DNA of 64,000 bases from positions 128,771 to 192,770 of the forward strand of contig CAVZGV010000003.1 in the NCBI GenBank assembly GCA_963774955.1, written 5' to 3'. Shown in pieces: positions 1-64,000 of the stretch; positions within the stretch are counted from its first letter, which is position 1, and the number at the start of each line of letters is the position of its first letter. A program made the position numbers and the translations under genes. Source of the DNA: Candidatus Falkowbacteria bacterium (GTDB lineage: Bacteria; Patescibacteriota; Patescibacteriia; CAIXNZ01). Below the pieces are notes generated by a model. The model did not search any database and was not told where the DNA came from. It was given only the letters and a program-made list of their open reading frames with translations.

Positions 1-1
1 T

Positions 2-214
2 TTTAACGGGCCATTGGGTAAAATAAAACTGGAATTTGTCAGTAAGCCGTTGGTGTTGTCAAAAAATGTTCATTACTCCAAAAGGATGGGGGATACGGCC
101 AAGGTAGATTACGTAACTTCGGATACCGAGAAGACTAATACGCTTTTCGCTTACAAATGGAATCCAGCCGGTGAAATTTGGGAAGAAATAAACGCCGCCT
201 CATTTGATCAATAG
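2..214 (+). CDS. 3' end of a CDS entering from upstream of the window; hypothetical protein fragment
   Basis: Frame stays open back to position 2 (the annotated M at 14 is a TTG). No recognisable motif. Confidence 0.3.
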   Translation, partial: FNGPLGKIKLEFVSKPLVLSKNVHYSKRMGDTAKVDYVTSDTEKTNTLFAYKWNPAGEIWEEINAASFDQ

Positions 215-262
215 TTTTTACATAAGTTTTTAGTTTTTAATTATTAGTTTTTAGCTATTTTT

Positions 263-601
263 ATGTTTTGGTCCAAAGAAGTTAATAAAAAAGAAATTAT
301 CAATTGGGGCTTAGGCGGCGCTTTAGCCGAAATTGCTTATGTCCTGATGATCGCGTTATTAATCCAAGGCCTGAATAATGTTATGACCCAGGCTTCTCCA
401 ATTTTAAGCATTGCCTTTTTTCTGTTGCTTCTGGTCTTTAGCGTGGCTATGTCCGGCATTTTAGTCTTTGGTTATCCGGCTTATCTGGTTTATCAGAAAA
501 AAATCAAAGAGGCGATGGCAACTTTGCTGGTAACCTTTATTACCTTTATAGTCGGATTTGCGGTTTTAATTCCAATAATTTATTTTATTTCTAAATATTA
601 A
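263..601 (+). CDS. small integral membrane protein, unknown function
   Basis: Intact 112-aa ORF with about 3 hydrophobic helices. Confidence 0.45.
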   Translation: MFWSKEVNKKEIINWGLGGALAEIAYVLMIALLIQGLNNVMTQASPILSIAFFLLLLVFSVAMSGILVFGYPAYLVYQKKIKEAMATLLVTFITFIVGFAVLIPIIYFISKY

Positions 602-611
602 TAAAAAAATC

Positions 612-1358
612 ATGGAGCTTTTTATTTTCTTGGTAGTCGTCTTCGGAATTTTGATCTTAAGCTTTTTACGCCAGATCAACCAGTATGAGCGTGGGGTTAT
701 GTTTACTATGGGTCGTTATTCAGGTACTAAAAATCCTGGCTGGCGTATAGTAATCCCGATTTTTCAGAGCCTGCGTAAAGTGGATATGCGTTTAAAAGCG
801 GTTGATGTGCCTGATCAGGAGGCGATTACCAAAGACAATGTATCGTGCCAAATTAATGCAGTAATTTATTACAGAGTTTCGGATTCTGCCAAAGCAATAA
901 TTGAAGTGGAGAATTTTTATTACGCTGTTTCTCAATTAGCTCAGACTACAATGCGTAATGTTGTCGGCGCGGTTTCTTTGGATGAATTATTATCTCAAAG
1001 AGATCAGGTCTCTGAAAGAATTAAGGAATTAGTTGATAAGGCCAGCGATCCCTGGGGAATTGATGTCCAATCTGTTGAATTAAAAGATATTGTTTTACCT
1101 GAAAGCATGAAAAGAACCATGGCCAAACAGGCTGAAGCTGAAAGAGAAAAAAGAGCTGTTATTATCAATTCTGAAGGTGAGGTTTTGGCCGCTGAAAATA
1201 TTTCCAAAGCAGCTCAAACGCTTGCAGCTGCACCTGGCGCTTTACATTTGAGGACTTTAAATTCAATTAATGATATTTCTTCAGATCAATCTAATACTAT
1301 TGTTTTTGCCGTTCCTTTGGAAGTTTTAAGGGCAATTGAAGGAATGAGTAAAAAATAG
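612..1358 (+). CDS. SPFH/band-7 (stomatin/prohibitin-like) membrane protein
   Basis: N-terminal TM helix followed by an SPFH core (YYRVSD...VENFYYAVSQLAQTTMRNVVG...ELLSQRDQVSERI) and a C-terminal coiled coil. Confidence 0.8.
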   Translation: MELFIFLVVVFGILILSFLRQINQYERGVMFTMGRYSGTKNPGWRIVIPIFQSLRKVDMRLKAVDVPDQEAITKDNVSCQINAVIYYRVSDSAKAIIEVENFYYAVSQLAQTTMRNVVGAVSLDELLSQRDQVSERIKELVDKASDPWGIDVQSVELKDIVLPESMKRTMAKQAEAEREKRAVIINSEGEVLAAENISKAAQTLAAAPGALHLRTLNSINDISSDQSNTIVFAVPLEVLRAIEGMSKK

Positions 1359-1460
1359 AAGTTGCAAGTATATTACAAAGAAGCTCCTCTTTCGGAGCTT
1401 CTTTAGTTTTGGGGATATATTTTCCTTTTATTTGTGCCTAAAATTTGCTAAAATATATGT

Positions 1461-3260
1461 ATGTTAGACTTAACGCGCTGGAAAAATAAGAAGAAAGTCC
1501 CGGGCAGTAAAAGCTTGGAACCCAGAATTAAGGTATTAGCCATTTGTTTGGTTCTTTTTGGCTTATTAATCATTGGTAAGTTGTTTGATTTTCAGGTTTT
1601 AAAGTTTGAATTTTACGCAGCTTTGGCCTCTGACCAACATGAAGTGTATAAGAAGCTTTTTCCGGCCCGAGGTTCAATCTATGTCAAAGATAAGGGTAGC
1701 TCGATCTTGGCAGCTGAAGAAAATTTGTATCCTTTAAGTATTAATAAAGATTATAATTTGGTTTATGGCCAGCCTAAATTTTTAGAACAAAGCCCTGAGG
1801 ATGTGGCAACTTTATTGGCGCCTATTTTAGAGCCTGACCAGATAAAACGCGAGGAATTAATCAAGGAATTAGTGGCTAAATTATCTAAAACAGATGATCC
1901 TTATGAACCGTTAGTTCATAAAGTCGAGGATAGCCAGGCTGAATTGATTAATAATCTCAAACTTAAGGGGATTAAAACTTCCAAGGAAACATTCAGATAT
2001 TATCCGGAAAATAATATTGGCGCCAATATTTTAGGCTATGTCGGCTTTGCTGATGACGGTACCAGAAAAGGTTATTATGGAATTGAAGGCTATTTTAATA
2101 AAGAATTGGCCGGCAGACAGGGTGAAATTCAGTCAGAAAAAGATATTACTGGGACCTTGATATCAGTGGGTGAAAGAAAATTTGTTCAGGCCAAAGACGG
2201 AGATGATATTGTTTTGACTATTGATAAAACTGTGCAATTTGAAGTCTGCAGTCAGTTGAATCAGCACGCTAAAGTGGTGGAAGCTGACAGTGCGGCAGCT
2301 ATAGTCATGAATCCGCAAACTGGTGAAATTATTGCCATGTGTTCCTGGCCTGATTTTGACCCCAATGATTATGGTAAAGTCACTAACCCTGCTGATTTTA
2401 AGAATTTGGCGGTTTATGATGCCTATGAGCCCGGTTCGATTTTTAAACCTATAACCATGGCAGCTGCACTGGATTTGGGCAAGATAACACCCGAAACAAC
2501 CTTTATTGATGAAGGTGAAGTAAAAATTGATGAATTTACTATCCGCAATTCTGATAAACGGGCTCACGGTAAAATGACCATGACTCAAGTTTTGGAAAAT
2601 TCTTTAAACTTGGGTACTATTTTCGCTATGCGCCAGATGGATCATAAAGATTTTCGCAGATACGTAGAAAAATTCGGGTTTGGCAAAGAAACCGGTATCG
2701 AACTGCTTGAAAGTGAAGGAAATATTGCCGCCATGCAAAAAAAGAGTGAGATCTTTTTTGCTACCGCTTCATTTGGCCAGGGGATAACGGCTACGCCCCT
2801 GCAGATGGTTCAGGCCTTTTCAGCCATTGCTAATGGTGGTAAACTGGTGAAACCTTATATTGTTGAAGAGATCAGGAAAACCGAAGGTATTGTCATTAAA
2901 ACAGAAAGACCCGAGCCGATTCAGATAATATCTTCAAGGACTGCGACGCTCCTAACCGGTATGCTGGTTTCTGTTATCAAAAATGGTCAGGGTAAAAAGG
3001 CGGCAGTGCCCGGGTATTATATGGCCGGCAAATCCGGTACGGCTCAAATAGCCAATTATGAAGCCGGCGGTTATTATGCCAATAAAACCAATCATTCATT
3101 TATCGGCTTTGCCCCGATTCGTGATCCGGCTTTTGTCATGATTATCAAATTTGAAAATCCTAAAAAAGGAAGCTTTGCTGAAAGTACCACTATGCCTGTT
3201 TTTTCACGTATCTCCAAATTTTTGTTGGATTATTATCATGTGGTACCGGATGATATCTAA
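1461..3260 (+). CDS. ftsI: class B penicillin-binding protein (FtsI/PBP2-type transpeptidase)
   Basis: N-terminal TM anchor and transpeptidase motifs SIFKP (SxxK), SxN region and KSGT (GKSGTAQ). Lies next to murF in dcw-like order. PBP2 versus PBP3 cannot be resolved by eye. Confidence 0.8.
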   Translation: MLDLTRWKNKKKVPGSKSLEPRIKVLAICLVLFGLLIIGKLFDFQVLKFEFYAALASDQHEVYKKLFPARGSIYVKDKGSSILAAEENLYPLSINKDYNLVYGQPKFLEQSPEDVATLLAPILEPDQIKREELIKELVAKLSKTDDPYEPLVHKVEDSQAELINNLKLKGIKTSKETFRYYPENNIGANILGYVGFADDGTRKGYYGIEGYFNKELAGRQGEIQSEKDITGTLISVGERKFVQAKDGDDIVLTIDKTVQFEVCSQLNQHAKVVEADSAAAIVMNPQTGEIIAMCSWPDFDPNDYGKVTNPADFKNLAVYDAYEPGSIFKPITMAAALDLGKITPETTFIDEGEVKIDEFTIRNSDKRAHGKMTMTQVLENSLNLGTIFAMRQMDHKDFRRYVEKFGFGKETGIELLESEGNIAAMQKKSEIFFATASFGQGITATPLQMVQAFSAIANGGKLVKPYIVEEIRKTEGIVIKTERPEPIQIISSRTATLLTGMLVSVIKNGQGKKAAVPGYYMAGKSGTAQIANYEAGGYYANKTNHSFIGFAPIRDPAFVMIIKFENPKKGSFAESTTMPVFSRISKFLLDYYHVVPDDI

Positions 3261-3339
3261 CCAGCTTTGAGCATTGAGCTTTGTGTTTAGAGCTTTTGCC
3301 CTAAGCCCATAGCCCTAAGCTTTAAGCCATTATTTAAAT

Positions 3340-4725
3340 ATGAATCAACGAAATATGTCCGCCAAAGGCGGATCCGCCTCTGGCGGAAAAAAAATACTTC
3401 AAAACATCTTGCGCGATCTAGCCGGAAAAATCTTGAGTTATTTTGCGCGGAAAATTTTGCAAAAATATAAACCGGAAATTGTGGGCATTACCGGCAGTGT
3501 CGGCAAAACTTCAGCTAAAGAGGCGATTTATGCTGTTTTGTCGTCTCAATTTAATGTGCGTCAGAATATTAAAAGCTATAATAATGAAATCGGCACGCCG
3601 TTGACTATAATTGGAGAAGAAACAGGCGGCCGGTCAATTTTCAAATGGCTTAAGGTTTTTTATACTGTTTTTAAATTATTGATAATTAAGGCTAATAATT
3701 ATCCACGGATTTTGGTCCTGGAAATGGGTGCTGATAAAGTCGGTGATATTGAATATCTGGTTAAATTAGCCCCGCCTAAAATCGGGGTTTTAACTGCTAT
3801 AACCGAATCCCATTTGCATATGTTTAAGGACCTAAAGGGAGTTTTAAAGGAAAAGGAAAAGATTGTTACAACCTTACCAAAGGAAGCTGCTGCCTTGCTC
3901 AACGCCGATGATGAATATGTTATGAGTGTGAAAAATAAAATTAAAGCCCGCGTTTTGACTTATGGTTTTGGCGACGAGTCTAATATCAAAGCCGGCGAGA
4001 TTTTATTTACCGGCTTGGAACAGGATTTTTGCGAGACTCAGTATGACTGGGAATGTAAAACCTGGGGTACAAATTTTAAAGTAACTTATAATGGCTCATC
4101 CGTGCCGGTATTTTTACCGCATTGTTTCGGCAAACAGCAGGCTTATGCGGCTTTGGCCGGAATTGCGGCTGGCTTGGTTTATAAAATGAATCTGGTTGAT
4201 ATTGCCGATGCTTTAAAGGAATTTCAGCCGCCTAAAGGCAGAATGAATTTGATTGCCGGGATTAAATATACCCTGATTGTAGATGATACCTATAATTCAT
4301 CTCCGGTGGCGGCTAAGGCAGCGTTGGAAATGTTACAGTCAATAAATTTACCGGCTGGTAAAAGAAAAATCGCTGTTTTGGGAGATATGCTGGAATTAGG
4401 TGACCGCTCAGAATCAGCTCATAGGGAGATAGGATTTAAAGTAGTTGAGTATGGACTTGATAATCTGGTGGCAGTTGGCAAAGAAGCGAAATTAATAGCC
4501 GAGGCAGCCAAAGAAGCCGGCATGCCGGCGGAAAATGTTGAATATTTTGAGGACCGAGATAAGGCCGGTATTTATGTCCAGAATTTGATTGAGAAAGGCG
4601 ATTTGATTTTGGTCAAAGGTTCTCAAGGTATAAGAATGGAAAAAATTGTTCTGGAAATTATGGCAGAGCCTTTAAAGGCAGGGGAGTTGTTGGTCAGGCA
4701 GACAGGGGAATGGCTTAATAAATAA
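3340..4725 (+). CDS. murF: UDP-N-acetylmuramoyl-tripeptide--D-alanyl-D-alanine ligase (MurF), short N-terminus
   Basis: Mur-ligase P-loop ITGSVGKTS, DDTYNSSP (E. coli DDSYNANV) and C-terminal GDMLELG. The first 14 codons are encoded by the double-hairpin repeat cassette. Confidence 0.85.
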   Translation: MNQRNMSAKGGSASGGKKILQNILRDLAGKILSYFARKILQKYKPEIVGITGSVGKTSAKEAIYAVLSSQFNVRQNIKSYNNEIGTPLTIIGEETGGRSIFKWLKVFYTVFKLLIIKANNYPRILVLEMGADKVGDIEYLVKLAPPKIGVLTAITESHLHMFKDLKGVLKEKEKIVTTLPKEAAALLNADDEYVMSVKNKIKARVLTYGFGDESNIKAGEILFTGLEQDFCETQYDWECKTWGTNFKVTYNGSSVPVFLPHCFGKQQAYAALAGIAAGLVYKMNLVDIADALKEFQPPKGRMNLIAGIKYTLIVDDTYNSSPVAAKAALEMLQSINLPAGKRKIAVLGDMLELGDRSESAHREIGFKVVEYGLDNLVAVGKEAKLIAEAAKEAGMPAENVEYFEDRDKAGIYVQNLIEKGDLILVKGSQGIRMEKIVLEIMAEPLKAGELLVRQTGEWLNK

Positions 4726-4940
4726 GTCTAAAGTTTAAAGTCTAAAGTCTGAAGTTTGGAAAATTATTTTAAGGCTTGAAATTTTTTTATTTTAGTGTAA
4801 GATATAACAATATTCAATAACCAATAACTCAATAATCAAACAATAATTAATACCGAATAAGAAAATGTTTTTTTAAATTTTGTTATTTGGTATTTAGATT
4901 TGTTTGGAGCTTGAGATTTGGTTATTGGTTATTAAAGCTA

Positions 4941-5013
4941 GGGCCTCTTCGTCTAGTGGCTAGGACGCATGGTTCTCATCCATGTAACAGGGGTTCGATT
5001 CCCCTAGGGGCTA
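4941..5013 (+). tRNA. tRNA-Glu (anticodon CUC)
   Basis: Hand-folded cloverleaf: acceptor GGCCTCT/AGGGGCT (2 G-U pairs), D arm GTC-TAGTGGCTAG-GAC, anticodon arm CATGG-TTCTCAT-CCATG, T arm AGGGG-TTCGATT-CCCCT. Aligns to E. coli tRNA-Glu. Confidence 0.75.
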
Positions 5014-5027
5014 TTATAAAAAGTTCT

Positions 5028-5094
5028 TCCGCCATAGGCGGACCCGCCTCTGGCGGGCATCCTGGTAATAGGGGTTCGATTCCCCTTGGCGGTA
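5028..5094 (+). ncRNA. degenerate tRNA-like element (tRNA 3'-half copy fused to a double GC hairpin)
   Basis: T arm identical to tRNA-Glu (AGGGGTTCGATTCCCCT). Acceptor-like pairing TCCGCCA/TGGCGGT. Only about 67 nt, with the D and anticodon arms replaced by two 6-bp hairpins (TCCGCC-ATA-GGCGGA, CCCGCC-TCT-GGCGGG). Confidence 0.3.
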
Positions 5095-5146
5095 TTAGCA
5101 ATATTTACTCTCAGACTCAAGGGTCTTTTTTTGTTTATTTGTAGCT

Positions 5147-5181
5147 TGACAAATGTGGTTTTTTTTGTTAAGTTTAGTTGA
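5147..5181 (+). promoter_or_regulatory. candidate sigma70-like promoter for the island operon (TTGACA-17-TAAGTT)
   Basis: TTGACA at 5147-5152 and a weak -10 after 17 nt. Followed by the nested hairpin at 5240-5270 and RBS AAGGGAGG. Confidence 0.3.
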
Positions 5182-5290
5182 TTCCCTGAAGAAGGGAAGA
5201 ATTTTGTTTTTTGATAAAAAAATAAGGATTTCAAAGACAACCCACCTACGCTCCTTTGGAGCTATGGTGGGTAAAAGGGAGGACAAGAAA

Positions 5291-5743
5291 ATGCCGTGTA
5301 ACATTGGTTATCGGGTGTATGCTCCGATCAAGATTCCGGCCCCAGTGCCCCAGGAATTCAAAAGCAGGACTGAGGCGCCGAAAATTGACGCTGAGCTTCT
5401 GGACAGATTAGGGGAATCAGATCCCGTATTCTGTGAGTGGCTCAAAGCCTTGGATATTAAACCTTTGCTGCAGCAGGCCCTGGAACGGGCTTTGACTAAA
5501 GTAAAAATTACCAAGACTCTGAAAGTTCAGATTTCTGATGCTGGCTATCTGGAGGCACAGGCCAGTTTTATTGGCGAGGCGCAAAAAGCCAAGCTGGAAA
5601 AATTGTCCGGCCAGGTCGCTTCCCAGTTTCAACTGGAAGTCATGAAAATGATTGCTGAGCTTTTGGACTATGAGACAGCCGTGACCGAAGATAAAAACGG
5701 CGGCTGGGTAATCGAAGGAGAAAAAAATGAGCAACGTTCATAA
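5291..5743 (+). CDS. hypothetical protein (island gene 1), helical
   Basis: Strong RBS AAAGGGAGG then ATG at 5291; the track ORF 5153..5743 extends upstream via an alternative start. Stop overlaps the next start (ATGA), indicating coupling. Confidence 0.5.
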   Translation: MPCNIGYRVYAPIKIPAPVPQEFKSRTEAPKIDAELLDRLGESDPVFCEWLKALDIKPLLQQALERALTKVKITKTLKVQISDAGYLEAQASFIGEAQKAKLEKLSGQVASQFQLEVMKMIAELLDYETAVTEDKNGGWVIEGEKNEQRS

Positions 5744-5960
5744 GTATCTGAAGATCAGCAAAAGTCCTGACGGGAAAGACGGCCTGGAATTTGAACATTT
5801 TGAAAGTCAGGAAGCTGCTGACCAGGAACAGGACAGGTTTGTTGCCTTGGCTCAGGCGCTGGGTCTGGAAATCAAAGTCAGCAAAGCCAGAAAAGGCGGA
5901 CAGCCGATTGCCGGCAATACAGTCCATAAGGATTTTCTACCCGGTCGCAATCGGACTTAA
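5727..5960 (+). CDS. hypothetical small protein (island gene 2)
   Basis: RBS GAAGGAG, 77 aa. Overlaps the upstream stop and sits 12 nt before the AAA gene. Confidence 0.45.
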   Translation: MSNVHKYLKISKSPDGKDGLEFEHFESQEAADQEQDRFVALAQALGLEIKVSKARKGGQPIAGNTVHKDFLPGRNRT

Positions 5961-5972
5961 GAGGAGAAGACA

Positions 5973-7928
5973 ATGACAGCGAAGAAAAAAGAAAGGTTTG
6001 AACCGGAGAATGCATTGCCGCTCGTGCCCATCTGGCTGAGCGAACAAATTATCTGTCCGTTTCAGTCGGGCATTGCCTCAGTTTTTCTGCTTCATGGCGA
6101 TATCGGAGGCCTGGTGGCTAATCCGGACAGGGAAGACGATCCGGATGAAGACAAATACATTACGCTGCCCGAATTTTTCCAGAGGATTTTTTCCGAAAGG
6201 GAAATGGTCATCTTCTATGACATCGCCAACGGTCTGCGCTTTTTGACGCCGGAAATGAAAAATATTTTCCGGCAAAAAGTCGGACTGGACAGCGCACCGA
6301 CAGGTTCTGCTGACGCAATTGCCGCGGCCAAAGCCCAGCTTAAGGCCAAACAGGCTCTGCCGCGTGATGTGGAAAGCTGCCTGCCCCTGATTGATAAGGT
6401 TTTGAAAACCATGAACAATGTGGCAGTCATTATCCAATCGGCTCATTTTATTGCGCCGACTTCAAGTGGTGTGGCCTTACCGCCTAACGAACGGGTTAAT
6501 ATTGAAACGCTGCGCAACTGGATTCAGTCTGCCAATATCAGGAAAAGTAAAAATGTGGTTTTGCTGCTGACTGACCAGTCGGCCAAAGTGAGCTCGGAAC
6601 TGCGGCAAAGCGGTTCGGAACTGATCACGGTTTTTATTCCCAAACCCAATTTTCAGGAACGGCTGGACTTTATCCAGTCAATCGCAGTCAACGCCGAGCA
6701 GGCGGAAGCTTTATTTAAGAGGCTGAGAGAGCACGAAAGCAAACTGAAAGGGCTGGGGCCGGCCTCATCCAAACGAGCTACTCTTGAATCTGAAGTTAAT
6801 GAGATTCAGGAAGCGCTCGATGAGCTCCCGATCGCCATCGATCTGCCCAAGGACTTTGATTCCAAATCCATGGCAGTGGCCACGCAAGGCATGAATCTGC
6901 GTCAGATCCGGGATATTTTCCTGGAAAGCTCCAAAAGCGGCAAAGCCATTGACCTGGATTATGTCCGCCGTAGAAAGCAGGATATTCTCAATAGCGAATA
7001 CGGGGATGTCATGGAAGTCGTGGAACCTAAACGCGGATTGGAAGACATCGGCGGCATGGAACACATCAAGGTTTATTTTTCTCGCGTGCTGTCAGCCATT
7101 CGCCAGGGTGAATCCCGGCTGGTACCTATGGGTATCACGCTGATGGGTCCGCCGGGTACTGGCAAAACAGCCTTGGTTGAAGCTCTGGCTTTTGAGGCCA
7201 AGTTCACTTTTGTTAAAACCAAAAGCATTCGTTCCATGTGGGTCGGCGAATCCGAAGCCCGTCAGGAAAAACTGATTTGGGGTTTGCGCGCTCTGGCGCC
7301 GGTCGTGGTCATGAATGACGAGGCTGATTTGAACGAAGCCAACCGCGACGCGCCCAAAGGCGATTCCGGAGTTTCCGAACGCCTGATGAAGATGTGGATG
7401 GAACTGCTGTCAGATCCGAAAATCCGTGGCCAGATCATTGTCATCAACTGCACCAACCGGCCTGACCGGATTGACGCGGCGCTCAAGCGCAGTGGACGCA
7501 GTGATGAAAGATTGCTTTTGCCCATGCCTTCACAGGCTGAGCGGGAAGCAATTTTTCAGGTGATGATCAAGCGGCATCAGATTCCGACCAGTTTGAAGGA
7601 GTTTTCGGGCTTTGCCCAAAGCACCTCTGACCTGTCCGGAGCTGATCTGGAAAACGTGGTCCTTCGCGCTTACAGCTTTGCAGCTGAAAAGGGTAAAAAG
7701 GTCATTGACGAAGAATGCCTGCAGGAGGCGATCAGGGATTTTATTCCCAGCGCCAGTCAGGAAGCGATTGACCGGATGACTTTGTACGGCTTGTCTGAAT
7801 GTTCTTCGCGCCGGCTTTTGCCTCCCAATGCCAAGGAAATCCTGATCAAGATCATGCAGCGTCGGCTGGTGCCTGAACAGGACGAAATCGTCGCGCTGAT
7901 CAAATCACGCAAGATCGTGGAGTTGTAA
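5973..7928 (+). CDS. two-domain classical AAA ATPase: degenerate N-terminal domain plus active CDC48/FtsH-clade domain
   Basis: Walker A GPPGTGKT, SxWVGESE, Walker B MNDEADL, second region of homology TNRPDRIDAALKRSGRSDERL. The N-terminal half has a P-loop-less relic VFLLHGDIGG. Confidence 0.85.
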   Translation: MTAKKKERFEPENALPLVPIWLSEQIICPFQSGIASVFLLHGDIGGLVANPDREDDPDEDKYITLPEFFQRIFSEREMVIFYDIANGLRFLTPEMKNIFRQKVGLDSAPTGSADAIAAAKAQLKAKQALPRDVESCLPLIDKVLKTMNNVAVIIQSAHFIAPTSSGVALPPNERVNIETLRNWIQSANIRKSKNVVLLLTDQSAKVSSELRQSGSELITVFIPKPNFQERLDFIQSIAVNAEQAEALFKRLREHESKLKGLGPASSKRATLESEVNEIQEALDELPIAIDLPKDFDSKSMAVATQGMNLRQIRDIFLESSKSGKAIDLDYVRRRKQDILNSEYGDVMEVVEPKRGLEDIGGMEHIKVYFSRVLSAIRQGESRLVPMGITLMGPPGTGKTALVEALAFEAKFTFVKTKSIRSMWVGESEARQEKLIWGLRALAPVVVMNDEADLNEANRDAPKGDSGVSERLMKMWMELLSDPKIRGQIIVINCTNRPDRIDAALKRSGRSDERLLLPMPSQAEREAIFQVMIKRHQIPTSLKEFSGFAQSTSDLSGADLENVVLRAYSFAAEKGKKVIDEECLQEAIRDFIPSASQEAIDRMTLYGLSECSSRRLLPPNAKEILIKIMQRRLVPEQDEIVALIKSRKIVEL

Positions 7929-7937
7929 AGGACGAAA

Positions 7938-7979
7938 GCCCCGCACCTCCCGCGTCGCGGGATGGTGCGGGGTTTTCTC
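7938..7979 (+). terminator. nested GC hairpin plus U-run between the AAA and vWA genes (attenuator or partial terminator)
   Basis: CCCCGCACC-[TCCCGCG T CGCGGGA]-GGTGCGGGG followed by TTTTCTC. Confidence 0.5.
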
Positions 7980-8010
7980 AGCATTAATCGGTAAACAAAG
8001 GAGGTAGAAA

Positions 8011-9030
8011 ATGGGTGGTCCTTCAGGTAAGTTTTATGACAGGGATGTGAGTGATAGAAGTAGCCGGACATCAAGCGGTACTTCTCAGGTTTCTGAAGAA
8101 GCCATGTCCCGCTCAAGAGTTGATGCCTCGCTTTTGCCCAAGGGACGGGAATTGGTCTGCAATGCCAAAAGTCCTTTGGTCTATGCTTTTGACGTAACCG
8201 GTTCAATGGGTAATTTGCCCAAGATCATTTATGACAAGATGCCCATGATTGCCGGACAGCTGGTGGAACAGGGTTATCTTGATGATCCCATGATCAGTAT
8301 TGCCGCTGTCGGCGACATCGAGTCGGATCTGGCACCTATTCAGATCGCGGATTTTTCTTTGATCCGCGCCCTGGATACCTGGCTGCAGAAGATCTGGCTG
8401 GAAGGCAATGGCGGCGGACAGGCCAAAGAATCTTATGAATTTACGGCCTATTTCTACGCCAGAATGTTCAAGATGCCCAAGGCAGTCACGCCATTTTTCC
8501 TCTTTACCGGAGACGAAGGTTTTCGGGAGGAATTGCTGGTCAATGACCTGAAAGCCCATTTTGGTGGAGAACATCAGAAAGTCAGCGCCTTTACCATTTT
8601 CGAGGAGCTCAAGAAGAAGTTCTTCGGCAATGTCTATCTGATCCATCGGAAATATGAGCGTTCGGAAAATGCCAGCATCGTCAGACAGTGGCAGGAAGCT
8701 CTGGGCAAAGAACGGGTGATTGATCTGCCCGAGGATCTGGCCATTGCCGATCTTACTCTGGGGCTTTTCGCAGTCACCGTCGGCGGTCGTACCCTGAAAG
8801 ATTACCTCAAGGAAATGAAGGAGAGGGAACAGACCGAAGACCGTATCAAGAAAGTCGGCAAGGCTCTGGAAGTCGTGGCCAGTCTGGCCAAGTCAAAGCC
8901 GGCTGACGCAGACGAGGAAAAAAATTCCGCGGCTGATGATGACGACGATAACAAGCCGACCAAGTCGGACAAACCAAAGCCGACTGATAAAAAGAAAAAA
9001 CCCGGCGGGAAAAAGCCCGGCCGGTTCTAA
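8011..9030 (+). CDS. von Willebrand factor A (vWA) domain protein with a charged low-complexity tail
   Basis: MIDAS motif in LVYAFDVTGSMGN (DxTGS). C-terminal D-rich then K/P-rich tail. RBS AAAGGAGG. Confidence 0.7.
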   Translation: MGGPSGKFYDRDVSDRSSRTSSGTSQVSEEAMSRSRVDASLLPKGRELVCNAKSPLVYAFDVTGSMGNLPKIIYDKMPMIAGQLVEQGYLDDPMISIAAVGDIESDLAPIQIADFSLIRALDTWLQKIWLEGNGGGQAKESYEFTAYFYARMFKMPKAVTPFFLFTGDEGFREELLVNDLKAHFGGEHQKVSAFTIFEELKKKFFGNVYLIHRKYERSENASIVRQWQEALGKERVIDLPEDLAIADLTLGLFAVTVGGRTLKDYLKEMKEREQTEDRIKKVGKALEVVASLAKSKPADADEEKNSAADDDDDNKPTKSDKPKPTDKKKKPGGKKPGRF

Positions 9031-9050
9031 GCTCTAAATTTTAGAGACTC

Positions 9051-9078
9051 AATCAGTTTGGGGCAACCCAAACTGATT
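9051..9078 (+). promoter_or_regulatory. perfect 12-bp stem with GCAA tetraloop in the vWA to PK-like intercistronic spacer
   Basis: AATCAGTTTGGG-GCAA-CCCAAACTGATT. Preceded by the small palindrome CTCTAAA-T-TTTAGAG. Confidence 0.45.
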
Positions 9079-9138
9079 CTACTCTGGAATTTATGGTAAT
9101 GAACATTGAAACTCAAAAAAATTAAGGAGGGAACAGAG

Positions 9139-10062
9139 ATGTCTAAGAGTGCCACGGTTAGAATCATGGCGACTTTAGCGCCTTATGTTGACCATCGGGC
9201 CGAAATCATCGGTCATCCTTTGGTTAAGGAATTGCGCCTGAATACGGTCATGCCCATTGCCGAGCCCAAACTGGAACTTCTGACTCGGCTCAAACATGAA
9301 TGCGGAAAAAAGAAGCTGTGGCTGGATCTGAAAACCAGGCAGCTGCGCATCACCAAATTCGCCTATCTGCCGTATGCCTATGTGGAACTCAGCCACAGAA
9401 TCAAGGTTGATCTGCCGGCCACGATCTACTTCAAAGATGGTACTGCCAAAATCGTGGAAATTTTCAACGGCAATAAGTTGATTTTGGCTGAACGGCCCAT
9501 GCGGGTTGTCGGCGAAGGCGAACCCGTCAATATTCTGGATCCGTCATTGCAGATTGAAGGTTTTTTAACTGACAATGATCGGGAATACGTAGCGGCGGCT
9601 AAAAAACTCGGATTGCATGATTACATGCTCTCATTCGTAGAAAGCGGTAATGATTTGCGGGAACTTTGGCAGCTTGATAATGAAGCCAAACCAATACTTA
9701 AGATCGAATCACTGCGCGGCTTGGATTTTTTGTCGAATTACCGTCAGGTTTTTCACACTAATATGCGCCTGATGGTTGCCCGTGATGATCTTTACATCAA
9801 CATGGGTGAGCAGAAAACAGATATGCTGCGCGCACTAGCCGCGATTATTAAAAATGATCCGCGGGCATATTGTGCCTCTCGGCTGCTGACTTCGTTGGAA
9901 GAAAAGGATGAAGTCGCCTTGCAGGATCTGTCTGATTTGCAGCTGATGCTGCTGTCCGGCTACCGGAGGTTTTTGCTGAGCGACATGCTGTGCTTTCACC
10001 ACGCGTCTTTTACCAAAACCATGGCCGTGCTCAGTGAATTTTTTCCGGGCGGGAGGTTCTAA
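9139..10062 (+). CDS. pyruvate-kinase-like TIM-barrel domain protein (PK/HpcH/PEP-utilizing superfamily) lacking PK C-domain
   Basis: KIESLRGLD...MVARDDLYINMGEQK resembles PK (S)KIENQEG...MVARGDLG. Start taken at the ATG after RBS AAGGAGGG; the track ORF starts 33 nt earlier. Confidence 0.5.
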   Translation: MSKSATVRIMATLAPYVDHRAEIIGHPLVKELRLNTVMPIAEPKLELLTRLKHECGKKKLWLDLKTRQLRITKFAYLPYAYVELSHRIKVDLPATIYFKDGTAKIVEIFNGNKLILAERPMRVVGEGEPVNILDPSLQIEGFLTDNDREYVAAAKKLGLHDYMLSFVESGNDLRELWQLDNEAKPILKIESLRGLDFLSNYRQVFHTNMRLMVARDDLYINMGEQKTDMLRALAAIIKNDPRAYCASRLLTSLEEKDEVALQDLSDLQLMLLSGYRRFLLSDMLCFHHASFTKTMAVLSEFFPGGRF

Positions 10063-11507
10063 TGCCCAAGAGTAAAGTTTTCATTGTTACGGATTTGGGC
10101 CTCGGTGACGCCGGTAAAGGTACTATCGTAGATTATCTGGCCCGGCATCATCCGGTTAAATCAGTAATCAGATTCAATGGCGGTCCGCAGGCAGCCCACT
10201 GTGTGGTCACTGCTGACGGCCGTCACCATGTCTTTGCTCAGTTTGGTTCCGGTTCTTTTTCCGGCGGGGTGGAAACTTTCTTGTCTGGCCAGATGCTGGT
10301 GGAACTGGAAAATCTGATGGTTGAAAATGAATACCTGATTGGGGCAGGCATTAAGGACGGCTTTGAACGTTTAACGGTTGATCCGTCTGCCTGTCTGGTT
10401 ACGCCGGCTCATAAAATGCTCGGTCAGCTCAAAGAAATCAAGCGCGGCTCAAAGCGCCTTGGTTCCTGCGGTATGGGCGTCGGCGAGGCTGCCAAGGATC
10501 GGGCTGATAAGTCTGCGATTACTGTCGCTGACTGTCTTGATAAAGCCGGTTTGAAAATAAAACTGGCCAGGCAATTTGAAACAAAGTTCCGTCAGGTACA
10601 GCCCCTGATGAAAGGCAATCGTTCAGCCAAGGCAGGCAAGCTTTATCACTATTTCCAAGAGCGCTTGAACCCTGTTGAGCTGGCTGAGATTTACCACGGG
10701 ATAGTTAGCCGTCTGCGCTTGGCGCCCTCGGCAAAATACCTGAGCCCCGGACAATTAAACGGCGCAAACCTGATTTTCGAAGGTGCCCAGGGTGTCCTGC
10801 TTGATCATGAATATGGCTTTTATCCCTATGTGACCAAAACCCGTTCGACCGGTCAGAATGCTTTGGCTTTATTGCAGTCAGCAGTCGACAGCATTGAGCT
10901 TGAAAAGTATTTTGAGATCAGTCGGGTCGGGGTGATCAGGGCTTATGGCCATCGGCACGGTGCTGGGCCGTTTGTCAGTGAAAGTCCCAGGCTGAGAAAA
11001 TACTTTCAGGATAAATTCAATCTGACCAATTCCTGGCAGGGAAAATTCCGGGTCGGCTGGCTGGATATGATTACTCTCAATTACGGTCTGTTCATCAACG
11101 GGGGAGTTGATTATCTGGCTTTAACCAATCTGGATCAGCTGAGCGGTTTGGCCAGGATCAAGGTCTGCGTGGCCTATAGCTACCAGGGCGATTTAAGTCA
11201 GCTGGATAAGTTCTTTATCTGGAAGAAAACCGGAGAAAATCAGGCCATAATCTATGCCATCAAAAAAGCTGATCCGCTTTTGATTGGCACTGGTCAATTG
11301 GCTGAACTGCTCCTCAGGTGTAAGCTGGGTAAGTGGCTGGAATTTCCAGGCTGGCAGCAGGATATTTCCCGGGTGAAAAAGCTGGCTGATCTGCCGCGCC
11401 AGGCTAGGGGATTTCTGACTTATCTGCAGAATCCGACGGCTTTGTATAAGCCGATCAAAATCATTTCAGTCAATGCGACTGAAGAAGGGAAAATATGGAT
11501 CGACTAA
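10062..11507 (+). CDS. divergent adenylosuccinate synthetase (PurA/PurZ-like) homolog
   Basis: P-loop GDAGKGT (PurA GDEGKGK), FEGAQGVLLD (FEGAQGTLLD), GAGPF, GWLD. GGHNAGH is changed to GGPQAAH, and TTGRRRR to NSWQGKFR. Start overlaps the upstream stop (TAATG). Confidence 0.75.
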   Translation: MPKSKVFIVTDLGLGDAGKGTIVDYLARHHPVKSVIRFNGGPQAAHCVVTADGRHHVFAQFGSGSFSGGVETFLSGQMLVELENLMVENEYLIGAGIKDGFERLTVDPSACLVTPAHKMLGQLKEIKRGSKRLGSCGMGVGEAAKDRADKSAITVADCLDKAGLKIKLARQFETKFRQVQPLMKGNRSAKAGKLYHYFQERLNPVELAEIYHGIVSRLRLAPSAKYLSPGQLNGANLIFEGAQGVLLDHEYGFYPYVTKTRSTGQNALALLQSAVDSIELEKYFEISRVGVIRAYGHRHGAGPFVSESPRLRKYFQDKFNLTNSWQGKFRVGWLDMITLNYGLFINGGVDYLALTNLDQLSGLARIKVCVAYSYQGDLSQLDKFFIWKKTGENQAIIYAIKKADPLLIGTGQLAELLLRCKLGKWLEFPGWQQDISRVKKLADLPRQARGFLTYLQNPTALYKPIKIISVNATEEGKIWID

Positions 11508-11533
11508 GCTCCGCTATGCGGAGCTTTTTATTT
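11506..11533 (+). terminator. rho-independent terminator closing the island operon
   Basis: AAGCTCCGC-TAT-GCGGAGCTT followed by TTTTATTTT. Confidence 0.65.
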
Positions 11534-11561
11534 TGGGGAGAAATTTTTGTCCCCAGGTTAT

Positions 11562-11589
11562 TTGACAGATTTCAGGGGCGTGCTATAAT
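11562..11589 (+). promoter_or_regulatory. near-consensus sigma70 promoter (TTGACA-16-TATAAT) upstream of the ArsR gene
   Basis: Exact -35 and -10 hexamers. Confidence 0.6.
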
Positions 11590-11616
11590 TTAGACAGTTA
11601 TCTAAATATCTAATAA

Positions 11617-11883
11617 TTGGCTATGAATTTACATAATACAATCTCTGCCTTGGCTGACCCGACCAGACGAAAAATTCTGGAGCTTTTAAAAAAAGAGGAT
11701 ATGCCTGCCGGCCAGATTAATAAGCATTTTCAGATTACGGCGCCGTCTTTGACCCATCATTTGAATATTTTGCGCCAGGCTGATTTGGTAACCAGCCAAC
11801 GGCAGGGGCAGGAAATTATTTATTCCCTGAATTTAAGCGTGTTTGAAGAAGTGGCTCAGGCGCTTATTAAATTTTTTCAATAA
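11617..11883 (+). CDS. ArsR/SmtB-family HTH regulator (SdpR-like)
   Basis: ALADPTRRKILELL...GQINKHFQITAPSLTHHLNILRQADLV is a winged HTH. Confidence 0.75.
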   Translation: MAMNLHNTISALADPTRRKILELLKKEDMPAGQINKHFQITAPSLTHHLNILRQADLVTSQRQGQEIIYSLNLSVFEEVAQALIKFFQ

Positions 11884-11924
11884 GAAATTAAAAATTGATA
11901 ATTAAAAATTAATAATTTGTTTAT

Positions 11925-12599
11925 ATGTCTAATCCCATCAAGCCAAGTTTAAAAACAGAAATCATTCCGCTTCTTTTAATTATTATTTCTGTTGTGACTG
12001 CATTTTATTTTTATGCCAATTTCCCGGAACAGGTTCCTCTGCATTGGAATTTTAGCGGCCAGGTGGACGGCTGGGGCAGTAAAATTACCGGTGCCTTTGT
12101 TTTACCGATTGTAATTTTAGCAATGTACCTGATGTTTCTATTGATTCCTTATCTTGATCCGAAAAAAGATCGCTATGAACAATTTGTTAAAGTCTATCAT
12201 ATTTTTAAAAACTACCTCATAGGCTTCATGGTTTTGGTTTATTTGGTTACTGGGCTGGCCGGGCTAGGTTATGATGTGCCGGTCGGCATAATTATTCCGG
12301 TTGGCGTAGGCATTTTATTTATTTTGATTGGCAATTACATGGCCAAGATAAAAATGAATTGGTTCATGGGGATCAGAACACCCTGGACCTTATCATCCGA
12401 AGAAGTTTGGAATAAGACACATCGCATGGGCGGCAAGATATTTATTCTCGGCGGAGCTTTGATAATTTTGACTGGCTTTGCCCCTCTAAATTGGCGATTA
12501 CCCAGCTTTATTCTGACTATGATATTATTGGTATTTGGCACCATTGGGTATTCATATATAGTTTATCGCCAGGAAAAAAATAACAAATCAGTTCAGTAA
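11925..12599 (+). CDS. SdpI/YhfL-family membrane protein (DUF1648-SdpI-like)
   Basis: Multi-TM protein with the motif GIRTPWTLSSEEVWNKTHR. Paired with the upstream ArsR, as in sdpR-sdpI. Confidence 0.5.
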   Translation: MSNPIKPSLKTEIIPLLLIIISVVTAFYFYANFPEQVPLHWNFSGQVDGWGSKITGAFVLPIVILAMYLMFLLIPYLDPKKDRYEQFVKVYHIFKNYLIGFMVLVYLVTGLAGLGYDVPVGIIIPVGVGILFILIGNYMAKIKMNWFMGIRTPWTLSSEEVWNKTHRMGGKIFILGGALIILTGFAPLNWRLPSFILTMILLVFGTIGYSYIVYRQEKNNKSVQ

Positions 12600-12606
12600 T
12601 AAAAAA

Positions 12607-12628
12607 TCCCGCTTCCGAAGAAGCGGGA
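12607..12628. terminator. bidirectional terminator between convergent genes
   Basis: TCCCGCTTC-CGAA-GAAGCGGGA flanked by A-run and T-run. Confidence 0.6.
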
Positions 12629-12651
12629 TGGGCGCTGAATGATCTTTGAGA

Positions 12652-12891
12652 TCACCAGTCGTCATAATGACCCGGCCAGCCGGCGCCAATGCCTGGATTC
12701 GAATGCGTCTCTGGTCTTGTGGCTTCCATGTAGATGGCCAGAATCAAGGGAATCGCCAGGAAGAGTATGCCTCCGCTTAGGTTATACCACAGAGGTATAT
12801 CCCTATTGAAGAAAAAAAGTTTTTCCCCGATTCCTAGCCAGCACGCAAATAACATAAATCCGCTCGTAAGCATTGCCAGAAAAGCTCCCAT
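12652..12891 (-). CDS. small membrane protein, unknown function
   Basis: RBS AAGGAGGG upstream on the minus strand; 2-3 TM helices. Confidence 0.45.
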   Translation of the reverse strand: MGAFLAMLTSGFMLFACWLGIGEKLFFFNRDIPLWYNLSGGILFLAIPLILAIYMEATRPETHSNPGIGAGWPGHYDDW

Positions 12892-13091
12892 GTTTTTGCC
12901 CTCCTTTTTTGCAGTCTAATTGAAAATACAGATAACTGCCATCTTAATTATTACGATATTCTTATCTTAGCAGGGTGTCAAGTTGCCATATAAGATAATG
13001 CATTTATCGGCTTTATAAAACCGGAAAAACCTGATACAATTATAGAAACACATATAATTAACTTAAAACGTCTAAAAAGTAAGTAAAAATT

Positions 13092-14913
13092 ATGTCTTGG
13101 ATTTTAAATACTTTAAAGAAATTAGCTAAAAAGAAAAGTTTTTGGATTATTTTGGTTATTGCCATTATTGCAGTAATTCTTATTTTTAACGCGACTAAAG
13201 GCAAGAAAACTGTTTATACGATGGAAACGGTTAAACTGGGCAATCTAGTTCAGACAGTATCAGAAACAGGTACGGTGGAATCAGCTTCGGCCATTGATCT
13301 GAATTTTAAAGGCAGCGGCAAGTTGGTTGACTTGAATATTAAAGAAGGTGATCAGGTTGAAGCCGGTGATCTACTGGCGCGTTTGGATGCCGGAGCTTTG
13401 GAAATTGCCGTGCGACAGTCACAAGCTAATGTTGATATTGCTCAGGCTAATTTAAATAAATTATTGGCCGGCGCCAGCACGGAAGATCTTAAAGTTACCG
13501 AAGAGACGGTTAATAATGCCAGAATTGCTTATGCCAATGCCAAGAATAATTATGATAATTCTTTGTTGAAAATTGACGCTGAGACTACGACTTATGAGCA
13601 GGCAGTGACAGCAGCGCAAACAAGCTTGGATAATACTAAAAATTCTTATGATAAAACCGTGGCTGATGCCAGACAGAATTTACTCACCACTTTGCGCAAC
13701 AAAGCCAATGTGGCCAACACCAGCTTGGATTTTATTTATTACCAATATAATAATTTGAACAATGTCAGTGACCAACAGGCCAAGTCCAATACCCTCTGGT
13801 CATATAATTTAGCCATGGATAATAAAACTAAATTGGTTAATTATTTGAATAAATCAGACCAGTCCATGAGTGAAGATGAAATCAGTCAGGCGAGTGCGAC
13901 TGCCATTACTCTTTTTGAGCAAATTAATGACAGTTTAAACAATCTTTTTAATGCTATCAGCTCCTCTGTCATTGATGCCCGTTTTTCGCAAACTTTGGTT
14001 GATAATGCCAAGGCTTTAGTTAAGAGCCAGCAGGCTGCAGACAGCGCCAATTTGTTGGCTTTACAATCAGCTGATCAGGCCTATAAGACAGCCAAATTGA
14101 GTTATACCAGCGCGGTTGATAATGCGACTTCTAATCTGACCACAGCCCAAAATAACCTTAATTCCGTCTTGGCCAATAAAGATGTTTCTTTGGTTTCCGC
14201 CAAAGCGACTTTGGATTCTGCTTTAGGCGCCTATAATCTGGCCCAGGCTCAATTGGCCTTCAAAGAGGCTAAACCCCGACAGGTGGATATCTCTTATTAT
14301 CAGGCTCAGGTAAATCAGGCTGTGGCTGCCAGAGATTTAGCTTTGAACAATTTGAAGGATTATGTTATTTATGCGCCTACAGACGGAGTGATTACTTTTG
14401 TAAATTACAAATTAGGCGAGCAAATCGGTATGGCTACGACTGCAAAACCGGCAATTGCCATTATTGGCAATAGTGATTTCCAGATTAAAGTTGATGTGCC
14501 GGAATCAGATATTATTAAAATTAAAGTCGGTAATGAAACCAATATCACGTTGGATGCTTATGGCAGTGACATTATCTTTAAGGGTAAAATAATATCTATT
14601 GATCTGGCTGAGACTGTGATTCAGGATGTGGTTTATTACAAAATTACTGTGGAACTGGAGCCGACTGACAAGGAAATTAAATCCGGCATGACTGCCAATG
14701 TCGATATTATCACGGCTACCGTCGAAAATGTTCTGTATTTATCGAACCGTACGATTAAAACAAGATACTGACGGCCAAAAATATGTGGAAGTTAAAAAAT
14801 TTGGCGGTGGAGAGGAAATAATTAATATTGAAATCGGCATCAGGGCTGATACCGGTACAGAAATTATAAGCGGTTTAAAAGACGGCCAGGAGGTGATTGT
14901 TTCTAAAAAATAA
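13092..14913 (+). CDS. HlyD/MacA-type periplasmic adaptor of an ABC efflux system; C-terminus frameshifted near 14760
   Basis: TM anchor, long coiled coil, beta-barrel (YVIYAPTDGVITFV). The C-terminal lipoyl-like segment DTDGQKYVEV...GLKDGQEVIV continues in the +1 frame (track ORF 14698..14913). Confidence 0.6.
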
Positions 14914-14922
14914 TAATACTGT

Positions 14923-15651
14923 ATGGAGAAAAAAGTACTAATAAAATTAGACAATCTTAAAAAAGATTATGTTAATGATGAAGTGGTTACCCATGTTTTG
15001 AAAGGCATTAATTTGGAAATTAATACAGGGTGAATTTGTGGCTATTATGGGTCCGTCCGGTTCAGGTAAATCAACGCTGATGCATATCATGGGTTTTTTG
15101 GATAAGCTGACTACTGGCAAATATTTATTCAAAGGTAAGGATGTTAGTAATCTGTCTGATGATGAATTGGCTGAAATCAGAAATGAAGAAGTCGGTTTTA
15201 TTTTTCAGGCTTTTAATCTGCTTACAGCGTACCAGTGTTTATGATAATGTGCGTTTGCCTTTGACTTATAGCAATAAAAAAATTTGATAAAGATAAAGTC
15301 ATTACTGCCATTAAATCAGTTGGTTTGTATCATCGTTTGAATAATTTATCCAATCAGCTTTCCGGCGGTGAAAAACAAAGAGTGGCGATTGCCCGCGCTT
15401 TGGTCAATGATCCGTCAATTATTTTTGCAGATGAACCGACCGGTAATTTGGATTCCAAATCCGGCAAACAAATCATGGAGATTTTGCAGGATTTAAATGA
15501 AGAAGGTAAAACTATTATTTTAGTTACTCATGAAAAATATACGGCAGAACATGCCCGCAGGATTATTAAAATCGTTGACGGCGAAATTATCGATGATTAT
15601 CAGGTTAAAGAGCGCTTGATTGCCAGATTAGAAAAAGATTTAACCAAATAA
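14923..15651 (+). pseudogene. MacB/LolD-type ABC ATPase, at least 3 frameshifts
   Basis: Walker [10 protein letters not shown] in one frame, [15 protein letters not shown] and the D-loop in another. Stops between fragments. Confidence 0.7.
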
Positions 15652-15654
15652 TTT

Positions 15655-16880
15655 ATGGAATTGGCTTCTAGCTTAAGAATTGCTTTTACCGGTTTGAAGT
15701 CAAAAAAGACCCGAACATTTTTAACAATGCTCGGGATTATTATTGGCATTTCTTCGGTTATTATGATTATTTCCGTAGGCGCCGGTGCTCAAAGTTTGAT
15801 TTTAAATCAGATTAAAGCTTTGGGTTCAAATCAAATTTCAATTTTTCCTGGTGCTTCAGAAGAATCAGGTCCGCCACCCAGTGTTTTTGGTTCAGCCAAT
15901 ACCAGTTTGAAAATTGATGATATGGAGGCTCTTGATAAACGTCAAAATGTGCCCAATGTCGTGGCTGTTACTTATTATGTCCGTGGTACTGGCTACCATG
16001 ATTTGGCAGGACAATGAATATAACGGTACTTTTGTGGCCACTACAGCCAGTTATCCGGTTGTTCATGATATTAGCGTGGCTGAAGGTCGTTTTATTGATT
16101 CAGATGAGGAAAAAGATCTGGCCAAAGTGGTTGTTTTGGGCGCCAACGTTAAAGCAAGAACTTTTTGGTGATAGCAGATCCTTTGGGTCAGATGATTAAA
16201 ATAAAAAAACATCAGTTTCGGGTTATTGGCGTTATGGCTAAAAAGGGGACTTCTGGTTTTGAAAATCAGGATAATTATGTTTTTATTCCGATTTCAACCG
16301 GCCAAAAAATAATGTTAGGTATTGATTATGTTTCCTTGGCCAGGGTCAAAGTCAATTCGCAGGATAATGTTGATCAGGCAGTTGAGGATATTAAGGCTGT
16401 TTTGCGGGACAGACATAATTTGGATCGCAATGAACTGGATGATTTTACTGTTCGAGCCCAGGCTCAGGCTATTGAAATTTTTTCTTCAATTACTGATTCT
16501 TTAACTTATTTTTTGGCAGCTATTGCCGCGATTTCACTTTTGGTCGGCGGTATCGGTATTATGAATATTATGCTGATTAGTGTGACTGAAAGAACCAGGG
16601 AAATCGGCTTAAGAAAAGCTTTGGGCGCCAAAAGATACAAATATTTTGCAGTCAATTTTTAATTGAATCAATTGCCGTAACTTTGGCCGGCGGAATTATC
16701 GGTATTATTTTTGGATTAGCGGTTTCTTTTTTAGTGGCTTTGATTGCCAGACAGTTGGGTTATGATTGGGATTTGTCATTTCTATTTTCCTCAATATTTT
16801 TTCCTGTACAATTTCCATTTTAGTCGGTTTATTTTTCGGCCTTTACCCGGCCTTCAAAGCCTCGAGAATTAAATCCGATT
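15655..16880 (+). pseudogene. MacB-type FtsX permease copy 1, multiple frameshifts
   Basis: N-terminal TM (TFLTMLGIIIGISSVI), MacB periplasmic domain pieces, and C-terminal FtsX helices spread over 3 or more frames. Confidence 0.6.
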
Positions 16881-16942
16881 GACAGGCTTTGCAATATGAA
16901 TAATATTGGTTAATTAGTTTATTAGTATAATTGGTTATTAGA

Positions 16943-18203
16943 ATGTTTAGAGAATACAAAAATCAATAGAAATAGCCAGGCTGCGATTATACGCCATAAA
17001 TTGCGGGCTGTTTTGACGATTTTGGGCATCACAGTCGGTATTACTGCGGTGATTGTGGTTTTATCTGCTGGTAAAGCAATTGAAGTTATTTATTACTAGC
17101 CAGGTAACTCAGTTTGGCACTGATTGGGTTGAGGTTGAAGTTAAAGTTCCGGCAACCGGCCATGCTTCGCTGGAAAATGCCGGTGGTATGGCTCAGGGCA
17201 TTACCATTACGACCATAAAAGAAAAAGATGCAGAGGAAATTAAAAAGTTTCCAATATTACTGATGTCTATGCCGGTATCAGTCGGCCAGGAAGTTGTGAC
17301 TGTATGAAAATAAAAATAAGATAGCCATGATTTTTGGCGTGACTGAAGGTTTTAGTCGAGTGGATACCGGTGAAATAAATGAAGGACGATTTTTTACTGA
17401 AGCAGAAGATAAGGGCTTGGCCCGGGTGGTAGTTTTAGGCAGTAAGCTCAAAGAAACTTTGTTTGGCGACGAAGACGCTATCGGTAAAACTATTAAAATT
17501 AAAAAATATAATTTTAAAGTAATCGGGGTGATGGCCGAGCGGGGTAGTGCCGGTGTTTTTTCCATGGATGATTTGATTATTATGCCTTTGCGAGTCTTTG
17601 CAAAAATTGATTCAGGGTATTGATTATGTCTCGTTTATTATTGGCAATATGAAGGATAAGTCTTTGGGGAGGAGACGGTTGATGATTTGACTTTATTTAT
17701 TGCGCGATCTACATGATATTACTGATCCTAGTCTGGATGATTTTGCCGTCACGACAGCTGATCAGGCCATGGATATGATTGGATATTATTACCGGGGCGA
17801 TTAAAATTTTACTTTTATGCTCTGGCCTCGAATTTCCTTGGTTGTCGGTGGGGTGGGGATTATGAATGTCATGTACGTTTCAGTGGCTGAACGTACTTTT
17901 GAAATCGGTTTGCGCAAGGCCTTGGGCGCAAAAAATGCTGATATTCAAAGCCAGTTTTTAACTGAAGCCGTGTTTATCACTTTTTTGGGCGGTATCTTTG
18001 GTATTATTTTGGGGGTGTTTATAACCTGGCTAATCAGCTATGTGGCCACTAACTTTTTAAATTTTGACTGGCAGTTTTATTTTTCAATCTCATATTTACT
18101 TTTAGCTTCCGGCATTTCTATTTTTGTGGGATTGGTTTCCGGCCTGTACCCGGCGCGCGCAGCCGCGAATTTGGATCCGATGGTGGCGCTGAGGAAAGAA
18201 TAG
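16943..18203 (+). pseudogene. MacB-type FtsX permease copy 2, multiple frameshifts
   Basis: LRAVLTILGITVGITAVIV N-terminus, periplasmic-domain fragments (track ORFs 17053.. and 17327..) and an intact C-terminal FtsX piece at 17817..18203. Confidence 0.6.
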
Positions 18204-18273
18204 GTTACAAATCTACAAATATTGTAACAAATGATTACAAATTTTATAATCCATTGAAAAAATAATTTGATTT

Positions 18274-18894
18274 ATGAATTTTTTGGCAAAAATTAAAAAT
18301 GTATTTAAATCTCCTGAGCAAAAGTTTTGGGACTGGTTTTGTGATAATTCAGAGAAGTATTATTCTTCAAGTCGTTCGGATGAAAATTTGTTAAAGGAGC
18401 TGTCTGATAAATTAAAACAAATTGATACAAATTTTTGTTTTGAAATGAGCAGTGTAATGAAAAATGGCAAGCGGGAACTTGTGATATCCGCCGATGGGAT
18501 AAAAACATCGTTCCCGAAATTAGTTGATTTTGTCGCGCTTGCTCCGGATCTGGAGAAATGGGAGATTTTTCCGTTTAGGCAAAGAACTAAACTTCCGGAC
18601 GATATGCAGATAGCGATTGGTAATATAAAACTGAATTTCTCAGATATTTATTTTAATTATGAATTGGCCGGTGAAAAATTGAATTTACTCATGTATGCGA
18701 AAGATTACGATGAGAAAAATGACGCCTATAAGCAGGCAATTTATATTATTCTAGATACAACCTTAGGGGAGTATGATCTTGAAATGAAAATAGGCAAGAT
18801 AAGCTTCTTTAAATTAGAGGATAATTTGAAAAATGATTTATTGCCTTTGAGTCGGTTGCCTATGATAGTGGATAATTATTTTAATAAGGGTTGA
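18274..18894 (+). CDS. hypothetical protein, AT-rich
   Basis: Intact 206-aa ORF; no motif recognised. Confidence 0.45.
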   Translation: MNFLAKIKNVFKSPEQKFWDWFCDNSEKYYSSSRSDENLLKELSDKLKQIDTNFCFEMSSVMKNGKRELVISADGIKTSFPKLVDFVALAPDLEKWEIFPFRQRTKLPDDMQIAIGNIKLNFSDIYFNYELAGEKLNLLMYAKDYDEKNDAYKQAIYIILDTTLGEYDLEMKIGKISFFKLEDNLKNDLLPLSRLPMIVDNYFNKG

Positions 18895-19068
18895 TTTTTT
18901 GTAAGCATAAAATTTTTAATTGACATAATCTGGTCAGGCGAAAGCTTGACCTTTTAAAATTTTTGTTTTAAGATGTTTGAGAAAGAGTGGGGAAGGAAAA
19001 TAATCCCGACTCTCAAGACAGCATCGTCTATCTTTGATAATAATTTTCAATTTGCTAAGGAGGAACGG

Positions 19069-19428
19069 ATGAAAGAAAAAGAGGAAAAGATTTTCAGACT
19101 ACGAACATCTTGTGGCGTCGCAGTGGTTAGAGCTGAAAGTGCGGAAGAAGCTGCGGTTTTGCTTCTGCAATATGAAAAAGAAGTCAAGATGGATCGTTCT
19201 TTGGCGTTTTCAGCTGTTTCATCTAAACAAGGTACGACGCGCTTTCTGCACTTAATTAAAGATGAGTCTAAATTCCAAAGGGGGAGTAAGTGGGACGGTA
19301 ATGATCACTTGTTGTTGACTGGCGGATTGGTAAGTTGTTTGGAAGAACTTCCGAGTGATGAAGGCGTATTGGCCTATTTTTCTGAGGAATCTCGAGACTC
19401 TGTTTTCGCAGAGCCAGAAGGGTTCTAA
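19069..19428 (+). CDS. hypothetical protein
   Basis: Strong RBS AAGGAGGAACGG then ATG at 19069; the track ORF starts at 18973. Putative TTGACC-17-TAAGAT promoter at about 18938-18966. Confidence 0.45.
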   Translation: MKEKEEKIFRLRTSCGVAVVRAESAEEAAVLLLQYEKEVKMDRSLAFSAVSSKQGTTRFLHLIKDESKFQRGSKWDGNDHLLLTGGLVSCLEELPSDEGVLAYFSEESRDSVFAEPEGF

Positions 19429-19458
19429 ATGCCTAGCCATCGCGTATTCCGCGGATTT

Positions 19459-19497
19459 CCCCGTTCAGGTTTATATCTGGCGGGGATTTTTTATTTA
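19459..19497 (+). terminator. rho-independent terminator
   Basis: CCCCG..CAG/CTG..CGGGG hairpin followed by ATTTTTTATTT. Confidence 0.5.
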
Positions 19498-19524
19498 AGA
19501 GTATGTGTCTGAATCGGGGTCGCT

Positions 19525-19561
19525 CCAAGGTTCGACCTCCAAATTGGAGGTCGAACCTTGG
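19525..19561. repeat. 37-bp perfect palindrome (18-bp arms)
   Basis: CCAAGGTTCGACCTCCAA-A-TTGGAGGTCGAACCTTGG. Confidence 0.8.
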
Positions 19562-19590
19562 ACAGGGGATTCCCGTAATTTATTGAGCCG

Positions 19591-19617
19591 TTAGCACTCG
19601 TACTTGACGACTGCTAA
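19591..19617 (+). promoter_or_regulatory. CIRCE operator (HrcA binding site) overlapping a TTGACG-17-TATACT promoter
   Basis: TTAGCACTC-N9-GACTGCTAA versus consensus TTAGCACTC-N9-GAGTGCTAA. -35 at 19604-19609 and -10 TATACT at 19627-19632. Confidence 0.7.
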
Positions 19618-19815
19618 CAGTTGCATTATACTGTAAGTAAAGTTAGAATCAGGATTTAAGGGGAATAAATGCAGCTATAATAACCAATAATCAAATTTCA
19701 AATATCAAATAAATATCAAATCCCAAATTACAAAATTTAAAATGTTTGTATATTGGTGCTTGTAATTTGTAATTTATTTGGAGCTTGTGATTTGGAACTT
19801 GTGATTTGAATAAAT

Positions 19816-20511
19816 ATGAATGATCGTCAAAAGAAGTTACTTAATTTAATAATAAATGAGCATATCCAGACTGCCGAACCCGTGGGCTCTGGTTTTTTGG
19901 TGGCCAAAGGCGGCATGGATGTGTCTTCGGCTACGATCAGGAATGAAATGGCGGATTTGGAAAAAGAAGGCTTTATTTATCAGCCTCATACTTCGGCCGG
20001 ACGGGTGCCGACTGAAAAAGGTTATCAGTTTTATGTAGATAATTTTGTAGAAAAGCGGGAAATAAAAGCCACCTGGCGCAAGTCATTTGAACTGGTCTTG
20101 AAGCAAAAAATCGATGATGATGAATTGCTGAAAAATCTGGCTAAGACTGCAGTGGAATTGGCTGACGCCACGGTCATAGTCGCTTTTGATAAGGAACATA
20201 TTTACTATACCGGTTTGTCAAATTTATTTAAAAAACCGGAATTTGCCGACCAGAATGTTATCTGCAATATTTCTGAAGTTATCGATCATCTCGATGATAA
20301 GATTAGCAAGATTTTTGATAAGGTTAACAAGGTTGAAGTTTTGATTGGTTCCAAAAATCCTTTCGGTGATGATTGCTCCTCGATTTTTGGCCGATATTTT
20401 TTAAAGGACAAGTCAGCCGGGTTATTCATTATTTTGGGTCCCAAGCGTATGGATTATAATAAAAATTTGGCCTTGGTGGAATTTATAAGTAAGTCTTTAA
20501 CTAAGGTATAG
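19816..20511 (+). CDS. hrcA: heat-inducible transcription repressor HrcA
   Basis: N-terminal wHTH LLNLIINEHIQTAEPVGSGFL. Sits between CIRCE and grpE. Confidence 0.85.
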   Translation: MNDRQKKLLNLIINEHIQTAEPVGSGFLVAKGGMDVSSATIRNEMADLEKEGFIYQPHTSAGRVPTEKGYQFYVDNFVEKREIKATWRKSFELVLKQKIDDDELLKNLAKTAVELADATVIVAFDKEHIYYTGLSNLFKKPEFADQNVICNISEVIDHLDDKISKIFDKVNKVEVLIGSKNPFGDDCSSIFGRYFLKDKSAGLFIILGPKRMDYNKNLALVEFISKSLTKV

Positions 20512-20610
20512 ATTCTACAGATTACAGATCTTTACAGATATACGAATCGGGATAAGTTCCTCTCGCAATCTGTATATCTGTACAAATCTGTAATCTGTAG
20601 TAACAAATTT

Positions 20611-21087
20611 ATGTCAGACGAACAAACACAACCAAATAATTCAGAAGAGATAGAAAAGCTCCAAACCCAATGTGAAGAGTATCTCAACGGTTGGAAACGG
20701 GCCACGGCTGATTACCAGAATTTAAAAAAGGAAACAGAAGAGAAACAGAAATCTTTTTTTAATATGGCTAATGCGGCTTTATTGACCCAGATCCTGCCGA
20801 TTTATGATAATCTGAAAAAAGCGCTGGCAACTTTGCCGACAGAAAATAATGACGCCTGGGCCGAGGGTATCAAGGCTATAAAAAATCAGTTTGAGAGTTT
20901 TCTGAAAGCTTACGAAATTGAAGAGATAAAAACAGTCGGCGAAAAGTTCAATCCGGAATTTCATGATGCTGTCAGTAAAGAAAAAAAAGAAGGTGTTGAG
21001 GCGGATATGATTATCAGCGAGGCCGGACCTGGTTATCTGATTAAAGGTAAGGTGCTAGTCCCGGCGAAAGTGGTAGTGAGTGAATAA
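20611..21087 (+). CDS. grpE: nucleotide exchange factor GrpE (short form)
   Basis: Coiled-coil N-terminus with KRATADYQNLKKETEE and a C-terminal beta domain. Confidence 0.8.
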   Translation: MSDEQTQPNNSEEIEKLQTQCEEYLNGWKRATADYQNLKKETEEKQKSFFNMANAALLTQILPIYDNLKKALATLPTENNDAWAEGIKAIKNQFESFLKAYEIEEIKTVGEKFNPEFHDAVSKEKKEGVEADMIISEAGPGYLIKGKVLVPAKVVVSE

Positions 21088-21255
21088 GTAGAAGTTAGGA
21101 ATCCAATTGCTTCGAGTTACGATTACGTAATTGGGAACTTTCTCAAGGAAAGTGGAATCCGAGACTACGTGATTCCGCATTTGAGGTGCATAAGCCATAT
21201 TAATTTAAATAATTTGCCCGAACTCTTGCGAGCTCGGGCTTGGTGCAGAAACTTT

Positions 21256-21576
21256 TTAAGCTTCTTTGATTTTAGCAGTCGTATCCAGGAATAATTTAGG
21301 GCTTCCGGCTTCGGTCTCGATGACGATGGGAATGGTGACTCGCTTGTCACCAGGCAATGTGAACATTGCTTTGGTCGTGGCGCGTCGTCCATCTTTGATC
21401 AGTCCCAGTTCATAGAGAGGTACGCCGTTGACGATGATTTTGGCGATTTTTCTCTGGGTTTTTTTGTCCCAATGGTCCGGCGCTAACTGCCGGGTGGTTT
21501 CGATCAAATTGTCGTCCACGCCCCAAAGTTGTCCGCCAAGCCTACCGCCATTATTCCTTTTCACCATCTCGCACAT
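21256..21576 (-). CDS. hypothetical protein, GC-rich, inserted antisense between grpE and dnaK
   Basis: Strong minus-strand RBS AAGGAGGG and terminator hairpin GCCCGAGCTCGCAAGAGTTCGGGC. Composition visibly GC-richer than the flanks. Confidence 0.5.
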   Translation of the reverse strand: MCEMVKRNNGGRLGGQLWGVDDNLIETTRQLAPDHWDKKTQRKIAKIIVNGVPLYELGLIKDGRRATTKAMFTLPGDKRVTIPIVIETEAGSPKLFLDTTAKIKEA

Positions 21577-21917
21577 AAAGTACCCTCCTTCGCAACCGTG
21601 TTTTCTTGTCCCTGCCTAAAAAAGTTTTCCGCTTTAAAAAAGAACTTAGGTCATCTGCTTACCCCCTTCATTTGAAAATTATATTTGAATCATTGAAAAG
21701 CAAGCATTACTAATTTAATATAACTGAGAATGGTTGTTTTTGTCAAGGGGAACAGTGGAAAATTGGTTGAAAATGGCGAATAGCTAATTAGCTCAAGTAG
21801 ACACTTGTGGGTAAACCAAATAAGCCAATAATAGGCTATCTGACTACAAGCTTGGATTAGAAATTGAGATAAATTTATTTGCCATTTAGGCTTAAACTTG
21901 GATTTAATTATTATTAA

Positions 21918-23900
<1,983 letters not shown>

Positions 23901-23967
23901 GTGCTTGATATCCGTAGCTCGTAAGAGCGAAGGATAGGAGTTTGAGGAAGAGAAATAATTAGATTTT

Positions 23968-24567
23968 ATGCCTAATTTGGAACAACTTAGTTTGGGAACA
24001 ATTGAAGCTAAAAATGAGCAGAGAGCGAAAGAAATTTTAGCTGATTTAGATTTGAAAATAGAGGATTTGAAGGGTAGGAAGATTTTAGATATTGGTGCCG
24101 GCAATGCGGAAATTGCTAAGGTTTTAAATAATAAGGGGGCTAAAGTTTTTTCTTTGGAAATTAATTTGGAGTCTGTAAAAAAAGAATACCAGGATTTTTC
24201 AGCAGAAGGCGCTAATTATGTCCAGGCAAAGGCGGAAAAAACGCCGTTTAAGGACGAAGTATTTGACTTGCTAATTTCTCATGGTAGCCCTCCCATGACT
24301 AGCCCAACAAAAGAAGAAATAGCGGCTGTAATTAAAGAGGGATATAGAGTATTAAGTAAAAAAGGTGAATGGCGCATCGGCAAAGGTTATTTAAATGCTG
24401 CAGCTTTTACAGATTTGAATTTACCCGACAATTTACCTTTTAAGGAAAGAGTAAAAATAATTAAAGATAATTCTTTAAGTTACTTAAAAAGTATTTGGTC
24501 TGGCCAAGTTGAAGAAATTCAAAAAGGTGAAAATCTGGATGAAATATTTTATCGTTTAGTTAAATAG
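23968..24567 (+). CDS. class I SAM-dependent methyltransferase
   Basis: Motif I ILDIGAGNAEIA. Confidence 0.6.
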   Translation: MPNLEQLSLGTIEAKNEQRAKEILADLDLKIEDLKGRKILDIGAGNAEIAKVLNNKGAKVFSLEINLESVKKEYQDFSAEGANYVQAKAEKTPFKDEVFDLLISHGSPPMTSPTKEEIAAVIKEGYRVLSKKGEWRIGKGYLNAAAFTDLNLPDNLPFKERVKIIKDNSLSYLKSIWSGQVEEIQKGENLDEIFYRLVK

Positions 24568-24598
24568 AGACAAATATGAATTATTAATAAATTGTTTT

Positions 24599-24883
24599 AT
24601 GGAAAATCAACCAAACCAAATCAACATCAAAATCACCGACGAAGTTATGGAAGGACGATATGCCAATATGATGCGAGTGTCGCATACCAAGGAGGAGTTT
24701 ATTTTGGATTTTGCCAACATTGTGCCGCCGCAGGGGATAATGACGGCCAGGGTGATTACCAGCCCGGGGCATATGAAACGGATTATTAAGGCCTTGCAGG
24801 AGAATCTGGAGAGGTATGAAAAGTCGTTCGGAGCCATTGATGAAGCCGAAGCGCCGAAGGGGATTCCTTTTCCGAACGTTTAA
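24599..24883 (+). CDS. DUF3467-like small protein
   Basis: YANMMRVSHTKEEFILDF...ITSPGHMKRIIKALQENLERYEKSFG. Confidence 0.4.
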   Translation: MENQPNQINIKITDEVMEGRYANMMRVSHTKEEFILDFANIVPPQGIMTARVITSPGHMKRIIKALQENLERYEKSFGAIDEAEAPKGIPFPNV

Positions 24884-25373
24884 AAAAAAGTTTGTCATAC
24901 CGACCGAAGTGGAGGTATCCCTTAGGTCATTGAGGGATTTCTCGGCTACGCTCGAAATGGGTAAATGGTACAAACTGGTTGGTGAAAAGAATCCACAGGG
25001 ATTATCTTGGTTAAGAATGCGTCTAAACGGAGCTACAATTACGCAAGAATTACTGGGTAACAATTAACAAATGGAACATAAATATTTCAGATTTTCATAA
25101 GTGGGAAGAAAATGGCGGTTTAAGCTCGACTGACATTAAATTACAAACTAAAAGAGTAATTTCTCCCGACATGATTTAGGAATATCGCCAAAAACGAATA
25201 AACTTGAAGGATATTTTTCCGTTTAAAAAGATTGTATCCACATTCAGGATTAAGCAAAGATAACAAAACAATTACATTAGCTGGTATATTCATTTCAAAA
25301 ATCATTAATTCACCAACCAGTTTGGACCCCTTATACCCGAAATGACAAAAACAAACTTTTTTAGGATAATTCT

Positions 25374-25682
25374 ATGCGTGAATACAATTTCTATGTTTAC
25401 ATCATGGCCAGTGATAGCGGAACATTGTATGTCGGCGTGACTAATAGCCTGGAACGGCGTGTCTGGGAACATAAAAACGGTATTCTGCCCGGCTTTACAA
25501 AGCGTTATTCCTGTCATAAACTGATTTATTTTGAACAATACGATTATATAGAAGATGCCATTGCCCGTGAAAAACAATTAAAACGATGGCGCCGGGAAAA
25601 GAAACAAAATTTAATCAAGACTTTGAATCCTTCATGGAAAGATTTAAGCGCAGATTGGTATAAACAAATTAATTTTAAATAA
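25374..25682 (+). CDS. stand-alone GIY-YIG (URI-domain) nuclease-family protein
   Basis: YVYIM..SGTLYVGVTNSLERRVWEHK and REKQLKRWRREKK. Confidence 0.8.
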   Translation: MREYNFYVYIMASDSGTLYVGVTNSLERRVWEHKNGILPGFTKRYSCHKLIYFEQYDYIEDAIAREKQLKRWRREKKQNLIKTLNPSWKDLSADWYKQINFK

Positions 25683-25688
25683 TATATT

Positions 25689-26885
25689 ATGTCTTCATTT
25701 GAATCAAATGAACAACCTCAAAACGGCTTTGATTATGTCCTGGCCGCTGATTTGGTGCGGCAGAAAATTGAATTTGAAAACAGCACGGACAAGAAATTGA
25801 AATCACAGCTGAAAAATAAGATTAAGGAAAATTTCGGCAGTATTGATACGCTTAAGCCGGAGAAAACTACGCCGACCAGGAAAATTTTTGAATTGGAAGT
25901 GGAACGACAGCGCCTTTTAAGCGCCCAGACCAATGGCGAACAGCCAGAAATTATCAGCACCCGTGAGATTGATTATGATCCGGCCCAGCAGCTTTTTATT
26001 TTTGAAGCCAAAGGCGGTTATAAGGTCAAACGCACTGCCGGTGATCTGATCAGTGATATTAATTGGGGACTTTATTATAATGTTGATAAATTGAAGGCCC
26101 AGCCGGAAATGGCGGAATTCATTAAAATTTACAAAGCCAAGATTTTTGACGCCAAGCTGGATGAAATTGAGGAAGAACAGTTGTTAATTGAAAGATTGGA
26201 AATTGATAAGGTCGGGAATCATGATTCCAACGTCGGCAAGGCTTATCTTAAAGCCTATGAAGCCTTGAAGAAAAGACAAGCTAAAAGAACCAAAGGGGAA
26301 ACTGATACTGAACTGGCTTCGGGTTTTGCTTTTGAAAGAATGATCAATTGTTTGCTGACCAAAGTGGCTTATGATTTGGGGGTTAAATGGGATTTTGATG
26401 TCAGACAGGCGACGGCTGATGATGATATTATCAATAAAATCGATGTGATTCTGGAATTTGTCAATAAACGACGCGGTGTGGGCGTGGAAAAAGAGCCGAC
26501 TGCCGCTGATCTGAAAAAAGGTTATCAGGTTACGTTGATTACTTCCGGGACAACTGAATTCAAACATAAGCAGGACCAGGTCAGAAAACAACAGGCCAAT
26601 TTTCAGCAGGCCAAAGCGCGCGGAGAAAAACCGCCGGTGGACGATTTGATTCTGATTAATCCCGGTGAGGAATTTGAAGATGTGGCTTCAACCTTAAAAA
26701 TTTGGAATAAGCAGGGTATGGCGGCCGGCGGACCGGAAAACTTTTTATCGATTGAACGTACGGTGGAAAAGTATTTGCGGGATATTTTTAAAGGCACCAA
26801 GCTAGATTTTGATAAGAATCCAGAATTCTTAGATGAAATCAAACAGAGTTTTAAGGCTAAGGGGATGAAGGAATCGGATAAATAA
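25689..26885 (+). CDS. hypothetical protein
   Basis: Intact 398-aa ORF, charged and helical; no motif recognised. Confidence 0.45.
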   Translation: MSSFESNEQPQNGFDYVLAADLVRQKIEFENSTDKKLKSQLKNKIKENFGSIDTLKPEKTTPTRKIFELEVERQRLLSAQTNGEQPEIISTREIDYDPAQQLFIFEAKGGYKVKRTAGDLISDINWGLYYNVDKLKAQPEMAEFIKIYKAKIFDAKLDEIEEEQLLIERLEIDKVGNHDSNVGKAYLKAYEALKKRQAKRTKGETDTELASGFAFERMINCLLTKVAYDLGVKWDFDVRQATADDDIINKIDVILEFVNKRRGVGVEKEPTAADLKKGYQVTLITSGTTEFKHKQDQVRKQQANFQQAKARGEKPPVDDLILINPGEEFEDVASTLKIWNKQGMAAGGPENFLSIERTVEKYLRDIFKGTKLDFDKNPEFLDEIKQSFKAKGMKESDK

Positions 26886-27028
26886 GGAATCGGTTTAAAG
26901 TTTAATGGCTACGATGCTCGTATCGTTTAGAGGTTGTGTCTTTCGTCCTAAAAAATCACCTTACCGTTTGACGCCTAACCATCCGGGCTTCGTTACCCTA
27001 ACCGTTTAACGTTTTACTATTATCAATT

Positions 27029-28141
27029 ATGTCCAAAGACTACTACAATATACTCGGCGTGGGTAAAACCGCGTCCAAAGAAGAAATCAAAAAGGCCTTT
27101 CGGGAAAAGGCCCATCTTTATCATCCTGATAAACCGGGTGGTGACGAGAAAAAATTTAAGGAAATTAATGAAGCTTATCAGGTTCTGGGTAATGATGAAA
27201 AGCGCCAGCAGTATGACCAGTTTGGCTCTGATTTTGCTCAGCAGGGCGGTTTTGGCGGTGGTATGGGCTGGGAGGACTTTATGCGTCAGGCCAGACAGGG
27301 CGGAGGCTCTTACAGCAATGTTGATTTTGATATGGGTGACTTAGGCGATATCTTGGGTGAAATGTTCGGCGGTGGGTTCGGGTTTGGCGGCGGCGGCAGA
27401 CGTAAATCTACGACTCGAGGCCGTGATATTGAAATTGACCTGACCTTGGATTTTAAAGACGCAGTCTTTGGCTCAGATAAACAGTTGGAAATGAATAAAT
27501 TAGTTACCTGTGAACATTGTCACGGCAATGGTGCTGAACCAGGCACTAAGATAAATGCTTGTAAAATCTGCGACGGCCAGGGAGCAGTTCGTAAAATGCA
27601 GAGGACGATTTTAGGCAATATCCAGACCATGGCTGCTTGTTCTGAGTGCCACGGCGAAGGTAAAACAAATGAAAAAAATTGTATTCAATGCGACGGCCAG
27701 GGCCGTAAAAAAGAAAACGTTAAAATTGAGATTAAAGTTCCGGCCGGCATGAATAATGGTATGAGCCTGAAAATGACCGGACAGGGTGAGGCCGGTATTA
27801 AAGGCGGTAAGACAGGCGATTTGTACATACATATTCACGTGAAGCCTGATCCTGATTTTAGACGTGAAGGCGATGATATTTTAACTCAACTTGATATAAG
27901 CTTTTCCCAGGCGGCTTTGGGCGCCAAGGTTCCGGTCAAAACCATTGACGGTGATGTTGATCTGAAAATTCCGTCCGGGACCCAGTCGGGCAAAGTCTTT
28001 ATTTTAAAAGGCAGGGGCGTGACCCGTTTTCAGCATTATGGCCGCGGCGATCAATTAGTTGAGGTGATTGTCAAAACTCCTGATAAATTAAATAAAAGAC
28101 AAAAGGAACTCTTGGAAGAATTGGGAAAGGAGGGGATTTAA
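27029..28141 (+). CDS. dnaJ: chaperone DnaJ
   Basis: J domain with HPD (YHPDK), G/F-rich linker, four CxxCxGxG zinc-finger repeats and a C-terminal domain. Confidence 0.9.
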   Translation: MSKDYYNILGVGKTASKEEIKKAFREKAHLYHPDKPGGDEKKFKEINEAYQVLGNDEKRQQYDQFGSDFAQQGGFGGGMGWEDFMRQARQGGGSYSNVDFDMGDLGDILGEMFGGGFGFGGGGRRKSTTRGRDIEIDLTLDFKDAVFGSDKQLEMNKLVTCEHCHGNGAEPGTKINACKICDGQGAVRKMQRTILGNIQTMAACSECHGEGKTNEKNCIQCDGQGRKKENVKIEIKVPAGMNNGMSLKMTGQGEAGIKGGKTGDLYIHIHVKPDPDFRREGDDILTQLDISFSQAALGAKVPVKTIDGDVDLKIPSGTQSGKVFILKGRGVTRFQHYGRGDQLVEVIVKTPDKLNKRQKELLEELGKEGI

Positions 28142-28231
28142 AGCGCTCGGGTTGTCAACATATATATTCTGTAGGGAACGGTTTCGACCGTTCCCTACAT
28201 GTTTTTAAACATGCCAACCCGAGCGCTTTTG
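28142..28231 (+). terminator. compound nested-palindrome terminator after dnaJ
   Basis: Outer 13-bp arms AGCGCTCGGGTTG/CAACCCGAGCGCT enclose the inner perfect hairpin GTAGGGAACGGT-TTCG-ACCGTTCCCTAC, then a T-run. Confidence 0.6.
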
Positions 28232-28300
28232 TGTTTGGTAAAAATAGATATTTTATGCTAAAATAAGCACAGGCAGGGTAATCCTGTTAATTTTGTAATT

Positions 28301-29777
28301 ATGAGTCCAGAACCGCAAAGTATAGCCAAAAATACAACTTTTTTAACTGTAGCTTATATTTTTCAGAAAGTATTTGCTTTTGTTTATTTTACCCTGGTGG
28401 CCCGCTTTATCGGCGCTACTGATATCGGTGTCTATACTTTTGCCATATCTTTAACCACGATTTTTTCTGTGTTTATTGATTTTGGTCTGTCCAGTGTTTT
28501 GGTCCGTGAGGCTGCCAAGTTTAAAGACAAGGCCAACGAGTATCTTAATAATATTATCTCCGTTAAAATTATTCTGGCGGTTTTGTCGTATCTGGCTGTT
28601 GCCGCGGTAATTAATCTGTCAGGCAAGCCGGCAATCAGTCAGACTATGGTTTATTTGGCCGGGTTGGTCATGATTTTGGATTCTTTTACTTTGGCCTTTT
28701 TTGCGGTTTTCCGCGCTTACCAGAATTTGAAATATGAAGCCATTGGTATTGCCATTAATCAGATCGTAATTTTAGTCGTCGGCTTGGCCGGTATTTACCT
28801 GAAATTTCCTTTATATGTTCTGGTCTTGGCGCTTTTAGCCGGCAGTACCTTTAATTTTTTATATTCCTTAATTCTGCTCAAAGTAAAACTGAAGTTCAAT
28901 TTTAAATTGCTCTGGGATAAACCGATATTAAAGACTTTATTTAAAATTGCCTTACCTTTTGCTTTAGCCGGTATCTTCGTCCGTGTCTACAGTTATATTG
29001 ATCAGATTTTATTGTCGGTTTTAATCGGGGATCAGGCTTTGGGCTGGTATTCCGTGCCATATAAAATTACATACGCCTTTCAGTTTGTGCCCGCAGCTTT
29101 TGCAGCCGCGATTTACCCGGCCATGAGCGACTGTTTTGTCAGCAATAAGGAAAAACTGAAAATTATTTTTGATAAGTCCATGTATCTGCTGATTATTTTG
29201 TCAGTGCCGACCGCGGTCGGTATCGCCTGCCTGGCTGATAAAATAATCCTGTCTTTATATACTGCGGAATTCAGCCCGTCAATTTTAGCCCTGCAGATTT
29301 TTATCCTGGCGGTCATCCCGATATTTTTAAATTATCCGGTAGGTTCACTTTTAAACGCCTGCGACCGGCAGGCCAGAAATACTTTTAATATGGGGCTGAC
29401 TATGGTTCTGAATATTATTTTAAATCTGATTTTGATCCCTTATTATCAGCATGTGGGCGCGGCTCTGGCGGCGTTGACCAGCCTGACTGTTTTATTTATT
29501 TTAAACTTGGGTCAGGCGCCGAAGATTATAAGTTATGACGCCAGGTATTTGGCTATTAAGTCAGCCAAGTCGATTTTTGCTGCCTGCGGTTATGGCCGCT
29601 TTGATTTTATTTTTTAAAACGCAATTACATTTTATAATTTTAATAATAATGGGGGCAGCTGTTTATCTGGGCATTATGTATGTGATTAAAGGTTTTACCA
29701 AAGCAGACGTCTTATTTTTATGGCAGGCCATATTTAAAAAAGCTGTGCCGAGTGAGGAGGAGACTCTAAAAACATAG
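28301..29777 (+). CDS. Wzx-like polysaccharide flippase (MOP family); last 2 TM helices in shifted frame
   Basis: Twelve or more TM helices with typical MOP flippase topology. A C-terminal helical hairpin continues in track ORF 29535..29777. Confidence 0.55.
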
Positions 29778-29782
29778 GGCTC

Positions 29783-29864
29783 AAACGGCTGTTGTTTACG
29801 GACGGTAGAGACACGGTTAACCGTGTCTCTACATCGCGGGTTAATAAACGGCAGCCGTTTTCGC
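29783..29864. repeat. nested palindromic intergenic element
   Basis: Outer AAACGGCTG/CAGCCGTTT around the inner perfect GTAGAGACACGG-TTAA-CCGTGTCTCTAC. Confidence 0.6.
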
Positions 29865-29880
29865 CCGACAATTAAATTTT

Positions 29881-30997
29881 ATGAAAAAAACTTTACTTAT
29901 TACCATTGATTTTCCGCCGCAAAAGGGCGGGGTGGCCACATATTTAAGCAATTTGTGTCGTAATTTTGATTCCGGTAAAATTGTGGTTTTGGCCAATAAA
30001 CAGGAAGGGGCTGAACATTTTGATAATAAGCAGCGCTATAAAATAATCAGGGCTCGGCTATTTTGTAAATTTTTCTGGCCGGCGTGGTTACGAACTTTGC
30101 GTCAGGCTAAAAAAGTAATCCGTAAGGAAAAGATTGAACAAATTTTAATTTCACATGTTTTACCCATGGGCTATATTGCTTTACTATTAAAACTGCCCTT
30201 TGTTGTCAGTTTGCACGGTTATGATGTTTTGGCCGCGCAAAAAACCGACTGGAAAAAATATTGGCTGCTGAAAATTTTAACCAAAGCCAAGGCAATTATT
30301 GTTAACAGTAATTTTACTGAAAAAGGAAGTTTTAAAATTGGGTTTGTCTGAACAAAAAATTACTTTGGTTTATCCGTGTCCCAATATAAAGCCGGAAGAT
30401 TTGAATTCCCAGGAGCGTCAGACCTTAAAAACTGAATTGGAACTGCACGGCAAAAAAGTACTTTTATCAGTCGGCCGCTTAGTTCCACGCAAAGGATTTG
30501 ATAAGGTGATTGAGTCATTGTCCGAAGTTATTAAGAAAGTGCCGAATTTACAATATTTAATTGTTGGCAATGGACAATATAAAGATGACCTAGAAAAACT
30601 GGCTTTAAATTTAAAAGTTTTGGACCATTTGACTATTTGCGAAGATATTCCCGATACCAACTTGCCGTCCTATTATGATCTGGCAGATGTTTTTATCATG
30701 CCGGCACGGCAGATTGATGTTTGTGACGTGGAAGGCTTTGGCATTGTCTATCTGGAAGCCAATTCATTCGGCAAACCGGTCATTGCCGGTAAAAGCGGGG
30801 GAGCCAGCGAAGCGGTTATAGACGGCCAAACAGGACTTTTGGTTGATCCGGCCAATGTGAGTGATATTGCTAAGGCGATTACCCAGTTAATGACTAATCA
30901 GGAGTATGCCATGAAATTGGGTGAAAATGGCAAGGCTCGAGTTATGAATGAATTTCAGTGGCTTTTACAAGTTGAGAAATTAAAAAATATATTATGA
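29881..30997 (+). pseudogene. GT4-family glycosyltransferase with one frameshift near 30325
   Basis: N-terminal GT4 domain (track ORF 29881..30351) and C-terminal EX7E-type domain (30299..30997) in different frames. The break is at an A-run. Confidence 0.6.
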
Positions 30998-32097
30998 ATG
31001 AAAAGCCTAAATTGAATATCATCATGTTTAACATGTCCCGTTACAGCGACTGGCAAAAGGGGATTGCCAACCGCAATTATCATGTTTTGCATAATTTGGT
31101 AAAAAATGATCAGGTCAATAAAATCATTGCCGTTGATTTTTTGCCGTTTAACTGGAAAATGGCGGTTAAAACATACATTAATGACCAGATATTTAATGAC
31201 GCGCGCGGTGAAATAATTTATGGCGACCTGACTTCTCGCTGTTGGCAGGTAAGCAGTAAAATCTTGGTTTATTCGACTATTGATTCTGTTTTAAAGCCTA
31301 AACGCATAATCAATGAACTGAAACGGATTGTAACGGAACAGGATATGGAGGAAAATTTACTGATCTGGAGCTATAATCCTATGTATACTGATTATTTTAA
31401 AAAATTTACGAACGCGCTTTATGTCTTTGATGCGGTTGATGACTGGCTCAGTCATTCCAGCTATAAAAAATATGAGAAAATTTTACGGGGCAATTATGAA
31501 ACCATTAAGGCCAAGTCTGATTTGATCTTTACGGTCTCTGAATATTTACGTGACAATTTATTTGATAAGCAAAACCATGTTCACTGGCTGCCTAATGCGG
31601 TTGATTTGGAGTTTTTTCAGAATGAAACTAAAGCTCATCCGCTGCTGGAAAAATTTCCGCATCCTGTGGTCGGGTTTTTGGGGATTTTGCAGGATAGGGT
31701 TGATACCAAAATTATTGAATATTTAGCGGCCAATAATCCAGAGATGTCGGTTGTTTTGGCCGGGCCTGTGTGGAAAAATTTTTCCACTAAAGAATTAAAT
31801 AAATACAGCAATATTCATTTCTTGGGGCCAATTAAACATTGGGAGATTCCCCAACTTTATAACGGTTTTGATGTCGGGATTATACCTTATAAAACCAATA
31901 AATTCGTAAAATCAACCGATCCCATGAAGTTTTATGAATATCTGGCAGCTAATTTGCCGGTTGTATCTACAGCTGTGCCCGGAGCTGACCGTTTTGGGGA
32001 AATGGTCCTGGTGGCTAATTCTCCGGAGCAGTTTAGTGACGCGGTTGAGCAGTCCTTATCGGGTGAACGTGATATTTTGAAAGGACGAAAGATATAA
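30994..32097 (+). CDS. glycosyltransferase (GT1/GT4-like C-terminal fold)
   Basis: GFLGILQDRVD...AGPVW...IPYKTNKFVKSTDPMKFYEYLAANLPVVST. Confidence 0.55.
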   Translation: MNEKPKLNIIMFNMSRYSDWQKGIANRNYHVLHNLVKNDQVNKIIAVDFLPFNWKMAVKTYINDQIFNDARGEIIYGDLTSRCWQVSSKILVYSTIDSVLKPKRIINELKRIVTEQDMEENLLIWSYNPMYTDYFKKFTNALYVFDAVDDWLSHSSYKKYEKILRGNYETIKAKSDLIFTVSEYLRDNLFDKQNHVHWLPNAVDLEFFQNETKAHPLLEKFPHPVVGFLGILQDRVDTKIIEYLAANNPEMSVVLAGPVWKNFSTKELNKYSNIHFLGPIKHWEIPQLYNGFDVGIIPYKTNKFVKSTDPMKFYEYLAANLPVVSTAVPGADRFGEMVLVANSPEQFSDAVEQSLSGERDILKGRKI

Positions 32098-32174
32098 AAT
32101 GCTGGAGAAGAATACCTGGCAGGTAAGGGTGGGAGAAATGCTGGATTTGATTTGCGAAAAATTATAAACTGCGT

Positions 32175-32213
32175 CCCTGTAGGCGACCCCGCGTCGCGGG
32201 GTCGCCTACAGGG
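32175..32213. repeat. 39-bp perfect GC-rich palindrome immediately upstream of the GT2 gene
   Basis: CCCTGTAGGCGACCCCGCG-T-CGCGGGGTCGCCTACAGGG. Shares the core CCGCGTCGCGG with the hairpin at 7938. Confidence 0.7.
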
Positions 32214-32224
32214 GGAACGAATGT

Positions 32225-33094
32225 ATGCAACTATCAATAATAATCGTTAATTGGAACGTCAAAGATCTGCTGCGCAAAAACTTACAGTCGATTTTTAAGT
32301 TGACTCAGGGTTTGGAGTTTGAAGTTATTGTGGTTGATAACGCCTCTAAAGACGGGTCAGTCGCTATGGTTATGTCAGAATTTCCCCGGGTAAATTTGAT
32401 TGCCTCCAATGAAAATTTAGGTTTTGCTAAAGGCAATAATCTGGCCTTGGAGCAGGTAACGGGGAAGTATGTTTTATTTATGAATCCGGATATGGAGTTA
32501 ACGGAAAATAGTTTTAAAGTTTTAATTGACTGGATGGAATTAAACTTGAAAATTGATTTAGGTACTTGCCAGCTCACTTATCCTGACGGTACCAGGCAAA
32601 ATAATATCAAAAATAACCCGAGACTGTGTGATCAGCTTTTAATTTTATTGAAACTGCATCATTTAATTCAACCCAAGTGTTTGAAAAAATATCTGGCCAA
32701 AGATTTTGATTATACTAAGGAACAAGAAGTAAAACAAATTATGGGCGCATTTACTTTGGTGAAAAATGAAGTTATCCGTGACTTGGGCGGCTGGGATGAG
32801 GATTATTTTTTATGGTGGGAGGATTTGGATTTGTGCACGCGAGCGCAGGCTAAGGGCTATCAGATTTGGTACACACCCCAAACCAAAGTGATTCATTATG
32901 AAGCCAAGAGTTTTGAACAGGAATTAAGTTTGATAAAGCAAAAAAGATTTAACAGGGGCATGGCTTTCTATTTCTTGAAGCACAATGGTTTAATAAGTTA
33001 TATAGTTGTAAAGTTGTTAAGTTTAATTAGTTTGGGGTTGGCCTGGGTTAGTCAGGTATTTAAAGTAAAGCCCAAACCGCAGTCGAAAATATAA
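32225..33094 (+). CDS. GT2-family glycosyltransferase (rhamnosyltransferase-like)
   Basis: LSIIIVNWN...VIVVDNASKDGS...ENLGFAKGNN and a DxD-containing core. Confidence 0.8.
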   Translation: MQLSIIIVNWNVKDLLRKNLQSIFKLTQGLEFEVIVVDNASKDGSVAMVMSEFPRVNLIASNENLGFAKGNNLALEQVTGKYVLFMNPDMELTENSFKVLIDWMELNLKIDLGTCQLTYPDGTRQNNIKNNPRLCDQLLILLKLHHLIQPKCLKKYLAKDFDYTKEQEVKQIMGAFTLVKNEVIRDLGGWDEDYFLWWEDLDLCTRAQAKGYQIWYTPQTKVIHYEAKSFEQELSLIKQKRFNRGMAFYFLKHNGLISYIVVKLLSLISLGLAWVSQVFKVKPKPQSKI

Positions 33095-33167
33095 ATCTAC
33101 AGATTACAGATAAATACAGATATACAGATGGCTTTATCAATTCGTGGATTCGCATGATAATTCGCAT

Positions 33168-33420
33168 AATAAAAAAAGCCCCGCGACTGCAGGGCGAGAA
33201 AAAGGAAGGCTTGGAGCGGATACTCGGCACAGGACTATGTTTCCTGGGGAGGTCATTTTTTGGGTCAATCAATTAATAAACCACCCATCGGTGGAAAATG
33301 ACATTCCAACCACTCCCTGTCCGAGAAGAGCCCGATACGATTTGTATCTTTCCCTTGGAAAACTTTGTGGCCACAATTTGCGGGCATTGTTTCCGAAAGC
33401 GCTCTTATTCTCCAAACCTG
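33168..33420 (-). ncRNA. candidate small non-coding RNA (about 250 nt), identity unknown (6S-like closing stem?)
   Basis: Minus-strand consensus promoter TTGACA-17-TAACAT (plus 33426-33454). Minus-strand terminator GCCCUGCAGUCGCGGGGC plus U-run (plus 33167-33194). No credible ORF. The 5' GGUUUGGAG can pair with the 3' CUCCAAGCC. Confidence 0.3.
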
Positions 33421-33504
33421 ATTTGATGTTAACAAAAATAAGCAATATTGTCAAGAGCAGTAAAAAGTTAAAATAAAAAAGGCCCCACCGATACTGCTGG
33501 TGGG

Positions 33505-33845
33505 GCAAAAAACTTACCCTATGATCACTCGGGTAAGTGTACCCTGGGATGCTCTATCCCTGGGGTGGTTCCATTTATTTTCAACCTGGATTTTCCAGGG
33601 AAAATTCGGCCGGGCTGAGATGATGGGTCAACTGGTATCTTCCATTCCCGCGTGCTCCTGCTCGCGGGCGAAGAATATCCAATCGAGGCGGCTGCCCTTT
33701 GGGAGTGTGCACCTTCCCAAAGCTTTTCCATTTCCCATCTGAGTGGACATGCCAAGGCAATAAGCCCAGACACCTTCCTCAATAATCGCTTACCTCCTTG
33801 ACGAGGATCAGCGCTCCCTCTTCTCAGCCAATTTGGAATGTTGAT
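33505..33845 (-). ncRNA. GC-rich structured RNA of about 340 nt, possibly RNase P RNA (rnpB)
   Basis: Minus-strand promoter TTGACA-17-TACATT (plus 33849-33878). Tandem minus-strand terminators (plus 33512-33538 and 33482-33506). Only spurious overlapping ORFs. Motifs resemble the RNase P P4 halves: GAGGAAGGUGUCUGGGCU near the 5' end and CAGCCCGGCCGAAU near the 3' end. Confidence 0.35.
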
Positions 33846-35412
33846 GAAAATGTATCATAAATTAATAAATTTGTCAATACAAATTATGTTTAATATCGCA
33901 GTTAAATTACTAAAAAAGGACATATTCAGGCTTATTTTAGCCATTTTTGTTATTGAAATGCTTTCTTTAATCAGCTTTAAGCTAGCCTGGTTATCAGGCA
34001 TATTCCTGGTCTTGGTGGCAATTGGCGTGCTTTTATTCACTTTATATAAGCTGGAATATGGTCTATTGATAGCTTTGGCTGAACTGATGATCGGGTCACA
34101 GGGGTACTTGTTTTACCTGGATTTGCCGGGTTTCAGAGTTTCCATTCGTTTGGTAATATTTTTGATCGTCTTTTTTGTCTGGCTGGTAAAATATGTCCTT
34201 GTCCCTTGCGCCGGCAAAAAAGTGTGCCCCTTATGGTGGGGGCTTAATTTACATAAGAATAACAGACTGGTGCAAACTTTCGGATTATTATTACTTTTTA
34301 TTGCCTTTGGTTTTATAAACGGTATCTGGCATCAACATGGAATAAAAAATGTGTTCTTTGATTTTAACGGTTATTTGTATTTCGGCTTGTTCTTTGTTTT
34401 TCTGGAAGTTTTTAAATCCAAGCGTCAGGTTGATAATTGCCTTAAAGTTTTTTGGGCTGCTTTGACTTATATTTCCCTGGAAATATTTGCGCTTTTATAT
34501 ATATTTTCTCACGGCCTCCCTTATGTCACCGACTTCGTCTATACCTGGATTAGAGATACGCGGGTAGGGGAGATTACTTATGCCGGCGGTAATTTTTTTC
34601 GAATATTCTTTCAATCCCAGAGTTGGAGTTTGATCGCTGTTTTTGTTTTGGCCATGCTGATTTTAATGATAAAATTCCGAAGCAGTGAGTGGCCGGCTGC
34701 AGTCTGGAAATCCAAATGGCCGTCACTTTTTTGCCTGTTGGTTACGGTGGAAGCTTCCATTCTAATCTCTTTTTCCCGATCATTTTGGCTTGGAGGTCTG
34801 GTCGGACTTTTGGTCCTGGCCGTATATTTAATTTTTATTGCCAAGCTTGGCCTGAAAAAATTGATCCAGTCAGCCGGAATATTAGGGGCTTCGGGTATTT
34901 TAAGCGTAATTATAGTCCTGGTGATTGTTAATTTCCCCATACCGAAACCTTCAGGTTTATTTTCCGCTGATATGTTTAAAGATCGTTTGGCCATGATTTC
35001 CGGGGAAGCCGGAGTGTCCAGCCGTTGGAATTTACTGCCGGTTTTGATTAATAAAGTCAAAGAAGCACCTTTGCTAGGCAGTGGTTTTGGGACGACAGTG
35101 ACTTACAAAACTGAAGATCCGCGCATCAGGAACGCAGATAATCCCGACGGCAATTATACGACTTATACTTTTGAATGGGGTTATTTGGATACAGTGACCG
35201 AAGTCGGTATAATTGGCGCCTTGGTTTATTTGATATTGATAGGACAAATAATGTATTCAGGCTGGAAAATAAGAAAAAATTTTATCGTTGCCGGATTTTT
35301 AATAGGTTTAATAGTTCTAATGGTAACTCATGCTTTTAGTCCGTATTTAAATCACCCATTGGGCATCAGCTATATTATGCTGTGCGCGGCCATTTTTAAG
35401 GTTGATCTTTGA
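33838..35412 (+). CDS. O-antigen ligase/polymerase-like (Wzy_C family) membrane protein; start uncertain
   Basis: Ten or more TM helices and a Wzy_C-like loop FEWGYLDTVTEVGIIG. The first codons overlap the divergent ncRNA promoter. Confidence 0.55.
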   Translation: MLMKMYHKLINLSIQIMFNIAVKLLKKDIFRLILAIFVIEMLSLISFKLAWLSGIFLVLVAIGVLLFTLYKLEYGLLIALAELMIGSQGYLFYLDLPGFRVSIRLVIFLIVFFVWLVKYVLVPCAGKKVCPLWWGLNLHKNNRLVQTFGLLLLFIAFGFINGIWHQHGIKNVFFDFNGYLYFGLFFVFLEVFKSKRQVDNCLKVFWAALTYISLEIFALLYIFSHGLPYVTDFVYTWIRDTRVGEITYAGGNFFRIFFQSQSWSLIAVFVLAMLILMIKFRSSEWPAAVWKSKWPSLFCLLVTVEASILISFSRSFWLGGLVGLLVLAVYLIFIAKLGLKKLIQSAGILGASGILSVIIVLVIVNFPIPKPSGLFSADMFKDRLAMISGEAGVSSRWNLLPVLINKVKEAPLLGSGFGTTVTYKTEDPRIRNADNPDGNYTTYTFEWGYLDTVTEVGIIGALVYLILIGQIMYSGWKIRKNFIVAGFLIGLIVLMVTHAFSPYLNHPLGISYIMLCAAIFKVDL

Positions 35413-35509
35413 GCCACTCTATGGTAAGTTTAAGCTGTTAATTAAGCTACAAATATACAAATTATTACAAATTTGTATTCATTTGTATTTATTTGTATAT
35501 TTGTAACCT

Positions 35510-37312
35510 ATGTTAAATAGTCAAACCGATGAAATAAAATCAAAGGTGGATATTGTAGATATAATATCCGAATACGTCCAGCTCAAGCAGGCCGGAGCCA
35601 ACTGGAAGGCTCCGTGTCCTTTTCATAATGAAAAAACTCCTTCTTTTATGGTTTCCCGAGATAAGCAGATTTTTCATTGTTTCGGCTGTGGGGAAGGCGG
35701 TGATATCTTTACCTTTGTCCAAAAAATTGAAAATGTTGATTTCCCGGAAGCGCTCAATATGCTGGCGCAAAAAGCCGGGGTGAAATTGACCAAGGTTGAT
35801 CCGGCCACAGTTTCCCAAAAGACCAAGTTGATGGATATTTGCCGTTTATCCGCGGAATTTTTTCATAAGGCTCTTTTAAATTCCAAAGAAGGCCAGCTTG
35901 CCCGTAATTATATTACTAAGCGACAGTTAAAGCCTGAAATTGTTGAGGAATTCAAAATTGGTTATGCGCCTGATTCCTGGGATTTGCTTTTAAATTTATT
36001 ACGTAAAAAAGGCTATAAAGATAATGATATTTTATTAGCCGGCATGGTGGTGAAAAATGACCGTGGCCAGCTTTATGACCGTTTCAGGCAACGGCTGATG
36101 TTTCCGATTTTTGATCACAACAGCAATATCGTCGGGTTTACCGGCCGAATTTTGGATGAAAGCAAGGCCAATCAGGGCGGTAAATACGTGAATACTCCGC
36201 AGACTTTGATTTATAATAAAAGCCTGCTGGCTTATGGCTTGGATAAAGCCAAATCAGAAATCAAAAAACAGGATTTAGTCGTAGTCGTCGAAGGCAATAT
36301 GGATGTGGTGGCTTCGCATCAGGCTGGTGTTAAAAACGTGATTGCCTCTTCCGGTACGGCTTTGACACTGGAACAATTGAAAATTTTACAGAGATATACC
36401 AATAATATCGCTTTATCTTTTGACGCTGATCTGGCCGGACAGGTGGCGGCTGAACGTGGTATTGATACAGCTTTATCTTTGGGCATGAATATTAAAGTTA
36501 TTACTTTGCCCAAGGAGATTAAAGGCAAGGTGATCAAAGATCCTGACGATTGTCTTAAAGAAGGGGTGGAATACTGGCAGCAGTCTATTAGCCAGGCCAA
36601 AACTATAATGCAATTTTATTTTGATAAAGTTTTTGTGCAATTTGATAATAATAATCCGCAGGCCAAAAAGGAAATAGCCGCCAAGCTGTTAAAACAGCTG
36701 GCTAAATTAACCGACAAAGTGGAACAAAATCACTGGCTGGGTAATTTAGCGGAAAGGCTGGATGTGCCGCTGACAATTTTGCGGGAAACTTTTAATAATT
36801 ATTTGGATAAAGCCACCGTCCCTCAGCAGCAAATAAAAATTGAGCCTTCAATCCGTAAAAATAGGGAGGAACTTCTGGCCGATCAGCTTTTGGCTTTAGC
36901 CCTGAAATATCCGGAAAACCTGCCTTATATTATCGATCATACTGAAAAAGAAATTATAACCGAGCCTAAGATGGCGAGGGTTTACACCGAGCTTGTTTTA
37001 TACTATAATAAAAGCAATAAGTTTGTTTATTCTGAATTTGAAAAAATATTATCAGAACAAGACAAAGAACTCAGTAATCTACCGGCGACCTTAATGCTTT
37101 TAGCGGACAAGGATTTTTTTGATTTTACTGAGGACAAGATTAAGAGTGAAATAATGAATATAGTAAAAGAATTAAAAAAGAGTCTGCTCAGCCATAAGCT
37201 AAAACAAGTCCAGAAACTCCTAAGCGAGGCGGAAAAAAATAAAGATCAGAAGCAACTGGAGGAATTGGCCAGAGATTTTTCCGCTTTATCCGAACAATTA
37301 CAAATATTATAA
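35510..37312 (+). CDS. dnaG: DNA primase DnaG
   Basis: Zinc ribbon CPFHNEKTPSF...HCFGCG, TOPRIM VVVVEGNMDV and C-terminal helical domains. Confidence 0.9.
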   Translation: MLNSQTDEIKSKVDIVDIISEYVQLKQAGANWKAPCPFHNEKTPSFMVSRDKQIFHCFGCGEGGDIFTFVQKIENVDFPEALNMLAQKAGVKLTKVDPATVSQKTKLMDICRLSAEFFHKALLNSKEGQLARNYITKRQLKPEIVEEFKIGYAPDSWDLLLNLLRKKGYKDNDILLAGMVVKNDRGQLYDRFRQRLMFPIFDHNSNIVGFTGRILDESKANQGGKYVNTPQTLIYNKSLLAYGLDKAKSEIKKQDLVVVVEGNMDVVASHQAGVKNVIASSGTALTLEQLKILQRYTNNIALSFDADLAGQVAAERGIDTALSLGMNIKVITLPKEIKGKVIKDPDDCLKEGVEYWQQSISQAKTIMQFYFDKVFVQFDNNNPQAKKEIAAKLLKQLAKLTDKVEQNHWLGNLAERLDVPLTILRETFNNYLDKATVPQQQIKIEPSIRKNREELLADQLLALALKYPENLPYIIDHTEKEIITEPKMARVYTELVLYYNKSNKFVYSEFEKILSEQDKELSNLPATLMLLADKDFFDFTEDKIKSEIMNIVKELKKSLLSHKLKQVQKLLSEAEKNKDQKQLEELARDFSALSEQLQIL

Positions 37313-37393
37313 TTAAAAGATATACGATATATAGTTTGGGATTTAAGCTCAGCTTCTATCTTAAAACTTATATCTTCAAGCCACTCAAATAAT

Positions 37394-38626
37394 ATGTCTA
37401 AGAAAATATCCGTGAAAAAAGGAAAAACAAAAGCTAAAGTTTTCAAAAAGCCAAAAAAGTTTAACCCTAAGAAAAAGAGGCTGGCGCATAAGCCGAAAAA
37501 ATCAAGTTCAGCCCTCCGGTCTAAAAAAAGTGAGGTAGTCAGACCGACGGAGGAACAACTGCAGCATCTTTTGGATAAAGGGCGCGGCCGTGGCTTTTTA
37601 ACTGAGCAGGAAATCCTTCATGTTTTTCCGGAAGTAGAAGAATACCTTGATATCTTTGAAAATTTTTTACAACAGCTGGAAGATCAGGCGGTTCAGATCG
37701 TGGCTTTAAAAGGCGGCATGCTGAGCACGTCAAAAGAAAAGGAAGAAATGATGGAGAAAGCCGGGATGGCCAAGGATAAAAAGAAATTTGACATATCTGA
37801 AATATCCGAGGATTCCATCCAGATGTATTTAAGGGAAATCGGCAAGGTCCCGCTTTTATCATCAGAAGAAGAAATGACTTTGGCGCGGCGCAAGGATAAA
37901 GGCGATAAAGAAGCCTTTAAAAAAATAATTCAGGCCAATTTGCGTCTGGTGGTTTCGATTGCCAAAAAATTTGTAGGTAAAAGCATGTCTCTTTTGGATT
38001 TAATTCAGGAAGGTAATATCGGCTTATTTAAAGCCGTGGAAAAGTTTGATCCCAAAAAAGGTTATAAGTTTTCCACTTATGCCACCTGGTGGATCAGGCA
38101 GGCGATTACGCGTTCATTGGCTGACCAGTCAAGAACTATTCGTATTCCGGTTCATATGGTGGAAACAATTAATAAATTCCAGCAGGTTCAGCGCCGCTTG
38201 ATTCAGGATTTGGGTCGCGAGCCTTTGCCTGAGGAAATTGCCGCGGAAATGGGCGAGGATATTGATAAAGTTCGTCACATTATTAATATTTCCCAGGAAA
38301 CCATATCTTTGGAAACTTCAGTCGGTGAAGACGAAGAAGATTCTACTTTGGAAGATTTTATTGAAGACGTGAAAAATATGACACCTGACCGCGCTGCGGC
38401 CCTGGAACTTTTACGTGATTATGTCAGGGGAATTATCAGTGAATTGTCTCCCCGTGAACAAAAGATCTTGGAAATGCGCTTTGGTCTAACAGACGGTGTG
38501 GCTCATACCTTGGAAGAAGTCGGTCAGGAATTTGACGTTACCCGCGAACGTATCAGACAGATTGAAGCCAAAGCCTTGGAAAGGATTAAACAGCACGCCG
38601 GCATTGAAAAATTAAGGGATTTTTAA
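37394..38626 (+). CDS. rpoD: primary sigma-70 factor RpoD with K-rich N-terminal extension
   Basis: Region 1.2, region 2 ([14 protein letters not shown]), regions 3 and 4.2. Follows dnaG. Confidence 0.9.
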
Positions 38627-38636
38627 AATAAATACC

Positions 38637-38663
38637 CAGCCTTTCGCGAAAGGCTGGGTGTTT
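38637..38663. terminator. bidirectional terminator
   Basis: CCCAGCCTTTCGCGAAAGGCTGGG followed by TGTTTTGTTG. Confidence 0.6.
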
Positions 38664-38676
38664 TGTTGTTTGATAA

Positions 38677-39102
38677 TTACGGCGTGATAATAGTGCCGCT
38701 TGGAGGAGTCTCCGGAATTTGCACCTGTGATTCAGCCTCACGAATTCGTTCCAGAATATCAGCATGTTCCAGCAGCCACGCTTCCATAGAAGCATTGTTG
38801 TTGGCAATGAAGACTTCTTCAGCGATTTTGGGGTGGATATAGGGCAGGGGTTTGGGGCTGAGGTGCCCATCCTCCTGCAAAATGCCGACTGCATGGGCAA
38901 ATTCTTTGACGGCAAAGAAGTTCATCATGCCTCTGCAGCATTTGAATTCAGCCTCAATCATACAGGCTTCATAGAGGATCTGCTGAGACAGGCCTCCCTT
39001 TTCAATCTCTTCCTTGATTTTTTTGATGAAGATCTGGCAAGCCTCGGCCAACGTTTTGGCGTCAGCCACTCTGTCCATCGCAATGATCACTCGATACATT
39101 GT
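38677..39102 (-). CDS. hypothetical protein (about 141 aa)
   Basis: Minus-strand RBS AAGGAGGAGACA then ATG at 39102; the track ORF extends to 39300. Downstream of the PEP-utilizing gene on the same strand. Confidence 0.45.
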   Translation of the reverse strand, partial: TMYRVIIAMDRVADAKTLAEACQIFIKKIKEEIEKGGLSQQILYEACMIEAEFKCCRGMMNFFAVKEFAHAVGILQEDGHLSPKPLPYIHPKIAEEVFIANNNASMEAWLLEHADILERIREAESQVQIPETPPSGTIITP

Positions 39103-39208
39103 CTCCTCCTTTTTGTTTCGGACGTTCCTAATACATATTAAATTATGAATAGGATTTAAGCTGATAAATAAAAAAGCGGGCTTTCCCTGATGGGATTGCC
39201 CGCTTAAG

Positions 39209-40957
39209 TTATTTTGAGAGATGTAGCAGCAGTTTTTCAAGGTAGGCATGCAAACCGCTGTTCCAAATATTATCATCAATGGCCCAATCGCCGTTGGCAA
39301 TCACGACTTTTAAACTGGTTATGAATCCAGTAAGGCCGCATTCAGCGACGATTGTCTCATCCAATCGGAGAGGATCAAACCCGAGAGGATTATCATCTGG
39401 CGCCAGAGCATAATGAACGTTGTAGAAATGTGAGGCTTTTTCAGCCTCGAAATTTTCAAGCTCTAGCGCACTTGACCTCAGGATATTTGACCATTCACGT
39501 ATCTGAAAGAGTGAATAGTCGTTTGGCTTGGCTTCCTTGGACACATAGACATAACCTTCATTTTTGACCGCATCAATCATAACTTCGACCGCAGTCTCCC
39601 AGATGGTTATGACATTATTGGTGTAACCGGCCATGGCTCCTGGTAGGGAGAATAAGGGGGTAGGATCAAATTCTCCGCCCAGGAAAAGAATTTTACTTCT
39701 TTTACAAAGCTGGGCAAAATGGGTAGCACCTGTGCCAATAGAATGATCAGCTTGACTCATGCCTGCTTGGGCAAGCATTAAGTGCTGTTCTGGAGTGTAG
39801 GTTATCTGCTTTTCAATAACAGCTGCAGCCTGGCTGAAATGCCGAAAAGCAAGTCGATGGCCCCGGTGATTGATATCCGCAAGTTGCGATAAAGCATCCT
39901 GGGGTACAATCAAAAGGTGGTCCTTTAGTGATTCGTTCAGATGTCCTAAGGCTAGGGAGATTTCTGGTGACCATTCATGAACATAGACAATACCTTTACA
40001 GGTTGCTTGCCCTGAATGGAGCACATCATTTGATTTTAGGAGCAGGAAATAGCCGCTGCTATCAAAAGATACGTTGCCGGGAAGTTGATCTTCATAGTCT
40101 GCGCATTGGACAATGAATATTTTATCTCCGTTAATCGACCACTCCAGATAAAAACCACCTTGTTTTTGGAGTTTGGCCAATTTGTCGAAAAGACTGTTGA
40201 AGGCTGTAAACCCGCGGGCAAGCTCAACGTGGATTTCTGAATATTGAGTATGTATTTGCTTAATCTTGCCCTCTAAGGAAATCGCATCTGCAAACTCCTG
40301 ATCCCACATTTCCCTTTGAAAATGCTGAAAATTTTCTGTAGGGAAATTGTAGATGATGCCGCTGCCAGTGACCGCTTGGGTCCCGAGGCCGATTACCGCC
40401 CGAACTGTTGCCAGACCGTTGTATGATGTGTAAGCAACTCCGGACAATGCCGGCAGGTAATGGTTTTCAAAATTGAAACCAATGACCGGTTGAATCAGGA
40501 TGGCCATGCCGATCGGTGAATTATTTTTGACTCGCCAAAGTTTGGCGTCATTGGTGAATTCGCTGGCGTAGACTGAAAGCTCGCAACTCCATAGGTTTTG
40601 CAGGTCCTGATGCCTGTTTCCGGTCGGCAGGAAAAATTCCGTTTTGTATATGCCAATGCCGCCGCATTCGGACAGGGCTGAAGAACGAACCGCATAAGGT
40701 GTGCCGATCTCCAACTTATCCAGAATTTTTTCATTAAGGGACAAAAGAAAATCAGGGCAATTATTCTTTTCGATTTGTTCCGTCGGTTCTTCAAAGTTTA
40801 ATTGCTCGGTCAACTGGTCGAAAATTCCAGTGGCAATTACGATTCCTTCGGGAATTGACAGCCCTATTTTCGTCAGGAGTTTTGCATGCTGATTTAAATC
40901 ATCAGCTTTTAGTCCAAGCTTGCCGGTGCCGAAGACTTCAAAAAGTCCTTGCTTCAT
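39209..40957 (-). CDS. PEP-utilizing enzyme family protein (PPDK/PEP synthase N-terminal ATP-grasp domain plus C-terminal region)
   Basis: FGTGKLGLKADDLNQHAKLLTKIGLSIPEGIVI and YAVRSSALSECGG match the pyruvate,water-dikinase N-domain signatures. Possible swivel-like GTGATHFAQL. Confidence 0.55.
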   Translation of the reverse strand: MKQGLFEVFGTGKLGLKADDLNQHAKLLTKIGLSIPEGIVIATGIFDQLTEQLNFEEPTEQIEKNNCPDFLLSLNEKILDKLEIGTPYAVRSSALSECGGIGIYKTEFFLPTGNRHQDLQNLWSCELSVYASEFTNDAKLWRVKNNSPIGMAILIQPVIGFNFENHYLPALSGVAYTSYNGLATVRAVIGLGTQAVTGSGIIYNFPTENFQHFQREMWDQEFADAISLEGKIKQIHTQYSEIHVELARGFTAFNSLFDKLAKLQKQGGFYLEWSINGDKIFIVQCADYEDQLPGNVSFDSSGYFLLLKSNDVLHSGQATCKGIVYVHEWSPEISLALGHLNESLKDHLLIVPQDALSQLADINHRGHRLAFRHFSQAAAVIEKQITYTPEQHLMLAQAGMSQADHSIGTGATHFAQLCKRSKILFLGGEFDPTPLFSLPGAMAGYTNNVITIWETAVEVMIDAVKNEGYVYVSKEAKPNDYSLFQIREWSNILRSSALELENFEAEKASHFYNVHYALAPDDNPLGFDPLRLDETIVAECGLTGFITSLKVVIANGDWAIDDNIWNSGLHAYLEKLLLHLSK

Positions 40958-41114
40958 TGTGATTCCTCCTTCCGTTTCTGCGTTTTTAAATGAACATTAT
41001 GTTTTCAAAAACTTACCAAAAAGTACATAAAAAGTCAATTGTTTCCTCAATTTGTCGAGATACTAAAAAACCTTACTAAGCCTGAGCAAAGTAAGGTTTG
41101 CATTCCGATAATTA

Positions 41115-41270
41115 TTAGCCGCCGCAACCGGCACAATAATCAGACGTGTGCGCAGCCGGGTTGCACGGACTGATGCCGTCGAGACAAAACACTCTGGTTT
41201 TGGGTTTTCGTGCTGTTTGAGAAAGCTTTTCCTTTTTACGTTTCTCCCTAGATTTTTTGACTTTGTCCAT
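41115..41270 (-). CDS. 51-aa Lys-rich/Cys-rich small ORF directly downstream of tRNA-Asn
   Basis: RBS GGAGGA 7 nt before the ATG. MDKVKKSREKRKKEKLSQTARKPKTRVFCLDGISPCNPAAHTSDYCAGCGG. Below the 60-aa track cutoff. Confidence 0.3.
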   Translation of the reverse strand: MDKVKKSREKRKKEKLSQTARKPKTRVFCLDGISPCNPAAHTSDYCAGCGG

Positions 41271-41334
41271 GATCTTATCCTCCTTATTGATCGTGTTCTT
41301 GCCTACTAATAAGTAACATGGTTTTGTATTGTTG

Positions 41335-41406
41335 CTCCGGGGGTGGGATTCGAACCCACGACCAATTGATTAACAGTCAACTGCGCTACCGCTGCGCTAC
41401 CCCGGA
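41335..41406 (-). tRNA. tRNA-Asn (anticodon GUU)
   Basis: Hand fold: U1-A72 acceptor TCCGGGG/CCCCGGA, D arm GCGC-AGCGGTA-GCGC, anticodon arm GTTGA-CTGTTAA-TCAAT, T arm GTGGG-TTCGAAT-CCCAC, discriminator G. Matches E. coli tRNA-Asn architecture. Confidence 0.8.
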
Positions 41407-41551
41407 AGATTTAATAACCAATCATAACATGAATGATAAATAAAAAAACCGATTGGTTTTCAGTTTCTAAGGAAATAATATCATAAAATAAAAGGGCAGT
41501 CAATAACAGCAGAATCTTATAATATTTACGAAATTTTATAATCCAGGTGGC

Positions 41552-43012
41552 TTAGAGTGTGCCCAGATCAAGCGTTTGCGTAATCTTGATTTGATCAACA
41601 AATTCATAGGCATGGCTGACCAAAATCAGGGCGCCGGCATAGTCATTTAAGGCTTTGGCAATTACGGGCAGATGCCTGAAATTAATATGGTTGGTCGGTT
41701 CATCCATGATCAAGAGTCCTGGTTTTTGTAAAACAAATCTGGCATAACAGAGCAAACCTTTTTGACCTTCGGACAGGGATCCGACTTTATTTCTTAAAAT
41801 TTCAGAGGATAATAAAAATTGTGCCGCGGTCGCATAAATAGTTTGATTGAAGGGGATATCCATCATTTCTTCCAGCGCCTGATAAGCAGTTTTATTGAAA
41901 TCAAGTCCGGAAAAATCTTGCTGATAATAACCGATGGTAATATCTTTGGATATTTGGGCGCCTGGTTCACTACCTTCGGCCAGAGCTTTTAATAAAGTAC
42001 TTTTGCCGATGCCGTTGGGTCCTTTGATTAAAAGTTTTGATTTGGTATGAATTTCGATGGGATTAGTCAGCGTTTTTTTTACTGCTTTATGATTAATCAT
42101 TACACCAACAGACTTGATTTGAGCAATTACTCCGACCAAATCCGGCTGAACAGGGATGGTAAAATTATTGATAGTTCTGTCTTCCTGTCTTTCGTCTACT
42201 ATTGTTTCTTCGGCATCTTCCACTTGATCCCGCAATTTGCTGGCTAAGCGGCGCATTTTACCGCCTTTGTTGGCAAAAAAATTAATTTTTTCTTTGCGAT
42301 CCTGGATACTTCTTTTTAATTGGGCATTCTTAGCCCGTTCTCGTTCAATCTGGGCTTCAATTTCAATCAGTACGTCATAATAGTTGCCAACATATTGCTC
42401 GACTTTTTGGGTATAAGAATCCAGATAAAGCACGCCGTCGGTAAAAGTATTGAGAAAATCAGCATCATGAGAAATTACCAGGCAGGTTTTGGGATATTCC
42501 ACCAGGAAGTCGGTCAGATGTTTAATGCCAGCACTGTCTAAATTATTGGTGGGTTCGTCCAGTAATAAAATATCAGGTTCTTGAATTAAGGCATAGGCCA
42601 AAAGCAGTCGCGCCTGCTGACCGCCGGAAAATTGAATTATCTTGCGATCAAGCGGAGCACTCAAGTGAACAATGTCTAAGACCTTTTTAATTTTTTTGGG
42701 CAGATCATAGATTTTTTTAGCAAAAGCATCGCTAAAATATTCTTCAATGGTTTTGTCCATGTTTTCCCGATTCATGACCTGCAAGGCAATGGCAATGGTC
42801 GTGCCGGGGGTAACTGAGACCTGACCTTCGTTAGGTTTCAAATCCCCGGTAATTAATTTGAAAATAGTACTTTTACCCGCGCCGTTTTGGCCCATGATGG
42901 TGATTTTGGTATTTTCGCGCACAGAAAAACTAGCCTCGGTTAAAATGGGCTTGTTTTTATCGTAGTGAAAAATTACTTCGTTAAAGCGGATAATGACATT
43001 ACCTGGATTCAT
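41552..43012 (-). CDS. ABC-F family ATPase (tandem NBDs, no TMD)
   Basis: Two Walker A motifs (GQNGAGKST, GPNGIGKST) and two signature motifs (LSGGQQARL, LSEGQKGLL) with a charged linker. Confidence 0.8.
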   Translation of the reverse strand: MNPGNVIIRFNEVIFHYDKNKPILTEASFSVRENTKITIMGQNGAGKSTIFKLITGDLKPNEGQVSVTPGTTIAIALQVMNRENMDKTIEEYFSDAFAKKIYDLPKKIKKVLDIVHLSAPLDRKIIQFSGGQQARLLLAYALIQEPDILLLDEPTNNLDSAGIKHLTDFLVEYPKTCLVISHDADFLNTFTDGVLYLDSYTQKVEQYVGNYYDVLIEIEAQIERERAKNAQLKRSIQDRKEKINFFANKGGKMRRLASKLRDQVEDAEETIVDERQEDRTINNFTIPVQPDLVGVIAQIKSVGVMINHKAVKKTLTNPIEIHTKSKLLIKGPNGIGKSTLLKALAEGSEPGAQISKDITIGYYQQDFSGLDFNKTAYQALEEMMDIPFNQTIYATAAQFLLSSEILRNKVGSLSEGQKGLLCYARFVLQKPGLLIMDEPTNHINFRHLPVIAKALNDYAGALILVSHAYEFVDQIKITQTLDLGTL

Positions 43013-43163
43013 AGTTAGAAGATTATAATAAAGAATACAGATATTCTACCAGAAATTAAGCGTTAAGTCAATTATGTGGACAGGGTAGGTTGTATTATGA
43101 AGCGATTTGTCCTAAACTATAAAATAGCTTCTCAATCCTTGAATCTATAAGCTTTCATTAATT

Positions 43164-44360
43164 ATGAAAAAAATCATTTTAATTCTAGTTATTATTTTAA
43201 TCTTGGCCGGAGTGGGCTGTTTTTTTGTTTGGCAAAAAGTGGCCAGTTATTTTGTTTTGCCCCAGGCCGGTGATTCTTTGGCCGGTCAGCAGGAAGATCA
43301 GATTGAGAAGATGATTGCTGAACGCAGAAAGCAAAGTTTGAATTCTGATGATACTGATCCCTTTGGCGCTGACGGCATTGTTAAAATATTATTTGTTGGT
43401 CTGGATAATCGCATCGGTGAAACTAATGGTCATTGTGATGCTATTCAATTAATTGAAATAAATAAAATAAAACAAAAGATTACTGTTACGGCAGTGCCGC
43501 GCGGAACCTATTCTCCTTTGCCGGGCACTGGTCATTTGCCGACTGATTATTATGTCTCCAAGTCATGTGAAGTGGGAGGCTTAGATTATGGGGTTAAACA
43601 GATGGAAAAAATATTGGGCCAAAAAGCAGATTATTTGGTTTTTGTCGGATTTTCCCAGGCCATGGGTATTTTTAGACAGCTTGATTTGCCGGCTGAAGAA
43701 ACTATGCAGTGGCTGAGGATGCGTCAGGGCTATGCCATTGGTGAACCGCAAAGGGCCAAAAATCATTCCACTTTTATTAAACAGATGATAGTTAAATACG
43801 CGCCGCAACTGGAGTCAAAGACAAATTTGGCCCTAGGCTATGTGCTCTTTAAATTGGTTAAAACTGATTTAACTTTGAATCAGACTTTAAAATTAGCCAA
43901 TGCTGTAGTGACAATTGATCCTGCCGCACATTCTGAACGTATTCAGCTCTTAATGCGGCCGGCGTATGATGTCCAAGACATCAGTTATGACCCGACGACG
44001 ATAAATGATCATATTAATTCTTTGCTTAAGCCGATTGCCAAAGCTATTCCTGAAGGCGCGTATACAGGCGAAACTTTTGAAGAAAGCCAGCAGAAAGTAC
44101 TGGATGATATTAATCACGGGCTGGAAGATCCTGAATTTGTTGACTGGGCATATAGTAACTATGTCTGGCTGCAGATTGAAGATGAGACGCAGCGGGAAAC
44201 CAAGCATTTTGAAATTATGCAAAAATACATTGACTCGTTGGAGTCCGCTGATGAGAAAAATTTGGTAATTACAGATTATATAATTGAAATGGAAGACTTG
44301 GGCAAGGCTGATTGGGCTCAAAAGGGGAAGGAATGGCTGGAAATTAATACTTCTAAATAA
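43164..44360 (+). CDS. LytR-CpsA-Psr (LCP) family protein, membrane-anchored
   Basis: N-terminal TM helix followed by ILFVGLDNR...CDAIQLIEIN...TAVPRGTY...GGLDYGVKQMEKILGQKADYLVFVGF. Confidence 0.5.
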   Translation: MKKIILILVIILILAGVGCFFVWQKVASYFVLPQAGDSLAGQQEDQIEKMIAERRKQSLNSDDTDPFGADGIVKILFVGLDNRIGETNGHCDAIQLIEINKIKQKITVTAVPRGTYSPLPGTGHLPTDYYVSKSCEVGGLDYGVKQMEKILGQKADYLVFVGFSQAMGIFRQLDLPAEETMQWLRMRQGYAIGEPQRAKNHSTFIKQMIVKYAPQLESKTNLALGYVLFKLVKTDLTLNQTLKLANAVVTIDPAAHSERIQLLMRPAYDVQDISYDPTTINDHINSLLKPIAKAIPEGAYTGETFEESQQKVLDDINHGLEDPEFVDWAYSNYVWLQIEDETQRETKHFEIMQKYIDSLESADEKNLVITDYIIEMEDLGKADWAQKGKEWLEINTSK

Positions 44361-44400
44361 AAAATATCCCTTTGCGGTTATTAATTTAATAAGTACAAAT

Positions 44401-44494
44401 AAAAAAGACAAACCTATTTAGGGAGGAGCCGATAATCCTAACTTCATGGATTCCACGCTTCTCTCTGAATGACAACTTGCGGTTTGTCTTTTTT
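44401..44494. repeat. ~95-nt hairpin-bounded repeat element, copy 1 (bidirectional terminator position)
   Basis: 13-bp terminal inverted repeats AAAAAAGACAAACC/GGTTTGTCTTTTTT around a 66-nt core containing ATGGATTCCACG and CTCTGAATGACA. Homologous inverted copy at 62258-62350. Confidence 0.6.
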
Positions 44495-45029
44495 ATTTAT
44501 GACGATTTTTCAAATGTCTCCAAACATACCAGACAATTGCAGCAATGACCAGAATCAGCATCAGCAGATCAAAATTGTGCAAAGTCTTTTGAATCTGTTC
44601 CCAGTTATTGCCCATTTTCACGCCCAGCCAGGTAAATAAAATGCACCAGGGCAGGGCGCCGATAAAAGTATAAAATGAGAATTTTTTCAAATCCATTTTG
44701 GCGATACCGGCAGGGAAGGATATATAAGTTCTGATTACCGGCAGTAATCTGCCGAAAAAGACTGTCCAGTCGCCGTATTTTAAAAACCATTTATCAGCCA
44801 GATTCAGATCATGGCGGTAAATTAAAATATATTTACCGTATTTTTCAATTAAGGGGCGGCCGCCTTTGGCGCCTATCCAGTAAGCCAACCAGGAACCGAC
44901 TAAATTGCCCAAAGCGCCGATTATAGCCACCAGCCAAAAGTTTAATTGTCCGCTGGCTACTAAAAAGCCGGAAAAAGGCATGATTACTTCTGAAGGCAGG
45001 GGAATACCGCAGGATTCCACCAGCATCAA
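44493..45029 (-). CDS. DedA/SNARE-associated family membrane protein
   Basis: GRLLPVIRTYISFPAGIAKMD...FIGALPW. Confidence 0.7.
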   Translation of the reverse strand: MMLVESCGIPLPSEVIMPFSGFLVASGQLNFWLVAIIGALGNLVGSWLAYWIGAKGGRPLIEKYGKYILIYRHDLNLADKWFLKYGDWTVFFGRLLPVIRTYISFPAGIAKMDLKKFSFYTFIGALPWCILFTWLGVKMGNNWEQIQKTLHNFDLLMLILVIAAIVWYVWRHLKNRHK

Positions 45030-45183
45030 TAAAAAAAACCGCCATAACCAATATGGCTGATGATAAAAATTACGATTTGTGCCAAAATGGCGATAAGGTC
45101 TGCTATCATGTAATCATTATAATAAATTTTAATCTTTTGGTTAAGATTAAAGATAAATGTTTTTTGTGGTACAATATAAACAT

Positions 45184-45420
45184 ATGGCTTTTAAAGAGAA
45201 AATCAGCAGATCAATTATTAAGTCAGTTACCTTCAGGCTTTTGATTATTTTATCTGACGCAATTATCATTTTTGCTATTACCAGGCGGTATGATATAACC
45301 GTCGGCGTGATTTTCTTTTCCAATTTATCAAGCACTCTTTTGTATTTTTTTCATGAGCGGGCTTGGAATAAAGTTCACTGGGGCAAAGAAAAAAATCTAA
45401 GTAGAGAGCTTTCTGGTTGA
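45184..45420 (+). CDS. DUF2061-like small membrane protein
   Basis: SIIKSVTFRLL...LYFFHERAWNKVHWGKE. Confidence 0.45.
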   Translation: MAFKEKISRSIIKSVTFRLLIILSDAIIIFAITRRYDITVGVIFFSNLSSTLLYFFHERAWNKVHWGKEKNLSRELSG

Positions 45421-45521
45421 GATATTCGGCTAGTTAAGCCAAGATGCTTGACAAATAGTTGTCATAATCAGTAGGTTTGATAAAGTAAAGATATAATCTT
45501 AATTCTTAACTTATTACGCTT

Positions 45522-45974
45522 ATGATCGTTAAGAACATAATGAAAAGAGATGTTTTTACCATTCCGCATACTGCCACTTATTATCAGGCTGCCAAAATTT
45601 TGCATGAACATAATATTACCGGGGCACCGATTGTTGACGATGACAATACATTAATAGGCATGATAACGGAAAAAGATTTATTCAAGGTCCTTTATCCTTT
45701 CTATAAAAGCTATTATGAAAATCCTGAATTGTATTCTGATGCTTTTGACAGGGAAAGTAAAGCCAGTGAAATCAGGGATAATAAAATAGAACAGTTTTTT
45801 TCCAGGGAAATAAATACAGTCACGCCTGATACTCCTATTATGAAGGCCGGTGCCATCCTGATTGCCAAAGGTATTCATCGCATGCCGGTAGTAGATGCTA
45901 AAGGGAAAATAGTCGGCATTATTAGCCGCGGCGACATCTTCGGTGAGGTCTTGAAAATGAATTTTGGATTTTAA
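45522..45974 (+). CDS. CBS-pair domain protein
   Basis: Two CBS repeats (HNITGAPIVDDDNTLIGMITEKDL; IHRMPVVDAKGKIVGIISRGDI). Confidence 0.8.
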   Translation: MIVKNIMKRDVFTIPHTATYYQAAKILHEHNITGAPIVDDDNTLIGMITEKDLFKVLYPFYKSYYENPELYSDAFDRESKASEIRDNKIEQFFSREINTVTPDTPIMKAGAILIAKGIHRMPVVDAKGKIVGIISRGDIFGEVLKMNFGF

Positions 45975-45984
45975 GTATATATCA

Positions 45985-46016
45985 AACAGCTCCGGGTTTT
46001 CGGAGCTGTTTTTTTT
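45985..46016 (+). terminator. rho-independent terminator, followed by extended -10 promoter (TGcTATAAT) for the P-type ATPase
   Basis: AAACAGCTCCG-GGTTTT-CGGAGCTGTTT followed by TTTTT, then TGCTATAAT at about 46030-46038. Confidence 0.55.
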
Positions 46017-46047
46017 GCCGCCTAAAACTGCTATAATATAAGTAAAT

Positions 46048-48588
46048 ATGTCCAATAATAGTATTATAAAATATATTGATTTTAAGCCGGAAGAGGTTTA
46101 TCGTGTTTTGAAAACAAATCCGGCTGGTTTAGCGTCTTTGGAAATAAAAAAACGGCAAAAGTTATACGGTAAAAATGAAATCAAGGGTAAAAAACAAATT
46201 ACCGCGTTGGGAATTTTTATTTCTCAATTTAAAAATCCCTTGATCCTTATTTTGTTATTAGCCACTCTAATCTCAGGTTTTTTGGGTGAGTATGTTTCTG
46301 CCGTTATAATTTTCGTGATGGTTTTCGTGTCGGCGATTTTAGCTTTTATTCAGGAATATAATTCAGAAAAAATCATTGAGGCTTTGAAAAATAAGGTGGC
46401 TTTGCAGGCCAGTGTACTCCGGGGCGGTAAAATAAAAAATATAAATACCGCTCAATTAGTTGTTGGCGATATTGTGCTGTTGCAGGCCAGTTCCATTATC
46501 CCGGCTGATTTGCGTTTAGTTGAAACCCATAATTTAGCCGTTAATCAGGCAGTATTAAGCGGGGAGGCTTTCCCGGTGGAAAAAGATGCGGCAGCCTTGG
46601 AAAATTGTCAGCAGGTGATTGACGCCGCCAATTTGGTTTTTTGTGGCAGCCATGTGGTCCAGGGGTCTGGTAAAGGCATTGTAGCGGCTATTGGCTCGGC
46701 TACATTTTTGGGCCAAACAGCACAATTGCTTTCTTCAATCGAACCAGCGTCAGAATTTCAAAAAGGTATTTCTCAATTCGGGTATTTTTTGTTTAAAATT
46801 ATTATTTTCTTCTCTTTTGCTGTTTTTTTAATATTAGCCGTAGCTAAAGGCAATTGGCTGGAGGCCCTGCTTTTTTCTCTGGCTATTGCTGTGGGTATTT
46901 CTCCTGAATTATTGCCGATTATCATTACGATAAACCTATCTCGCGGCGCCCGGTTAATGGCCAAAAAAAATGTGGTGGTAAAGCGTTTAATGGCCATTGA
47001 AAACTTAGGTAATGCTGACGTGCTTTGCACTGACAAAACCGGGACATTGACCGAGGGTAAGGTTGAACTTAAGGATTATTTTGACTTTGCTGGCCATAAA
47101 AATGAAAACGTTTTGATTTTAAGTCAGCTTTGTAACACTTATGCTATTGATAGTCAGTCCTCTGCTAATCCTTTAGATTTGGCTATTATTAATTATGCCC
47201 AAAAATATAATAATAAAAAAACGGGTTATGTTATTGCGGATAATATACCTTTTGATTTTTATCGCCGCCGCATGAGTGTGATTCTGGAAAGACAAGGACA
47301 AAGAGAATTAGTTTGCAAAGGCGCGGTTGAAGAAGTCTTGGATACTTGCGGTTTTATTCTCGTCGGTAAGAAGATTGAGAACATTGTTGATCATTTAACA
47401 GCGGTTAGGGATAAAATTAAGAATTTGGAAGATCAAGGCTATCGCCTGATTCTGATTGCCAAAAAGCAAATTGACCGCAAGGAGAAATATATGATAGCCG
47501 ATGAGTCGGCTTTGATTTTGGAGGGTGTTTTAACTTTTATTGATCCTCCGAAAAAGACGGCCGCCGCTTCAATCCGCACTTTTTATGATCTTGGTGTCAA
47601 TGTTAAAATATTAACCGGAGATAGTGAATTAGCGACTAAGCGTTTATGCCAGGAAATCGGACATACTTATAGTAAACTGCTTACAGGTTCAGAAATCGAT
47701 AAAATGTCTGATCAGAAATTACAGAAAATAGTTTTTGCTGTTGATGTCTTTGTCAAGGTAACACCTGAACATAAATTGCGTATCGTTAAAGCCTTAAAGG
47801 AAATCAGGCATAATGTGGCTTTTTTGGGCGATGGCGTCAATGATGCGCCTGCTTTACGTGCGGCTGATGTCGGTATTTCCGTTGACAGCGCTGTGGACGT
47901 GGCCAAGGAAGCGGCAGATGTTATTTTGCTTAAAAGGGATCTTAATGTTTTAATTGACGGTATTAAAGAAGGCAGGAAAACTTTTGGTAATACCTTGAAA
48001 TATATCCTTTGCACTATCAGTTCGAATTACGGTAATATGTTTACGGTAGTGGGAGCGGCGTTATTTTTACCATTTATTCCTATGCTGCCTGTTCAGGTCA
48101 TTTTGTTGAATTTTTTAAGTGATGTGCCGATGTTGGCAATTGCTACTGATGAAGTTGACGAGGAATATATTAAAAAACCTAAACAGTGGGATATTAAAAA
48201 AATAAGGAAGTCGATGAATTATTTTGGCTTGTTATCTTCGCTGATGGATTATGTAACTTTCGGCTTTTTGATCCTTATTCTCCATGCGCCGATGGCAGTG
48301 TTTCAGGCCGGTTGGTTTTGGCAGTCATATTTGACTGAGGTCTTGTTGATTTTTGTCATCAGAACGAAGAAATGGTTTTGGCAAAGTTCGCCCAGCAAAG
48401 CTTTAAGCATTGGTAGCCTGATCACTACGCTTATCGTTATTGTTATCCTGTTTAGCAGCCTGGGCCAATATTTCGGTTTCGGAGTTTTGAGGCTTTGGCA
48501 GGCAGCTGTAATTGTCGGTATAGCCATATTTTATTTTGTCATGGTGGAATTTGTAAAAAAATATGTTTATAAGAAATTCGATATTTAA
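46048..48588 (+). CDS. mgtA: P-type ATPase, probably Mg2+-importing MgtA-type (P3B)
   Basis: DKTGTLT, TGD, GDGVNDAPAL and 10 TM helices. Subfamily call is tentative. Confidence 0.7.
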   Translation: MSNNSIIKYIDFKPEEVYRVLKTNPAGLASLEIKKRQKLYGKNEIKGKKQITALGIFISQFKNPLILILLLATLISGFLGEYVSAVIIFVMVFVSAILAFIQEYNSEKIIEALKNKVALQASVLRGGKIKNINTAQLVVGDIVLLQASSIIPADLRLVETHNLAVNQAVLSGEAFPVEKDAAALENCQQVIDAANLVFCGSHVVQGSGKGIVAAIGSATFLGQTAQLLSSIEPASEFQKGISQFGYFLFKIIIFFSFAVFLILAVAKGNWLEALLFSLAIAVGISPELLPIIITINLSRGARLMAKKNVVVKRLMAIENLGNADVLCTDKTGTLTEGKVELKDYFDFAGHKNENVLILSQLCNTYAIDSQSSANPLDLAIINYAQKYNNKKTGYVIADNIPFDFYRRRMSVILERQGQRELVCKGAVEEVLDTCGFILVGKKIENIVDHLTAVRDKIKNLEDQGYRLILIAKKQIDRKEKYMIADESALILEGVLTFIDPPKKTAAASIRTFYDLGVNVKILTGDSELATKRLCQEIGHTYSKLLTGSEIDKMSDQKLQKIVFAVDVFVKVTPEHKLRIVKALKEIRHNVAFLGDGVNDAPALRAADVGISVDSAVDVAKEAADVILLKRDLNVLIDGIKEGRKTFGNTLKYILCTISSNYGNMFTVVGAALFLPFIPMLPVQVILLNFLSDVPMLAIATDEVDEEYIKKPKQWDIKKIRKSMNYFGLLSSLMDYVTFGFLILILHAPMAVFQAGWFWQSYLTEVLLIFVIRTKKWFWQSSPSKALSIGSLITTLIVIVILFSSLGQYFGFGVLRLWQAAVIVGIAIFYFVMVEFVKKYVYKKFDI

Positions 48589-48609
48589 ATGCTCTCAAGA
48601 GAATAATTT

Positions 48610-49134
48610 ATGGGTACAATAATTTTATTTGTGTTGTTTATTCTTATCGCTACTGCGGCTCTTGCCGGAATATCTTTTGCGCCCTGGGTTCCTGCCTGGA
48701 AGAAAGATTTACCCAGGATTTTTAAATTAGCCGATATAAAGCCCGGTCAGGTTTTTTATGAACTGGGTTGCGGGGACGGCCGACTGATTTTTTATGCCAG
48801 TAAAGTATGTCAGGCAAAGGCTATTGGATTGGAGATCTCTTTACCTATGTTTTTGATCTGTAAATTCCGCCAGATATTAAAGCGTGATAAAAACGTGACT
48901 TTTAAATACAAAAATTTATTTAAGCAAAATTTAAGCGATGCCGATGTGGTTTATTTTTTCGGTATGCCTGATAAAATAAGCAAAAAACTGAAGAAGAAAC
49001 TGGAAAATGAATTAAAGCCAGGCACCAGAGTGATATCATATGCTTTTGCTATCAGCGGCTGGGAGCCTGAGACGGTTTCAAAGCCAGGACCTGTGGATAT
49101 CGCAATTTATTCATATATTATGGGCAAAATATGA
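48610..49134 (+). CDS. membrane-anchored class I SAM-dependent methyltransferase
   Basis: N-terminal TM helix and motif I ELGCGDGRLIFYAS. Confidence 0.55.
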   Translation: MGTIILFVLFILIATAALAGISFAPWVPAWKKDLPRIFKLADIKPGQVFYELGCGDGRLIFYASKVCQAKAIGLEISLPMFLICKFRQILKRDKNVTFKYKNLFKQNLSDADVVYFFGMPDKISKKLKKKLENELKPGTRVISYAFAISGWEPETVSKPGPVDIAIYSYIMGKI

Positions 49135-49215
49135 GGCTTGACACGGGCTTGAAAATTTTTTACTATATATTATATCCTATATGGGATAATCTAATTATTA
49201 AATAAAAAAGAAATT

Positions 49216-49404
49216 ATGTCTGAGGTAATTTCTATGGCAGATGAATTAATTTTGAATTCAGCCATGTTATTGGCAGATGAAGATGATGAAGAAGCAGAAG
49301 AAGCGGAAGAAGTTGAAGAAGATGATGATGCTGCTGATGATGATGAAGAAGCTGATGATGATGAAGTTGATGAATCTGACGAAGAAGAAGAAGATAACGA
49401 ATAA
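49216..49404 (+). CDS. 62-aa hyper-acidic small protein (40-residue D/E tail)
   Basis: Own AT-rich upstream region and a strong terminator at 49412-49440 (AAAAAGGGCGCTAAGTACGCCCTTTTTT). Non-periodic codon usage argues against a simple tandem repeat. Confidence 0.4.
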   Translation: MSEVISMADELILNSAMLLADEDDEEAEEAEEVEEDDDAADDDEEADDDEVDESDEEEEDNE

Positions 49405-49537
49405 ATATAAAAAGGGCGCTAAGTACGCCCTTTTTTGTTTTTTTAAACTAAATCCTGTGGGGTTTCCAAATCGCCATATATTTGCTAAACTGGCTAATAT
49501 AGATAAGTTGAATTACTTAGTAAAATTTACTAAAATT

Positions 49538-50140
49538 ATGAAAAAATATTATCTTATCGGCAGTGTTTTATTGGGAACCGTTATATTAACGGTAGTAATT
49601 ATTATGGGGGTATTAACCTGGCAAAAGTCCAGTCATGACCAAGTCTTGTCCGAAATAAGAGATCAGGTTGTGGCGGAAGAGAAGATTAGCCCTGCTAATA
49701 ATGAGTACTTCAAAGTAAAACGCAGCGAGACCAATGATCTTTATTATTACGCGGCTGACGGCAAAAGATATGTTTTTCCGACCATTGATGTTTATCGTTC
49801 CTGGTATGGAAATTTTATGATCGAAAATTTGAAAATTGCCGATTTGCAGACCCTCTACCAAACTCCCTTGGGCGGGAATGTGACTTTCCGTCCCGGCAGT
49901 TTAATGAAAACACCATCCATACCTTCAATTTATTTGGTTATAAAAAACGGATTGATCAGGCCTTTTGCCAGCCAGCAGCTTGTAGCTGAAATTTACGGCA
50001 GTGATTGGAGTAAAAAGGTCTATGAATTGCCGGAATATTATTTCAGCCAGTATCAGCTGGGAGAACCGATTAGTACCCTCAAAGACGTCCCGGCGATATC
50101 TTCTGAGATAAATATTAATCAGGATAAGGGGTTGGAGTAA
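49538..50140 (+). CDS. membrane-anchored hypothetical protein
   Basis: Start at MKKYYLIGSVLLGTVILTVV. The track ORF 49277..50140 has a K/M-rich N-terminus that is the alternative frame of the acidic gene. Confidence 0.45.
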   Translation: MKKYYLIGSVLLGTVILTVVIIMGVLTWQKSSHDQVLSEIRDQVVAEEKISPANNEYFKVKRSETNDLYYYAADGKRYVFPTIDVYRSWYGNFMIENLKIADLQTLYQTPLGGNVTFRPGSLMKTPSIPSIYLVIKNGLIRPFASQQLVAEIYGSDWSKKVYELPEYYFSQYQLGEPISTLKDVPAISSEININQDKGLE

Positions 50141-50142
50141 TT

Positions 50143-51345
50143 ATGGTTCAATCAGATATGTCCCGCAAAGCGGGATCCGCCGTTGGCGGAAAAAAAATAT
50201 TTTTAGTCTTAGTTAATATTGCCTTAATTTGCGTTATAGTAATTACGGTTTTTTATTTGTTTTCCAGGCGCACTGAGCTTTTTGCCCAGAGCAGTTTGTC
50301 GTTCGGCAACAAAATTTTAAATGTTAATATACCAGGTCAAATTAAGGAAATAAAAAGAGCCAAGCCGGTGGAGAGGGAAGTTAAGGCCATATATTTAACC
50401 TCTTACTCAGCCAGTGTTCCGGACAGAGTTGATAATTACATTGGACTGATCAAGAAAAGCCAAATTAATGCCGTGGTTATAGATATCAAAGATTATTCCG
50501 GACAGATTGCTTATGACAGCAAGGTTCCGTTGGTTGAAGAATTGCAGACCGACCGCAATCTGATTAAGGATTTATCAGGGGTTATTAAAAAATTTCACGA
50601 TAATGATATTTATGTCATTGCCAGGCAGACAGTCTTTCAGGATCCGGAACTTTCAGGTAAAAAGCCCGAATGGGCGGTTAAAAATTCCGCGACCGGCGGA
50701 GTTTGGAAAGATAATAAGGGACTGGGCTGGTTAGATGCTTCAAAACAGGAAGTCTGGCAATATAATATTGATATTGCCAGAGAAGCAATCAGGCTGGGTT
50801 TTGATGAAATTAATTTTGATTATATCCGTTTTCCTTCCGACGGTCCGATGAAACTGATGCAGTTTAGTAATATGAATGGACGAACTAAAGCTGAAGTCAT
50901 GACGGACTTTTTTAAATATTTATATGAAAATTTAAAATCAGAACCGGCCTATATATCCGGGGATTTATTCGGCTTTACGACTGAACGTACCGATGATATG
51001 AATATCGGTCAGCAGATTGAAGACGCGGCTTTATATTTTGATTATGTCTGTCCCATGGTTTATCCGTCACATTATCCCAGCGGTTATCTGAATCTGAAAA
51101 ATCCAGCGGCCGAACCTTACAAAGTAGTAAAATTCGCTTTAACCAAAGGCGAGGAAAGTTTAGCCTTAGTGCCAGATGTCCGCGCCAAAATTAGGCCGTG
51201 GCTGCAGTCTTTTGATATGGGAGCCGTATATACCTCGGCTATGATTGAAGATCAGATTCGGGCAGGCCAAGAAGCCGGCAGTTACGGCTATTTGCTCTGG
51301 AATGCCAGGAATGTCTATAAATATCTGCCTGCGGTAAAAAAGTGA
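50143..51345 (+). CDS. membrane-anchored putative glycoside-hydrolase-like TIM-barrel protein (GHL10/DUF4015-like)
   Basis: TM helix plus KAIYLTSYSAS...INAVVIDIKD...FDEINFDYIRFP. The N-terminal 19 codons come from the double-hairpin cassette. Confidence 0.4.
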   Translation: MVQSDMSRKAGSAVGGKKIFLVLVNIALICVIVITVFYLFSRRTELFAQSSLSFGNKILNVNIPGQIKEIKRAKPVEREVKAIYLTSYSASVPDRVDNYIGLIKKSQINAVVIDIKDYSGQIAYDSKVPLVEELQTDRNLIKDLSGVIKKFHDNDIYVIARQTVFQDPELSGKKPEWAVKNSATGGVWKDNKGLGWLDASKQEVWQYNIDIAREAIRLGFDEINFDYIRFPSDGPMKLMQFSNMNGRTKAEVMTDFFKYLYENLKSEPAYISGDLFGFTTERTDDMNIGQQIEDAALYFDYVCPMVYPSHYPSGYLNLKNPAAEPYKVVKFALTKGEESLALVPDVRAKIRPWLQSFDMGAVYTSAMIEDQIRAGQEAGSYGYLLWNARNVYKYLPAVKK

Positions 51346-51380
51346 TATAATGCAATTAATAATCGTTAATATCAATATTT

Positions 51381-52382
51381 ATGAACAATTTTAAATACGT
51401 TTTGGCCGTTATTATCGGGGCGATTGTGATTATTTCTATCAACCCGAGATTTTTTATACCAATACTGATCATTTTAATAATTTTTTATAAACCGATTTTA
51501 CAATTAATCAATAAATTTATGCCTATGGGACAAACTTTTGATTATGCCAAGGTTGTTGGCGATAAGGTTAAACTAGGTTCCAAAGTGGTTATTGGTGTTA
51601 TTATTGCCGTTATTTTAATAATTATTTTAGTCAGGTCTATTATAGTTATTCCAGCCGGCTATACTGGGGTTTATCACTTATTTGGACGGGTAACTGATCA
51701 GCCAATTAGTTCTGGCCTTCATTTGGTCATACCGTTGGCAAAGGTGGAAATGATGAGCATCAGGACTGAACAATATACCATGTCTGTTGTTTCAAGCGAA
51801 GGTCAAAAATATGGTGATGATTCCATTGATGCGTTGACTAAAGAAGGGTTGAAGGTGAATTTAGACATAACCGCCTTTTATCATTTGCAGGAAAATAAAG
51901 CACCTGAGGTTTTTAAAACTATTGGCTTGAATTATGATGAAAAGATTGTCAGGCCCGAAGTTCGCGGCGCTATCCGCGATGTTATCGCGCTTTACGATGC
52001 CAAAGATATTTATTCAGAGAAAAGGCAGGAAGCAACTGATAAGATTGAAGAAAGGTTGAAAAATTCTTTGAATATCCGAGGAATAGAATTGGAACAGGTG
52101 ATTTTGCGCAATGTCGCTTTGCCGCCATTATTAACTCAGGCTATTGAAGCTAAACTAACAGCGGATCAGGAAGCGCAGAAGTATGATTTCATTCTGCAGA
52201 AAGAAACCAAAGAAGCGGAAAGAAAAAGGATTGAAGCAGCCGGCCAGCGTGATTCCCAGAAAATCATTAATGAAAGCTTGAGCAATCAGTATTTACAGTA
52301 TTTATATATTCAAAATTTGCAAAATCGACCCGGTACGATTTATGTGCCCTATGATTTGCCTTTATTTAAAGGGATACAATAA
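51381..52382 (+). CDS. SPFH/band-7 (HflC/prohibitin-like) membrane protein
   Basis: Two N-terminal TM helices, an SPFH core and a C-terminal coiled coil (QAIEAKLTADQEAQKYDF). Confidence 0.75.
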   Translation: MNNFKYVLAVIIGAIVIISINPRFFIPILIILIIFYKPILQLINKFMPMGQTFDYAKVVGDKVKLGSKVVIGVIIAVILIIILVRSIIVIPAGYTGVYHLFGRVTDQPISSGLHLVIPLAKVEMMSIRTEQYTMSVVSSEGQKYGDDSIDALTKEGLKVNLDITAFYHLQENKAPEVFKTIGLNYDEKIVRPEVRGAIRDVIALYDAKDIYSEKRQEATDKIEERLKNSLNIRGIELEQVILRNVALPPLLTQAIEAKLTADQEAQKYDFILQKETKEAERKRIEAAGQRDSQKIINESLSNQYLQYLYIQNLQNRPGTIYVPYDLPLFKGIQ

Positions 52383-52417
52383 TTATTGATATAAATTAAT
52401 TTATTAATTTAATCTTT

Positions 52418-54799
52418 ATGAAAAAAACAAAAATCATCTTGAGTCTTATCATTCTGGTTTCATCTGTCGCTATCGGCGGTTTGAGTTCAATGGTTTCAGC
52501 GCAAACCGTTCCCTCAATCATTGATATTAACGACGGCACAAATTATTCCGGAAATTCCAAAACATTATATGCAACTACTTATATTGAAGCCACTTGCTCT
52601 TTAGCCTATAGTAAAAATTCAGATACCAGTAATGGTACTACGGTTTTGGGCGGTGTGGTCCAGACTCCGACTGCGACCAATGACGGTAAATATTATTATG
52701 CCTTCAATTTAACAGGATTGGATGGGGTTTCTATTTATTATTACAAAGTAATGTGCACGGCTAATGGTCAAACTGATGTTAGCACCATTAGAACCTTAAC
52801 TGTTCAAGGATCAACCCAGATAATTATTGATATTAACGACGGCATAAGTTATTCCGGATATAGTAAAACAATATATGCAACTTCTTATGGCCAGGCCACT
52901 TGTTCTTTGGCTTACGGCAAGAATTCAGATACCAGTAATGGCACTACAGTTTTAGGCGGTGTTGTTCAGACTCCTGCAGTGGGCAATGACCAGAAATATT
53001 ACTATGCATTTAATTTAACAGGTTTGGACGGTGTTTCAGTTTATTATTACAAAATAATGTGTACTGCCAGCGGACAAAGTGATATAAGTACTATTAAAAT
53101 TCTGAGCCCAATAATTACGAGTAAAGTCTTTAATGGTGACGGGACATATGATATTAATGCCGGTGACAGGGTAAAATTAAATAATGGAGCAACTATTGAA
53201 CCTATTTTTTATACTTCGGGAGATTTTTTAAATGTAAAATTTGATGTTTATGACAGCAGTTTAATTAAAATAGGTACGAGCGATTTTACCAGGACAGCTT
53301 GGTCAGCATTGAGTTATGCTGTCGGCAGCTATAAAATGCAATTTAAAGTTAATTCAGCCGGCTCTTCATCAGGCAAATATTTTGGCAATATCACCTTTAC
53401 TAGCGTTAGCGCGAATGCTTTTGAAATTACAAGCGTCAGGGTTGATAAATTAGATGCAGTGGGTAATCCCGCTGAAGACGTGCGCAGTTTTAGTATCACT
53501 GCTAATCAGCAATTTACTAATTTGCAAATTACGCTCTATGAATTGCCAAGTACGACCTCTTATTTTACTTTAAATGTACCAGGAACTGCTTCTTCTGTTT
53601 ATGTCAGCCCAGGGAATTGGCCAAAAAAATTAAATCCCAATAAAACATATAAATATGTGATCAGCGCTAAGAGCACTCAAACGGCTGAAACTGATACTTA
53701 TGAGAGTACTTTTACCTCCAGTAATTTTACTTCAGAGGGCGATACCATTACTCAAATTACTATTTTGACTCCTAACGGAGCAGAAAATTTTGTTCAGGGT
53801 AATCTTAATCGCATCAGCTGGTCAGGTGGAACGGAAAAGGTTCAAATTGGCGTATTAAAAGGTGCGTCCGTGACAGCTGACGCAACCGGCAATTTATTGG
53901 GCTGGATTAATACTAATTTAACACCTAATAGCAGCACTTATTGGGATGGCAAAAACATTTGCGATTTAATAGGTACTACCTGCTGGGATCTGGCTGCCGG
54001 AAGTTATAAAATAGTAGGCGTATCCAAAGATAAGGACGGAAATTATTTATTAAATTATCCCGGCAATCTGGATATTAGCGATAACGCTTTTAATATTATT
54101 GCCCCTCCGGCGTCAGTTCCTATTACCTCTGGACAGGAAAATATTTATATTCAAAGGATTAAAGAATTGGAATACCGCATTTCTGAACTGGAAAATCAGG
54201 TTACTGCTTTGGCCCAAAAAACTTTTACCTATAGAAATCAAAATTTGATTGGTCGTACTGCCGGCAGAATTCTTTTACAGGTTGAAACTAACGGGCAGGC
54301 CTGGTATTTGGATCCTGTAACTGCAAAAAGATATTATTTGAAAGACGGTAATTCCGCCTATATAGCCCTAAACGCTTTTGGTTTGGGGGTCACGAATAAT
54401 GACTTGGCCAAAATCCCTATTGGCGTAGAATCAAGATTTCAATTGAATGACGGTGACGGCGACGGGTTGGCTGATAATTTGGAAAGAGCGATTGGAACTA
54501 ATCCTGGGGATTCAGATTCTGATGATGACGGTTTTTCTGATGGTGAAGAGGTTAAAAGCGGTCATAATCCCTTAGGCGCTGGTAATTTAAATTTGGATTA
54601 TAACTTAGCCACTAAATTAAAAGGGAAAATTTTATTGCAGGTACAATCTAAGGGTGAGGCTTGGTATGTGAGTCCGGTAGACAGTAGAAGATATTATTTG
54701 GGTGACGGTGAATCCGCTTATCAGATCATGAGATTTTTAAGTCTGGGTATTACCAATGATAATTTGAATGAAATTCCGGTTGGCAGTTTAAATTATTAA
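52418..54799 (+). CDS. secreted cell-surface protein with internal repeats
   Basis: Signal/TM sequence, 2 x ~100-aa repeats (IIDINDG..YSG.SKT.YAT.Y..ATCSLAY.KNSDTSNGTTVLGGVVQTP), an Asp-rich TSP3-like DGDGDGLADN...DSDSDDDGFSDGEE segment, and 2 x C-terminal repeats (GKILLQV...EAWY..PV...RYYL.DG.SAY). Confidence 0.6.
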   Translation: MKKTKIILSLIILVSSVAIGGLSSMVSAQTVPSIIDINDGTNYSGNSKTLYATTYIEATCSLAYSKNSDTSNGTTVLGGVVQTPTATNDGKYYYAFNLTGLDGVSIYYYKVMCTANGQTDVSTIRTLTVQGSTQIIIDINDGISYSGYSKTIYATSYGQATCSLAYGKNSDTSNGTTVLGGVVQTPAVGNDQKYYYAFNLTGLDGVSVYYYKIMCTASGQSDISTIKILSPIITSKVFNGDGTYDINAGDRVKLNNGATIEPIFYTSGDFLNVKFDVYDSSLIKIGTSDFTRTAWSALSYAVGSYKMQFKVNSAGSSSGKYFGNITFTSVSANAFEITSVRVDKLDAVGNPAEDVRSFSITANQQFTNLQITLYELPSTTSYFTLNVPGTASSVYVSPGNWPKKLNPNKTYKYVISAKSTQTAETDTYESTFTSSNFTSEGDTITQITILTPNGAENFVQGNLNRISWSGGTEKVQIGVLKGASVTADATGNLLGWINTNLTPNSSTYWDGKNICDLIGTTCWDLAAGSYKIVGVSKDKDGNYLLNYPGNLDISDNAFNIIAPPASVPITSGQENIYIQRIKELEYRISELENQVTALAQKTFTYRNQNLIGRTAGRILLQVETNGQAWYLDPVTAKRYYLKDGNSAYIALNAFGLGVTNNDLAKIPIGVESRFQLNDGDGDGLADNLERAIGTNPGDSDSDDDGFSDGEEVKSGHNPLGAGNLNLDYNLATKLKGKILLQVQSKGEAWYVSPVDSRRYYLGDGESAYQIMRFLSLGITNDNLNEIPVGSLNY

Positions 54800-54815
54800 G
54801 ATTAATTGTATTTTT

Positions 54816-55019
54816 ATGAAAGATTTAAAAAATGTGATCAGTAACGGCATTGAAATGGAAGATGACTTTATCAAGACTTATATGGCTGTGATCAAGGACG
54901 AGGGGTTTGCCCAGTATTTCGACACCAATCAGGGCAAAGCTGAGGAAATGCTTCAAACGTTAATTAAAGAAAGCACCTGGCATAAACAAGTGCTTGAGGA
55001 TATCTTGAAAACTTTATAA
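54816..55019 (+). CDS. small hypothetical protein
   Basis: Intact 67-aa ORF. Confidence 0.35.
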   Translation: MKDLKNVISNGIEMEDDFIKTYMAVIKDEGFAQYFDTNQGKAEEMLQTLIKESTWHKQVLEDILKTL

Positions 55020-55037
55020 AGATTAACTTAATTCTAT

Positions 55038-55226
55038 ATGGCCGACCGTGAAATAGTTTTAGACATCTTAAAAGACGCGCTTAAACGAGAAAAACAAGCT
55101 GAAGATAATTGTGAGGAAATTTTAGTGCATCTCAAGAAAAACGGTTTTACGAACGCAATTGAAAAAATAAAAAATGACGAACATCACCATCAGCAAATCG
55201 TCAGAAAATTAATGGATATGATTTAG
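55038..55226 (+). CDS. small hypothetical protein
   Basis: Intact 62-aa ORF. Confidence 0.35.
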   Translation: MADREIVLDILKDALKREKQAEDNCEEILVHLKKNGFTNAIEKIKNDEHHHQQIVRKLMDMI

Positions 55227-55304
55227 TTTCTGGTCTGAAATCCGCTGCCGTAAGGTGGCGGGTTTTTAGTTGTCAAAACAAGTAAAAGTTGCTAAATTAT
55301 ATGT

Positions 55305-55895
55305 ATGCTCAAACAAAATGACAAGTCTACCTCAATTTTTTTAGGCACAATCATAAAGGTAGTGCTTAATTACCTCAGGTACTCCCAGATGGTCTGGATG
55401 ATAGTTTTCTGGGCCATGTTTTTGTTTGTGTTTTTCCTGACCATGATTTTTGTGGTTATATCGTCACGGCCAGAATTACTTACTAATGCTTTGAATTATC
55501 TGATCAGACTTTTTAATATCCGGGATTTACATGTTGACACTGTCTGGGGCAAGGAAGAAATTTTGTGGGCCTATGGGATTCTATCAATGGTTGTTTATGC
55601 GATTGTGGCTTTGTTTAAATTAATATTTAACCTTAAATTCACCTTGAATCTCAAGCAAAAGATTGTTTTATTTGTCGGTCTAATCGGCTGTATGACCGGC
55701 TTAATGTTCGTTTTTATATCTTTGGCCTATTTTTTCTCCCATGACAGCATTTACCTTGGTTATTATGGGTTAATAGTCTTTTTCGCTATTTGTACTCTTG
55801 GTACAAGTCTTTATTATTTATTGGTCAGTTGGGTCATAGATTTTGTCATCAAGATCATTGATTATAATTTAGAGCGTAATAGCGTATTAAAATAA
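55305..55895 (+). CDS. integral membrane protein, unknown function
   Basis: 196 aa, 5-6 TM helices. Confidence 0.45.
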   Translation: MLKQNDKSTSIFLGTIIKVVLNYLRYSQMVWMIVFWAMFLFVFFLTMIFVVISSRPELLTNALNYLIRLFNIRDLHVDTVWGKEEILWAYGILSMVVYAIVALFKLIFNLKFTLNLKQKIVLFVGLIGCMTGLMFVFISLAYFFSHDSIYLGYYGLIVFFAICTLGTSLYYLLVSWVIDFVIKIIDYNLERNSVLK

Positions 55896-55896
55896 T

Positions 55897-58323
55897 ATGG
55901 CTGAAGTAACACCGATGCTCAAACAATACCGGGCGATCAAGGATCAGCATAAAGACTGTATCCTGTTTTTTCGCTTGGGAGATTTTTATGAAATGTTTGG
56001 CCCCGATGCCATGGAAGCTTCTAAAATTTTAAATATTACTCTGACCGCCCGAGGCAAGGGGACTGTTAATGAAGTGCCCATGTGCGGGGTGCCCTATCAT
56101 GCTGCCGAAGGCTATATTGCCAAATTAACCAGAGCCGGGAAGAAGGTCGCGATTTGCGAACAAATGACTGACCCGAGTTTGCCTGGTATTGTGGAACGGG
56201 ATGTGATCAGGATAATTACCCCGGGGACAACTTTGGATAATAATATTTTGGATAATAAAAGAAATAATTATCTTGTTTCTTTGGTGAACAAGGATAATCT
56301 TTGGGGTTTAGCTTTTGTGGACTTAACTACCGGCGAATTTAAGCTGGCGGAAATCCGCAAGCTGGATGATTTGATTAATGAACTTGGCAGAATCATGCCC
56401 ACGGAAATTATAGTCACTCCTGATTTGCATGAAAATTTGCAGCTAGTTACCAAACTAAAAAATTTAAGCAGCGTAAATATATTTTATCCCGCGATTTTCA
56501 AGTCAGCGCCTGAAACCTTACTGGAACATTTTAAAGTAAAATCCCTGCAGAGTTTTGGTATTGAGAAATCTTTAATCGGGCTTGAGGCGGCCGGTAATTT
56601 GGTTAATTACTTGAAAGATACCCAGAAAACTTCCCTGGAACATATTAATAAACTTGGCTCTCTACAATATTTCCGATTACATGATTCTGGATGAGGCCAC
56701 GATTCGAAATTTGGAACTTTTATATACTTATCAGCTTTTTGAACAAAAAGGATCTTTAATTTCCATTCTTGATCAGACGCAAACCGGTATGGGCGGTCGG
56801 CTTATTGCGCAACTGGCTTTTACATCCGTTAATTAAGGCTGAAAAGGTTCAGGCGCGTTTGGAAGCAGTTGCGGAATTTTATAATAATTTAGATTTGCGG
56901 GAAAATCTGAAAGGCGAATTGAAGAATATGGCTGATATTGAACGTCTGATCGGTCGGTTGGGCTGTAAGCGAGCAAATGCGCGTGATTTGGTTAATCTGA
57001 AAAACTCTTTACAGCAAATTCCGCAGATTAAGAGTCTGGCTTAAAAATTGTGATTCAAAATTATTAAAGGATAGTTATAAATATTTGGATGACCACAAAG
57101 AAGTCGTTGAATTAATCCAAAAATCAATTGCGGAAGATCCGCCTTTAATTAATTACTGACGGCGGCATGATTGCTGACGGTTATAATTCAGAACTTGGAT
57201 GAATTAAGGAAAATTTCAACTTCCGGTAAAGATTGGCTCAGTGATTTACAAACCCGGGAGGCGCAAAGAACCGGAATTTCTTCCTTAAAAGTTAAATTTA
57301 ATAAAATATTCGGTTATTACATTGAAGTTACCAATTCCAATTTGGCCCAGGTACCGACTGATTATACCCGCAAGCAAACTTTAGTTAATGCGGAGCGATT
57401 TGTGACGCCGGAACTGAAAGAATACGAACAAAAGGTTTTGGGCGCTCAGGAACAGATTATCGAAATAGAACAACGTCTATTCTGGGAAATACGAGATGCA
57501 GGTGGCCAAACATTTTGAAGCCATTCAGGCCACTGCGCAGGTTTTGGCTCAGCTGGATGTGCTTCTGAATTTTGCCAATATCGCTTTATTGAATAATTAT
57601 GTTAAACCTGAAATAAATGACGGGGGAGTGGTAATAATTAAAAATGGACGTCATCCGGTGATTGAAAAGTTACTGACCGAAGAATCTTATGTGCCCAATG
57701 ACGGTCTATTTAATCATGAAGACCATCAGTTGATTTTACTGACCGGCCCTAATATGAGCGGTAAGTCCAGTTATCTGCGCCAGACTGCCTTGATTATTTT
57801 ATTGGCGCAGATCGGTTGCTTTGTTCCGGCTGAGGCAGCTAAGATTGGAATAGTTGACAGAATTTTTACCCGTGTCGGCGCGTCTGATAATTTAATCCGC
57901 GGCCAGTCAACTTTTATGGTGGAAATGCAGGAAGCAGCCAATATTTTAAATAATGCCACCAGTAAAAGTTTTATTGTCCTGGACGAACTAGGCAGGGGAA
58001 CCTCAACTTACGACGGTGTGTCCATTGCCTGGGCCATTGTGGAATTTATTTATAAAAATATCAAAGCCAAGACTTTATTTGCCACGCATTATCATGAATT
58101 GATTGATTTAGTGGCCAAGCTTGATAAAGCCAAGAATTACTGTGTCAGTGTTAAAGAAACAGATACTGGTGTTATCTTTTTACGTAAAGTTATGCCAGGC
58201 GGGATTGACCGTTCCTATGGCATTGAAGTCGCTAAGTTGGCCGGCCTGCCCAAGGCTTTGACGGATAGGGCGTATGAAATTTTGGCGGAGCTAGAAAGTG
58301 AAATTAAAATAACGAAAAAATAA
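55897..58323 (+). pseudogene. mutS: DNA mismatch repair MutS, at least 5 frameshifts
   Basis: N-terminal mismatch-binding domain (TPMLKQYRAIKDQHKDCILFFRLGDFYEMFG), connector, lever/clamp and an intact C-terminal ATPase ([13 protein letters not shown]; DELGRGTST) spread over 5-6 frame segments (track ORFs 55897.., 56654.., 56769.., 57171.., 57496..). Confidence 0.8.
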
Positions 58324-58379
58324 ACCGCTGGGCAACCGGCGGTTTTATATTTGACAGCAATTATCTTGTCTGCTAACAT
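58323..58379 (+). promoter_or_regulatory. terminator-promoter module A (hairpin AAACCGC-N9-GCGGTTT then TTGACA-17-TAACAT)
   Basis: Same module is repeated at 59192-59250. Near-consensus promoter. Confidence 0.55.
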
Positions 58380-58410
58380 GATAAATCAAAAGACAAAGGA
58401 GGACTTGCTA

Positions 58411-58851
58411 ATGGATTCAATGTTTTGGGTTTATGTTACAGTCGGGTTGATTTTTGTGACAGTTGCGGTAGCAATCAAGAGCATATATTACACCAGCAAT
58501 GTAAGACAGAAATACAGTTGGACATTGTATAGTCTGGTGATCGCCTCTGTCTGTTTGGTCAATCTTTTGGTCATTCAGAGATTTTTTAACCAACTTGGAT
58601 TGTTTCAGACGCACGGATCGATCATCTTATTCTGTACATACGCACCCTATGCGTTATGGGCTTTCTCCCTATATTTTTTGAGAAACACTGCTCAGGCCAT
58701 GCACAAACAGGATTTTCATAAAACTCATTTTTCCAGCATTTATGCTTTCAACATGATCCTGCTAGCAGTAATGATACCATTGGCGCATATATTTTTTGCC
58801 TATGTAAATTCTGTCATCCATCCGTTGTCCAACCAGCTGATGCTGATTTAA
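58411..58851 (+). CDS. integral membrane protein (about 4 TM helices), unknown function
   Basis: RBS AAAGGAGG then ATG at 58411. The track ORF starts at the -35 TTG. Confidence 0.5.
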   Translation: MDSMFWVYVTVGLIFVTVAVAIKSIYYTSNVRQKYSWTLYSLVIASVCLVNLLVIQRFFNQLGLFQTHGSIILFCTYAPYALWAFSLYFLRNTAQAMHKQDFHKTHFSSIYAFNMILLAVMIPLAHIFFAYVNSVIHPLSNQLMLI

Positions 58852-58957
58852 CCTTTTAGTCATTAAAAAACGCCAGGATACCTTGGCGTTTTTCTTTTAT
58901 TGACAAAAATGAAAAATACTGATATTTTAAATCAAGTCCTGACAGGAGGTACAAATC

Positions 58958-59188
58958 ATGACTATAAAAAGAACGGATAGAAATATAAAAGGACATCATG
59001 TCTTTAAAAAACAAAATCCAACCAAAGCAAAAGTTGTTTGTAGTCGCTGTGCTGACATTTGTTGCATGCGCAATATTACACCGACTTGGGCCTTGCCTAC
59101 TGAAGCAAGCCATGGGGCGATCAAACATTATACTTGTGAGGAAAGGGTTGTGGATAGGGGCATGGTCAGAAAAGGACTTTGTGCCTGA
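58958..59188 (+). CDS. small basic Cys-motif protein, paralog A
   Basis: RBS CAGGAGG, own terminator-promoter module upstream (58869-58928). Motif VVCSRCADICCMRNITPTWALP...TCEE. Confidence 0.5.
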   Translation: MTIKRTDRNIKGHHVFKKQNPTKAKVVCSRCADICCMRNITPTWALPTEASHGAIKHYTCEERVVDRGMVRKGLCA

Positions 59189-59273
59189 GCAAAACCGCTA
59201 ATAAATTTGGCGGTTTTATATTTGACAAATCTCTTTAAATCTGGTAAATTTAGTTACCACAGGAGGGACAAAA

Positions 59274-59507
59274 ATGTCGAAAAGAAAAAGGTTGATTTTG
59301 AGAAGAAACTGGATAGAGCATCAACGGTTCTTTCATAAGTTTCCGCCCAATGGGCCAGTCTATTGCAGCCGCTGCGCAGATGTCTATTGTTTGCGGAATA
59401 TTACTCCGACCAGGCTTTTGCCTCGCGATTCAAAACTTGGCAAATTGCGACAGCGGACCTGCAAGGAAATGCTTCGGGACAGAGCTTTGCCCGTTGATTT
59501 GGGCTGA
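59274..59507 (+). CDS. small basic Cys-motif protein, paralog B
   Basis: RBS AGGAGGG, own terminator-promoter module (59192-59250). Motif VYCSRCADVYCLRNITPTRLLP...TCKE. Confidence 0.5.
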   Translation: MSKRKRLILRRNWIEHQRFFHKFPPNGPVYCSRCADVYCLRNITPTRLLPRDSKLGKLRQRTCKEMLRDRALPVDLG

Positions 59508-59520
59508 AAGGGGAGAATCA

Positions 59521-59748
59521 ATGACTTTGATGATATCGGTAGTTAAAATTGTTTTGTTTCTCGTTTGTCTTTATATCATTTCAACCGTATTATTGCTGAT
59601 AGCTGAAGCAACTTTGCAGTCCTATCGGTCCCATGTTTGGTCCGGCAGGCAGTATCCTTTTGACTTGGCTAGTATTTATAAGCATTTGCCATCTGCCTGG
59701 AAAGTGGTTAAAAACTGGCCGATTGAGTGTCTGGAAATCCTGTTTTAG
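59521..59748 (+). CDS. small membrane protein (75 aa)
   Basis: RBS AAAGGGGAG then ATG at 59521; one TM helix. Confidence 0.4.
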   Translation: MTLMISVVKIVLFLVCLYIISTVLLLIAEATLQSYRSHVWSGRQYPFDLASIYKHLPSAWKVVKNWPIECLEILF

Positions 59749-59783
59749 CCGGATTATTCGGTATAAATTTTTAGGGAGGGAAA

Positions 59784-60050
59784 ATGAATTTGCTACTTCT
59801 TTTAGGGCTGCTGGCATATTTGGCCGTCATGGTGCGCATCAGCGTCCCCAGGATTCGGGAAGTGATGCAATTACGTGAAGATAAAAGGCATTATTCGAAA
59901 AATTTTAATGCCGGACAGCTTGATCACGTGGAAATGCTTTTGAGCCACCGAACCAGCAGCTTGGCATTTATCATTTTTTCTTCGTTGGTAATAACCCTGA
60001 TGGTTATTTTAATAATCTTCATGGGTGACCTTCCGAACTCTACTTTTTAG
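59784..60050 (+). CDS. small membrane protein (88 aa, 2 TM)
   Basis: RBS GGGAGGG upstream. Confidence 0.4.
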   Translation: MNLLLLLGLLAYLAVMVRISVPRIREVMQLREDKRHYSKNFNAGQLDHVEMLLSHRTSSLAFIIFSSLVITLMVILIIFMGDLPNSTF

Positions 60051-60100
60051 CCCTGCTTAATCGCGGGGTTTTTAAATTTATTTAAAATAAAAAAACACCC

Positions 60101-60286
60101 TCAGACTAAGTCTTTGGGTGTTTGGCCTTGCTTCTTTTGACCTTGATACTTATTCAGGCATTTGACACAGCTGATTTCTCCGGTATAGAAATAGCGGTAA
60201 AGAGTGCCATGACAATGTTCACAAGGAGTATCGGTTTTAACTACTTTATGAGTTAAATAATAGCCCATAATTAATTTTTCTTTCAT
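60101..60286 (-). CDS. small zinc-ribbon protein (CxxC...CxxC)
   Basis: Minus-strand RBS GGAGGTAGCAA then ATG. CEHCHG...CVKC. Minus-strand terminator at 60085-60120. Confidence 0.5.
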   Translation of the reverse strand: MKEKLIMGYYLTHKVVKTDTPCEHCHGTLYRYFYTGEISCVKCLNKYQGQKKQGQTPKDLV

Positions 60287-60433
60287 TTGCTACCTCCATT
60301 GTAATGATTTTTTAGTATATCGTAAGTTGAAAAAAAAGTCAATAATTGATATTGTTACATATATACAAATCAGCTACGAATTTACAAATATAGTAATTTT
60401 TTTAAAAAATTCGTAGATCTGTATCTTATCCGT

Positions 60434-60463
60434 TCCGCGTAGCGGAATGCCGCTCCGCGGCGT
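60434..60463 (+). promoter_or_regulatory. double GC hairpin immediately upstream of mutL (same family as at 3358, 5028 and 50161)
   Basis: TTCCGC-GTA-GCGGAA followed by GCCGC-TCC-GCGGC. Confidence 0.45.
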
Positions 60464-60477
60464 AAATTAGTAACAAT

Positions 60478-62259
60478 ATGACTAAGATTCAACGTTTAGA
60501 TCAAGATTTAATCAATAAAATTGCTGCCGGCGAGGTTGTCGAGCGGCCGGCTTCAGTTGTTAAAGAGTTGGTCGAGAATTCCATTGACGCCGGTGCTGAC
60601 CAGATTGCTATCGACTTGGAGAAAGGTGGTATTGATTTGATAGTAATTACTGATAATGGCAGCGGCATGAGCAGGGAAGACGCCGAACTTGCAGTTGAGA
60701 GACATGCGACTTCAAAGATTACCAAACTTGATGATCTTTTTGATATTCAAACCATGGGTTTTCGCGGGGAAGCTTTGGCCAGCATATCTGCTGTCGCCCA
60801 ATTTACTTTGGAAACCAAAATTAAAGAGAGCATTGAAGGCACTAAGTTGCTTATGGCTAATGGCAAATGGCAAATAGCTTCATGCGGATGTCCCAAAGGT
60901 ACAAAAATAGCAATTAAAGATTTGTTTTACAATGTGCCGGCGCGCAAGAAGTTTTTAAAAACTCCGCTGACCGAGTACAATCATATTTTAGAAATTATTA
61001 CGGCGTTTGGTTTAATCCAACCTCAAATTAGTTTTAAACTGACTCATAATAAGGTTATGGTTTTAAATTTATCCAAAACAGATAATTGGCTTGATCGGGT
61101 TAAACAGGTTTTGGGTCAGGATCTGGCCAAGGATTTAATTGAAATCAAACAGCCGGGTACAATTGAAATTTCTGGGTTTGTGGGCAAACCGCAAATCGCT
61201 CGCCAAAACCGTAAGTCCCAGTTTGTATTTGTGAATAATCGTTATGTCAGCGATTATCTGATTGCCAAGGCGGTCAAAGAAGCTTATGGCAGTTTGATCC
61301 CGCGGGAATTAAATCCTGTTTTTGTATTAAGCTTGAACTTGCCGTCAAAGATGGTTGATGTCAATGTGCATCCGCAAAAAGCCGAAGTGAAATTTGCCAA
61401 TTCTAATGAAGTTTATTCTGCTGTGTTGCAGGCAGTTCAGAGATTTTTAGCCCAGAATATGACCGTCGCTCAATATCAGGTTGAAGCGCCAGCTAACGGC
61501 AAGCTTTATACTTTAAAATCACAACCTGAAGCACGTGAATATAAACCCGCGGTCAGTTACCAGTCGCATTTTCAAAATATTAAATCCCAGCCTGGGACTT
61601 CATCTCAGGCTTTGGAATTCTCCAAACAGATCTTGAAGGATGATTTTGCTGAACAAAAAGACCAGCAAAATATCGGGGACTGGAAATTACTGGGTCAGAT
61701 TCATAATGCTTATCTTTTAGTTGATTCTCCTAGCGCGATTTTGATCATTGACCAGCATGCGGCTGCGGAACGTTTGCTATATGAGCGATTTAAAGCTGAA
61801 TATGACAATCACGGCATCAAGTCCCAAAAATTACTCTTGCCTTTGAATCTGGAATTGTCACATCGAGAAGTGGAGGTTTTAAATCAGAGTTTGGAATTTT
61901 TGAAACATCTGGGTTTTGATATAGAAATTTTCGGGGCTAATACTTTCAAGGTCAATGCTGTGCCGCAGGAACTGGATAAACTGGATGTTAAGGCGACAAT
62001 TTTAGGCTTAATTAATGATTTGGAAGTCAATGATTTTGATAAAGCCAAGTCAGTGGAAGACAAAAAAGATTTGATTATCAAATATGCCGCTTGCCGCGGT
62101 GCCATTAAATTTCAGGACAAACTGGAATCAGAAGAACAAATTAAATTGCTAGAAGATGTTCGAGATATGAAGGATAAAATAAATACCTGCCCGCATGGTA
62201 GACCTTTTATTATGGAGCTGACCATGGATCAGTTGGCTAAAAATTTTAAGAGGAAATAA
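60478..62259 (+). CDS. mutL: DNA mismatch repair MutL
   Basis: GHKL ATPase motifs (ELVENSIDAGA; DNGSGM; GFRGEAL) and the C-terminal dimerisation domain. Confidence 0.9.
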   Translation: MTKIQRLDQDLINKIAAGEVVERPASVVKELVENSIDAGADQIAIDLEKGGIDLIVITDNGSGMSREDAELAVERHATSKITKLDDLFDIQTMGFRGEALASISAVAQFTLETKIKESIEGTKLLMANGKWQIASCGCPKGTKIAIKDLFYNVPARKKFLKTPLTEYNHILEIITAFGLIQPQISFKLTHNKVMVLNLSKTDNWLDRVKQVLGQDLAKDLIEIKQPGTIEISGFVGKPQIARQNRKSQFVFVNNRYVSDYLIAKAVKEAYGSLIPRELNPVFVLSLNLPSKMVDVNVHPQKAEVKFANSNEVYSAVLQAVQRFLAQNMTVAQYQVEAPANGKLYTLKSQPEAREYKPAVSYQSHFQNIKSQPGTSSQALEFSKQILKDDFAEQKDQQNIGDWKLLGQIHNAYLLVDSPSAILIIDQHAAAERLLYERFKAEYDNHGIKSQKLLLPLNLELSHREVEVLNQSLEFLKHLGFDIEIFGANTFKVNAVPQELDKLDVKATILGLINDLEVNDFDKAKSVEDKKDLIIKYAACRGAIKFQDKLESEEQIKLLEDVRDMKDKINTCPHGRPFIMELTMDQLAKNFKRK

Positions 62260-62350
62260 AAGACAAGCAGTCTAGGTGTCATTCAGAGTGCAACGTGGAA
62301 TCCATTAAGTCCTGGATCCTTTGCTCCGCTCTGGATGACTGCTTGTCTTT
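62258..62350. repeat. ~95-nt hairpin-bounded repeat element, copy 2 (inverted orientation), terminator after mutL
   Basis: Terminal inverted repeats AAAGACAAGCAGTC/GACTGCTTGTCTTT. The core reverse-complement shares ATGGATTCCACG...CTCTGAATGACA with copy 1. Confidence 0.6.
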
Positions 62351-62456
62351 TATTTTTGCGTAAAAAATGGTATAATATAATAAGATTTTGGATTATAGAT
62401 TTTAGGTTTTAGTTTGGATCCAAAATCTAAAATCTAAAACACTAAAATCCAATCTT

Positions 62457-63155
62457 ATGCCTAAGAAAAAAAATATAATCCCAGTTCATCCAATGGAAAA
62501 AGCCATTCCTTTAAATAAAATGTCAGATATTACCTGGCGCATTTTTCGCATTATGGCTGAATTTGTGGAGGGCTTTCAGTTTTTATCGCAGTTTCATAAA
62601 GAAGTCACTATTTTCGGTTCAGCACGGTTGGATTCCAAATCAAAATGGTCCAAAGAAGCTGAAAAGCTTGGAGGCTTATTGGCTAAAAGCGGTTACTCAG
62701 TCATTACCGGTGGTGGACCAGGTATTATGGAATCGGGGAATAAGGGCGCTTTTAAAGTTAATCCCAGTAAATCAATCGGTATTAACATCCAATTACCCAC
62801 AGAACAACGGACCAATCCTTTTGTCTCTAAAAGTAAAGGGTTCTATTATTTTTTCACCAGAAAAGTCATGTTGGCGGCGTCAGCGCAATCATACATATTT
62901 TTTCCCGGTGGTTATGGTACAGCCGATGAATTTATGGAAATTCTGGTTTTGATACAGACCAAAAAGATGCAAAAGATTTCCATGATTTTAGTCGGCAAGG
63001 AATTTTGGACTCCTTTGGTTGATTGGTTTAAAAAAACCATGTTAGATAAATACCAGACCATTAACCCTGAGGATTTGAAATTGTTTAATATTGTTGATAA
63101 GGCCGAAGATGCCATGAAGATAATTAAGAAGTCACGGGAAAGAACGATTTTTTAA
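62457..63155 (+). CDS. LOG-family protein (TIGR00730; cytokinin riboside 5'-monophosphate phosphoribohydrolase-like)
   Basis: VITGGGPGIMESGNKGA and PGGYGTADEFMEIL. Confidence 0.8.
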   Translation: MPKKKNIIPVHPMEKAIPLNKMSDITWRIFRIMAEFVEGFQFLSQFHKEVTIFGSARLDSKSKWSKEAEKLGGLLAKSGYSVITGGGPGIMESGNKGAFKVNPSKSIGINIQLPTEQRTNPFVSKSKGFYYFFTRKVMLAASAQSYIFFPGGYGTADEFMEILVLIQTKKMQKISMILVGKEFWTPLVDWFKKTMLDKYQTINPEDLKLFNIVDKAEDAMKIIKKSRERTIF

Positions 63156-63294
63156 ATAACAAATATTAAATAACAAATCACAAATAAGCATCAAATCTCA
63201 AATTTTAAATTTTAAACAGTTTGAAGTTTTGGGGTTTGATTATTGAAATTTATTTGGAGCTTGTAATTTGTGATTTGGTGCTTTTATGTAAATT

Positions 63295-64000
63295 ATGTCA
63301 ATTATTACTAAAATAAAAGCAACTTCGGACTTGAAGTCTGACATCAAGAAATTAATCCAACCAATCATCGGCGATCTTGCCAGCTTTATCAAACCCACTG
63401 ACCGGGTTTTACTCAAACCGAATTTTAATACGGCTGATCCTTTTCCCGGCTCAACAGCTATTGATTTTTTACAGGCAGTAATTGAAGTTTTTAGCGAGGC
63501 CAAGCCCAAGGAACTTATTGTAGGTGAATCATGCACCTATTTTTTAAATACTGAAAAAGTTTGTCAGGCCAAAGGCGTCCCGGCCATCATGGAAAAATTT
63601 AAAGTTACCTGGCACAATTTTGAAAGCGGGGAGTGGGTGAAAGTAAATATTCCGGGTGGTAAATATTTTAAAAGCATTAAAATTCCTAAACTAATTCAGG
63701 AGGTTGATAAACTGATTTTATTGCCTTGCTTGAAAACTCATTTTTTGGCTGCCTATACCGGCGCTCTAAAAATTAATATTGGAATGCTCAAGCCCTCGTT
63801 ACGGGGACGCTTGCATTTGAATCATTTGCAGGAGCGAGTGGCTGAAGTCGCTTCGGTTTTTAAACCAGATTTGATTATCATGGACGGACGCAAGTGTTTT
63901 ACCGAAGGCGGGCCTGATAAAGGCAAAGTGGAAGAGCCAAATATATTAATGGCCGGGAATGACATGGTGGCTGTTGATGTGGAGGGCATTAAAATTTTAC
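63295..64000 (+). CDS. DUF362-like protein, 3' end outside the window
   Basis: VLLKPNFNTADPFPGSTAIDFLQAVIEVF; the ORF is open to the window end. Confidence 0.45.
   Translation, partial: MSIITKIKATSDLKSDIKKLIQPIIGDLASFIKPTDRVLLKPNFNTADPFPGSTAIDFLQAVIEVFSEAKPKELIVGESCTYFLNTEKVCQAKGVPAIMEKFKVTWHNFESGEWVKVNIPGGKYFKSIKIPKLIQEVDKLILLPCLKTHFLAAYTGALKINIGMLKPSLRGRLHLNHLQERVAEVASVFKPDLIIMDGRKCFTEGGPDKGKVEEPNILMAGNDMVAVDVEGIKIL

Follow-up and report, generated by a model that had tools for sequence, protein, structure and literature searches.

The last gene of an operon in a 64-kb window from a Candidatus Falkowbacteria bacterium (the window is the whole stretch of DNA that we analyzed, 64,000 nucleotides) encodes a PurA-like enzyme from a widespread and unnamed branch of the adenylosuccinate synthetase family. 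Because this branch keeps the catalytic core of PurA, has lost its aspartate site, and nearly always has a vWA-type partner encoded next to it, it very probably performs a reaction that is as yet undescribed. On balance, we favor the view that this clade of PurA paralogs acts as a GTP-dependent ligase with a nucleophile other than aspartate, and that it does so within a module that includes a vWA protein and a remodeller and is linked to NAD and ADP-ribose. The most informative feature of the enzyme is the conserved set of genes that surrounds it. We found no description of the clade or of the module in the libraries and literature that we searched.

Catalytic core and substrate pocket

The sequence-only reading had recognized a PurA fold, and this is borne out by a match to Pfam PF00709 (253 bits, E = 6e-75) and by an AF2 model (pLDDT 94.9) that resembles solved, ligand-bound structures of long PurA (TM 0.86-0.89 in Foldseek). 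The ORF scores below every NCBIfam cut-off for a PurA equivalog (TIGR00184 / NF002223: 213.5 versus 402 and 198.7 versus 395.55). We confirmed the motifs GDAGKGT, GGPQAAH, FEGAQGVLLD, GAGPF, and NSWQGKFRVGWLD in the ORF, which also retains D13, K16, H41, Q224, T239, and D333. D13, K16, and H41 occur without exception, in 120/120 close homologs and in 66/66 viral homologs, and the catalytic and GTP-binding residues that are invariant across the clade are G12, D13, G15, K16, G17, H41, Q224, T239, R272, G274, G276, R306, and D333. The roles that are kept include the P-loop, the catalytic base (D13), K16, the catalytic acid (H41), guanine specificity (D333), and contacts with the base and phosphate (Q224 and T239). 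Along with these residues, the clade shares with PurA (EC 6.3.4.4; PF00709; E. coli structures 1CG0 and 1GIM) its fold, its length class, the Mg/GTP loops, and the motifs FEGAQG, R-x-G-x-GPF, and R-x-GW. As judged from the alignments, the clade keeps all of the residues with which PurA binds GTP and Mg2+ and phosphorylates O6 of a 6-oxopurine nucleotide. Since the catalytic core and these motifs are common to PurA and the clade, GTP-dependent activation of a 6-oxopurine is very likely retained.

Unlike the core, the substrate pocket has changed. We assigned its motifs in two independent ways, by aligning the ORF to E. coli PurA with MAFFT and to PDB 3ue9 with HMMER. The two alignments disagree only on the position of a gap within the aspartate loop; TTGR(R)R is missing in both. 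The ORF has N38Q, V273H, T300W, T301Q, and R305F, a deletion of R303, and no R143. In an unbiased scan of all alignment columns, which compared 126 members of the family to 35 canonical PurA sequences, the positions that are conserved differently are N38Q, V273H, K267R, T301Q, and T128S, and the family has lost conservation at R143, R131, and K331. The scan and both alignments agree with the earlier assignment of GGPQAAH in place of GGHNAGH and of a lost TTGRRRR loop.

Across the family, T300, T301, R303, and R305 of the aspartate loop (GxTTGRxRRxGW) are missing: position 300 is W, F, or Y, position 301 is Q, R303 is deleted in 100% of the sequences, and position 305 is hydrophobic. With the aspartate-binding loop gone across such a large family, a nucleophile or amine donor other than aspartate is strongly indicated, so the central suggestion of the sequence-only reading (a PurA homolog with an altered pocket and a different amine donor) still stands. 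The contacts to the ribose and 5'-phosphate of IMP are also altered in the clade, with N38Q (99%), T129C/V, V273H (100%), R303 absent, and R143 unconserved. R143, R147, and K140, which relate to the in-trans phosphate contact and the dimer interface, are all unconserved in the family. Among the IMP-contact positions that we examined, only T239 and Q224 are retained. Given the altered 5'-phosphate site, the enzyme may use a substrate other than IMP. We infer both the nucleophile and the nucleotide substrate from the pattern of retained and missing residues.

The pocket signature recurs in 120/120 close homologs and in 66 viral homologs, which were found independently by using the vWA protein as the probe. 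Because the differently conserved sites recur while the catalytic and GTP-binding residues do not vary, we conclude from the alignments that the pocket changes are real and under selection, and that they are a signature of the family instead of chance or decay.

A clade apart from canonical PurA

A neighbor-joining tree, as suggested in the sequence-only reading, separates the 126 family sequences from the 35 canonical PurA sequences (bootstrap ~94/100). The motifs are bimodal as well, with GGxQAxH in the family and GGxNAGH in canonical PurA. At one locus (L035), a canonical PurA and a PurA-like paralog are encoded ~3 kb apart. The presence of both types at this locus and the separate clade support the view that the PurA-like enzyme is a paralog and not the housekeeping PurA.

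Members of the clade are found in CPR bacteria, actinomycetes, Chloroflexi, and Myxococcota, in ~200 sequenced mycobacteriophages, and on hundreds of contigs from uncultured large phages. The module is found in CPR bacteria, actinomycetes, ~200 Bixzunavirus mycobacteriophages, and hundreds of viral contigs. Homologs are publicly labelled as "adenylosuccinate synthase" or "adenylosuccinate synthetase." RefSeq phage records and PHROG 1211 label them as "2-aminooxy adenylosuccinate synthetase," which is a PurZ-type name that has been wrongly given to members of this clade.

The island, the module, and the partner proteins

The PurA-like gene ends a translationally coupled operon on a GC-rich, tRNA-adjacent island (Table 1). 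Its start codon overlaps the stop codon of the PK-like gene (TAATG), with a GGGAGG Shine-Dalgarno sequence just upstream. GC content rises from ~0.38 to 0.45-0.54 directly after the tRNA-Glu gene and is back to ~0.34 past position 11600. The repeat just inside the island, for which neither ARAGORN nor Rfam called a tRNA, may be an integration remnant. Downstream of the island, the next gene (ArsR family) has a perfect 12/12 match to a sigma70-like promoter at 11562-11589.

Table 1. Features of the island in the window, in gene order (224-aa protein, AAA+ ATPase, vWA/MIDAS protein, PK-like protein, PurA-like enzyme)
Feature	Position	Strand	Details
tRNA-Glu(CTC)	4942..5013	+	ARAGORN; Rfam RF00005, 58.7 bits; left edge of GC-rich island
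Partial tRNA-like repeat	5058..5106	+	80% identical to 3' half of tRNA-Glu (repeat search)
224-aa protein gene, fifth module member	5291..5960	+	Split into 5291-5743 and 5727-5960
AAA+ ATPase, 651 aa	5973..7928	+	Pfam PF00004, E = 2e-25
vWA/MIDAS-fold partner, 339 aa	8011..9030	+	Fold from AF2 and Foldseek; PHROGs phrog_2971
Pyruvate-kinase-barrel-like (PK-like) protein, ~307-318 aa	9106..10062	+	Pfam PF00224, 33 bits
PurA-like enzyme	10062..11507	+	ATG-to-stop ORF, 481 aa; last gene of operon; Q38/H273/W300-Q301 variant clade
Intrinsic-terminator-like hairpin	11506..11526	+	9-bp stem with 6 GC pairs, T-rich tail; closes operon and island

To describe the module, we used a sample of 49 genomic loci, among the matches listed in a scan of genome contigs. 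The most constant companion of the PurA-like gene is the vWA-like gene, which immediately precedes it in 46 of these 49 loci; other companions are the J-domain kinase-fold protein or J-kinase (32 loci), NrtR (28), PK-like (8), and AAA+ (7). The vWA/PurA-like pair is accompanied by either the AAA+ protein or the J-domain protein, often along with the PK-like protein and an NrtR-type Nudix protein. Only in L006, among the loci listed, do the AAA+ and J-domain proteins occur together, and there the kinase match is weak and on the opposite strand, so the two appear to be alternatives. When we used the vWA protein as the sole probe of metagenomes and viral contigs, we recovered the same architecture. 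The module triad is also present in phage I3 and in ~200 Bixzunavirus records.

Recurrent neighbors of the module include NadE, NMNAT, ADP-ribosylglycohydrolase (ARH), NADAR, PRPP-synthetase-like (Prs-like) and nicotinamidase-like proteins, and NrtR. As raw counts, which cover a minority of loci, NadE is at 16 loci, ARH at 8, NDT-like at 8, Prs-like at 7, and NADAR at 6. The CPR loci lie amid genes for NAD biosynthesis. The actinomycete loci show genus-level synteny with housekeeping-type neighbors and not the content of defense islands. In PADLOC-DB v2, the PurA-like, vWA-like, PK-like, and 224-aa proteins have no match, and the similarities of the module are to generic AAA or kinase domains only (IetA, PD-T4-6, and MkoA).

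The vWA partner has no sequence match in Pfam (including the vWA models), PADLOC, or the PDB, and PHROGs places it in a family of unknown function. Its AF2 model (pLDDT 82.4) has integrin beta I-domains and the vWA domains of ITIH1 and ANTXR as its top Foldseek matches. It has a MIDAS motif (D61-x-T63-x-S65) and an invariant GG..ESYE loop. Residues D61, S65, D102, D106, and D168 do not vary, and T63 is conserved at 90% or more. The family has 1,745 representatives of 50%-identity clusters. The N-terminal tail (MGGPSGKFYDRD) is conserved in sequence, residues 1-20 are predicted to be flexible (pLDDT below 60), and the C-terminal tail is rich in lysine.

The C-terminal half of the AAA+ protein is a classical AAA domain of the CDC48/FtsH type (amino acids 384-590), and the N-terminal ~380 amino acids are unannotated. 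Its NCBIfam matches are sub-threshold hits to FtsH, CDC48, and PAN only. It is conserved in module loci L001, L009, L041, L087, and L088 and in most metagenomic loci. Just upstream of it in L087 and L088, as in the window, is the 224-aa gene, whose product matches nothing in Pfam or PADLOC. The 224-aa protein recurs in 28 module loci (26 metagenomic and 2 genomic), where it is encoded on the same strand as the module; homologs of this protein are ~224 amino acids long and begin with MPC(N/D)(I/L)GY. The frame break in the window's copy is at an A7 run near 5721-5727, and both halves match a single homolog, L097:6583-7254, in BLASTP (47% identity, E = 6e-49 for the first half; 50% identity, E = 4e-21 for the second).

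The PK-like protein consists of the A-domain only, without the C-domain. It keeps the catalytic motifs R-x-N, L-D-x-K, K-I-E-S, and A-R-D-D-L of pyruvate kinase; in the alignment to yeast pyruvate kinase (1a3w), the KIE and MVAR(G/D)DL motifs are kept. The family profile matches PDB 8iw2_A (321 amino acids, "pyruvate kinase") over its full length (E = 2e-11). Locus L088 has no PK-like gene; instead, a gene for NDK lies between the AAA+ and vWA-like genes, with guanylate kinase alongside. The probable role of the PK-like protein is to regenerate NTP (GTP), or else to be a second client. It is not merely a helper for the PurA-like enzyme, because eight viral loci (nine contigs, of which two are duplicates) encode the J-kinase, the vWA protein, and the PK-like protein without any PurA-like gene.

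Proposed function and alternatives

We propose that the enzyme carries out the first half-reaction of PurA, which would form a 6-phosphoryl-purine nucleotide at the expense of GTP, and that C6 of the purine would then be transferred to a nucleophile other than aspartate. This is likely to be ammonia or a neutral amine, in which case the result would be direct amination. GTP would be regenerated by the PK-like enzyme (or by NDK in one locus), and the vWA protein would be a Mg2+-dependent adaptor. By analogy to vWA-AAA+ activase pairs, ATP-driven remodelling of the client enzyme (or of more than one client) might fall to the AAA+ protein, or to host Hsp70 recruited via the J domain. The NAD/ADP-ribose-type neighbors would place the module in NAD/ADP-ribose-linked turnover of adenine nucleotides, and the phage version would plausibly help to restore nucleotide or NAD pools during infection. 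We consider this proposal somewhat more probable than improbable. Against it are the eight viral loci with a PK-like gene and no PurA-like gene, and the altered 5'-phosphate site, which leaves IMP in doubt as the substrate. The link to NAD and ADP-ribose is a neighborhood enrichment in the raw counts from a minority of loci.

The comparison with known activases is also imperfect. In the MoxR-vWA pairs (CbbQ-CbbO Rubisco activase, NorQ-NorD, and RavA-ViaA), as in our module, a MIDAS vWA protein and an AAA+ protein are encoded beside a metabolic enzyme. However, MoxR proteins are of the AAA_3/AAA_5 type, while the module's AAA+ protein is of the classical PF00004 type and has its own N-terminal region. 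Also unlike those pairs, the module's vWA protein does not match a vWA model in Pfam. Remodelling of a client by the module is a proposal based on gene adjacency. The occurrence of either AAA+ or the J-domain protein does fit an interchangeable ATP-driven remodeller. The module also has something in common with the pathways by which phages reconstitute NAD+, namely NARP1 (Adps and Namat), NARP2 (NAMPT and NMNAT), and NARP3 (PnuC and a NadR-like protein): it too is phage-borne and linked to NAD/ADP-ribose, with PRPP-synthetase-like, NMNAT, NadE, ARH, and NADAR genes recurring beside it. However, the NARP pathways include no PurA-fold, vWA, J-kinase, or PK-like protein, the module core lacks NARP components (the Prs-like gene is only an occasional neighbor), and the module's chemistry would target the purine ring and not the nicotinamide-ribose bond.

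Alternatively, the nucleophile might be the vWA protein itself. After excision of the initiator methionine, the alpha-amine of its N-terminal glycine would replace L-aspartate in the attack on 6-phosphoryl-IMP; the vWA N-terminus would be joined to C6 of AMP (N6-peptidyl-AMP, expected at ~+330 Da), and the AAA+ protein or J-kinase would then act on the modified protein. PafA, the Pup ligase, is a carboxylate-amine ligase derived from glutamine synthetase/GCL, in which a small-molecule ligase with a phosphorylated intermediate was recruited to modify a protein amine; its fold and chemistry are unrelated, so it is an analogy for this alternative only. Of 222 complete vWA-like partners, ~196 begin with M-G-(G/S/Y)-(G/S/T)..(W/Y/F), and the flexibility of this tail in the model contrasts with its invariant sequence. 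Across loci, a start with MG and the presence of the PurA-like gene are associated (137/2/5/8; Fisher p = 9e-9), and in viral loci without that gene, the tails are of the MSES... type. The two genes are tightly adjacent. The lost residues are those that bind the carboxylates of aspartate, and the aromatic or hydrophobic residues, Gln, and His in their place are as expected for a glycyl-peptide site. Loss of the in-trans R143 and of the dimer-interface helix would leave space for a heterologous partner. On the other hand, the eight loci with neither the MG start nor the PurA-like gene are from one related group of phages, so there are few independent events of co-variation. In five loci, the PurA-like gene occurs without a detectable MG-type tail, and in some loci with two vWA genes, it is the MREKG-type copy that adjoins the enzyme. 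There are no fusions of the two genes, and regeneration of GTP by the PK-like protein or NDK suggests catalytic turnover and not one modification per protein. We consider such a ligase to be unlikely. Even less likely is the fuller scenario, in which large phages, actinomycetes, and CPR bacteria use an N-terminal N6-linked AMP adduct on the vWA partner in NAD/ADP-ribose physiology or conflict, and J-domain/Hsp70 or AAA+ reads or resets its state.

It is similarly doubtful that the enzyme is the effector or switch of a conflict system, that is, that it consumes GTP or another purine nucleotide, or is a GTP-dependent sensor, in a module for defense (in bacteria) or counter-defense (in phages) that is run by the vWA protein with a kinase or AAA+. 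The horizontally acquired, tRNA-adjacent island, the sharing of the module between phages and bacteria, and the ADPR-processing neighbors would fit, and vWA, AAA+, and kinase-fold regulators are typical of conflict systems; the weak PADLOC matches of the kinase-fold partner are to kinase domains. However, the PurA-like, vWA-like, PK-like, and 224-aa proteins had no match in PADLOC, the actinomycete neighbors are of the housekeeping type, and the CPR loci lie amid NAD biosynthesis genes. The intact and strongly conserved catalytic machinery suits a productive reaction equally well.

We think it very improbable that the enzyme is a true, if divergent, PurA, with which an organism with a reduced genome of the CPR type would make adenylosuccinate on the way to AMP. 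The public names of its homologs and the intact core would agree with this, and we found no second PurA in the window. But the clade, besides being separate in the tree and far under the equivalog cut-offs, differs from PurA by its lost aspartate site and by V273H, K267R, N38Q, T128S, and T129C. It sits in a vWA/AAA+/kinase module and not in a purine-synthesis context; it is present in large-genome actinomycetes, in phages, and beside canonical PurA in L035; and the window's copy is on a compositionally foreign island.

The sequence-only reading had also compared the altered motifs to PurZ, which makes a precursor of 2-aminoadenine (Z) from dGMP and aspartate in Z-genome phages (PurZ/PurZ0, succino-amino-deoxyadenylate synthase; NF038379; PDB 6FM1, 7ODX, and 7VF6). 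Here the evidence points the other way. Both are neofunctionalized PurA homologs carried by phages, and the PHROG 1211 and RefSeq label suggests PurZ, but PurZ is a short, archaeal-type protein (~340-365 amino acids) and the clade has the long form. The model's TM to 7VF6, 7ODX, and 6FM1 is 0.69-0.77, lower than to long PurA, and phmmer gives E = 4e-7 for PurZ-type structures versus 1e-38 for long PurA. The NF038379 score is 65.1, versus a cut-off of 300. PurZ uses aspartate and keeps the Thr-rich loop that contacts it (PMC8342488), and its catalytic Asp is Ser in all 147 phage PurZ sequences examined (PMC12884076). We did not find datZ, mazZ, or dpoZ among the annotated neighbors in the window, in phage I3, or in the recurrent neighbor clusters. 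As the clade does the reverse of PurZ, with D13 kept and the aspartate loop lost, a PurZ-type activity is hardly credible.

PurZ does set a precedent for a switch of substrate in this fold, and it illustrates how a pathway as new as Z-DNA synthesis can arise from minor alterations of the PurA pocket. The PurA-like clade is a second neofunctionalized clade with the opposite pattern, in which the core remains and the aspartate site is gone. Its vWA partner family (~1,700 clusters at 50% identity) is unnamed and has neither a Pfam model nor a structure. Experiments on the module should be easy, since genetic tools can be applied to both Bixzunavirus phages and Mycobacterium smegmatis. Direct amination of IMP-like nucleotides, if it occurs, would provide a one-step route around PurB; if the vWA N-terminus is modified, it would be a protein modification of a type not previously described. 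Either outcome would alter the annotation of purine and NAD metabolism in reduced genomes and phages.

Fold and substrate pocket of the PurA-like enzyme

The gene for the PurA-like enzyme starts with ATG, encodes 481 amino acids, and lies exactly where the sequence-only reading had put it. The PurA fold and the motifs quoted in that reading are there: the protein contains GDAGKGT, GGPQAAH, FEGAQGVLLD, GAGPF, and NSWQGKFRVGWLD, and it matches PF00709 (Adenylsucc_synt) from Pfam with 253 bits. It scores far under all of the NCBIfam cut-offs for PurA equivalogs (at best 213.5 vs. 402). The AF2 model draws on 32 homologs and has very high confidence (pLDDT 94.9, pTM 0.93). Its best superpositions are on PurA structures of the long form, bacterial and eukaryotic, with fully ligated E. 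coli PurA among them (TM 0.86-0.89, 22-27% identity).

In E. coli PurA, whose numbering we use, structures and mutagenesis assign the GTP-dependent phosphorylation of O6 to D13, H41, and K16. D333 recognizes guanine; the 5'-phosphate is bound by N38, T129, T239, and, in trans, R143; and aspartate is bound by T300, T301, R303, and R305. R303 contacts the ribose O2' as well as aspartate (PMC8342488).

From the database homologs, we took the top 120 (36-63% identity) and aligned them to E. coli PurA. D13, K16, H41, Q224, and D333 are kept in all 120, T239 in 118, and S414 in 117. N38 is replaced by Q in 119 homologs and H37 by P, A, or S; T128 is S in 112, T129 is C, T, or V, and R131 is M or L. 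V273H and T300W each occur in 120/120 and T301Q in 119. The RRRR run is short by one arginine, with R305F in 111 homologs and R306 kept. The motif assignment holds in a second, independent alignment (HMMER against PDB 3ue9), where only the gap placement in the aspartate loop differs. An unbiased scan of all columns, with 126 family and 35 canonical PurA sequences, identified N38Q, L52F, I55F, P56G, S66T, I126H, T128S, K267R, V273H, and T301Q as conserved but different, and K18, R131, Y137, D139, K140, R143, R147, E296, G298, R303, K331, and R419 as lost in the family; the R303 column is a gap in 100% of the family. Invariant in both groups are G12, D13, G15, K16, G17, R32, G35, G36, H41, G58, P76, E82, G127, and G132 in the first half and E221, G222, Q224, G225, L228, D229, G233, P236, T239, R272, G274, G276, R306, and D333 in the second. 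The same pocket signature is present in 66 viral enzymes that we retrieved with the vWA-like protein as the probe.

The altered pocket proposed from the sequence alone is therefore borne out by both alignments and the column scan, and the substitutions read as a family signature and not as decay. Given the residue roles, the pattern of kept and lost positions shows that the machinery for phosphoryl transfer from GTP to the purine O6 is intact, that the aspartate site is absent, and that the contacts to ribose and phosphate have been rebuilt. The absence of the aspartate site supports the earlier suggestion of a different amine donor.

Relation to PurA and PurZ

Our comparison of clades covers at least 80 genomic loci, which are a sample of all. 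Among the loci listed, the division is clean: proteins with GGxQAxH score at least 321 with the family HMM and canonical proteins (GGxNAGH) score at most 296. Most of these GGxQAxH sequences also match the strict pattern WQGxFRxG(W/H). A neighbor-joining tree sets the family apart from canonical PurA with a bootstrap of ~94/100, which is approximate, as the distance correction was saturated in a few replicates. Among the matches listed, the hosts include large-genome actinomycetes (Actinomadura, Streptosporangium, Streptomyces, Nocardia, Nocardiopsis, and Micromonospora), Anaerolineae, Myxococcota, Planctomycetota, Saccharibacteria, and other CPR lineages. An Anaerolineae MAG contig (L035) encodes both the variant and a canonical-type PurA (GGDNAGH), at 1981-3345 and 6134-7399, ~3 kb apart. 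With this contig and the large-genome hosts, the family cannot be the PurA that some lineage uses in place of the canonical one. We reject a housekeeping PurA on the grounds of its pocket, its clade, its paralogy, and its position on the island.

The comparison to PurZ was the part of the sequence-only reading that did not stand. The NCBIfam model for PurZ gives 65 (cut-off 300), and PurZ and PurZ0 are clearly more distant from the AF2 model (TM 0.69-0.77). All 147 phage PurZ sequences carry Ser at the position of the catalytic Asp (PMC12884076). Aspartate is still the condensation partner of PurZ, whose aspartate-contact loop has a strictly conserved tip (T273-T276; PMC8342488). The PurA-like family is the mirror image, with the catalytic Asp kept and the aspartate loop lost; on these two features, the model score, and the structural distance, we reject a PurZ identity. 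RefSeq and PHROG 1211 label the member from Mycobacterium phage I3 (NC_067270, 5995-7323) as "2-aminooxy adenylosuccinate synthetase." This is probably a mis-annotation of the phage members, because the phage enzyme keeps the catalytic Asp and lacks the aspartate loop.

The island and the conserved module

The PurA-like gene closes a run of genes on one strand whose GC content is raised, at 0.45-0.54 vs. ~0.38.

Features of the island and its surroundings in the window
Feature	Position	Strand	Comment
tRNA-Glu	4942-5013		GC-rich block begins just after it
Copy of tRNA-Glu 3' half, 49 nt	5058-5106		80% identity; 81 nt downstream of the real tRNA
Unknown protein	5291-5960	+	~224 aa (one ORF) in homologs; in the window, split into two overlapping frames at A7
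A7 homopolymer (GGAGAAAAAAATGAGC)	~5721-5727		within the gene for the unknown protein
AAA+ ATPase, 651 aa	5973-7928	+	classical PF00004 type
vWA-like protein, 339 aa	8011-9030	+	no match in Pfam, PADLOC, or PDB sequence searches
Pyruvate-kinase-barrel-like (PK-like) protein	9106-10062	+	PK catalytic motifs retained
PurA-like enzyme	10062-11507	+	ATG overlaps preceding stop (TAATG); GGGAGG Shine-Dalgarno upstream
Strong terminator	11506-11526		end of GC-rich block
Sigma70-type promoter	11562-11589		perfect (12/12), extended TG; drives the ArsR-family gene
ArsR-family regulator	11617-11883		follows the promoter
SdpI/DUF1648 membrane protein	11925-12599		with the ArsR-family gene, directly beyond the terminator
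HlyD-family gene	13092-14771		upstream of the MacB-type fragments
MacB-type ABC transporter, apparently fragmented	15325-16662		ABC_tran C-terminal fragment (108 aa) and MacB_PCD fragment (120 aa), then overlapping ORFs of 85 and 165 aa

The partial copy of tRNA-Glu, which neither ARAGORN nor Rfam calls as a tRNA, may have been left behind when DNA integrated at the tRNA. We saw no integrase, and the far end of the island has no repeat to match the copy; a repeat search for att sites found no direct repeat that brackets the island, just this copy and a chance 13-mer. For the split of the first module gene, a real frameshift, slippage at the homopolymer, and an error in the assembly are all candidate causes. 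Beyond the island, the transporter that looks fragmented may be a pseudogene, or several frameshifts may have broken it up.

For the 339-aa protein, AF2 predicts a vWA/MIDAS fold (pLDDT 82), with integrin beta I-domains, ITIH1, and ANTXR as the top matches, and its MIDAS residues are invariant. We scanned all family loci with an HMM for each component and took the counts from the 49 whose upstream sequence extends for 3.5 kb or more. The vWA-like gene is directly before the PurA-like gene, or has only the PK-like gene in between, in 46 of the 49. A J-domain kinase-fold protein is found in 32 and the AAA+ ATPase in 7, and 38 have one or the other; a NrtR-type Nudix protein (28 loci) and the PK-like protein (8 loci) are also found. 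The vWA partner is near-constant, with an AAA+ or a J-domain protein as the alternative third member. Matches to both occur only in L006, a family locus with a weak J-kinase match encoded on the other strand. The J-domain protein has the HPD motif, and in another locus (L090) Pfam calls both DnaJ and Pkinase; in our reading, its consensus has HGA where HGD/HRD would supply the catalytic-loop Asp. The Nudix box appears intact in the sequences examined.

As a second probe, independent of similarity to PurA, we used the vWA-like protein alone, whose family has 1,745 representatives (50% identity, E ≤ 1e-3). In metagenomes, the order is mainly AAA+, vWA, PK-like, PurA-like. In IMG/VR, we confirmed 237 matches as viral; many of their contigs are 100-485 kb long, and the typical order is J-kinase, vWA, PurA-like. 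This triad is present in ~200 records of Bixzunavirus (cluster C1) mycobacteriophages. In phage I3, gp270 is the kinase (hhalign E = 4e-53), gp271 is vWA-like (E = 5e-68), and gp273 is PurA-like (GGSQAGH, TRHGNGPF, and WQGKFRQGH). I3 gp272 (112 aa) is not the same protein as a recurrent 119-aa viral neighbor.

Apparent vWA-PurA fusions in actinomycetes (ORFs of 725-872 aa) reflect the choice of the furthest-upstream start in high-GC DNA; HMM domain mapping puts the two domains in separate, adjacent genes. Two vWA-like paralogs occur in five metagenome loci (L100, L113, L114, L117, and L133), in the order AAA+, vWA (MGGGG start), PK-like, vWA ("MREKGAWS" start), PurA-like; L009 and L038 also have two copies. 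The vWA-like partners in L003 (8357-9862) and L006 (7550-8974) are 475-502 aa long, due to an inserted domain of ~150 aa that has no Pfam match and, in L006, looks like a beta-sandwich. The profile of the PK-like partner matches the full length of PDB 8iw2_A (321 aa, deposited as "pyruvate kinase"; E = 2e-11), and a full-text literature search found no paper on this entry.

Proposed activity and biological setting

The PurA-like clade has no model of its own in NCBIfam (June 2026), Pfam, PHROGs, or PADLOC, and the vWA partner is represented there only by an "unknown function" PHROG. Full-text literature searches turned up no account of either the clade or the module; subscription literature was partly covered, so an earlier description is possible. 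The sole trace was a SEA-PHAGES label, "PurA-like adenylosuccinate synthetase." The clade is a new, widespread PurA-fold variant within a module that we did not find described. The module does not correspond to a defense system known to PADLOC, which gave no specific match, nor is it one of the phage NAD+ reconstitution pathways (NARP1-3), whose components are unrelated.

We infer the function of the enzyme from its sequence, and we lean towards GTP-dependent activation of a purine followed by attack of a nucleophile other than aspartate. The enzyme would form a 6-phosphoryl purine nucleotide and pass C6 to this nucleophile; with ammonia or a neutral amine, this would be a direct amination. 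The PK-like protein or NDK would regenerate GTP, and the vWA protein, together with AAA+ or with Hsp70 recruited by the J-domain, would adapt or remodel the client enzyme(s). vWA-AAA+ activase pairs resemble this arrangement, but unlike in those pairs, the module's AAA+ is not of the MoxR type. In eight viral loci, J-kinase, vWA, and PK-like genes occur in this order without a PurA-like gene (nine contigs, two of them duplicates: L171-L174, L176-L178, L184, and L193, at ~8700-12100 in each), so the PK-like protein can itself be a client, independently of the PurA-like enzyme.

A less probable explanation, which we consider unlikely, is that the enzyme ligates the nucleotide to a protein N-terminus, with the amine of the vWA partner's N-terminal Gly in aspartate's place. 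The N-terminus M-G-(G/S/Y)-(G/S/T)..(W/Y/F) is shared by ~196 of the 222 complete vWA partners, and this tail has low AF2 confidence yet an invariant sequence. The MG start also co-varies with the PurA-like gene (Fisher p = 9e-9): the gene is present with 137 MG starts and absent with 2, and is present with 5 other starts and absent with 8. However, the phages without the gene, whose vWA-like proteins start with "MSESADY...", are one lineage, so few independent events lie behind this co-variation. Once Met is excised, the free alpha-amine of Gly is, chemically, the group on a protein that comes nearest to the alpha-amine of aspartate; the lost residues are exactly those that bind the aspartate carboxylates; and the family has lost the in-trans R143 and the helix of the dimer interface as well. 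We keep the ligase as a rival for these reasons, but the module's GTP-regenerating enzymes speak for catalytic turnover and hence against it.

The preferred reading, activation of a purine for a non-aspartate nucleophile, can be set beside the gene neighborhoods, in which we clustered all neighbors and then annotated them with Pfam. The recurrent neighbors are NadE (16 loci), ATP-grasp R2K (11, viral), ADP-ribosylglycohydrolase (ARH; 8, 5 of them viral), nucleoside-deoxyribosyltransferase-like (8), PRPP-synthetase-like (7, 2 viral), HAD_SAK_2 (7, viral), and NADAR (6, 4 viral) proteins. L003 further has NMNAT, NAPRTase, NadA, NadB, NAD kinase, and PRK. The order in L090 is NadE-NMNAT, DnaJ-kinase, vWA-like, ARH, PK-like, PurA-like, and a nicotinamidase-type isochorismatase. 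In locus L088, NDK takes the place of the PK-like gene inside the module and guanylate kinase adjoins it. Although the enrichment is in a minority of loci and lacks a background control, it supports a tie of the module to the turnover of NAD or ADP-ribose and of adenine or guanine nucleotides.

Follow-up and report, generated by a model that had tools for sequence, protein, structure and literature searches.

A 30-nt double-hairpin palindrome, probably mobile, recurs in frame behind the murF and DUF4015 start codons in Candidatus Falkowbacteria

Introduction

Among described systems, the closest analogues of the double hairpin (DH) analyzed here are the Rickettsia RPEs and the double-hairpin and GC-cluster elements of mitochondria. 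RPEs, which Ogata et al. in 2000 are said to have described as selfish DNA that enters protein-coding genes in frame, resemble the DH in that both are dispersed, hairpin-forming palindromes without coding capacity of their own. Both occupy non-coding DNA and also lie in frame in unrelated, often essential genes, where the extra surface or terminal peptide is tolerated, and we found the DH in both kinds of location. RPEs differ in being about 100–150 bp long and confined to Rickettsia, whereas the DH measures 30 nt (45 nt with its leader) and occurs, by the titles of the records, in many phyla; its sequence is unrelated, and nearly all of its coding copies are read in one frame.

Mitochondrial double-hairpin and other repetitive hairpin elements, together with the yeast GC clusters, occupy intergenic positions and RNA genes and occasionally sit in frame in protein genes (var1); in Neurospora mitochondria GC palindromes flank tRNA genes, and elements of this type stay in transcripts and have no known transposase (PMC2800124, PMC8811140). 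They are short GC-rich palindromes in AT-rich genomes, often forming two adjacent hairpins with conserved stems and variable loops, an organization that the DH shares. In contrast to these organellar elements, whose sequence is lineage-specific, the DH is bacterial, keeps nearly the same 30 nt in different phyla and lies mainly within genes, about 74% of its copies in AT-rich loci overlapping ORFs.

REP/BIME elements are mobilized by RAYT (Y1 HUH) transposases (PMC3733652). Like the DH, they are GC-rich imperfect palindromes of 20–40 nt, often clustered or nested and at times part of composite mosaics. REPs, however, are extragenic, whereas only 18 of 70 DH copies in AT-rich loci are intergenic, and REPs carry a GTAG or CGTC head where the DH has T-rich and A-rich flanks. 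Among the 120 matches listed, no transposase or RAYT-like ORF family recurs within 1.5 kb of the DH. With regard to MITEs, the DH is self-complementary, bounding an insertion on both sides at one locus (L123) and on one side at other GIY-YIG loci, and no transposase was seen among the neighbors listed. It differs from MITEs in that no target-site duplication was found in the empty and occupied pairs compared. Cis-regulatory 5' RNA elements differ again, since the DH matches no curated RNA family over 3250–5200 and has neither a consistent position nor a consistent gene class.

Results

Two gene starts in the window carry the same unit

The DNA analyzed (the window) is a stretch of 64,000 nt from contig CAVZGV010000003.1 of Candidatus Falkowbacteria assembly GCA_963774955.1. 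A repeat finder paired positions 3335–3399 with 50138–50202, at the starts of murF (site A) and of a DUF4015 gene (site B), over 65 nt with 80% identity (52/65 nt). A reading made from the sequence alone had noted a near-identical cassette at these two genes, and the resemblance is real: the corresponding pattern, GGATCCGCCNNTGGCGGAAAAAA, gave 0 matches in 100 dinucleotide shuffles. A sequence-blind scan for adjacent GC-rich hairpin pairs found 4 in the window against 0.03 expected, and a covariance model (CM R1) detected exactly three double-hairpin copies there. Their GC content is 0.70–0.77, compared to 0.40 for the window. The features at the two gene starts are as follows.

3340–3342, plus strand: native start codon of murF, aligning with the ATG of insert-free orthologs (in L121, TAAATATG/AAAAAAATAC, the slash marking the insertion point)
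3343–3357, plus strand: site A 15-nt leader, AATCAACGAAATATG, codons N-Q-R-N-M; in L122, L123 and L134, not in L121 or L125
3358–3387, either strand: site A 30-nt double hairpin, TCCGCC-AAA-GGCGGA-TCCGCC-TCT-GGCGGA (SAKGGSASGG); CM R1 58.6 bits
3388–3396, plus strand: native murF codons AAA AAA ATA (K-K-I), the host part of the "A8 run"; L121 reads ATG AAA AAA ATA CTC
50143–50145, plus strand: native start codon of the gene for DUF4015, a putative glycoside hydrolase, with GGAG 5 nt upstream
50146–50160, plus strand: site B 15-nt leader, GTTCAATCAGATATG, codons V-Q-S-D-M; not in L131, L132 or L133
50161–50190, unstranded: site B double hairpin, TCCCGC-AAA-GCGGGA-TCCGCC-GTT-GGCGGA (SRKAGSAVGG), diverged, first stem compensated; CM R1 49.9 bits
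50191–50199, plus strand: native codons AAA AAA ATA (K-K-I) opening the DUF4015 membrane anchor, by comparison with insert-free orthologs

As the double hairpin is a near-palindrome, it reads identically on either strand. The two sites are identical at 10/15 positions of the leader and 24/30 of the double hairpin; with 11 of 45 nt differing within the unit, neither is a recent copy of the other. The arms of hairpin 1 are TCCCGC/GCGGGA at site B and TCCGCC/GGCGGA at site A, so that two positions have changed on both arms in a compensatory manner, in agreement with the earlier claim that the differences are paired and preserve the stem. Folding of the site A double hairpin as RNA gave −22.4 kcal/mol (z = −4.6), and a second z value for the hairpins was −2.1. 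Within 3250–5200 the double hairpin matched no Rfam family, whether by gathering score or with E ≤ 10.

The unit is an insertion relative to orthologs

Ortholog alignments showed that the motif shared by murF and DUF4015 is an insertion, present at the identical site in orthologs of each gene. Most MurF orthologs start MKKILQ (438 aa), whereas P0001, P0002, P0006 and P0009 read M[..]SAKGGSA(S/F)GG-KKILQ, the site A double hairpin being an exact 10-codon insertion relative to the former. At the DNA level L121 has no insert, and the window, L122, L123 and L134 have 45 nt more. For DUF4015, the unit is present in the window and in P0140; P0122–P0124 have no insert and start MKKLFLVLVN. Since the orthologs without the motif start M-KK-I/L, the 45-nt unit separates the native ATG from the Lys-Lys codons, which are also native. 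From these alignments the inserted unit is a 15-nt leader ending in ATG followed by the 30-nt DH, and the same comparison showed the first ATG and the A-run at both sites to be host sequence. Hence two details of the sequence-only reading need correction: the "five unrelated codons" ahead of ATGTCC are part of the inserted unit, with 10/15 nt identical between the two sites, and 7 of the 8 A's of the run counted as part of the cassette are native Lys-Lys-Ile codons.

The distribution of the unit among close relatives is patchy, and its gain or loss was shown, on the gene trees, to be independent in the two genes. On the MurF tree, insert carriers are interleaved with non-carriers; the two carriers known for DUF4015 belong to separate clades; and GCA_026395755.1 has the insert in murF and none in DUF4015. 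The closest orthologs, P0003 (86% identity) and P0122 (84% identity), lack the unit. In relatives, a leader near-identical to that of site A precedes the hairpins at the DUF4015 gene of L130 and at a third gene of L131, whose start reads ATG/AATCAACAATTTATG+DH/AAAAA. In a scan of metagenomes for leader plus DH, the P0006 contig alone matched. Between the window and L123 the 45-nt murF unit differs by 1 nt and is better conserved than the flanking murF codons, the MurF proteins being only 76% identical. Comparison of empty and occupied sites at murF, at DUF4015 and in the murF 3' spacer revealed no target-site duplication beyond a 1–2-nt ambiguity; the left flank is repeated solely by the ..TATG that closes the leader. 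The MurF pattern could also be one old gain followed by several precise losses instead of repeated gains. The murF copy of L134 is slightly decayed, which fits vertical descent. L134 has an additional DH 3' of the murF stop, where the window has none.

One further possibility is that the peptide common to both proteins works as an N-terminal tag (for sorting, degradation or modification), or that one gene start was derived from the other by direct duplication or gene conversion. The canonical MNQQNMSAKGGSASGGKK peptide of P0140 (DUF4015) is indeed also carried by MurF P0002. We nevertheless regard both versions as extremely improbable: one protein, MurF, is cytoplasmic and the other, DUF4015, is anchored in the membrane, many unrelated proteins contain these 10 residues internally and the same DNA is present at non-coding sites, similarity stops exactly at the insert edges apart from the generic ATG and AAAAAAATA, and the two window copies have diverged as described above.

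The inserted unit is probably translated

In the public annotation the murF product (P0001, 456 aa) begins with the second ATG, at 3355; read from 3340, MurF has 461 aa. Exact look-ups with the 461-aa form and with P0001 gave no match. This disagreement on the start, and the lack of an obvious Shine-Dalgarno sequence ahead of 3340, favor the second explanation offered by the sequence-only reading, that the annotated starts are wrong and the hairpins belong to a 5'-UTR with translation from downstream. That explanation is very unlikely to be correct. Insert-free orthologs begin exactly at the junction (MKKILQ and MKKLFLV), and GGAG lies 5 nt 5' of the first DUF4015 ATG, a start context (GGAGTAA.TTATG) that insert-free DUF4015 orthologs retain. 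The first in-frame start 3' of the hairpins is a TTG 7 codons on in murF, and in DUF4015 it lies 22 codons on, past the membrane anchor, which would therefore be lost.

The 45-nt unit encodes the peptide (N/V)Q(R/S)(N/D)M-SA.GGSA.GG and adds a second in-frame ATG to a gene whose native start codon existed beforehand. At site A, bases near the first ATG have a mean unpaired probability of 0.60 when the leader is present and of 0.64 in the reconstructed ancestor, and it falls to 0.39 when the DH is placed directly after the ATG. The leader may have persisted because it leaves about 18 nt between start codon and hairpins and so keeps initiation accessible.

The double hairpin is widely dispersed and reads in one frame

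The consensus of the DH core is TCCGCC-N3-GGCGGA-(T/C)CCGCC-N3-GGCGG(A/G), two adjacent hairpins with 6-bp stems and 3-nt loops. A scan of species genomes for this core yielded at least 120 loci in many uncultivated bacterial phyla, the phylum labels being those of the deposited MAG records. The loci lie on bacterial contigs of up to 1.6 Mb, and the same 30-nt consensus is found across phyla. In viral contigs a DH was present at only 3 loci, so phages are no obvious vehicle. A protein search with the cassette peptide as a tandem triple had no hit with E ≤ 10. No published description of the element came up in the literature, whether searched for its topic or for the sequence itself.

In ORFs of at least 150 aa, 36 of 41 copies are in frame 0, reading SAxGGSAxGG (p = 7e-13), which indicates that DH copies within genes are probably translated. 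As 45 and 30 are both multiples of three, the insert would be read as a small flexible peptide. ORF-internal copies occur in PheT, AspS, Mfd, UvrA/B, RecG, CysS and DnaK. An alignment of AspRS places an explicit gap opposite the DH peptide; for UvrB compared with the PDB the insert was not resolved, because the length of the region varies.

The stems are strongly conserved as pairs. Positions 16 and 30 covary (T-A in 89 copies, C-G in 21; Fisher p = 1e-15), the other stems are likewise compensated, 99.8% of stem cells are paired, and the loops vary. Compensated stems can also arise without selection, through palindrome-templated correction. At the flanks, T at −2 and A at +2 are present in 84% of copies, giving a consensus of TT(T)/../(A)AA; the window sites have ..TATG/ on the left. 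Two other readings were rejected. An assembly artefact is at odds with copies that are in frame, have variable loops and come from assemblies of independent sources, and a terminator with U-runs 5' and A-runs 3' of the hairpins on both strands. Some copies lie within tRNA gene fragments, and others form mosaics with other hairpins (L008, L003); at L008 and L073 the DH is inside a composite hairpin repeat of ~185 nt without a transposase.

The 70 copies in AT-rich loci are 44% ORF-internal and 26% intergenic, and 21% lie in the first 30 codons, against 9% (p = 0.001; an excess of about 2- to 2.4-fold); intergenic copies are also enriched about 2-fold. The N-terminal excess, which favors a cis-regulatory RNA or a translation module maintained by selection at the 5' ends of genes (tuning initiation or mRNA stability, for example), can be set beside the stable hairpins and compensated stems, the first ATG kept accessible by the leader and the conservation of the 45-nt unit over its murF flanks. 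We nevertheless consider such a module unlikely, as most copies are ORF-internal or intergenic, the host genes have no common function, the unit is missing from the nearest orthologs and has no Rfam match, and the frame-0 bias argues for a constraint on the peptide and not on the distance to the start codon. The mobile 5' cassette of the sequence-only reading thus survives in part: insertion, patchy and independent occurrence and a third gene start in L131 support it, whereas the unit supplies no A-run, the native ATG was already there and the core is not specific to 5' ends. We found nothing that demonstrates a role in translation or regulation.

The third copy adjoins a split tRNA-Glu gene

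The remaining copy in the window (copy C) is non-coding and lies among tRNA-Glu sequences.

4942–5013, plus strand: intact tRNA-Glu(CTC), identified by ARAGORN and Rfam; in L123 this tRNA copy rides inside the GIY-YIG insertion
5023–5027, plus strand: GTTCT, final bases of the 5' side of the tRNA-Glu anticodon loop, abutting copy C; junction GGTTCT[DH]CATCCT
5028–5057, unstranded: copy C, TCCGCC-ATA-GGCGGA-CCCGCC-TCT-GGCGGG, 27/30 identical to site A; CM R1 52.6 bits
5058–5094, plus strand: 3' half of a second, split tRNA-Glu (loop CAT, stem, T-arm, acceptor TGGCGGT, discriminator A), aligning with L123 4531–4563
25374–25682, plus strand: stand-alone GIY-YIG-only ORF of 102 aa (PF01541, E = 8e-15; tblastn; neighbor clustering)

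ARAGORN and Rfam called only 4942–5013 as a tRNA, not 5058–5094. A functional tRNA at 5028–5094 was rejected, this segment being uncalled by both and without a D-arm or 5' half. In L123 the junction occurs twice, bounding a GIY-YIG/tRNA segment on both sides, whereas the window keeps the right junction alone. L134 has an intact tRNA with an uninterrupted GGTTCTCATCC and represents the empty site; L123 and L124 have the occupied allele, whose GIY-YIG ORF, at 4142–4396 in L123, belongs to PF01541. Judged by these alignments, copy C is what is left of a GIY-YIG/tRNA-Glu segment that had entered a resident tRNA-Glu gene, and the three states form a series from empty (L134) through occupied (L123) to remnant (window).

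The same architecture, a tRNA fragment ending in its loop, a DH, 10–30 nt, a GIY-YIG ORF and an intact tRNA, was found at several loci from different phyla (L123/L124, L042, L036, L068 and L003, the last at 234 nt). DH-adjacent GIY-YIG ORFs have PF01541 only and encode 84–103 aa. Among the matches listed, GIY-YIG was the only non-housekeeping family to recur within 1.5 kb of the DH in neighbor clustering, at 7 of 120 loci.

Discussion

Taken together, these results make it fairly probable that the DH is a selfish, probably mobile, dispersed mini-palindrome, and that a 45-nt form of it, inserted after the ATG of murF and of DUF4015, is translated and tolerated. A derivative consisting of an A-rich leader ending in ATG plus the DH would have arisen in this Parcubacteria lineage and entered the target ..TATG/AAAAA.. 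independently in the two genes, where the extra peptide, at the extreme N-terminus, may be harmless. The frame-0 bias would then reflect purifying selection on the peptide frame. We infer that the DH is not a functional element but a selfish and mobile one, or at least one with repeated gains and precise losses. Against a mobile palindrome counts that neither a transposition intermediate nor a target-site duplication was seen in our comparisons, and the N-terminal excess (~2.4-fold), the conserved, compensated stems and the near-identity of the core across phyla could denote a selected function.

If confirmed, the DH would be a bacterial counterpart of RPEs and of the mitochondrial GC clusters and double-hairpin elements, far smaller and common to several phyla. 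It would account for the recurrent SAxGGSAxGG/PAxGG.. insertions in CPR, Omnitrophota and PVC genomes and for the conflicting start codons in their annotations, and would call for caution against taking these peptides as functional motifs; its presence or absence would offer markers for strain-level evolution. Conservation of a 30-nt sequence across phyla with no transposase nearby points to a mechanism of mobilization or repair that is not yet known, for which the tRNA-loop/GIY-YIG architecture provides a concrete, testable candidate.

Movement of the mini-palindrome may need a trans-acting nuclease, and the only candidate seen is the small GIY-YIG family at DH insertions in tRNA genes; its role in DH mobilization is proposed from gene neighborhood. 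In a more specific version, the DH would be the self-complementary terminus or solo remnant of small GIY-YIG elements homing into tRNA genes, its solitary coding copies being non-autonomous and mobilized in trans. This version refines the mechanism of the mobile-palindrome explanation and does not exclude it. It draws on the recurrence of the architecture in different phyla, on the paired junctions of L123 and the intact empty site of L134, and on the exclusive presence of PF01541-only ORFs among recurrent non-housekeeping neighbors. We hold it to be possible and on balance doubtful, given the small share of listed loci that show the association, the DH at one junction only in L042 and L036, and the window ORF at 25374–25682 with no DH copy nearby; to our knowledge, catalytic-domain-only GIY-YIG proteins also have no obvious sequence-specific DNA-binding module.

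A broader proposal, which we put forward tentatively as having some chance of being right, is that the DH represents a class of very small mobile elements in bacteria that has so far gone undescribed. Such an element would be 30 bp long, self-complementary and kept near-invariant across distant phyla by its mobilizing enzyme, most plausibly the small catalytic-domain-only GIY-YIG nucleases that invade tRNA-gene loops along with the DH. It would insert at T-rich/A-rich junctions and hairpin loops without target duplication and survive in essential genes only in the SAxGGSAxGG frame, and the 45-nt Parcubacteria derivative would aim at ..TATG/AAAAA.. with a spacer and ATG of its own that preserve initiation.

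The nearest precedent for the tRNA-linked copies is SegB of phage T4, a free-standing GIY-YIG homing endonuclease gene in a tRNA gene cluster (PMC2330249). As with SegB, a small GIY-YIG ORF lies in or beside tRNA genes and empty and occupied alleles exist in relatives (L134 and L123); among the window copies the comparison applies to 5028–5057 only. The seg genes, however, belong to phages, their products include a DNA-binding domain, and their junctions carry no hairpin repeat, whereas here the ORFs are limited to the catalytic domain, the insertion splits the tRNA loop and the DH marks the junction.

Double-hairpin insertions at two gene starts

The sequence-only reading had described a near-identical, hairpin-encoded N-terminal cassette on two unrelated genes, and the two sites read as it stated: a repeat finder aligned 3335-3399 with 50138-50202 at 80% identity (52/65 nt). 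The ORF at 3340 encodes MurF (Mur ligase domains) and that at 50143 a DUF4015 putative glycoside hydrolase. Both carry a 30-nt double hairpin (DH), TCCGCC-N3-GGCGGA-(T/C)CCGCC-N3-GGCGG(A/G) or a variant of it, of which a third, non-coding copy had been missed.

Double hairpins and tRNA features in the window
Site A, start of murF (ORF 3340): two abutting hairpins, TCCGCC-AAA-GGCGGA / TCCGCC-TCT-GGCGGA
Site B, start of the DUF4015 gene (ORF 50143): two abutting hairpins, TCCCGC-AAA-GCGGGA / TCCGCC-GTT-GGCGGA
4942-5013: intact tRNA-Glu(CTC)
5028-5057: third DH copy, non-coding
5058-5094: 3' half of a second tRNA-Glu, not called as a tRNA by any tool

The paired differences claimed earlier were borne out, the first-stem changes between sites A and B being compensatory, and RNA folding gave z = -4.6 (site A) and z = -2.1 (site B). 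The core pattern had no match in 100 dinucleotide shuffles, and a sequence-independent scan of the window found four adjacent GC-rich hairpin pairs against 0.03 expected. A covariance model built on 37 distinct DH copies recovered exactly the three known sites at 50-59 bits, with the runner-up at 10 bits. A different adjacent pair (TTCCGC-GTA-GCGGAA / TGCCGC-TCC-GCGGCG) lies at 60433-60462, 15 nt 5' of a MutL-like ORF (ATG at 60478); the model did not place it in the DH family.

Among the best 120 MurF homologs, close homologs are nearly all 438 aa long and start MKKILQNILR..., and four proteins (the window protein, P0002, P0006 and P0009) start M(NQQN M)SAKGGSA(S/F)GG-KKILQ... In an insert-free relative (L121) the murF start reads TAAATATG followed directly by AAAAAAATAC; at the junction so defined, the window and relatives L122, L123 and L134 have an extra 45 nt, a 15-nt leader AATCAAC(A/G)AAATATG and then the DH. 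The closest DUF4015 orthologs also lack the insert and start MKKLFLVLVN.., and a more distant one, P0140, begins MNQQNMSAKGGSASGGKKIGL.., a peptide identical to that of MurF P0002. From these comparisons it follows that the first ATG is the native start of both genes, that the leader belongs to the insert, that the A's are mostly native, and that the insert, a multiple of three in length, lies in frame. The five codons taken for unrelated make up this leader, whose two window versions agree at 10 of 15 nt; in relatives, the leaders of different genes are almost identical. Nor does the A8 run belong to the cassette, seven of its eight A's being native Lys-Lys-Ile codons of the host genes. The alternative that the motif is 5'-UTR with a true start downstream fails: the next in-frame start 3' of the hairpins is a TTG seven codons on in murF and lies 22 codons on, past the membrane anchor, in the DUF4015 gene. 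Peculiar to the window MurF is an insertion of 8 codons, DLAGKILS, that separates R25 from Y34 (3415-3438); it is absent in all orthologs and seems to be a small duplication, made locally, of the ..GKIL.. segment.

Gain and loss among relatives

In neighbour-joining trees, the four MurF carriers shared a 10-member clade with six non-carriers, among which they were scattered (P0002 and the non-carrier P0003 are sisters, as are P0006 and P0007), and the two DUF4015 carriers fell in different clades. Assembly GCA_026395755.1 has the insert in murF and lacks it in DUF4015. The unit does occur at another gene start in a relative, a kind of site at which the sequence-only reading had proposed to look: a third, unrelated gene in L131 begins with ATG, AATCAACAATTTATG, the DH and AAAAA. 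L134 has an additional DH just past the murF stop; the window, L121 and L123 lack one at that position. No target-site duplication was visible at any empty/occupied pair compared, and the sole left-flank repeat was the ..TATG that closes the leader. An assembly artefact was ruled out, since an identical DUF4015 protein, insert included, is on record from contigs of separate assemblies. The comparisons show a dispersed, self-complementary repeat that is inserted in frame at gene starts, comes or goes at exact positions and keeps its stems.

The double hairpin in other genomes

A scan of a collection of species-representative genomes, with a degenerate pattern that covers the three window copies, gave at least 120 loci. 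By record titles, the matches listed include many Patescibacteria classes, Omnitrophota, Planctomycetota, Kiritimatiellia, Lentisphaerae, Verrucomicrobiota, Ignavibacteriota and others; viral contigs contributed only three loci. A few GC-rich matches are probably chance Gly/Ser/Ala-coding sequences. Among the matches listed, 84% of copies in AT-rich loci have T at -2 and A at +2, so that the palindrome effectively reaches TT(T)/../(A)AA; 13 of 122 copies form a perfect 30-nt palindrome with GGATCC at its centre, and positions 16 and 30 covary (T-A 89, C-G 21, other 12; Fisher p = 1e-15). Loops are variable (AAA, AGA, GGA, GAA, CAA / TTT, TCT, TCC, TTC, TTG). Copies found by the covariance model only add further compensated stems (CCCTCC/GGAGGG, CCCGCT/AGCGGG, TCCCCC/GGGGGA) and a few decayed and nested copies.

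Of the 70 listed copies in AT-rich loci, 44% are internal to ORFs, against 64% in a random control; the first 30 codons hold 21% (control 9%, p = 0.001) and intergenic DNA 26% (control 12%, p = 0.003). Inside ORFs of at least 150 aa, 36 of 41 listed copies are read in the S-A-x-G-G-S-A-x-G-G frame (p = 7e-13). Among the host proteins are PheT (twice), AspS (in two genomes, at two sites), Mfd (twice), UvrA, UvrB, RecG, CysS, DnaK, HsdR and an S41 peptidase, and in an alignment the decapeptide stands opposite an explicit gap in a loop of the solved T. thermophilus AspRS. The gene-start position in the window is thus a moderately favoured special case and not a defining property. The proposal of a mobile 5' cassette is partly supported, as regards insertion with precise gain or loss.

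Some copies are nested in the loop or stem of another DH or clustered within ~100 nt (L036 7415-7470; L061 7580-7647; L003 4480-4586). Loci L043 (4924) and L054 (4990; compensated stem TCCCCC/GGGGGA), from Saccharibacteria and Doudnabacteria genomes respectively, share one insertion site, ..GYF[DH]NPD.., in what looks like one class I aminoacyl-tRNA synthetase. In L057 and L017 the CPR-type AspRS lacks the insertion domain (~120 residues) that bacterial AspRS has: residues 269-272 of the query map to 296-414 of 1efw.

A split tRNA gene and GIY-YIG ORFs

In the window, tRNA-Glu(CTC) is followed by GTTCT[DH]CATCC and the tRNA-Glu 3' half, an arrangement explained by relatives. The second tRNA-Glu is intact in L134, GCCGCCA..GGTTCTCATCC..TGGCGGTA, and in L123 and L124 it is split after anticodon position 35 by an insertion ordered [DH]-CATCCTGTC-(84-aa GIY-YIG ORF)-(intact tRNA-Glu)-GGTTCT-[DH]. 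The L123 insertion has GGTTCT[DH]CATCCT at both ends and brings its own replacement tRNA-Glu. By this comparison, the window retains only the right end of that insertion, giving an empty, occupied and remnant series (L134 2852-2923, L123 4060-4563, window 4942-5094).

The layout of tRNA fragment, DH, GIY-YIG ORF and intact tRNA recurs in L042 (7270-7700), L036 (7378-7840) and L068 (225-690), and DH-bearing tRNA fragments occur also in L111 (2390-2663; two in tandem), L092 (~2900-3060) and L032 (~4045-4100). Such partial tRNA copies, from several phyla, have the DH in the D-loop, after GCTCA(G/A)TT, or in the anticodon loop, and beside them stands a GIY-YIG-only ORF, a complete copy of the tRNA concerned, or both. 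When all 1,327 ORFs lying within 1.5 kb of the listed DH copies were clustered, GIY-YIG (seven loci, all PF01541-only proteins) was the one non-housekeeping family to recur; there was no recurrent transposase, integrase or reverse transcriptase. The association is real and covers a minority of copies. The window's own GIY-YIG-only ORF (25374-25682, 102 aa, PF01541) stands alone, with no tRNA or DH nearby.

The split tRNA-Glu acceptor stem GCCGCCA/TGGCGGT (L123 4060-4066 / 4557-4563) resembles the hairpin arm TCCGCC(A), as do the ..TCCGCCA 3' ends of the CCA-encoding tRNA-Ser genes of L042 and L036. The likeness could be coincidence or a clue to the origin of the repeat.

Possible mechanism and known elements

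The DH is probably selfish DNA, translated as a short, flexible Gly/Ser/Ala peptide for which there is tolerance at protein termini and in loops. Selection would remove copies in the two remaining frames, PPxADPPxA and RxxRIRxxR, and one of them is also excluded by the stop codon that the T/AA junction would create. The lineage-specific leader probably persists as a spacer holding the hairpins ~18 nt from the start codon: computed initiation-region accessibility at site A was 0.60 when the leader was present, 0.64 in the reconstructed ancestor and 0.39 when the DH came straight after the ATG, the effect being weaker at site B. The compensated stems may come from selection on the hairpin or from palindrome-templated correction. 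GIY-YIG nucleases are the only candidate for mobilising the DH.

No Rfam family matches the DH, and the literature, searched both by topic and with the sequence itself, yielded no description of it. It is a form of an already known kind of element, the in-frame palindromic mini-insertion. Among the closest analogues, Rickettsia palindromic elements are in-frame selfish palindromes but are 100-150 bp long and genus-specific. Others are the mitochondrial double-hairpin, repetitive hairpin-forming and GC-cluster elements, GC-rich hairpins with in-frame insertions in var1, retention in transcripts and, in some cases, GC palindromes at the flanks of mitochondrial tRNA genes (PMC2800124, PMC8811140). 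The tRNA-linked copy comes closest to free-standing GIY-YIG homing genes, of which T4 segB is an example (PMC2330249). Membership in REP/BIME or MITE families was rejected on location, head motif and target duplication.

Other repeats in the window

A dispersed ~49-nt AT-rich repeat, ..ATTTATTTGGAGCTTGTGATTTGG.., occurs at 4879-4927, just upstream of tRNA-Glu, and at 19753-19801 and 63229-63277. Short GTCTAAAGT-type tandem repeats lie 3' of the murF stop codon (4726-4760). ORF 49277-50140 begins with an extended low-complexity tract rich in Asp/Glu (49264-49410), and ORF 52418-54799 contains ~306-nt internal tandem repeats (52516-54721).

Follow-up and report, generated by a model that had tools for sequence, protein, structure and literature searches.

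Does a mutS gene that is broken into pieces reflect the genetics of an organism or a flaw in its sequence? This question is raised by a locus within a 64,000-nucleotide stretch of DNA (hereafter the window), whose genome is of the Patescibacteria or candidate phyla radiation type and Parcubacteria-like. Read literally, the sequence would have mutS and dnaK annotated as pseudogenes, along with the genes for a glycosyltransferase, a flippase and an efflux pump of the MacB type. The organism would pass for a mismatch-repair-deficient mutator without its main Hsp70, which would be remarkable in a reduced genome of the candidate phyla radiation. The analysis described here leads to a different view, namely that in all likelihood neither the fragmentation of mutS nor the mutator genotype is a real feature.

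The mutS gene, encoding a MutS1-type mismatch-repair ATPase, occupies positions 55897..58323 on the + strand. It does not form a single uninterrupted reading frame. The open reading frame list and a three-frame translation of 55897-58323 both trace the MutS sequence along the path 0>1>2>0>1>2>0, and all 2427 nt of the locus are colinear coding sequence (2421 nt) apart from six extra bases. The initial annotation had described MutS domains lying in the correct order across at least 5 frame segments; open reading frames, translation, Pfam matches and alignment bear out the frameshifts and the domain order and raise the count to seven segments. In a MAFFT alignment of the window with five orthologous, uninterrupted genes (L083, L084, L081, L001 and L007; 81-84% nucleotide identity), exactly six one-base columns are peculiar to the window, and the 2421 aligned positions are otherwise gap-free. 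A custom-written, frameshift-aware protein-to-DNA aligner independently recovered six +1 events at the same places.

All six extra bases lie on the + strand in the interior of the gene. The first, at 56658 (frame 0>1), has the context AAACTTGG[C]TCTCTAC, with a placement that is uncertain within ~5 nt. The second, at 56804 (1>2), turns the CGGCTT-TTGCGC of the relatives into CGGCTT[A]TTGCGC, and the third, at 57040 (2>0), is best placed as a single C that duplicates no adjacent base (AGTCTGG[C]TTAAAAAT). At 57149 (0>1) the window reads CCTTTAA[T]TAATTACT and its relatives TTGA-TAATTACT; at 57197 (1>2) the context is GAACTT[G]GATGAA. The last, at 57498 (2>0), is again best placed as a single base, a G in CGAGAT[G]CAGGTGGCC, with no duplicate beside it. 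When Pfam models are run on the uncorrected gene, the domains are spread over the segments accordingly: MutS_I and MutS_II at 55897-56694, MutS_III in two parts at 56654-56836 and 56769-57044, MutS_IV at 57171-57518, and MutS_V at 57496-58323. The last of these spans its whole profile (1-188/188), in agreement with the earlier description of the C-terminal ATPase piece as intact.

Removal of the six bases restores an uninterrupted ORF of 806 codons, free of in-frame stops, that ends in one terminal stop and encodes 806 aa. Along its entire length (100%) this product, pieced together by eye from the segments for the comparison, matches an intact 806-aa orthologue (P0001) at 92% identity and some twenty other full-length proteins at 83-92%, and it is colinear with the orthologues of at least five other genomes. 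It scores 1071 bits against NF003810 (cut-off 480; profile 2-793/793) and 1019 bits against TIGR01070 (cut-off 641.7), and with 184 bits it falls under the 400 cut-off of the MutS2 model. Five Pfam domains are complete and in order: MutS_I (1-112/113), MutS_II (1-132/133), MutS_III (1-194/194), MutS_IV (1-91/92) and MutS_V (1-188/188). The translation also retains the mismatch-binding Phe-X-Glu motif (GDFYEMF), the Walker A motif GPNMSGKS and the Walker B motif DELGRGT. By its sequence, the corrected gene product is clearly predicted to be an ordinary MutS1, a standard member of a well-known family.

Further along the same strand, mutL (60478..62259, +) encodes a 593-aa protein of the endonuclease type with the motif DQHAAAERLLYE. 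Its frame is unbroken, its length is that of the orthologue in L081, and its TIGR00585 score of 550 bits stands well above the cut-off of 180; mutL is indeed intact, as had been stated at the outset. The order of genes near mutS (P-type ATPase, methyltransferase, DUF4015, Band_7, mutS and, further downstream, mutL) is the one found in relatives, with the sole exception of an inserted 793-aa repeat protein in the window. Sliding identity against four relatives revealed neither a switch of nearest relative nor a jump in identity that would mark the mutS patch as foreign or chimeric. A structured RNA was also considered as an explanation of the region, and an Rfam scan of the window returned two tRNAs only. 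The closest MutS match is 92% identical as protein and ~83% as nucleotide sequence, and the nearest relatives of MutS and DnaK come from freshwater-sediment metagenome-assembled genomes and contigs. Neither the MutL product nor the C-terminal MutS product of the window was found among public assemblies, and hence no second assembly of the same organism.

The lesion of mutS recurs in other genes of the window. The dnaK gene (21930..23900, +), aligned with seven intact orthologues (L085, L087-L091 and L093), follows the same frame path, 0>1>2>0>1>2>0, through six one-base insertions at 22317, 22903, 23059, 23291, 23571 and 23639, and it has zero deletions. It is the most strongly constrained gene of the window, and both grpE and dnaJ are intact. 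A MacB-type ABC ATPase (14913-15648, +) carries three +1 events. In the two FtsX/MacB permeases that follow it (15655-16900 and 16926-18200, +), a single base has been inserted ~19 times and deleted three times, and two bases have been inserted together once; one permease alone has ~13 frame-shift sites. The trio as a whole (14913..18200, +) thereby holds ~22 one-base insertions, with the two-base insertion and the three deletions of the permeases in addition. The idea that the events are strictly insertion-only was discarded, as protein-guided alignment places those three deletions in the two permease genes. Once its segments are joined, permease B aligns gap-free to solved MacB structures over the repaired junctions. 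Directly upstream of these genes, macA/HlyD (13092-14771) is intact. Single events affect a GT4 glycosyltransferase (29881..30997, +), which has one +1 split near 30322 in the context GAAAAA|GGAAG, and a polysaccharide flippase (28301..29777, +), whose C-terminal ~55 aa lie in the +1 frame after ~29585, at or beside a T5 run. Tracing of frames ab initio along the entire window flagged further shifts at 596, 5735, 10051, 24565, 49402, 50138, 51343 and 54791, and on inspection all eight proved to be ordinary gene junctions or overlapping ORFs.

These events are strikingly uneven in their distribution. Seven genes, ~10 kb in all, hold 39 events, whereas 22 other genes amounting to ~32 kb hold zero, among them those for PBP, a Mur ligase, primase, RpoD, DnaJ, GrpE, MacA, the P-type ATPase and MutL. 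Under a uniform rate, zero events in the intact genes would have a probability of ~1e-13, and a uniform error rate is therefore ruled out. The error-rich patches lie at ~15.0-18.0 kb, 22.3-23.6 kb and 56.66-57.50 kb, with isolated events near 29.6 and 30.3 kb; elsewhere the contig is clean. All six events of mutS are concentrated in the central 35% of its length (P = 0.02), and the 1.7 kb of macA contain zero events, for which the probability at the local density is 2.5e-6. Because the mutS events are confined to the middle of the gene and macA is clean beside riddled MacB genes, the distribution suggests that patches are set by position rather than by gene. As a counterpoint to an artefact, events confined to certain genes would fit the death of particular genes naturally, while an artefact needs local patches of poor consensus.

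The direction of the events is equally lopsided. The window as a whole has ~35-36 insertions against 3 deletions, a ratio of ~12:1, and the probability of at least 35 insertions among 38 events under a 1:1 expectation is 3e-8. For mutS and dnaK together, 12/12 are insertions (P = 2.4e-4 under 1:1). The position of each extra base was scored by homology and compared with simulation, an approach that replaced an over-permissive criterion based on the absence of stop codons. With this homology-guided placement, duplication of an adjacent base is impossible for 4/12 resolved events in mutS and dnaK and ambiguous for the other 8. The duplication-compatible share, 8/12 (67%), compares with 49% expected for random bases inserted at random positions in the same genes, and it looks random rather than slippage-driven. 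Moreover, at least five events in the MacB genes (16176, 16649, 17280, 17302 and 17818) lie unambiguously outside runs, and at least 9 insertions in the window are incompatible with homopolymer slippage.

Homopolymers are for the most part spared. None of the 12 best-resolved events falls in a run of at least 4 bases, yet mutS and dnaK together contain 36 runs of at least 5. The P-type ATPase gene is intact despite 16 runs of 6-8 bases, and dozens of runs of 5-8 bases are undisturbed in the affected and neighbouring genes. A minority is associated with runs: the insertion at 15285 in A7, the event at ~29585 at T5, and three deletions in short homopolymers, of which 17668 is a contraction from G5 to G4. 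The initial annotation had spoken of many A-run indels, a label that does not hold, since A runs account for only a minority of the indels in mutS, dnaK and the MacB-type genes. Nor is there a homopolymer indel excess within the window, where long runs are undisturbed; the lack of such an excess, genome-wide, had itself been named beforehand as grounds for giving up the mutator proposal. In Delta-mutS mutation-accumulation lines of two Vibrio species, single-base indels are mostly homopolymeric, occur at a rate that rises with run length, and comprise roughly equal numbers of insertions and deletions; in wild-type lines the balance is tilted 2-3 fold towards deletions (PMC5854121). The spectrum of mismatch-repair deficiency, concentrated in homopolymers and with insertions about equal to deletions, is not the one seen in the window. 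As a separate observation, a profile that is nearly insertion-only and lies outside homopolymers also mismatches the best-known nanopore and 454/Ion Torrent profiles, which is a counterpoint to an artefact.

A gene that has died should in time lose the imprint of selection. Substitutions unique to each lineage were counted at sites where the other sequences agree, with a neutral expectation for the ratio of nonsynonymous to synonymous counts near 3. For mutS, the window branch has 31 nonsynonymous and 87 synonymous changes (31/87), a ratio of 0.36 within the 0.27-0.59 of intact relatives; for dnaK the counts are 5/49 and the ratio is 0.10, with 0.39-1.35 in intact relatives. Purifying selection on window-branch mutS and dnaK is the same as or stronger than in intact orthologues. 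Features of a decaying bacterial pseudogene, namely relaxed selection (dN/dS rising towards 1), in-frame stops and deletions at least as frequent as insertions, are all absent from the two genes, which have zero deletions. For dnaK, the 95% upper bound on any neutral phase is ~0.8% divergence; this leaves room for no more than ~14 substitutions, yet the gene has six indels. With so small a bound, the insertions, if real, must have arisen essentially instantaneously, far faster than substitutions. The 840-nt stretch of mutS that holds the six insertions shows no excess of substitutions; raw noisy sequence might have brought one to this patch, which is a further counterpoint to an artefact.

Judging from these sequence comparisons, the extra bases are very probably errors of sequence production, a local consensus or assembly error, and not the work of a genuine mutator. 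This conclusion is drawn because selection is unrelaxed, stops are lacking, insertions prevail 12:1 and lie outside runs, and dnaK is hit; real decay would in addition need an indel-to-substitution ratio of at least ~0.4 and a dead dnaK with surviving grpE and dnaJ. An artefact with the same explanation as for dnaK had been offered beforehand as the alternative to a mutator, and it is the one now favoured, the dnaK signature of six +1 single-base insertions being identical. Single extra bases may have been introduced in base-calling, consensus building, assembly or later handling. One candidate route would be stretches of long-read consensus left uncorrected by accurate reads, for instance where a hybrid metagenome assembly was gap-filled or had poor coverage. 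Another candidate would be the collapse of co-assembled strain variants, in which misalignment of variants close to one another leaves a false extra base behind; collapse of allelic variants in long-read assembly is known to produce indel errors and apparent frameshifts (PMC8445201). The organism itself would then be proficient in mismatch repair, with a mutS that presumably encodes a functional MutS1-type protein near an intact MutL, and its dnaK, MacB-type pump, GT4 glycosyltransferase and flippase would be intact genes.

A more specific form of such an error can be proposed tentatively. A mismatch at a strain SNP might have been treated as an insertion plus a deletion and both bases kept, so that both alleles came to be written in tandem, in which case the patches would mark tracts where the strains differ, for example recombined ones. 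Many extra bases do stand beside a different third-position base such that the two codons would be synonymous, as in AAG[A], TTG[A], GTG[C], CTA[G] and AAA[G] of dnaK, CTT[A], ATT[A] and CTT[G] of mutS, AGT[C] and ACT[G] of permease C, and AAA[G] of GT4. With homology-guided placement, 9/12 events are compatible with this scheme, where simulation of random insertions gives 40.5% (binomial P = 0.017), and a figure of ~18/30 (P roughly 0.02-0.03) is reached when 18 more events, classed by eye, are added, which is weak support. The scheme would account at once for the insertion bias, the lack of a substitution excess and the patchiness, and nearby allelic variants have been reported to cause indel errors in collapsed long-read assemblies (PMC8445201). 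However, several events would require nonsynonymous allele pairs, and the three deletions, the two-base insertion and the insertions within runs (A7 at 15285) do not fit. Writing of alleles in tandem is accordingly a possible, somewhat doubtful, way in which production errors may have come about.

That mutS is a genuine pseudogene is improbable. On this account all that would be left of the gene product is an N-terminal piece of 265 aa, perhaps along with a free ATPase fragment, and mismatch-repair deficiency or genome decay would have caused the frameshifts elsewhere. The frame breaks are truly present in the given sequence, they are limited to a subset of genes, as if only dead genes gather events, and the three deletions and a few insertions in short homopolymers (15285 in A7; ~29585 at T5; 17668, G5>G4) are of the expected kind. 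Against this stand the window-branch ratios (for mutS on a par with intact orthologues, for dnaK below them), together with zero in-frame stops. Indels per neutral substitution would have to reach at least ~0.4. The ~12:1 prevalence of insertions, mostly outside runs, is the opposite of both the Delta-mutS spectrum and the wild-type deletion bias, and the 36 runs of at least 5 bases in mutS and dnaK and the 16 runs of at least 6 in the P-type ATPase gene are untouched. It would be odd, too, for a constrained chaperone gene such as dnaK to be dead while grpE and dnaJ are intact, or for macA to be intact beside riddled macB genes. Unrelaxed selection, the lack of in-frame stops, undisturbed long homopolymers and events that are almost all insertions and mostly not in homopolymers count against the proposal that loss of MutS gave a hypermutator phenotype that could in turn explain the other indels.

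It is very unlikely that the extra bases are real and stem from a recent loss of MutS combined with an insertion-biased, homopolymer-independent process, such as a polymerase or repair defect that adds untemplated bases; even dnaK would then have been inactivated faster than substitutions accumulate. Recoding, whereby the sequence would be correct and ribosomes would efficiently shift frame by +1 or read quadruplets wherever there is an extra base, is scarcely credible: all events in mutS and dnaK are +1 and each gene is back in its original frame after six, but the 12 sites have in common neither a shift motif nor a slippery codon nor a neighbouring stop, the candidate four-base codons vary from site to site (CTTG, CTTA, ATTA, GATG, AAGA, CTAG and others), programmed +1 frameshifting would call for a conserved site (a slippery or hungry codon, often with a stop) that orthologues share and the insertions are absent in all orthologues, at least 6 sites per gene and ~13 in one permease would be unprecedented, and deletions occur too.

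Production errors of this kind have consequences beyond mutS. A contig with local error patches calls for caution over any gene loss or pseudogene deduced from the genome ahead of read-level checks. As a by-product of the comparison, frame-corrected sequences are available that can be used for annotation.

How does the locus compare with known systems? Like the bacterial MutS1 proteins of E. coli and Thermus aquaticus, the window MutS has the five-domain order I-II-III-IV-V, the Phe-X-Glu, Walker A and Walker B motifs and end-to-end equivalog scores, and it differs from them in that its frame, as written, is broken six times. Compared with E. coli MutS it is short (806 aa) and without the long C-terminal extension, a length that resembles those of its closest Patescibacteria orthologues, 799-806 aa. 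Similar to MutS1 systems paired with an endonuclease-type MutL, a mutL with the DQHA(X)2E(X)4E motif lies near the window mutS. As in natural mutS- or mutL-deficient mutators and Delta-mutS lines, a disrupted mutS would give a mutator phenotype, and single-base indels are characteristic; unlike in the Delta-mutS lines (PMC5854121), the long runs of the window are untouched and insertions exceed deletions by ~12:1. A further parallel is found among errors of long-read assembly and collapsed variants. The window departs from the typical homopolymer-deletion profile of nanopore assemblies, as its errors are patchy, nearly all insertions and mostly outside homopolymers. In other respects its frameshifts resemble those described for Kastor (PMC12007338) and for the allele collapse in T. 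brucei (PMC8445201): they fall in otherwise conserved genes, carry no signature of evolutionary decay and can be removed by comparison with orthologues.

Directly 5' of the broken mutS, the window departs from the gene order of its relatives. Between the Band_7 gene and mutS, at 52418-55895, sit a secreted repeat protein of 793 aa and, after it, three small ORFs. The protein is built from two N-terminal repeats of ~95 aa each, a TSP3 repeat and two C-terminal repeats of ~50 aa each. Because Band_7 lies immediately upstream of mutS in L081 and L083, two related sequences with an intact mutS that do not carry the repeat protein at this position, the interval looks like a lineage-specific insertion. 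On the other side of mutS (58338-59507) are two small, cysteine-rich paralogous ORFs (58958-59188 and 59274-59507) sharing the motif CSRCADxxCxRNITPT, as well as a 19-nt perfect direct repeat, GGCGGTTTTATATTTGACA, whose copies at 58338 and 59209 each lie a short way past a stop codon.

Additional genes also punctuate the heat-shock cluster (19816-28141), which comprises hrcA (encoding a 231-aa product), grpE, the broken dnaK and dnaJ. Three ORFs break it up: one resembling a SAM-methyltransferase (23968-24567), a small GIY-YIG-like ORF (25374-25682) and a 398-aa ORF (25689-26885). A further region, at 6000-12000, stands out by its GC content of 0.46-0.52 versus 0.37-0.42 elsewhere in the window and may be an acquired island; it carries an AAA ATPase (5973-7928) and three further ORFs: one of 339 aa, one like a pyruvate-kinase barrel and one resembling adenylosuccinate synthetase.

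At 49195-49401, where the ab initio scan flagged a frameshift, there is a highly acidic ORF (~60 aa) containing long stretches of Asp/Glu. Its reading frame differs from that of the following ORF, whose annotated start it overlaps, and the two appear to be separate genes.

The only one-base deletions found in the window, three in number, are at 16777, 17243 and 17668. All three fall within short homopolymers (T4>T3, CCA-AAT or CCC-AAT, and G5>G4), a property in which they differ from the window's insertions. The macA-macB operon (13092-18200) consists of an intact HlyD-family macA, a MacB ATPase gene and, encoded separately from the ATPase, two paralogous FtsX/MacB permeases, an arrangement also found in five relatives (L098, L104, L107, L117 and L149). 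The MutL encoded at 60478-62259, for its part, contains DQHAAAERLLYE, which fits the endonuclease motif DQHA(X)2E(X)4E and so identifies mismatch repair here as the MutH-independent type.
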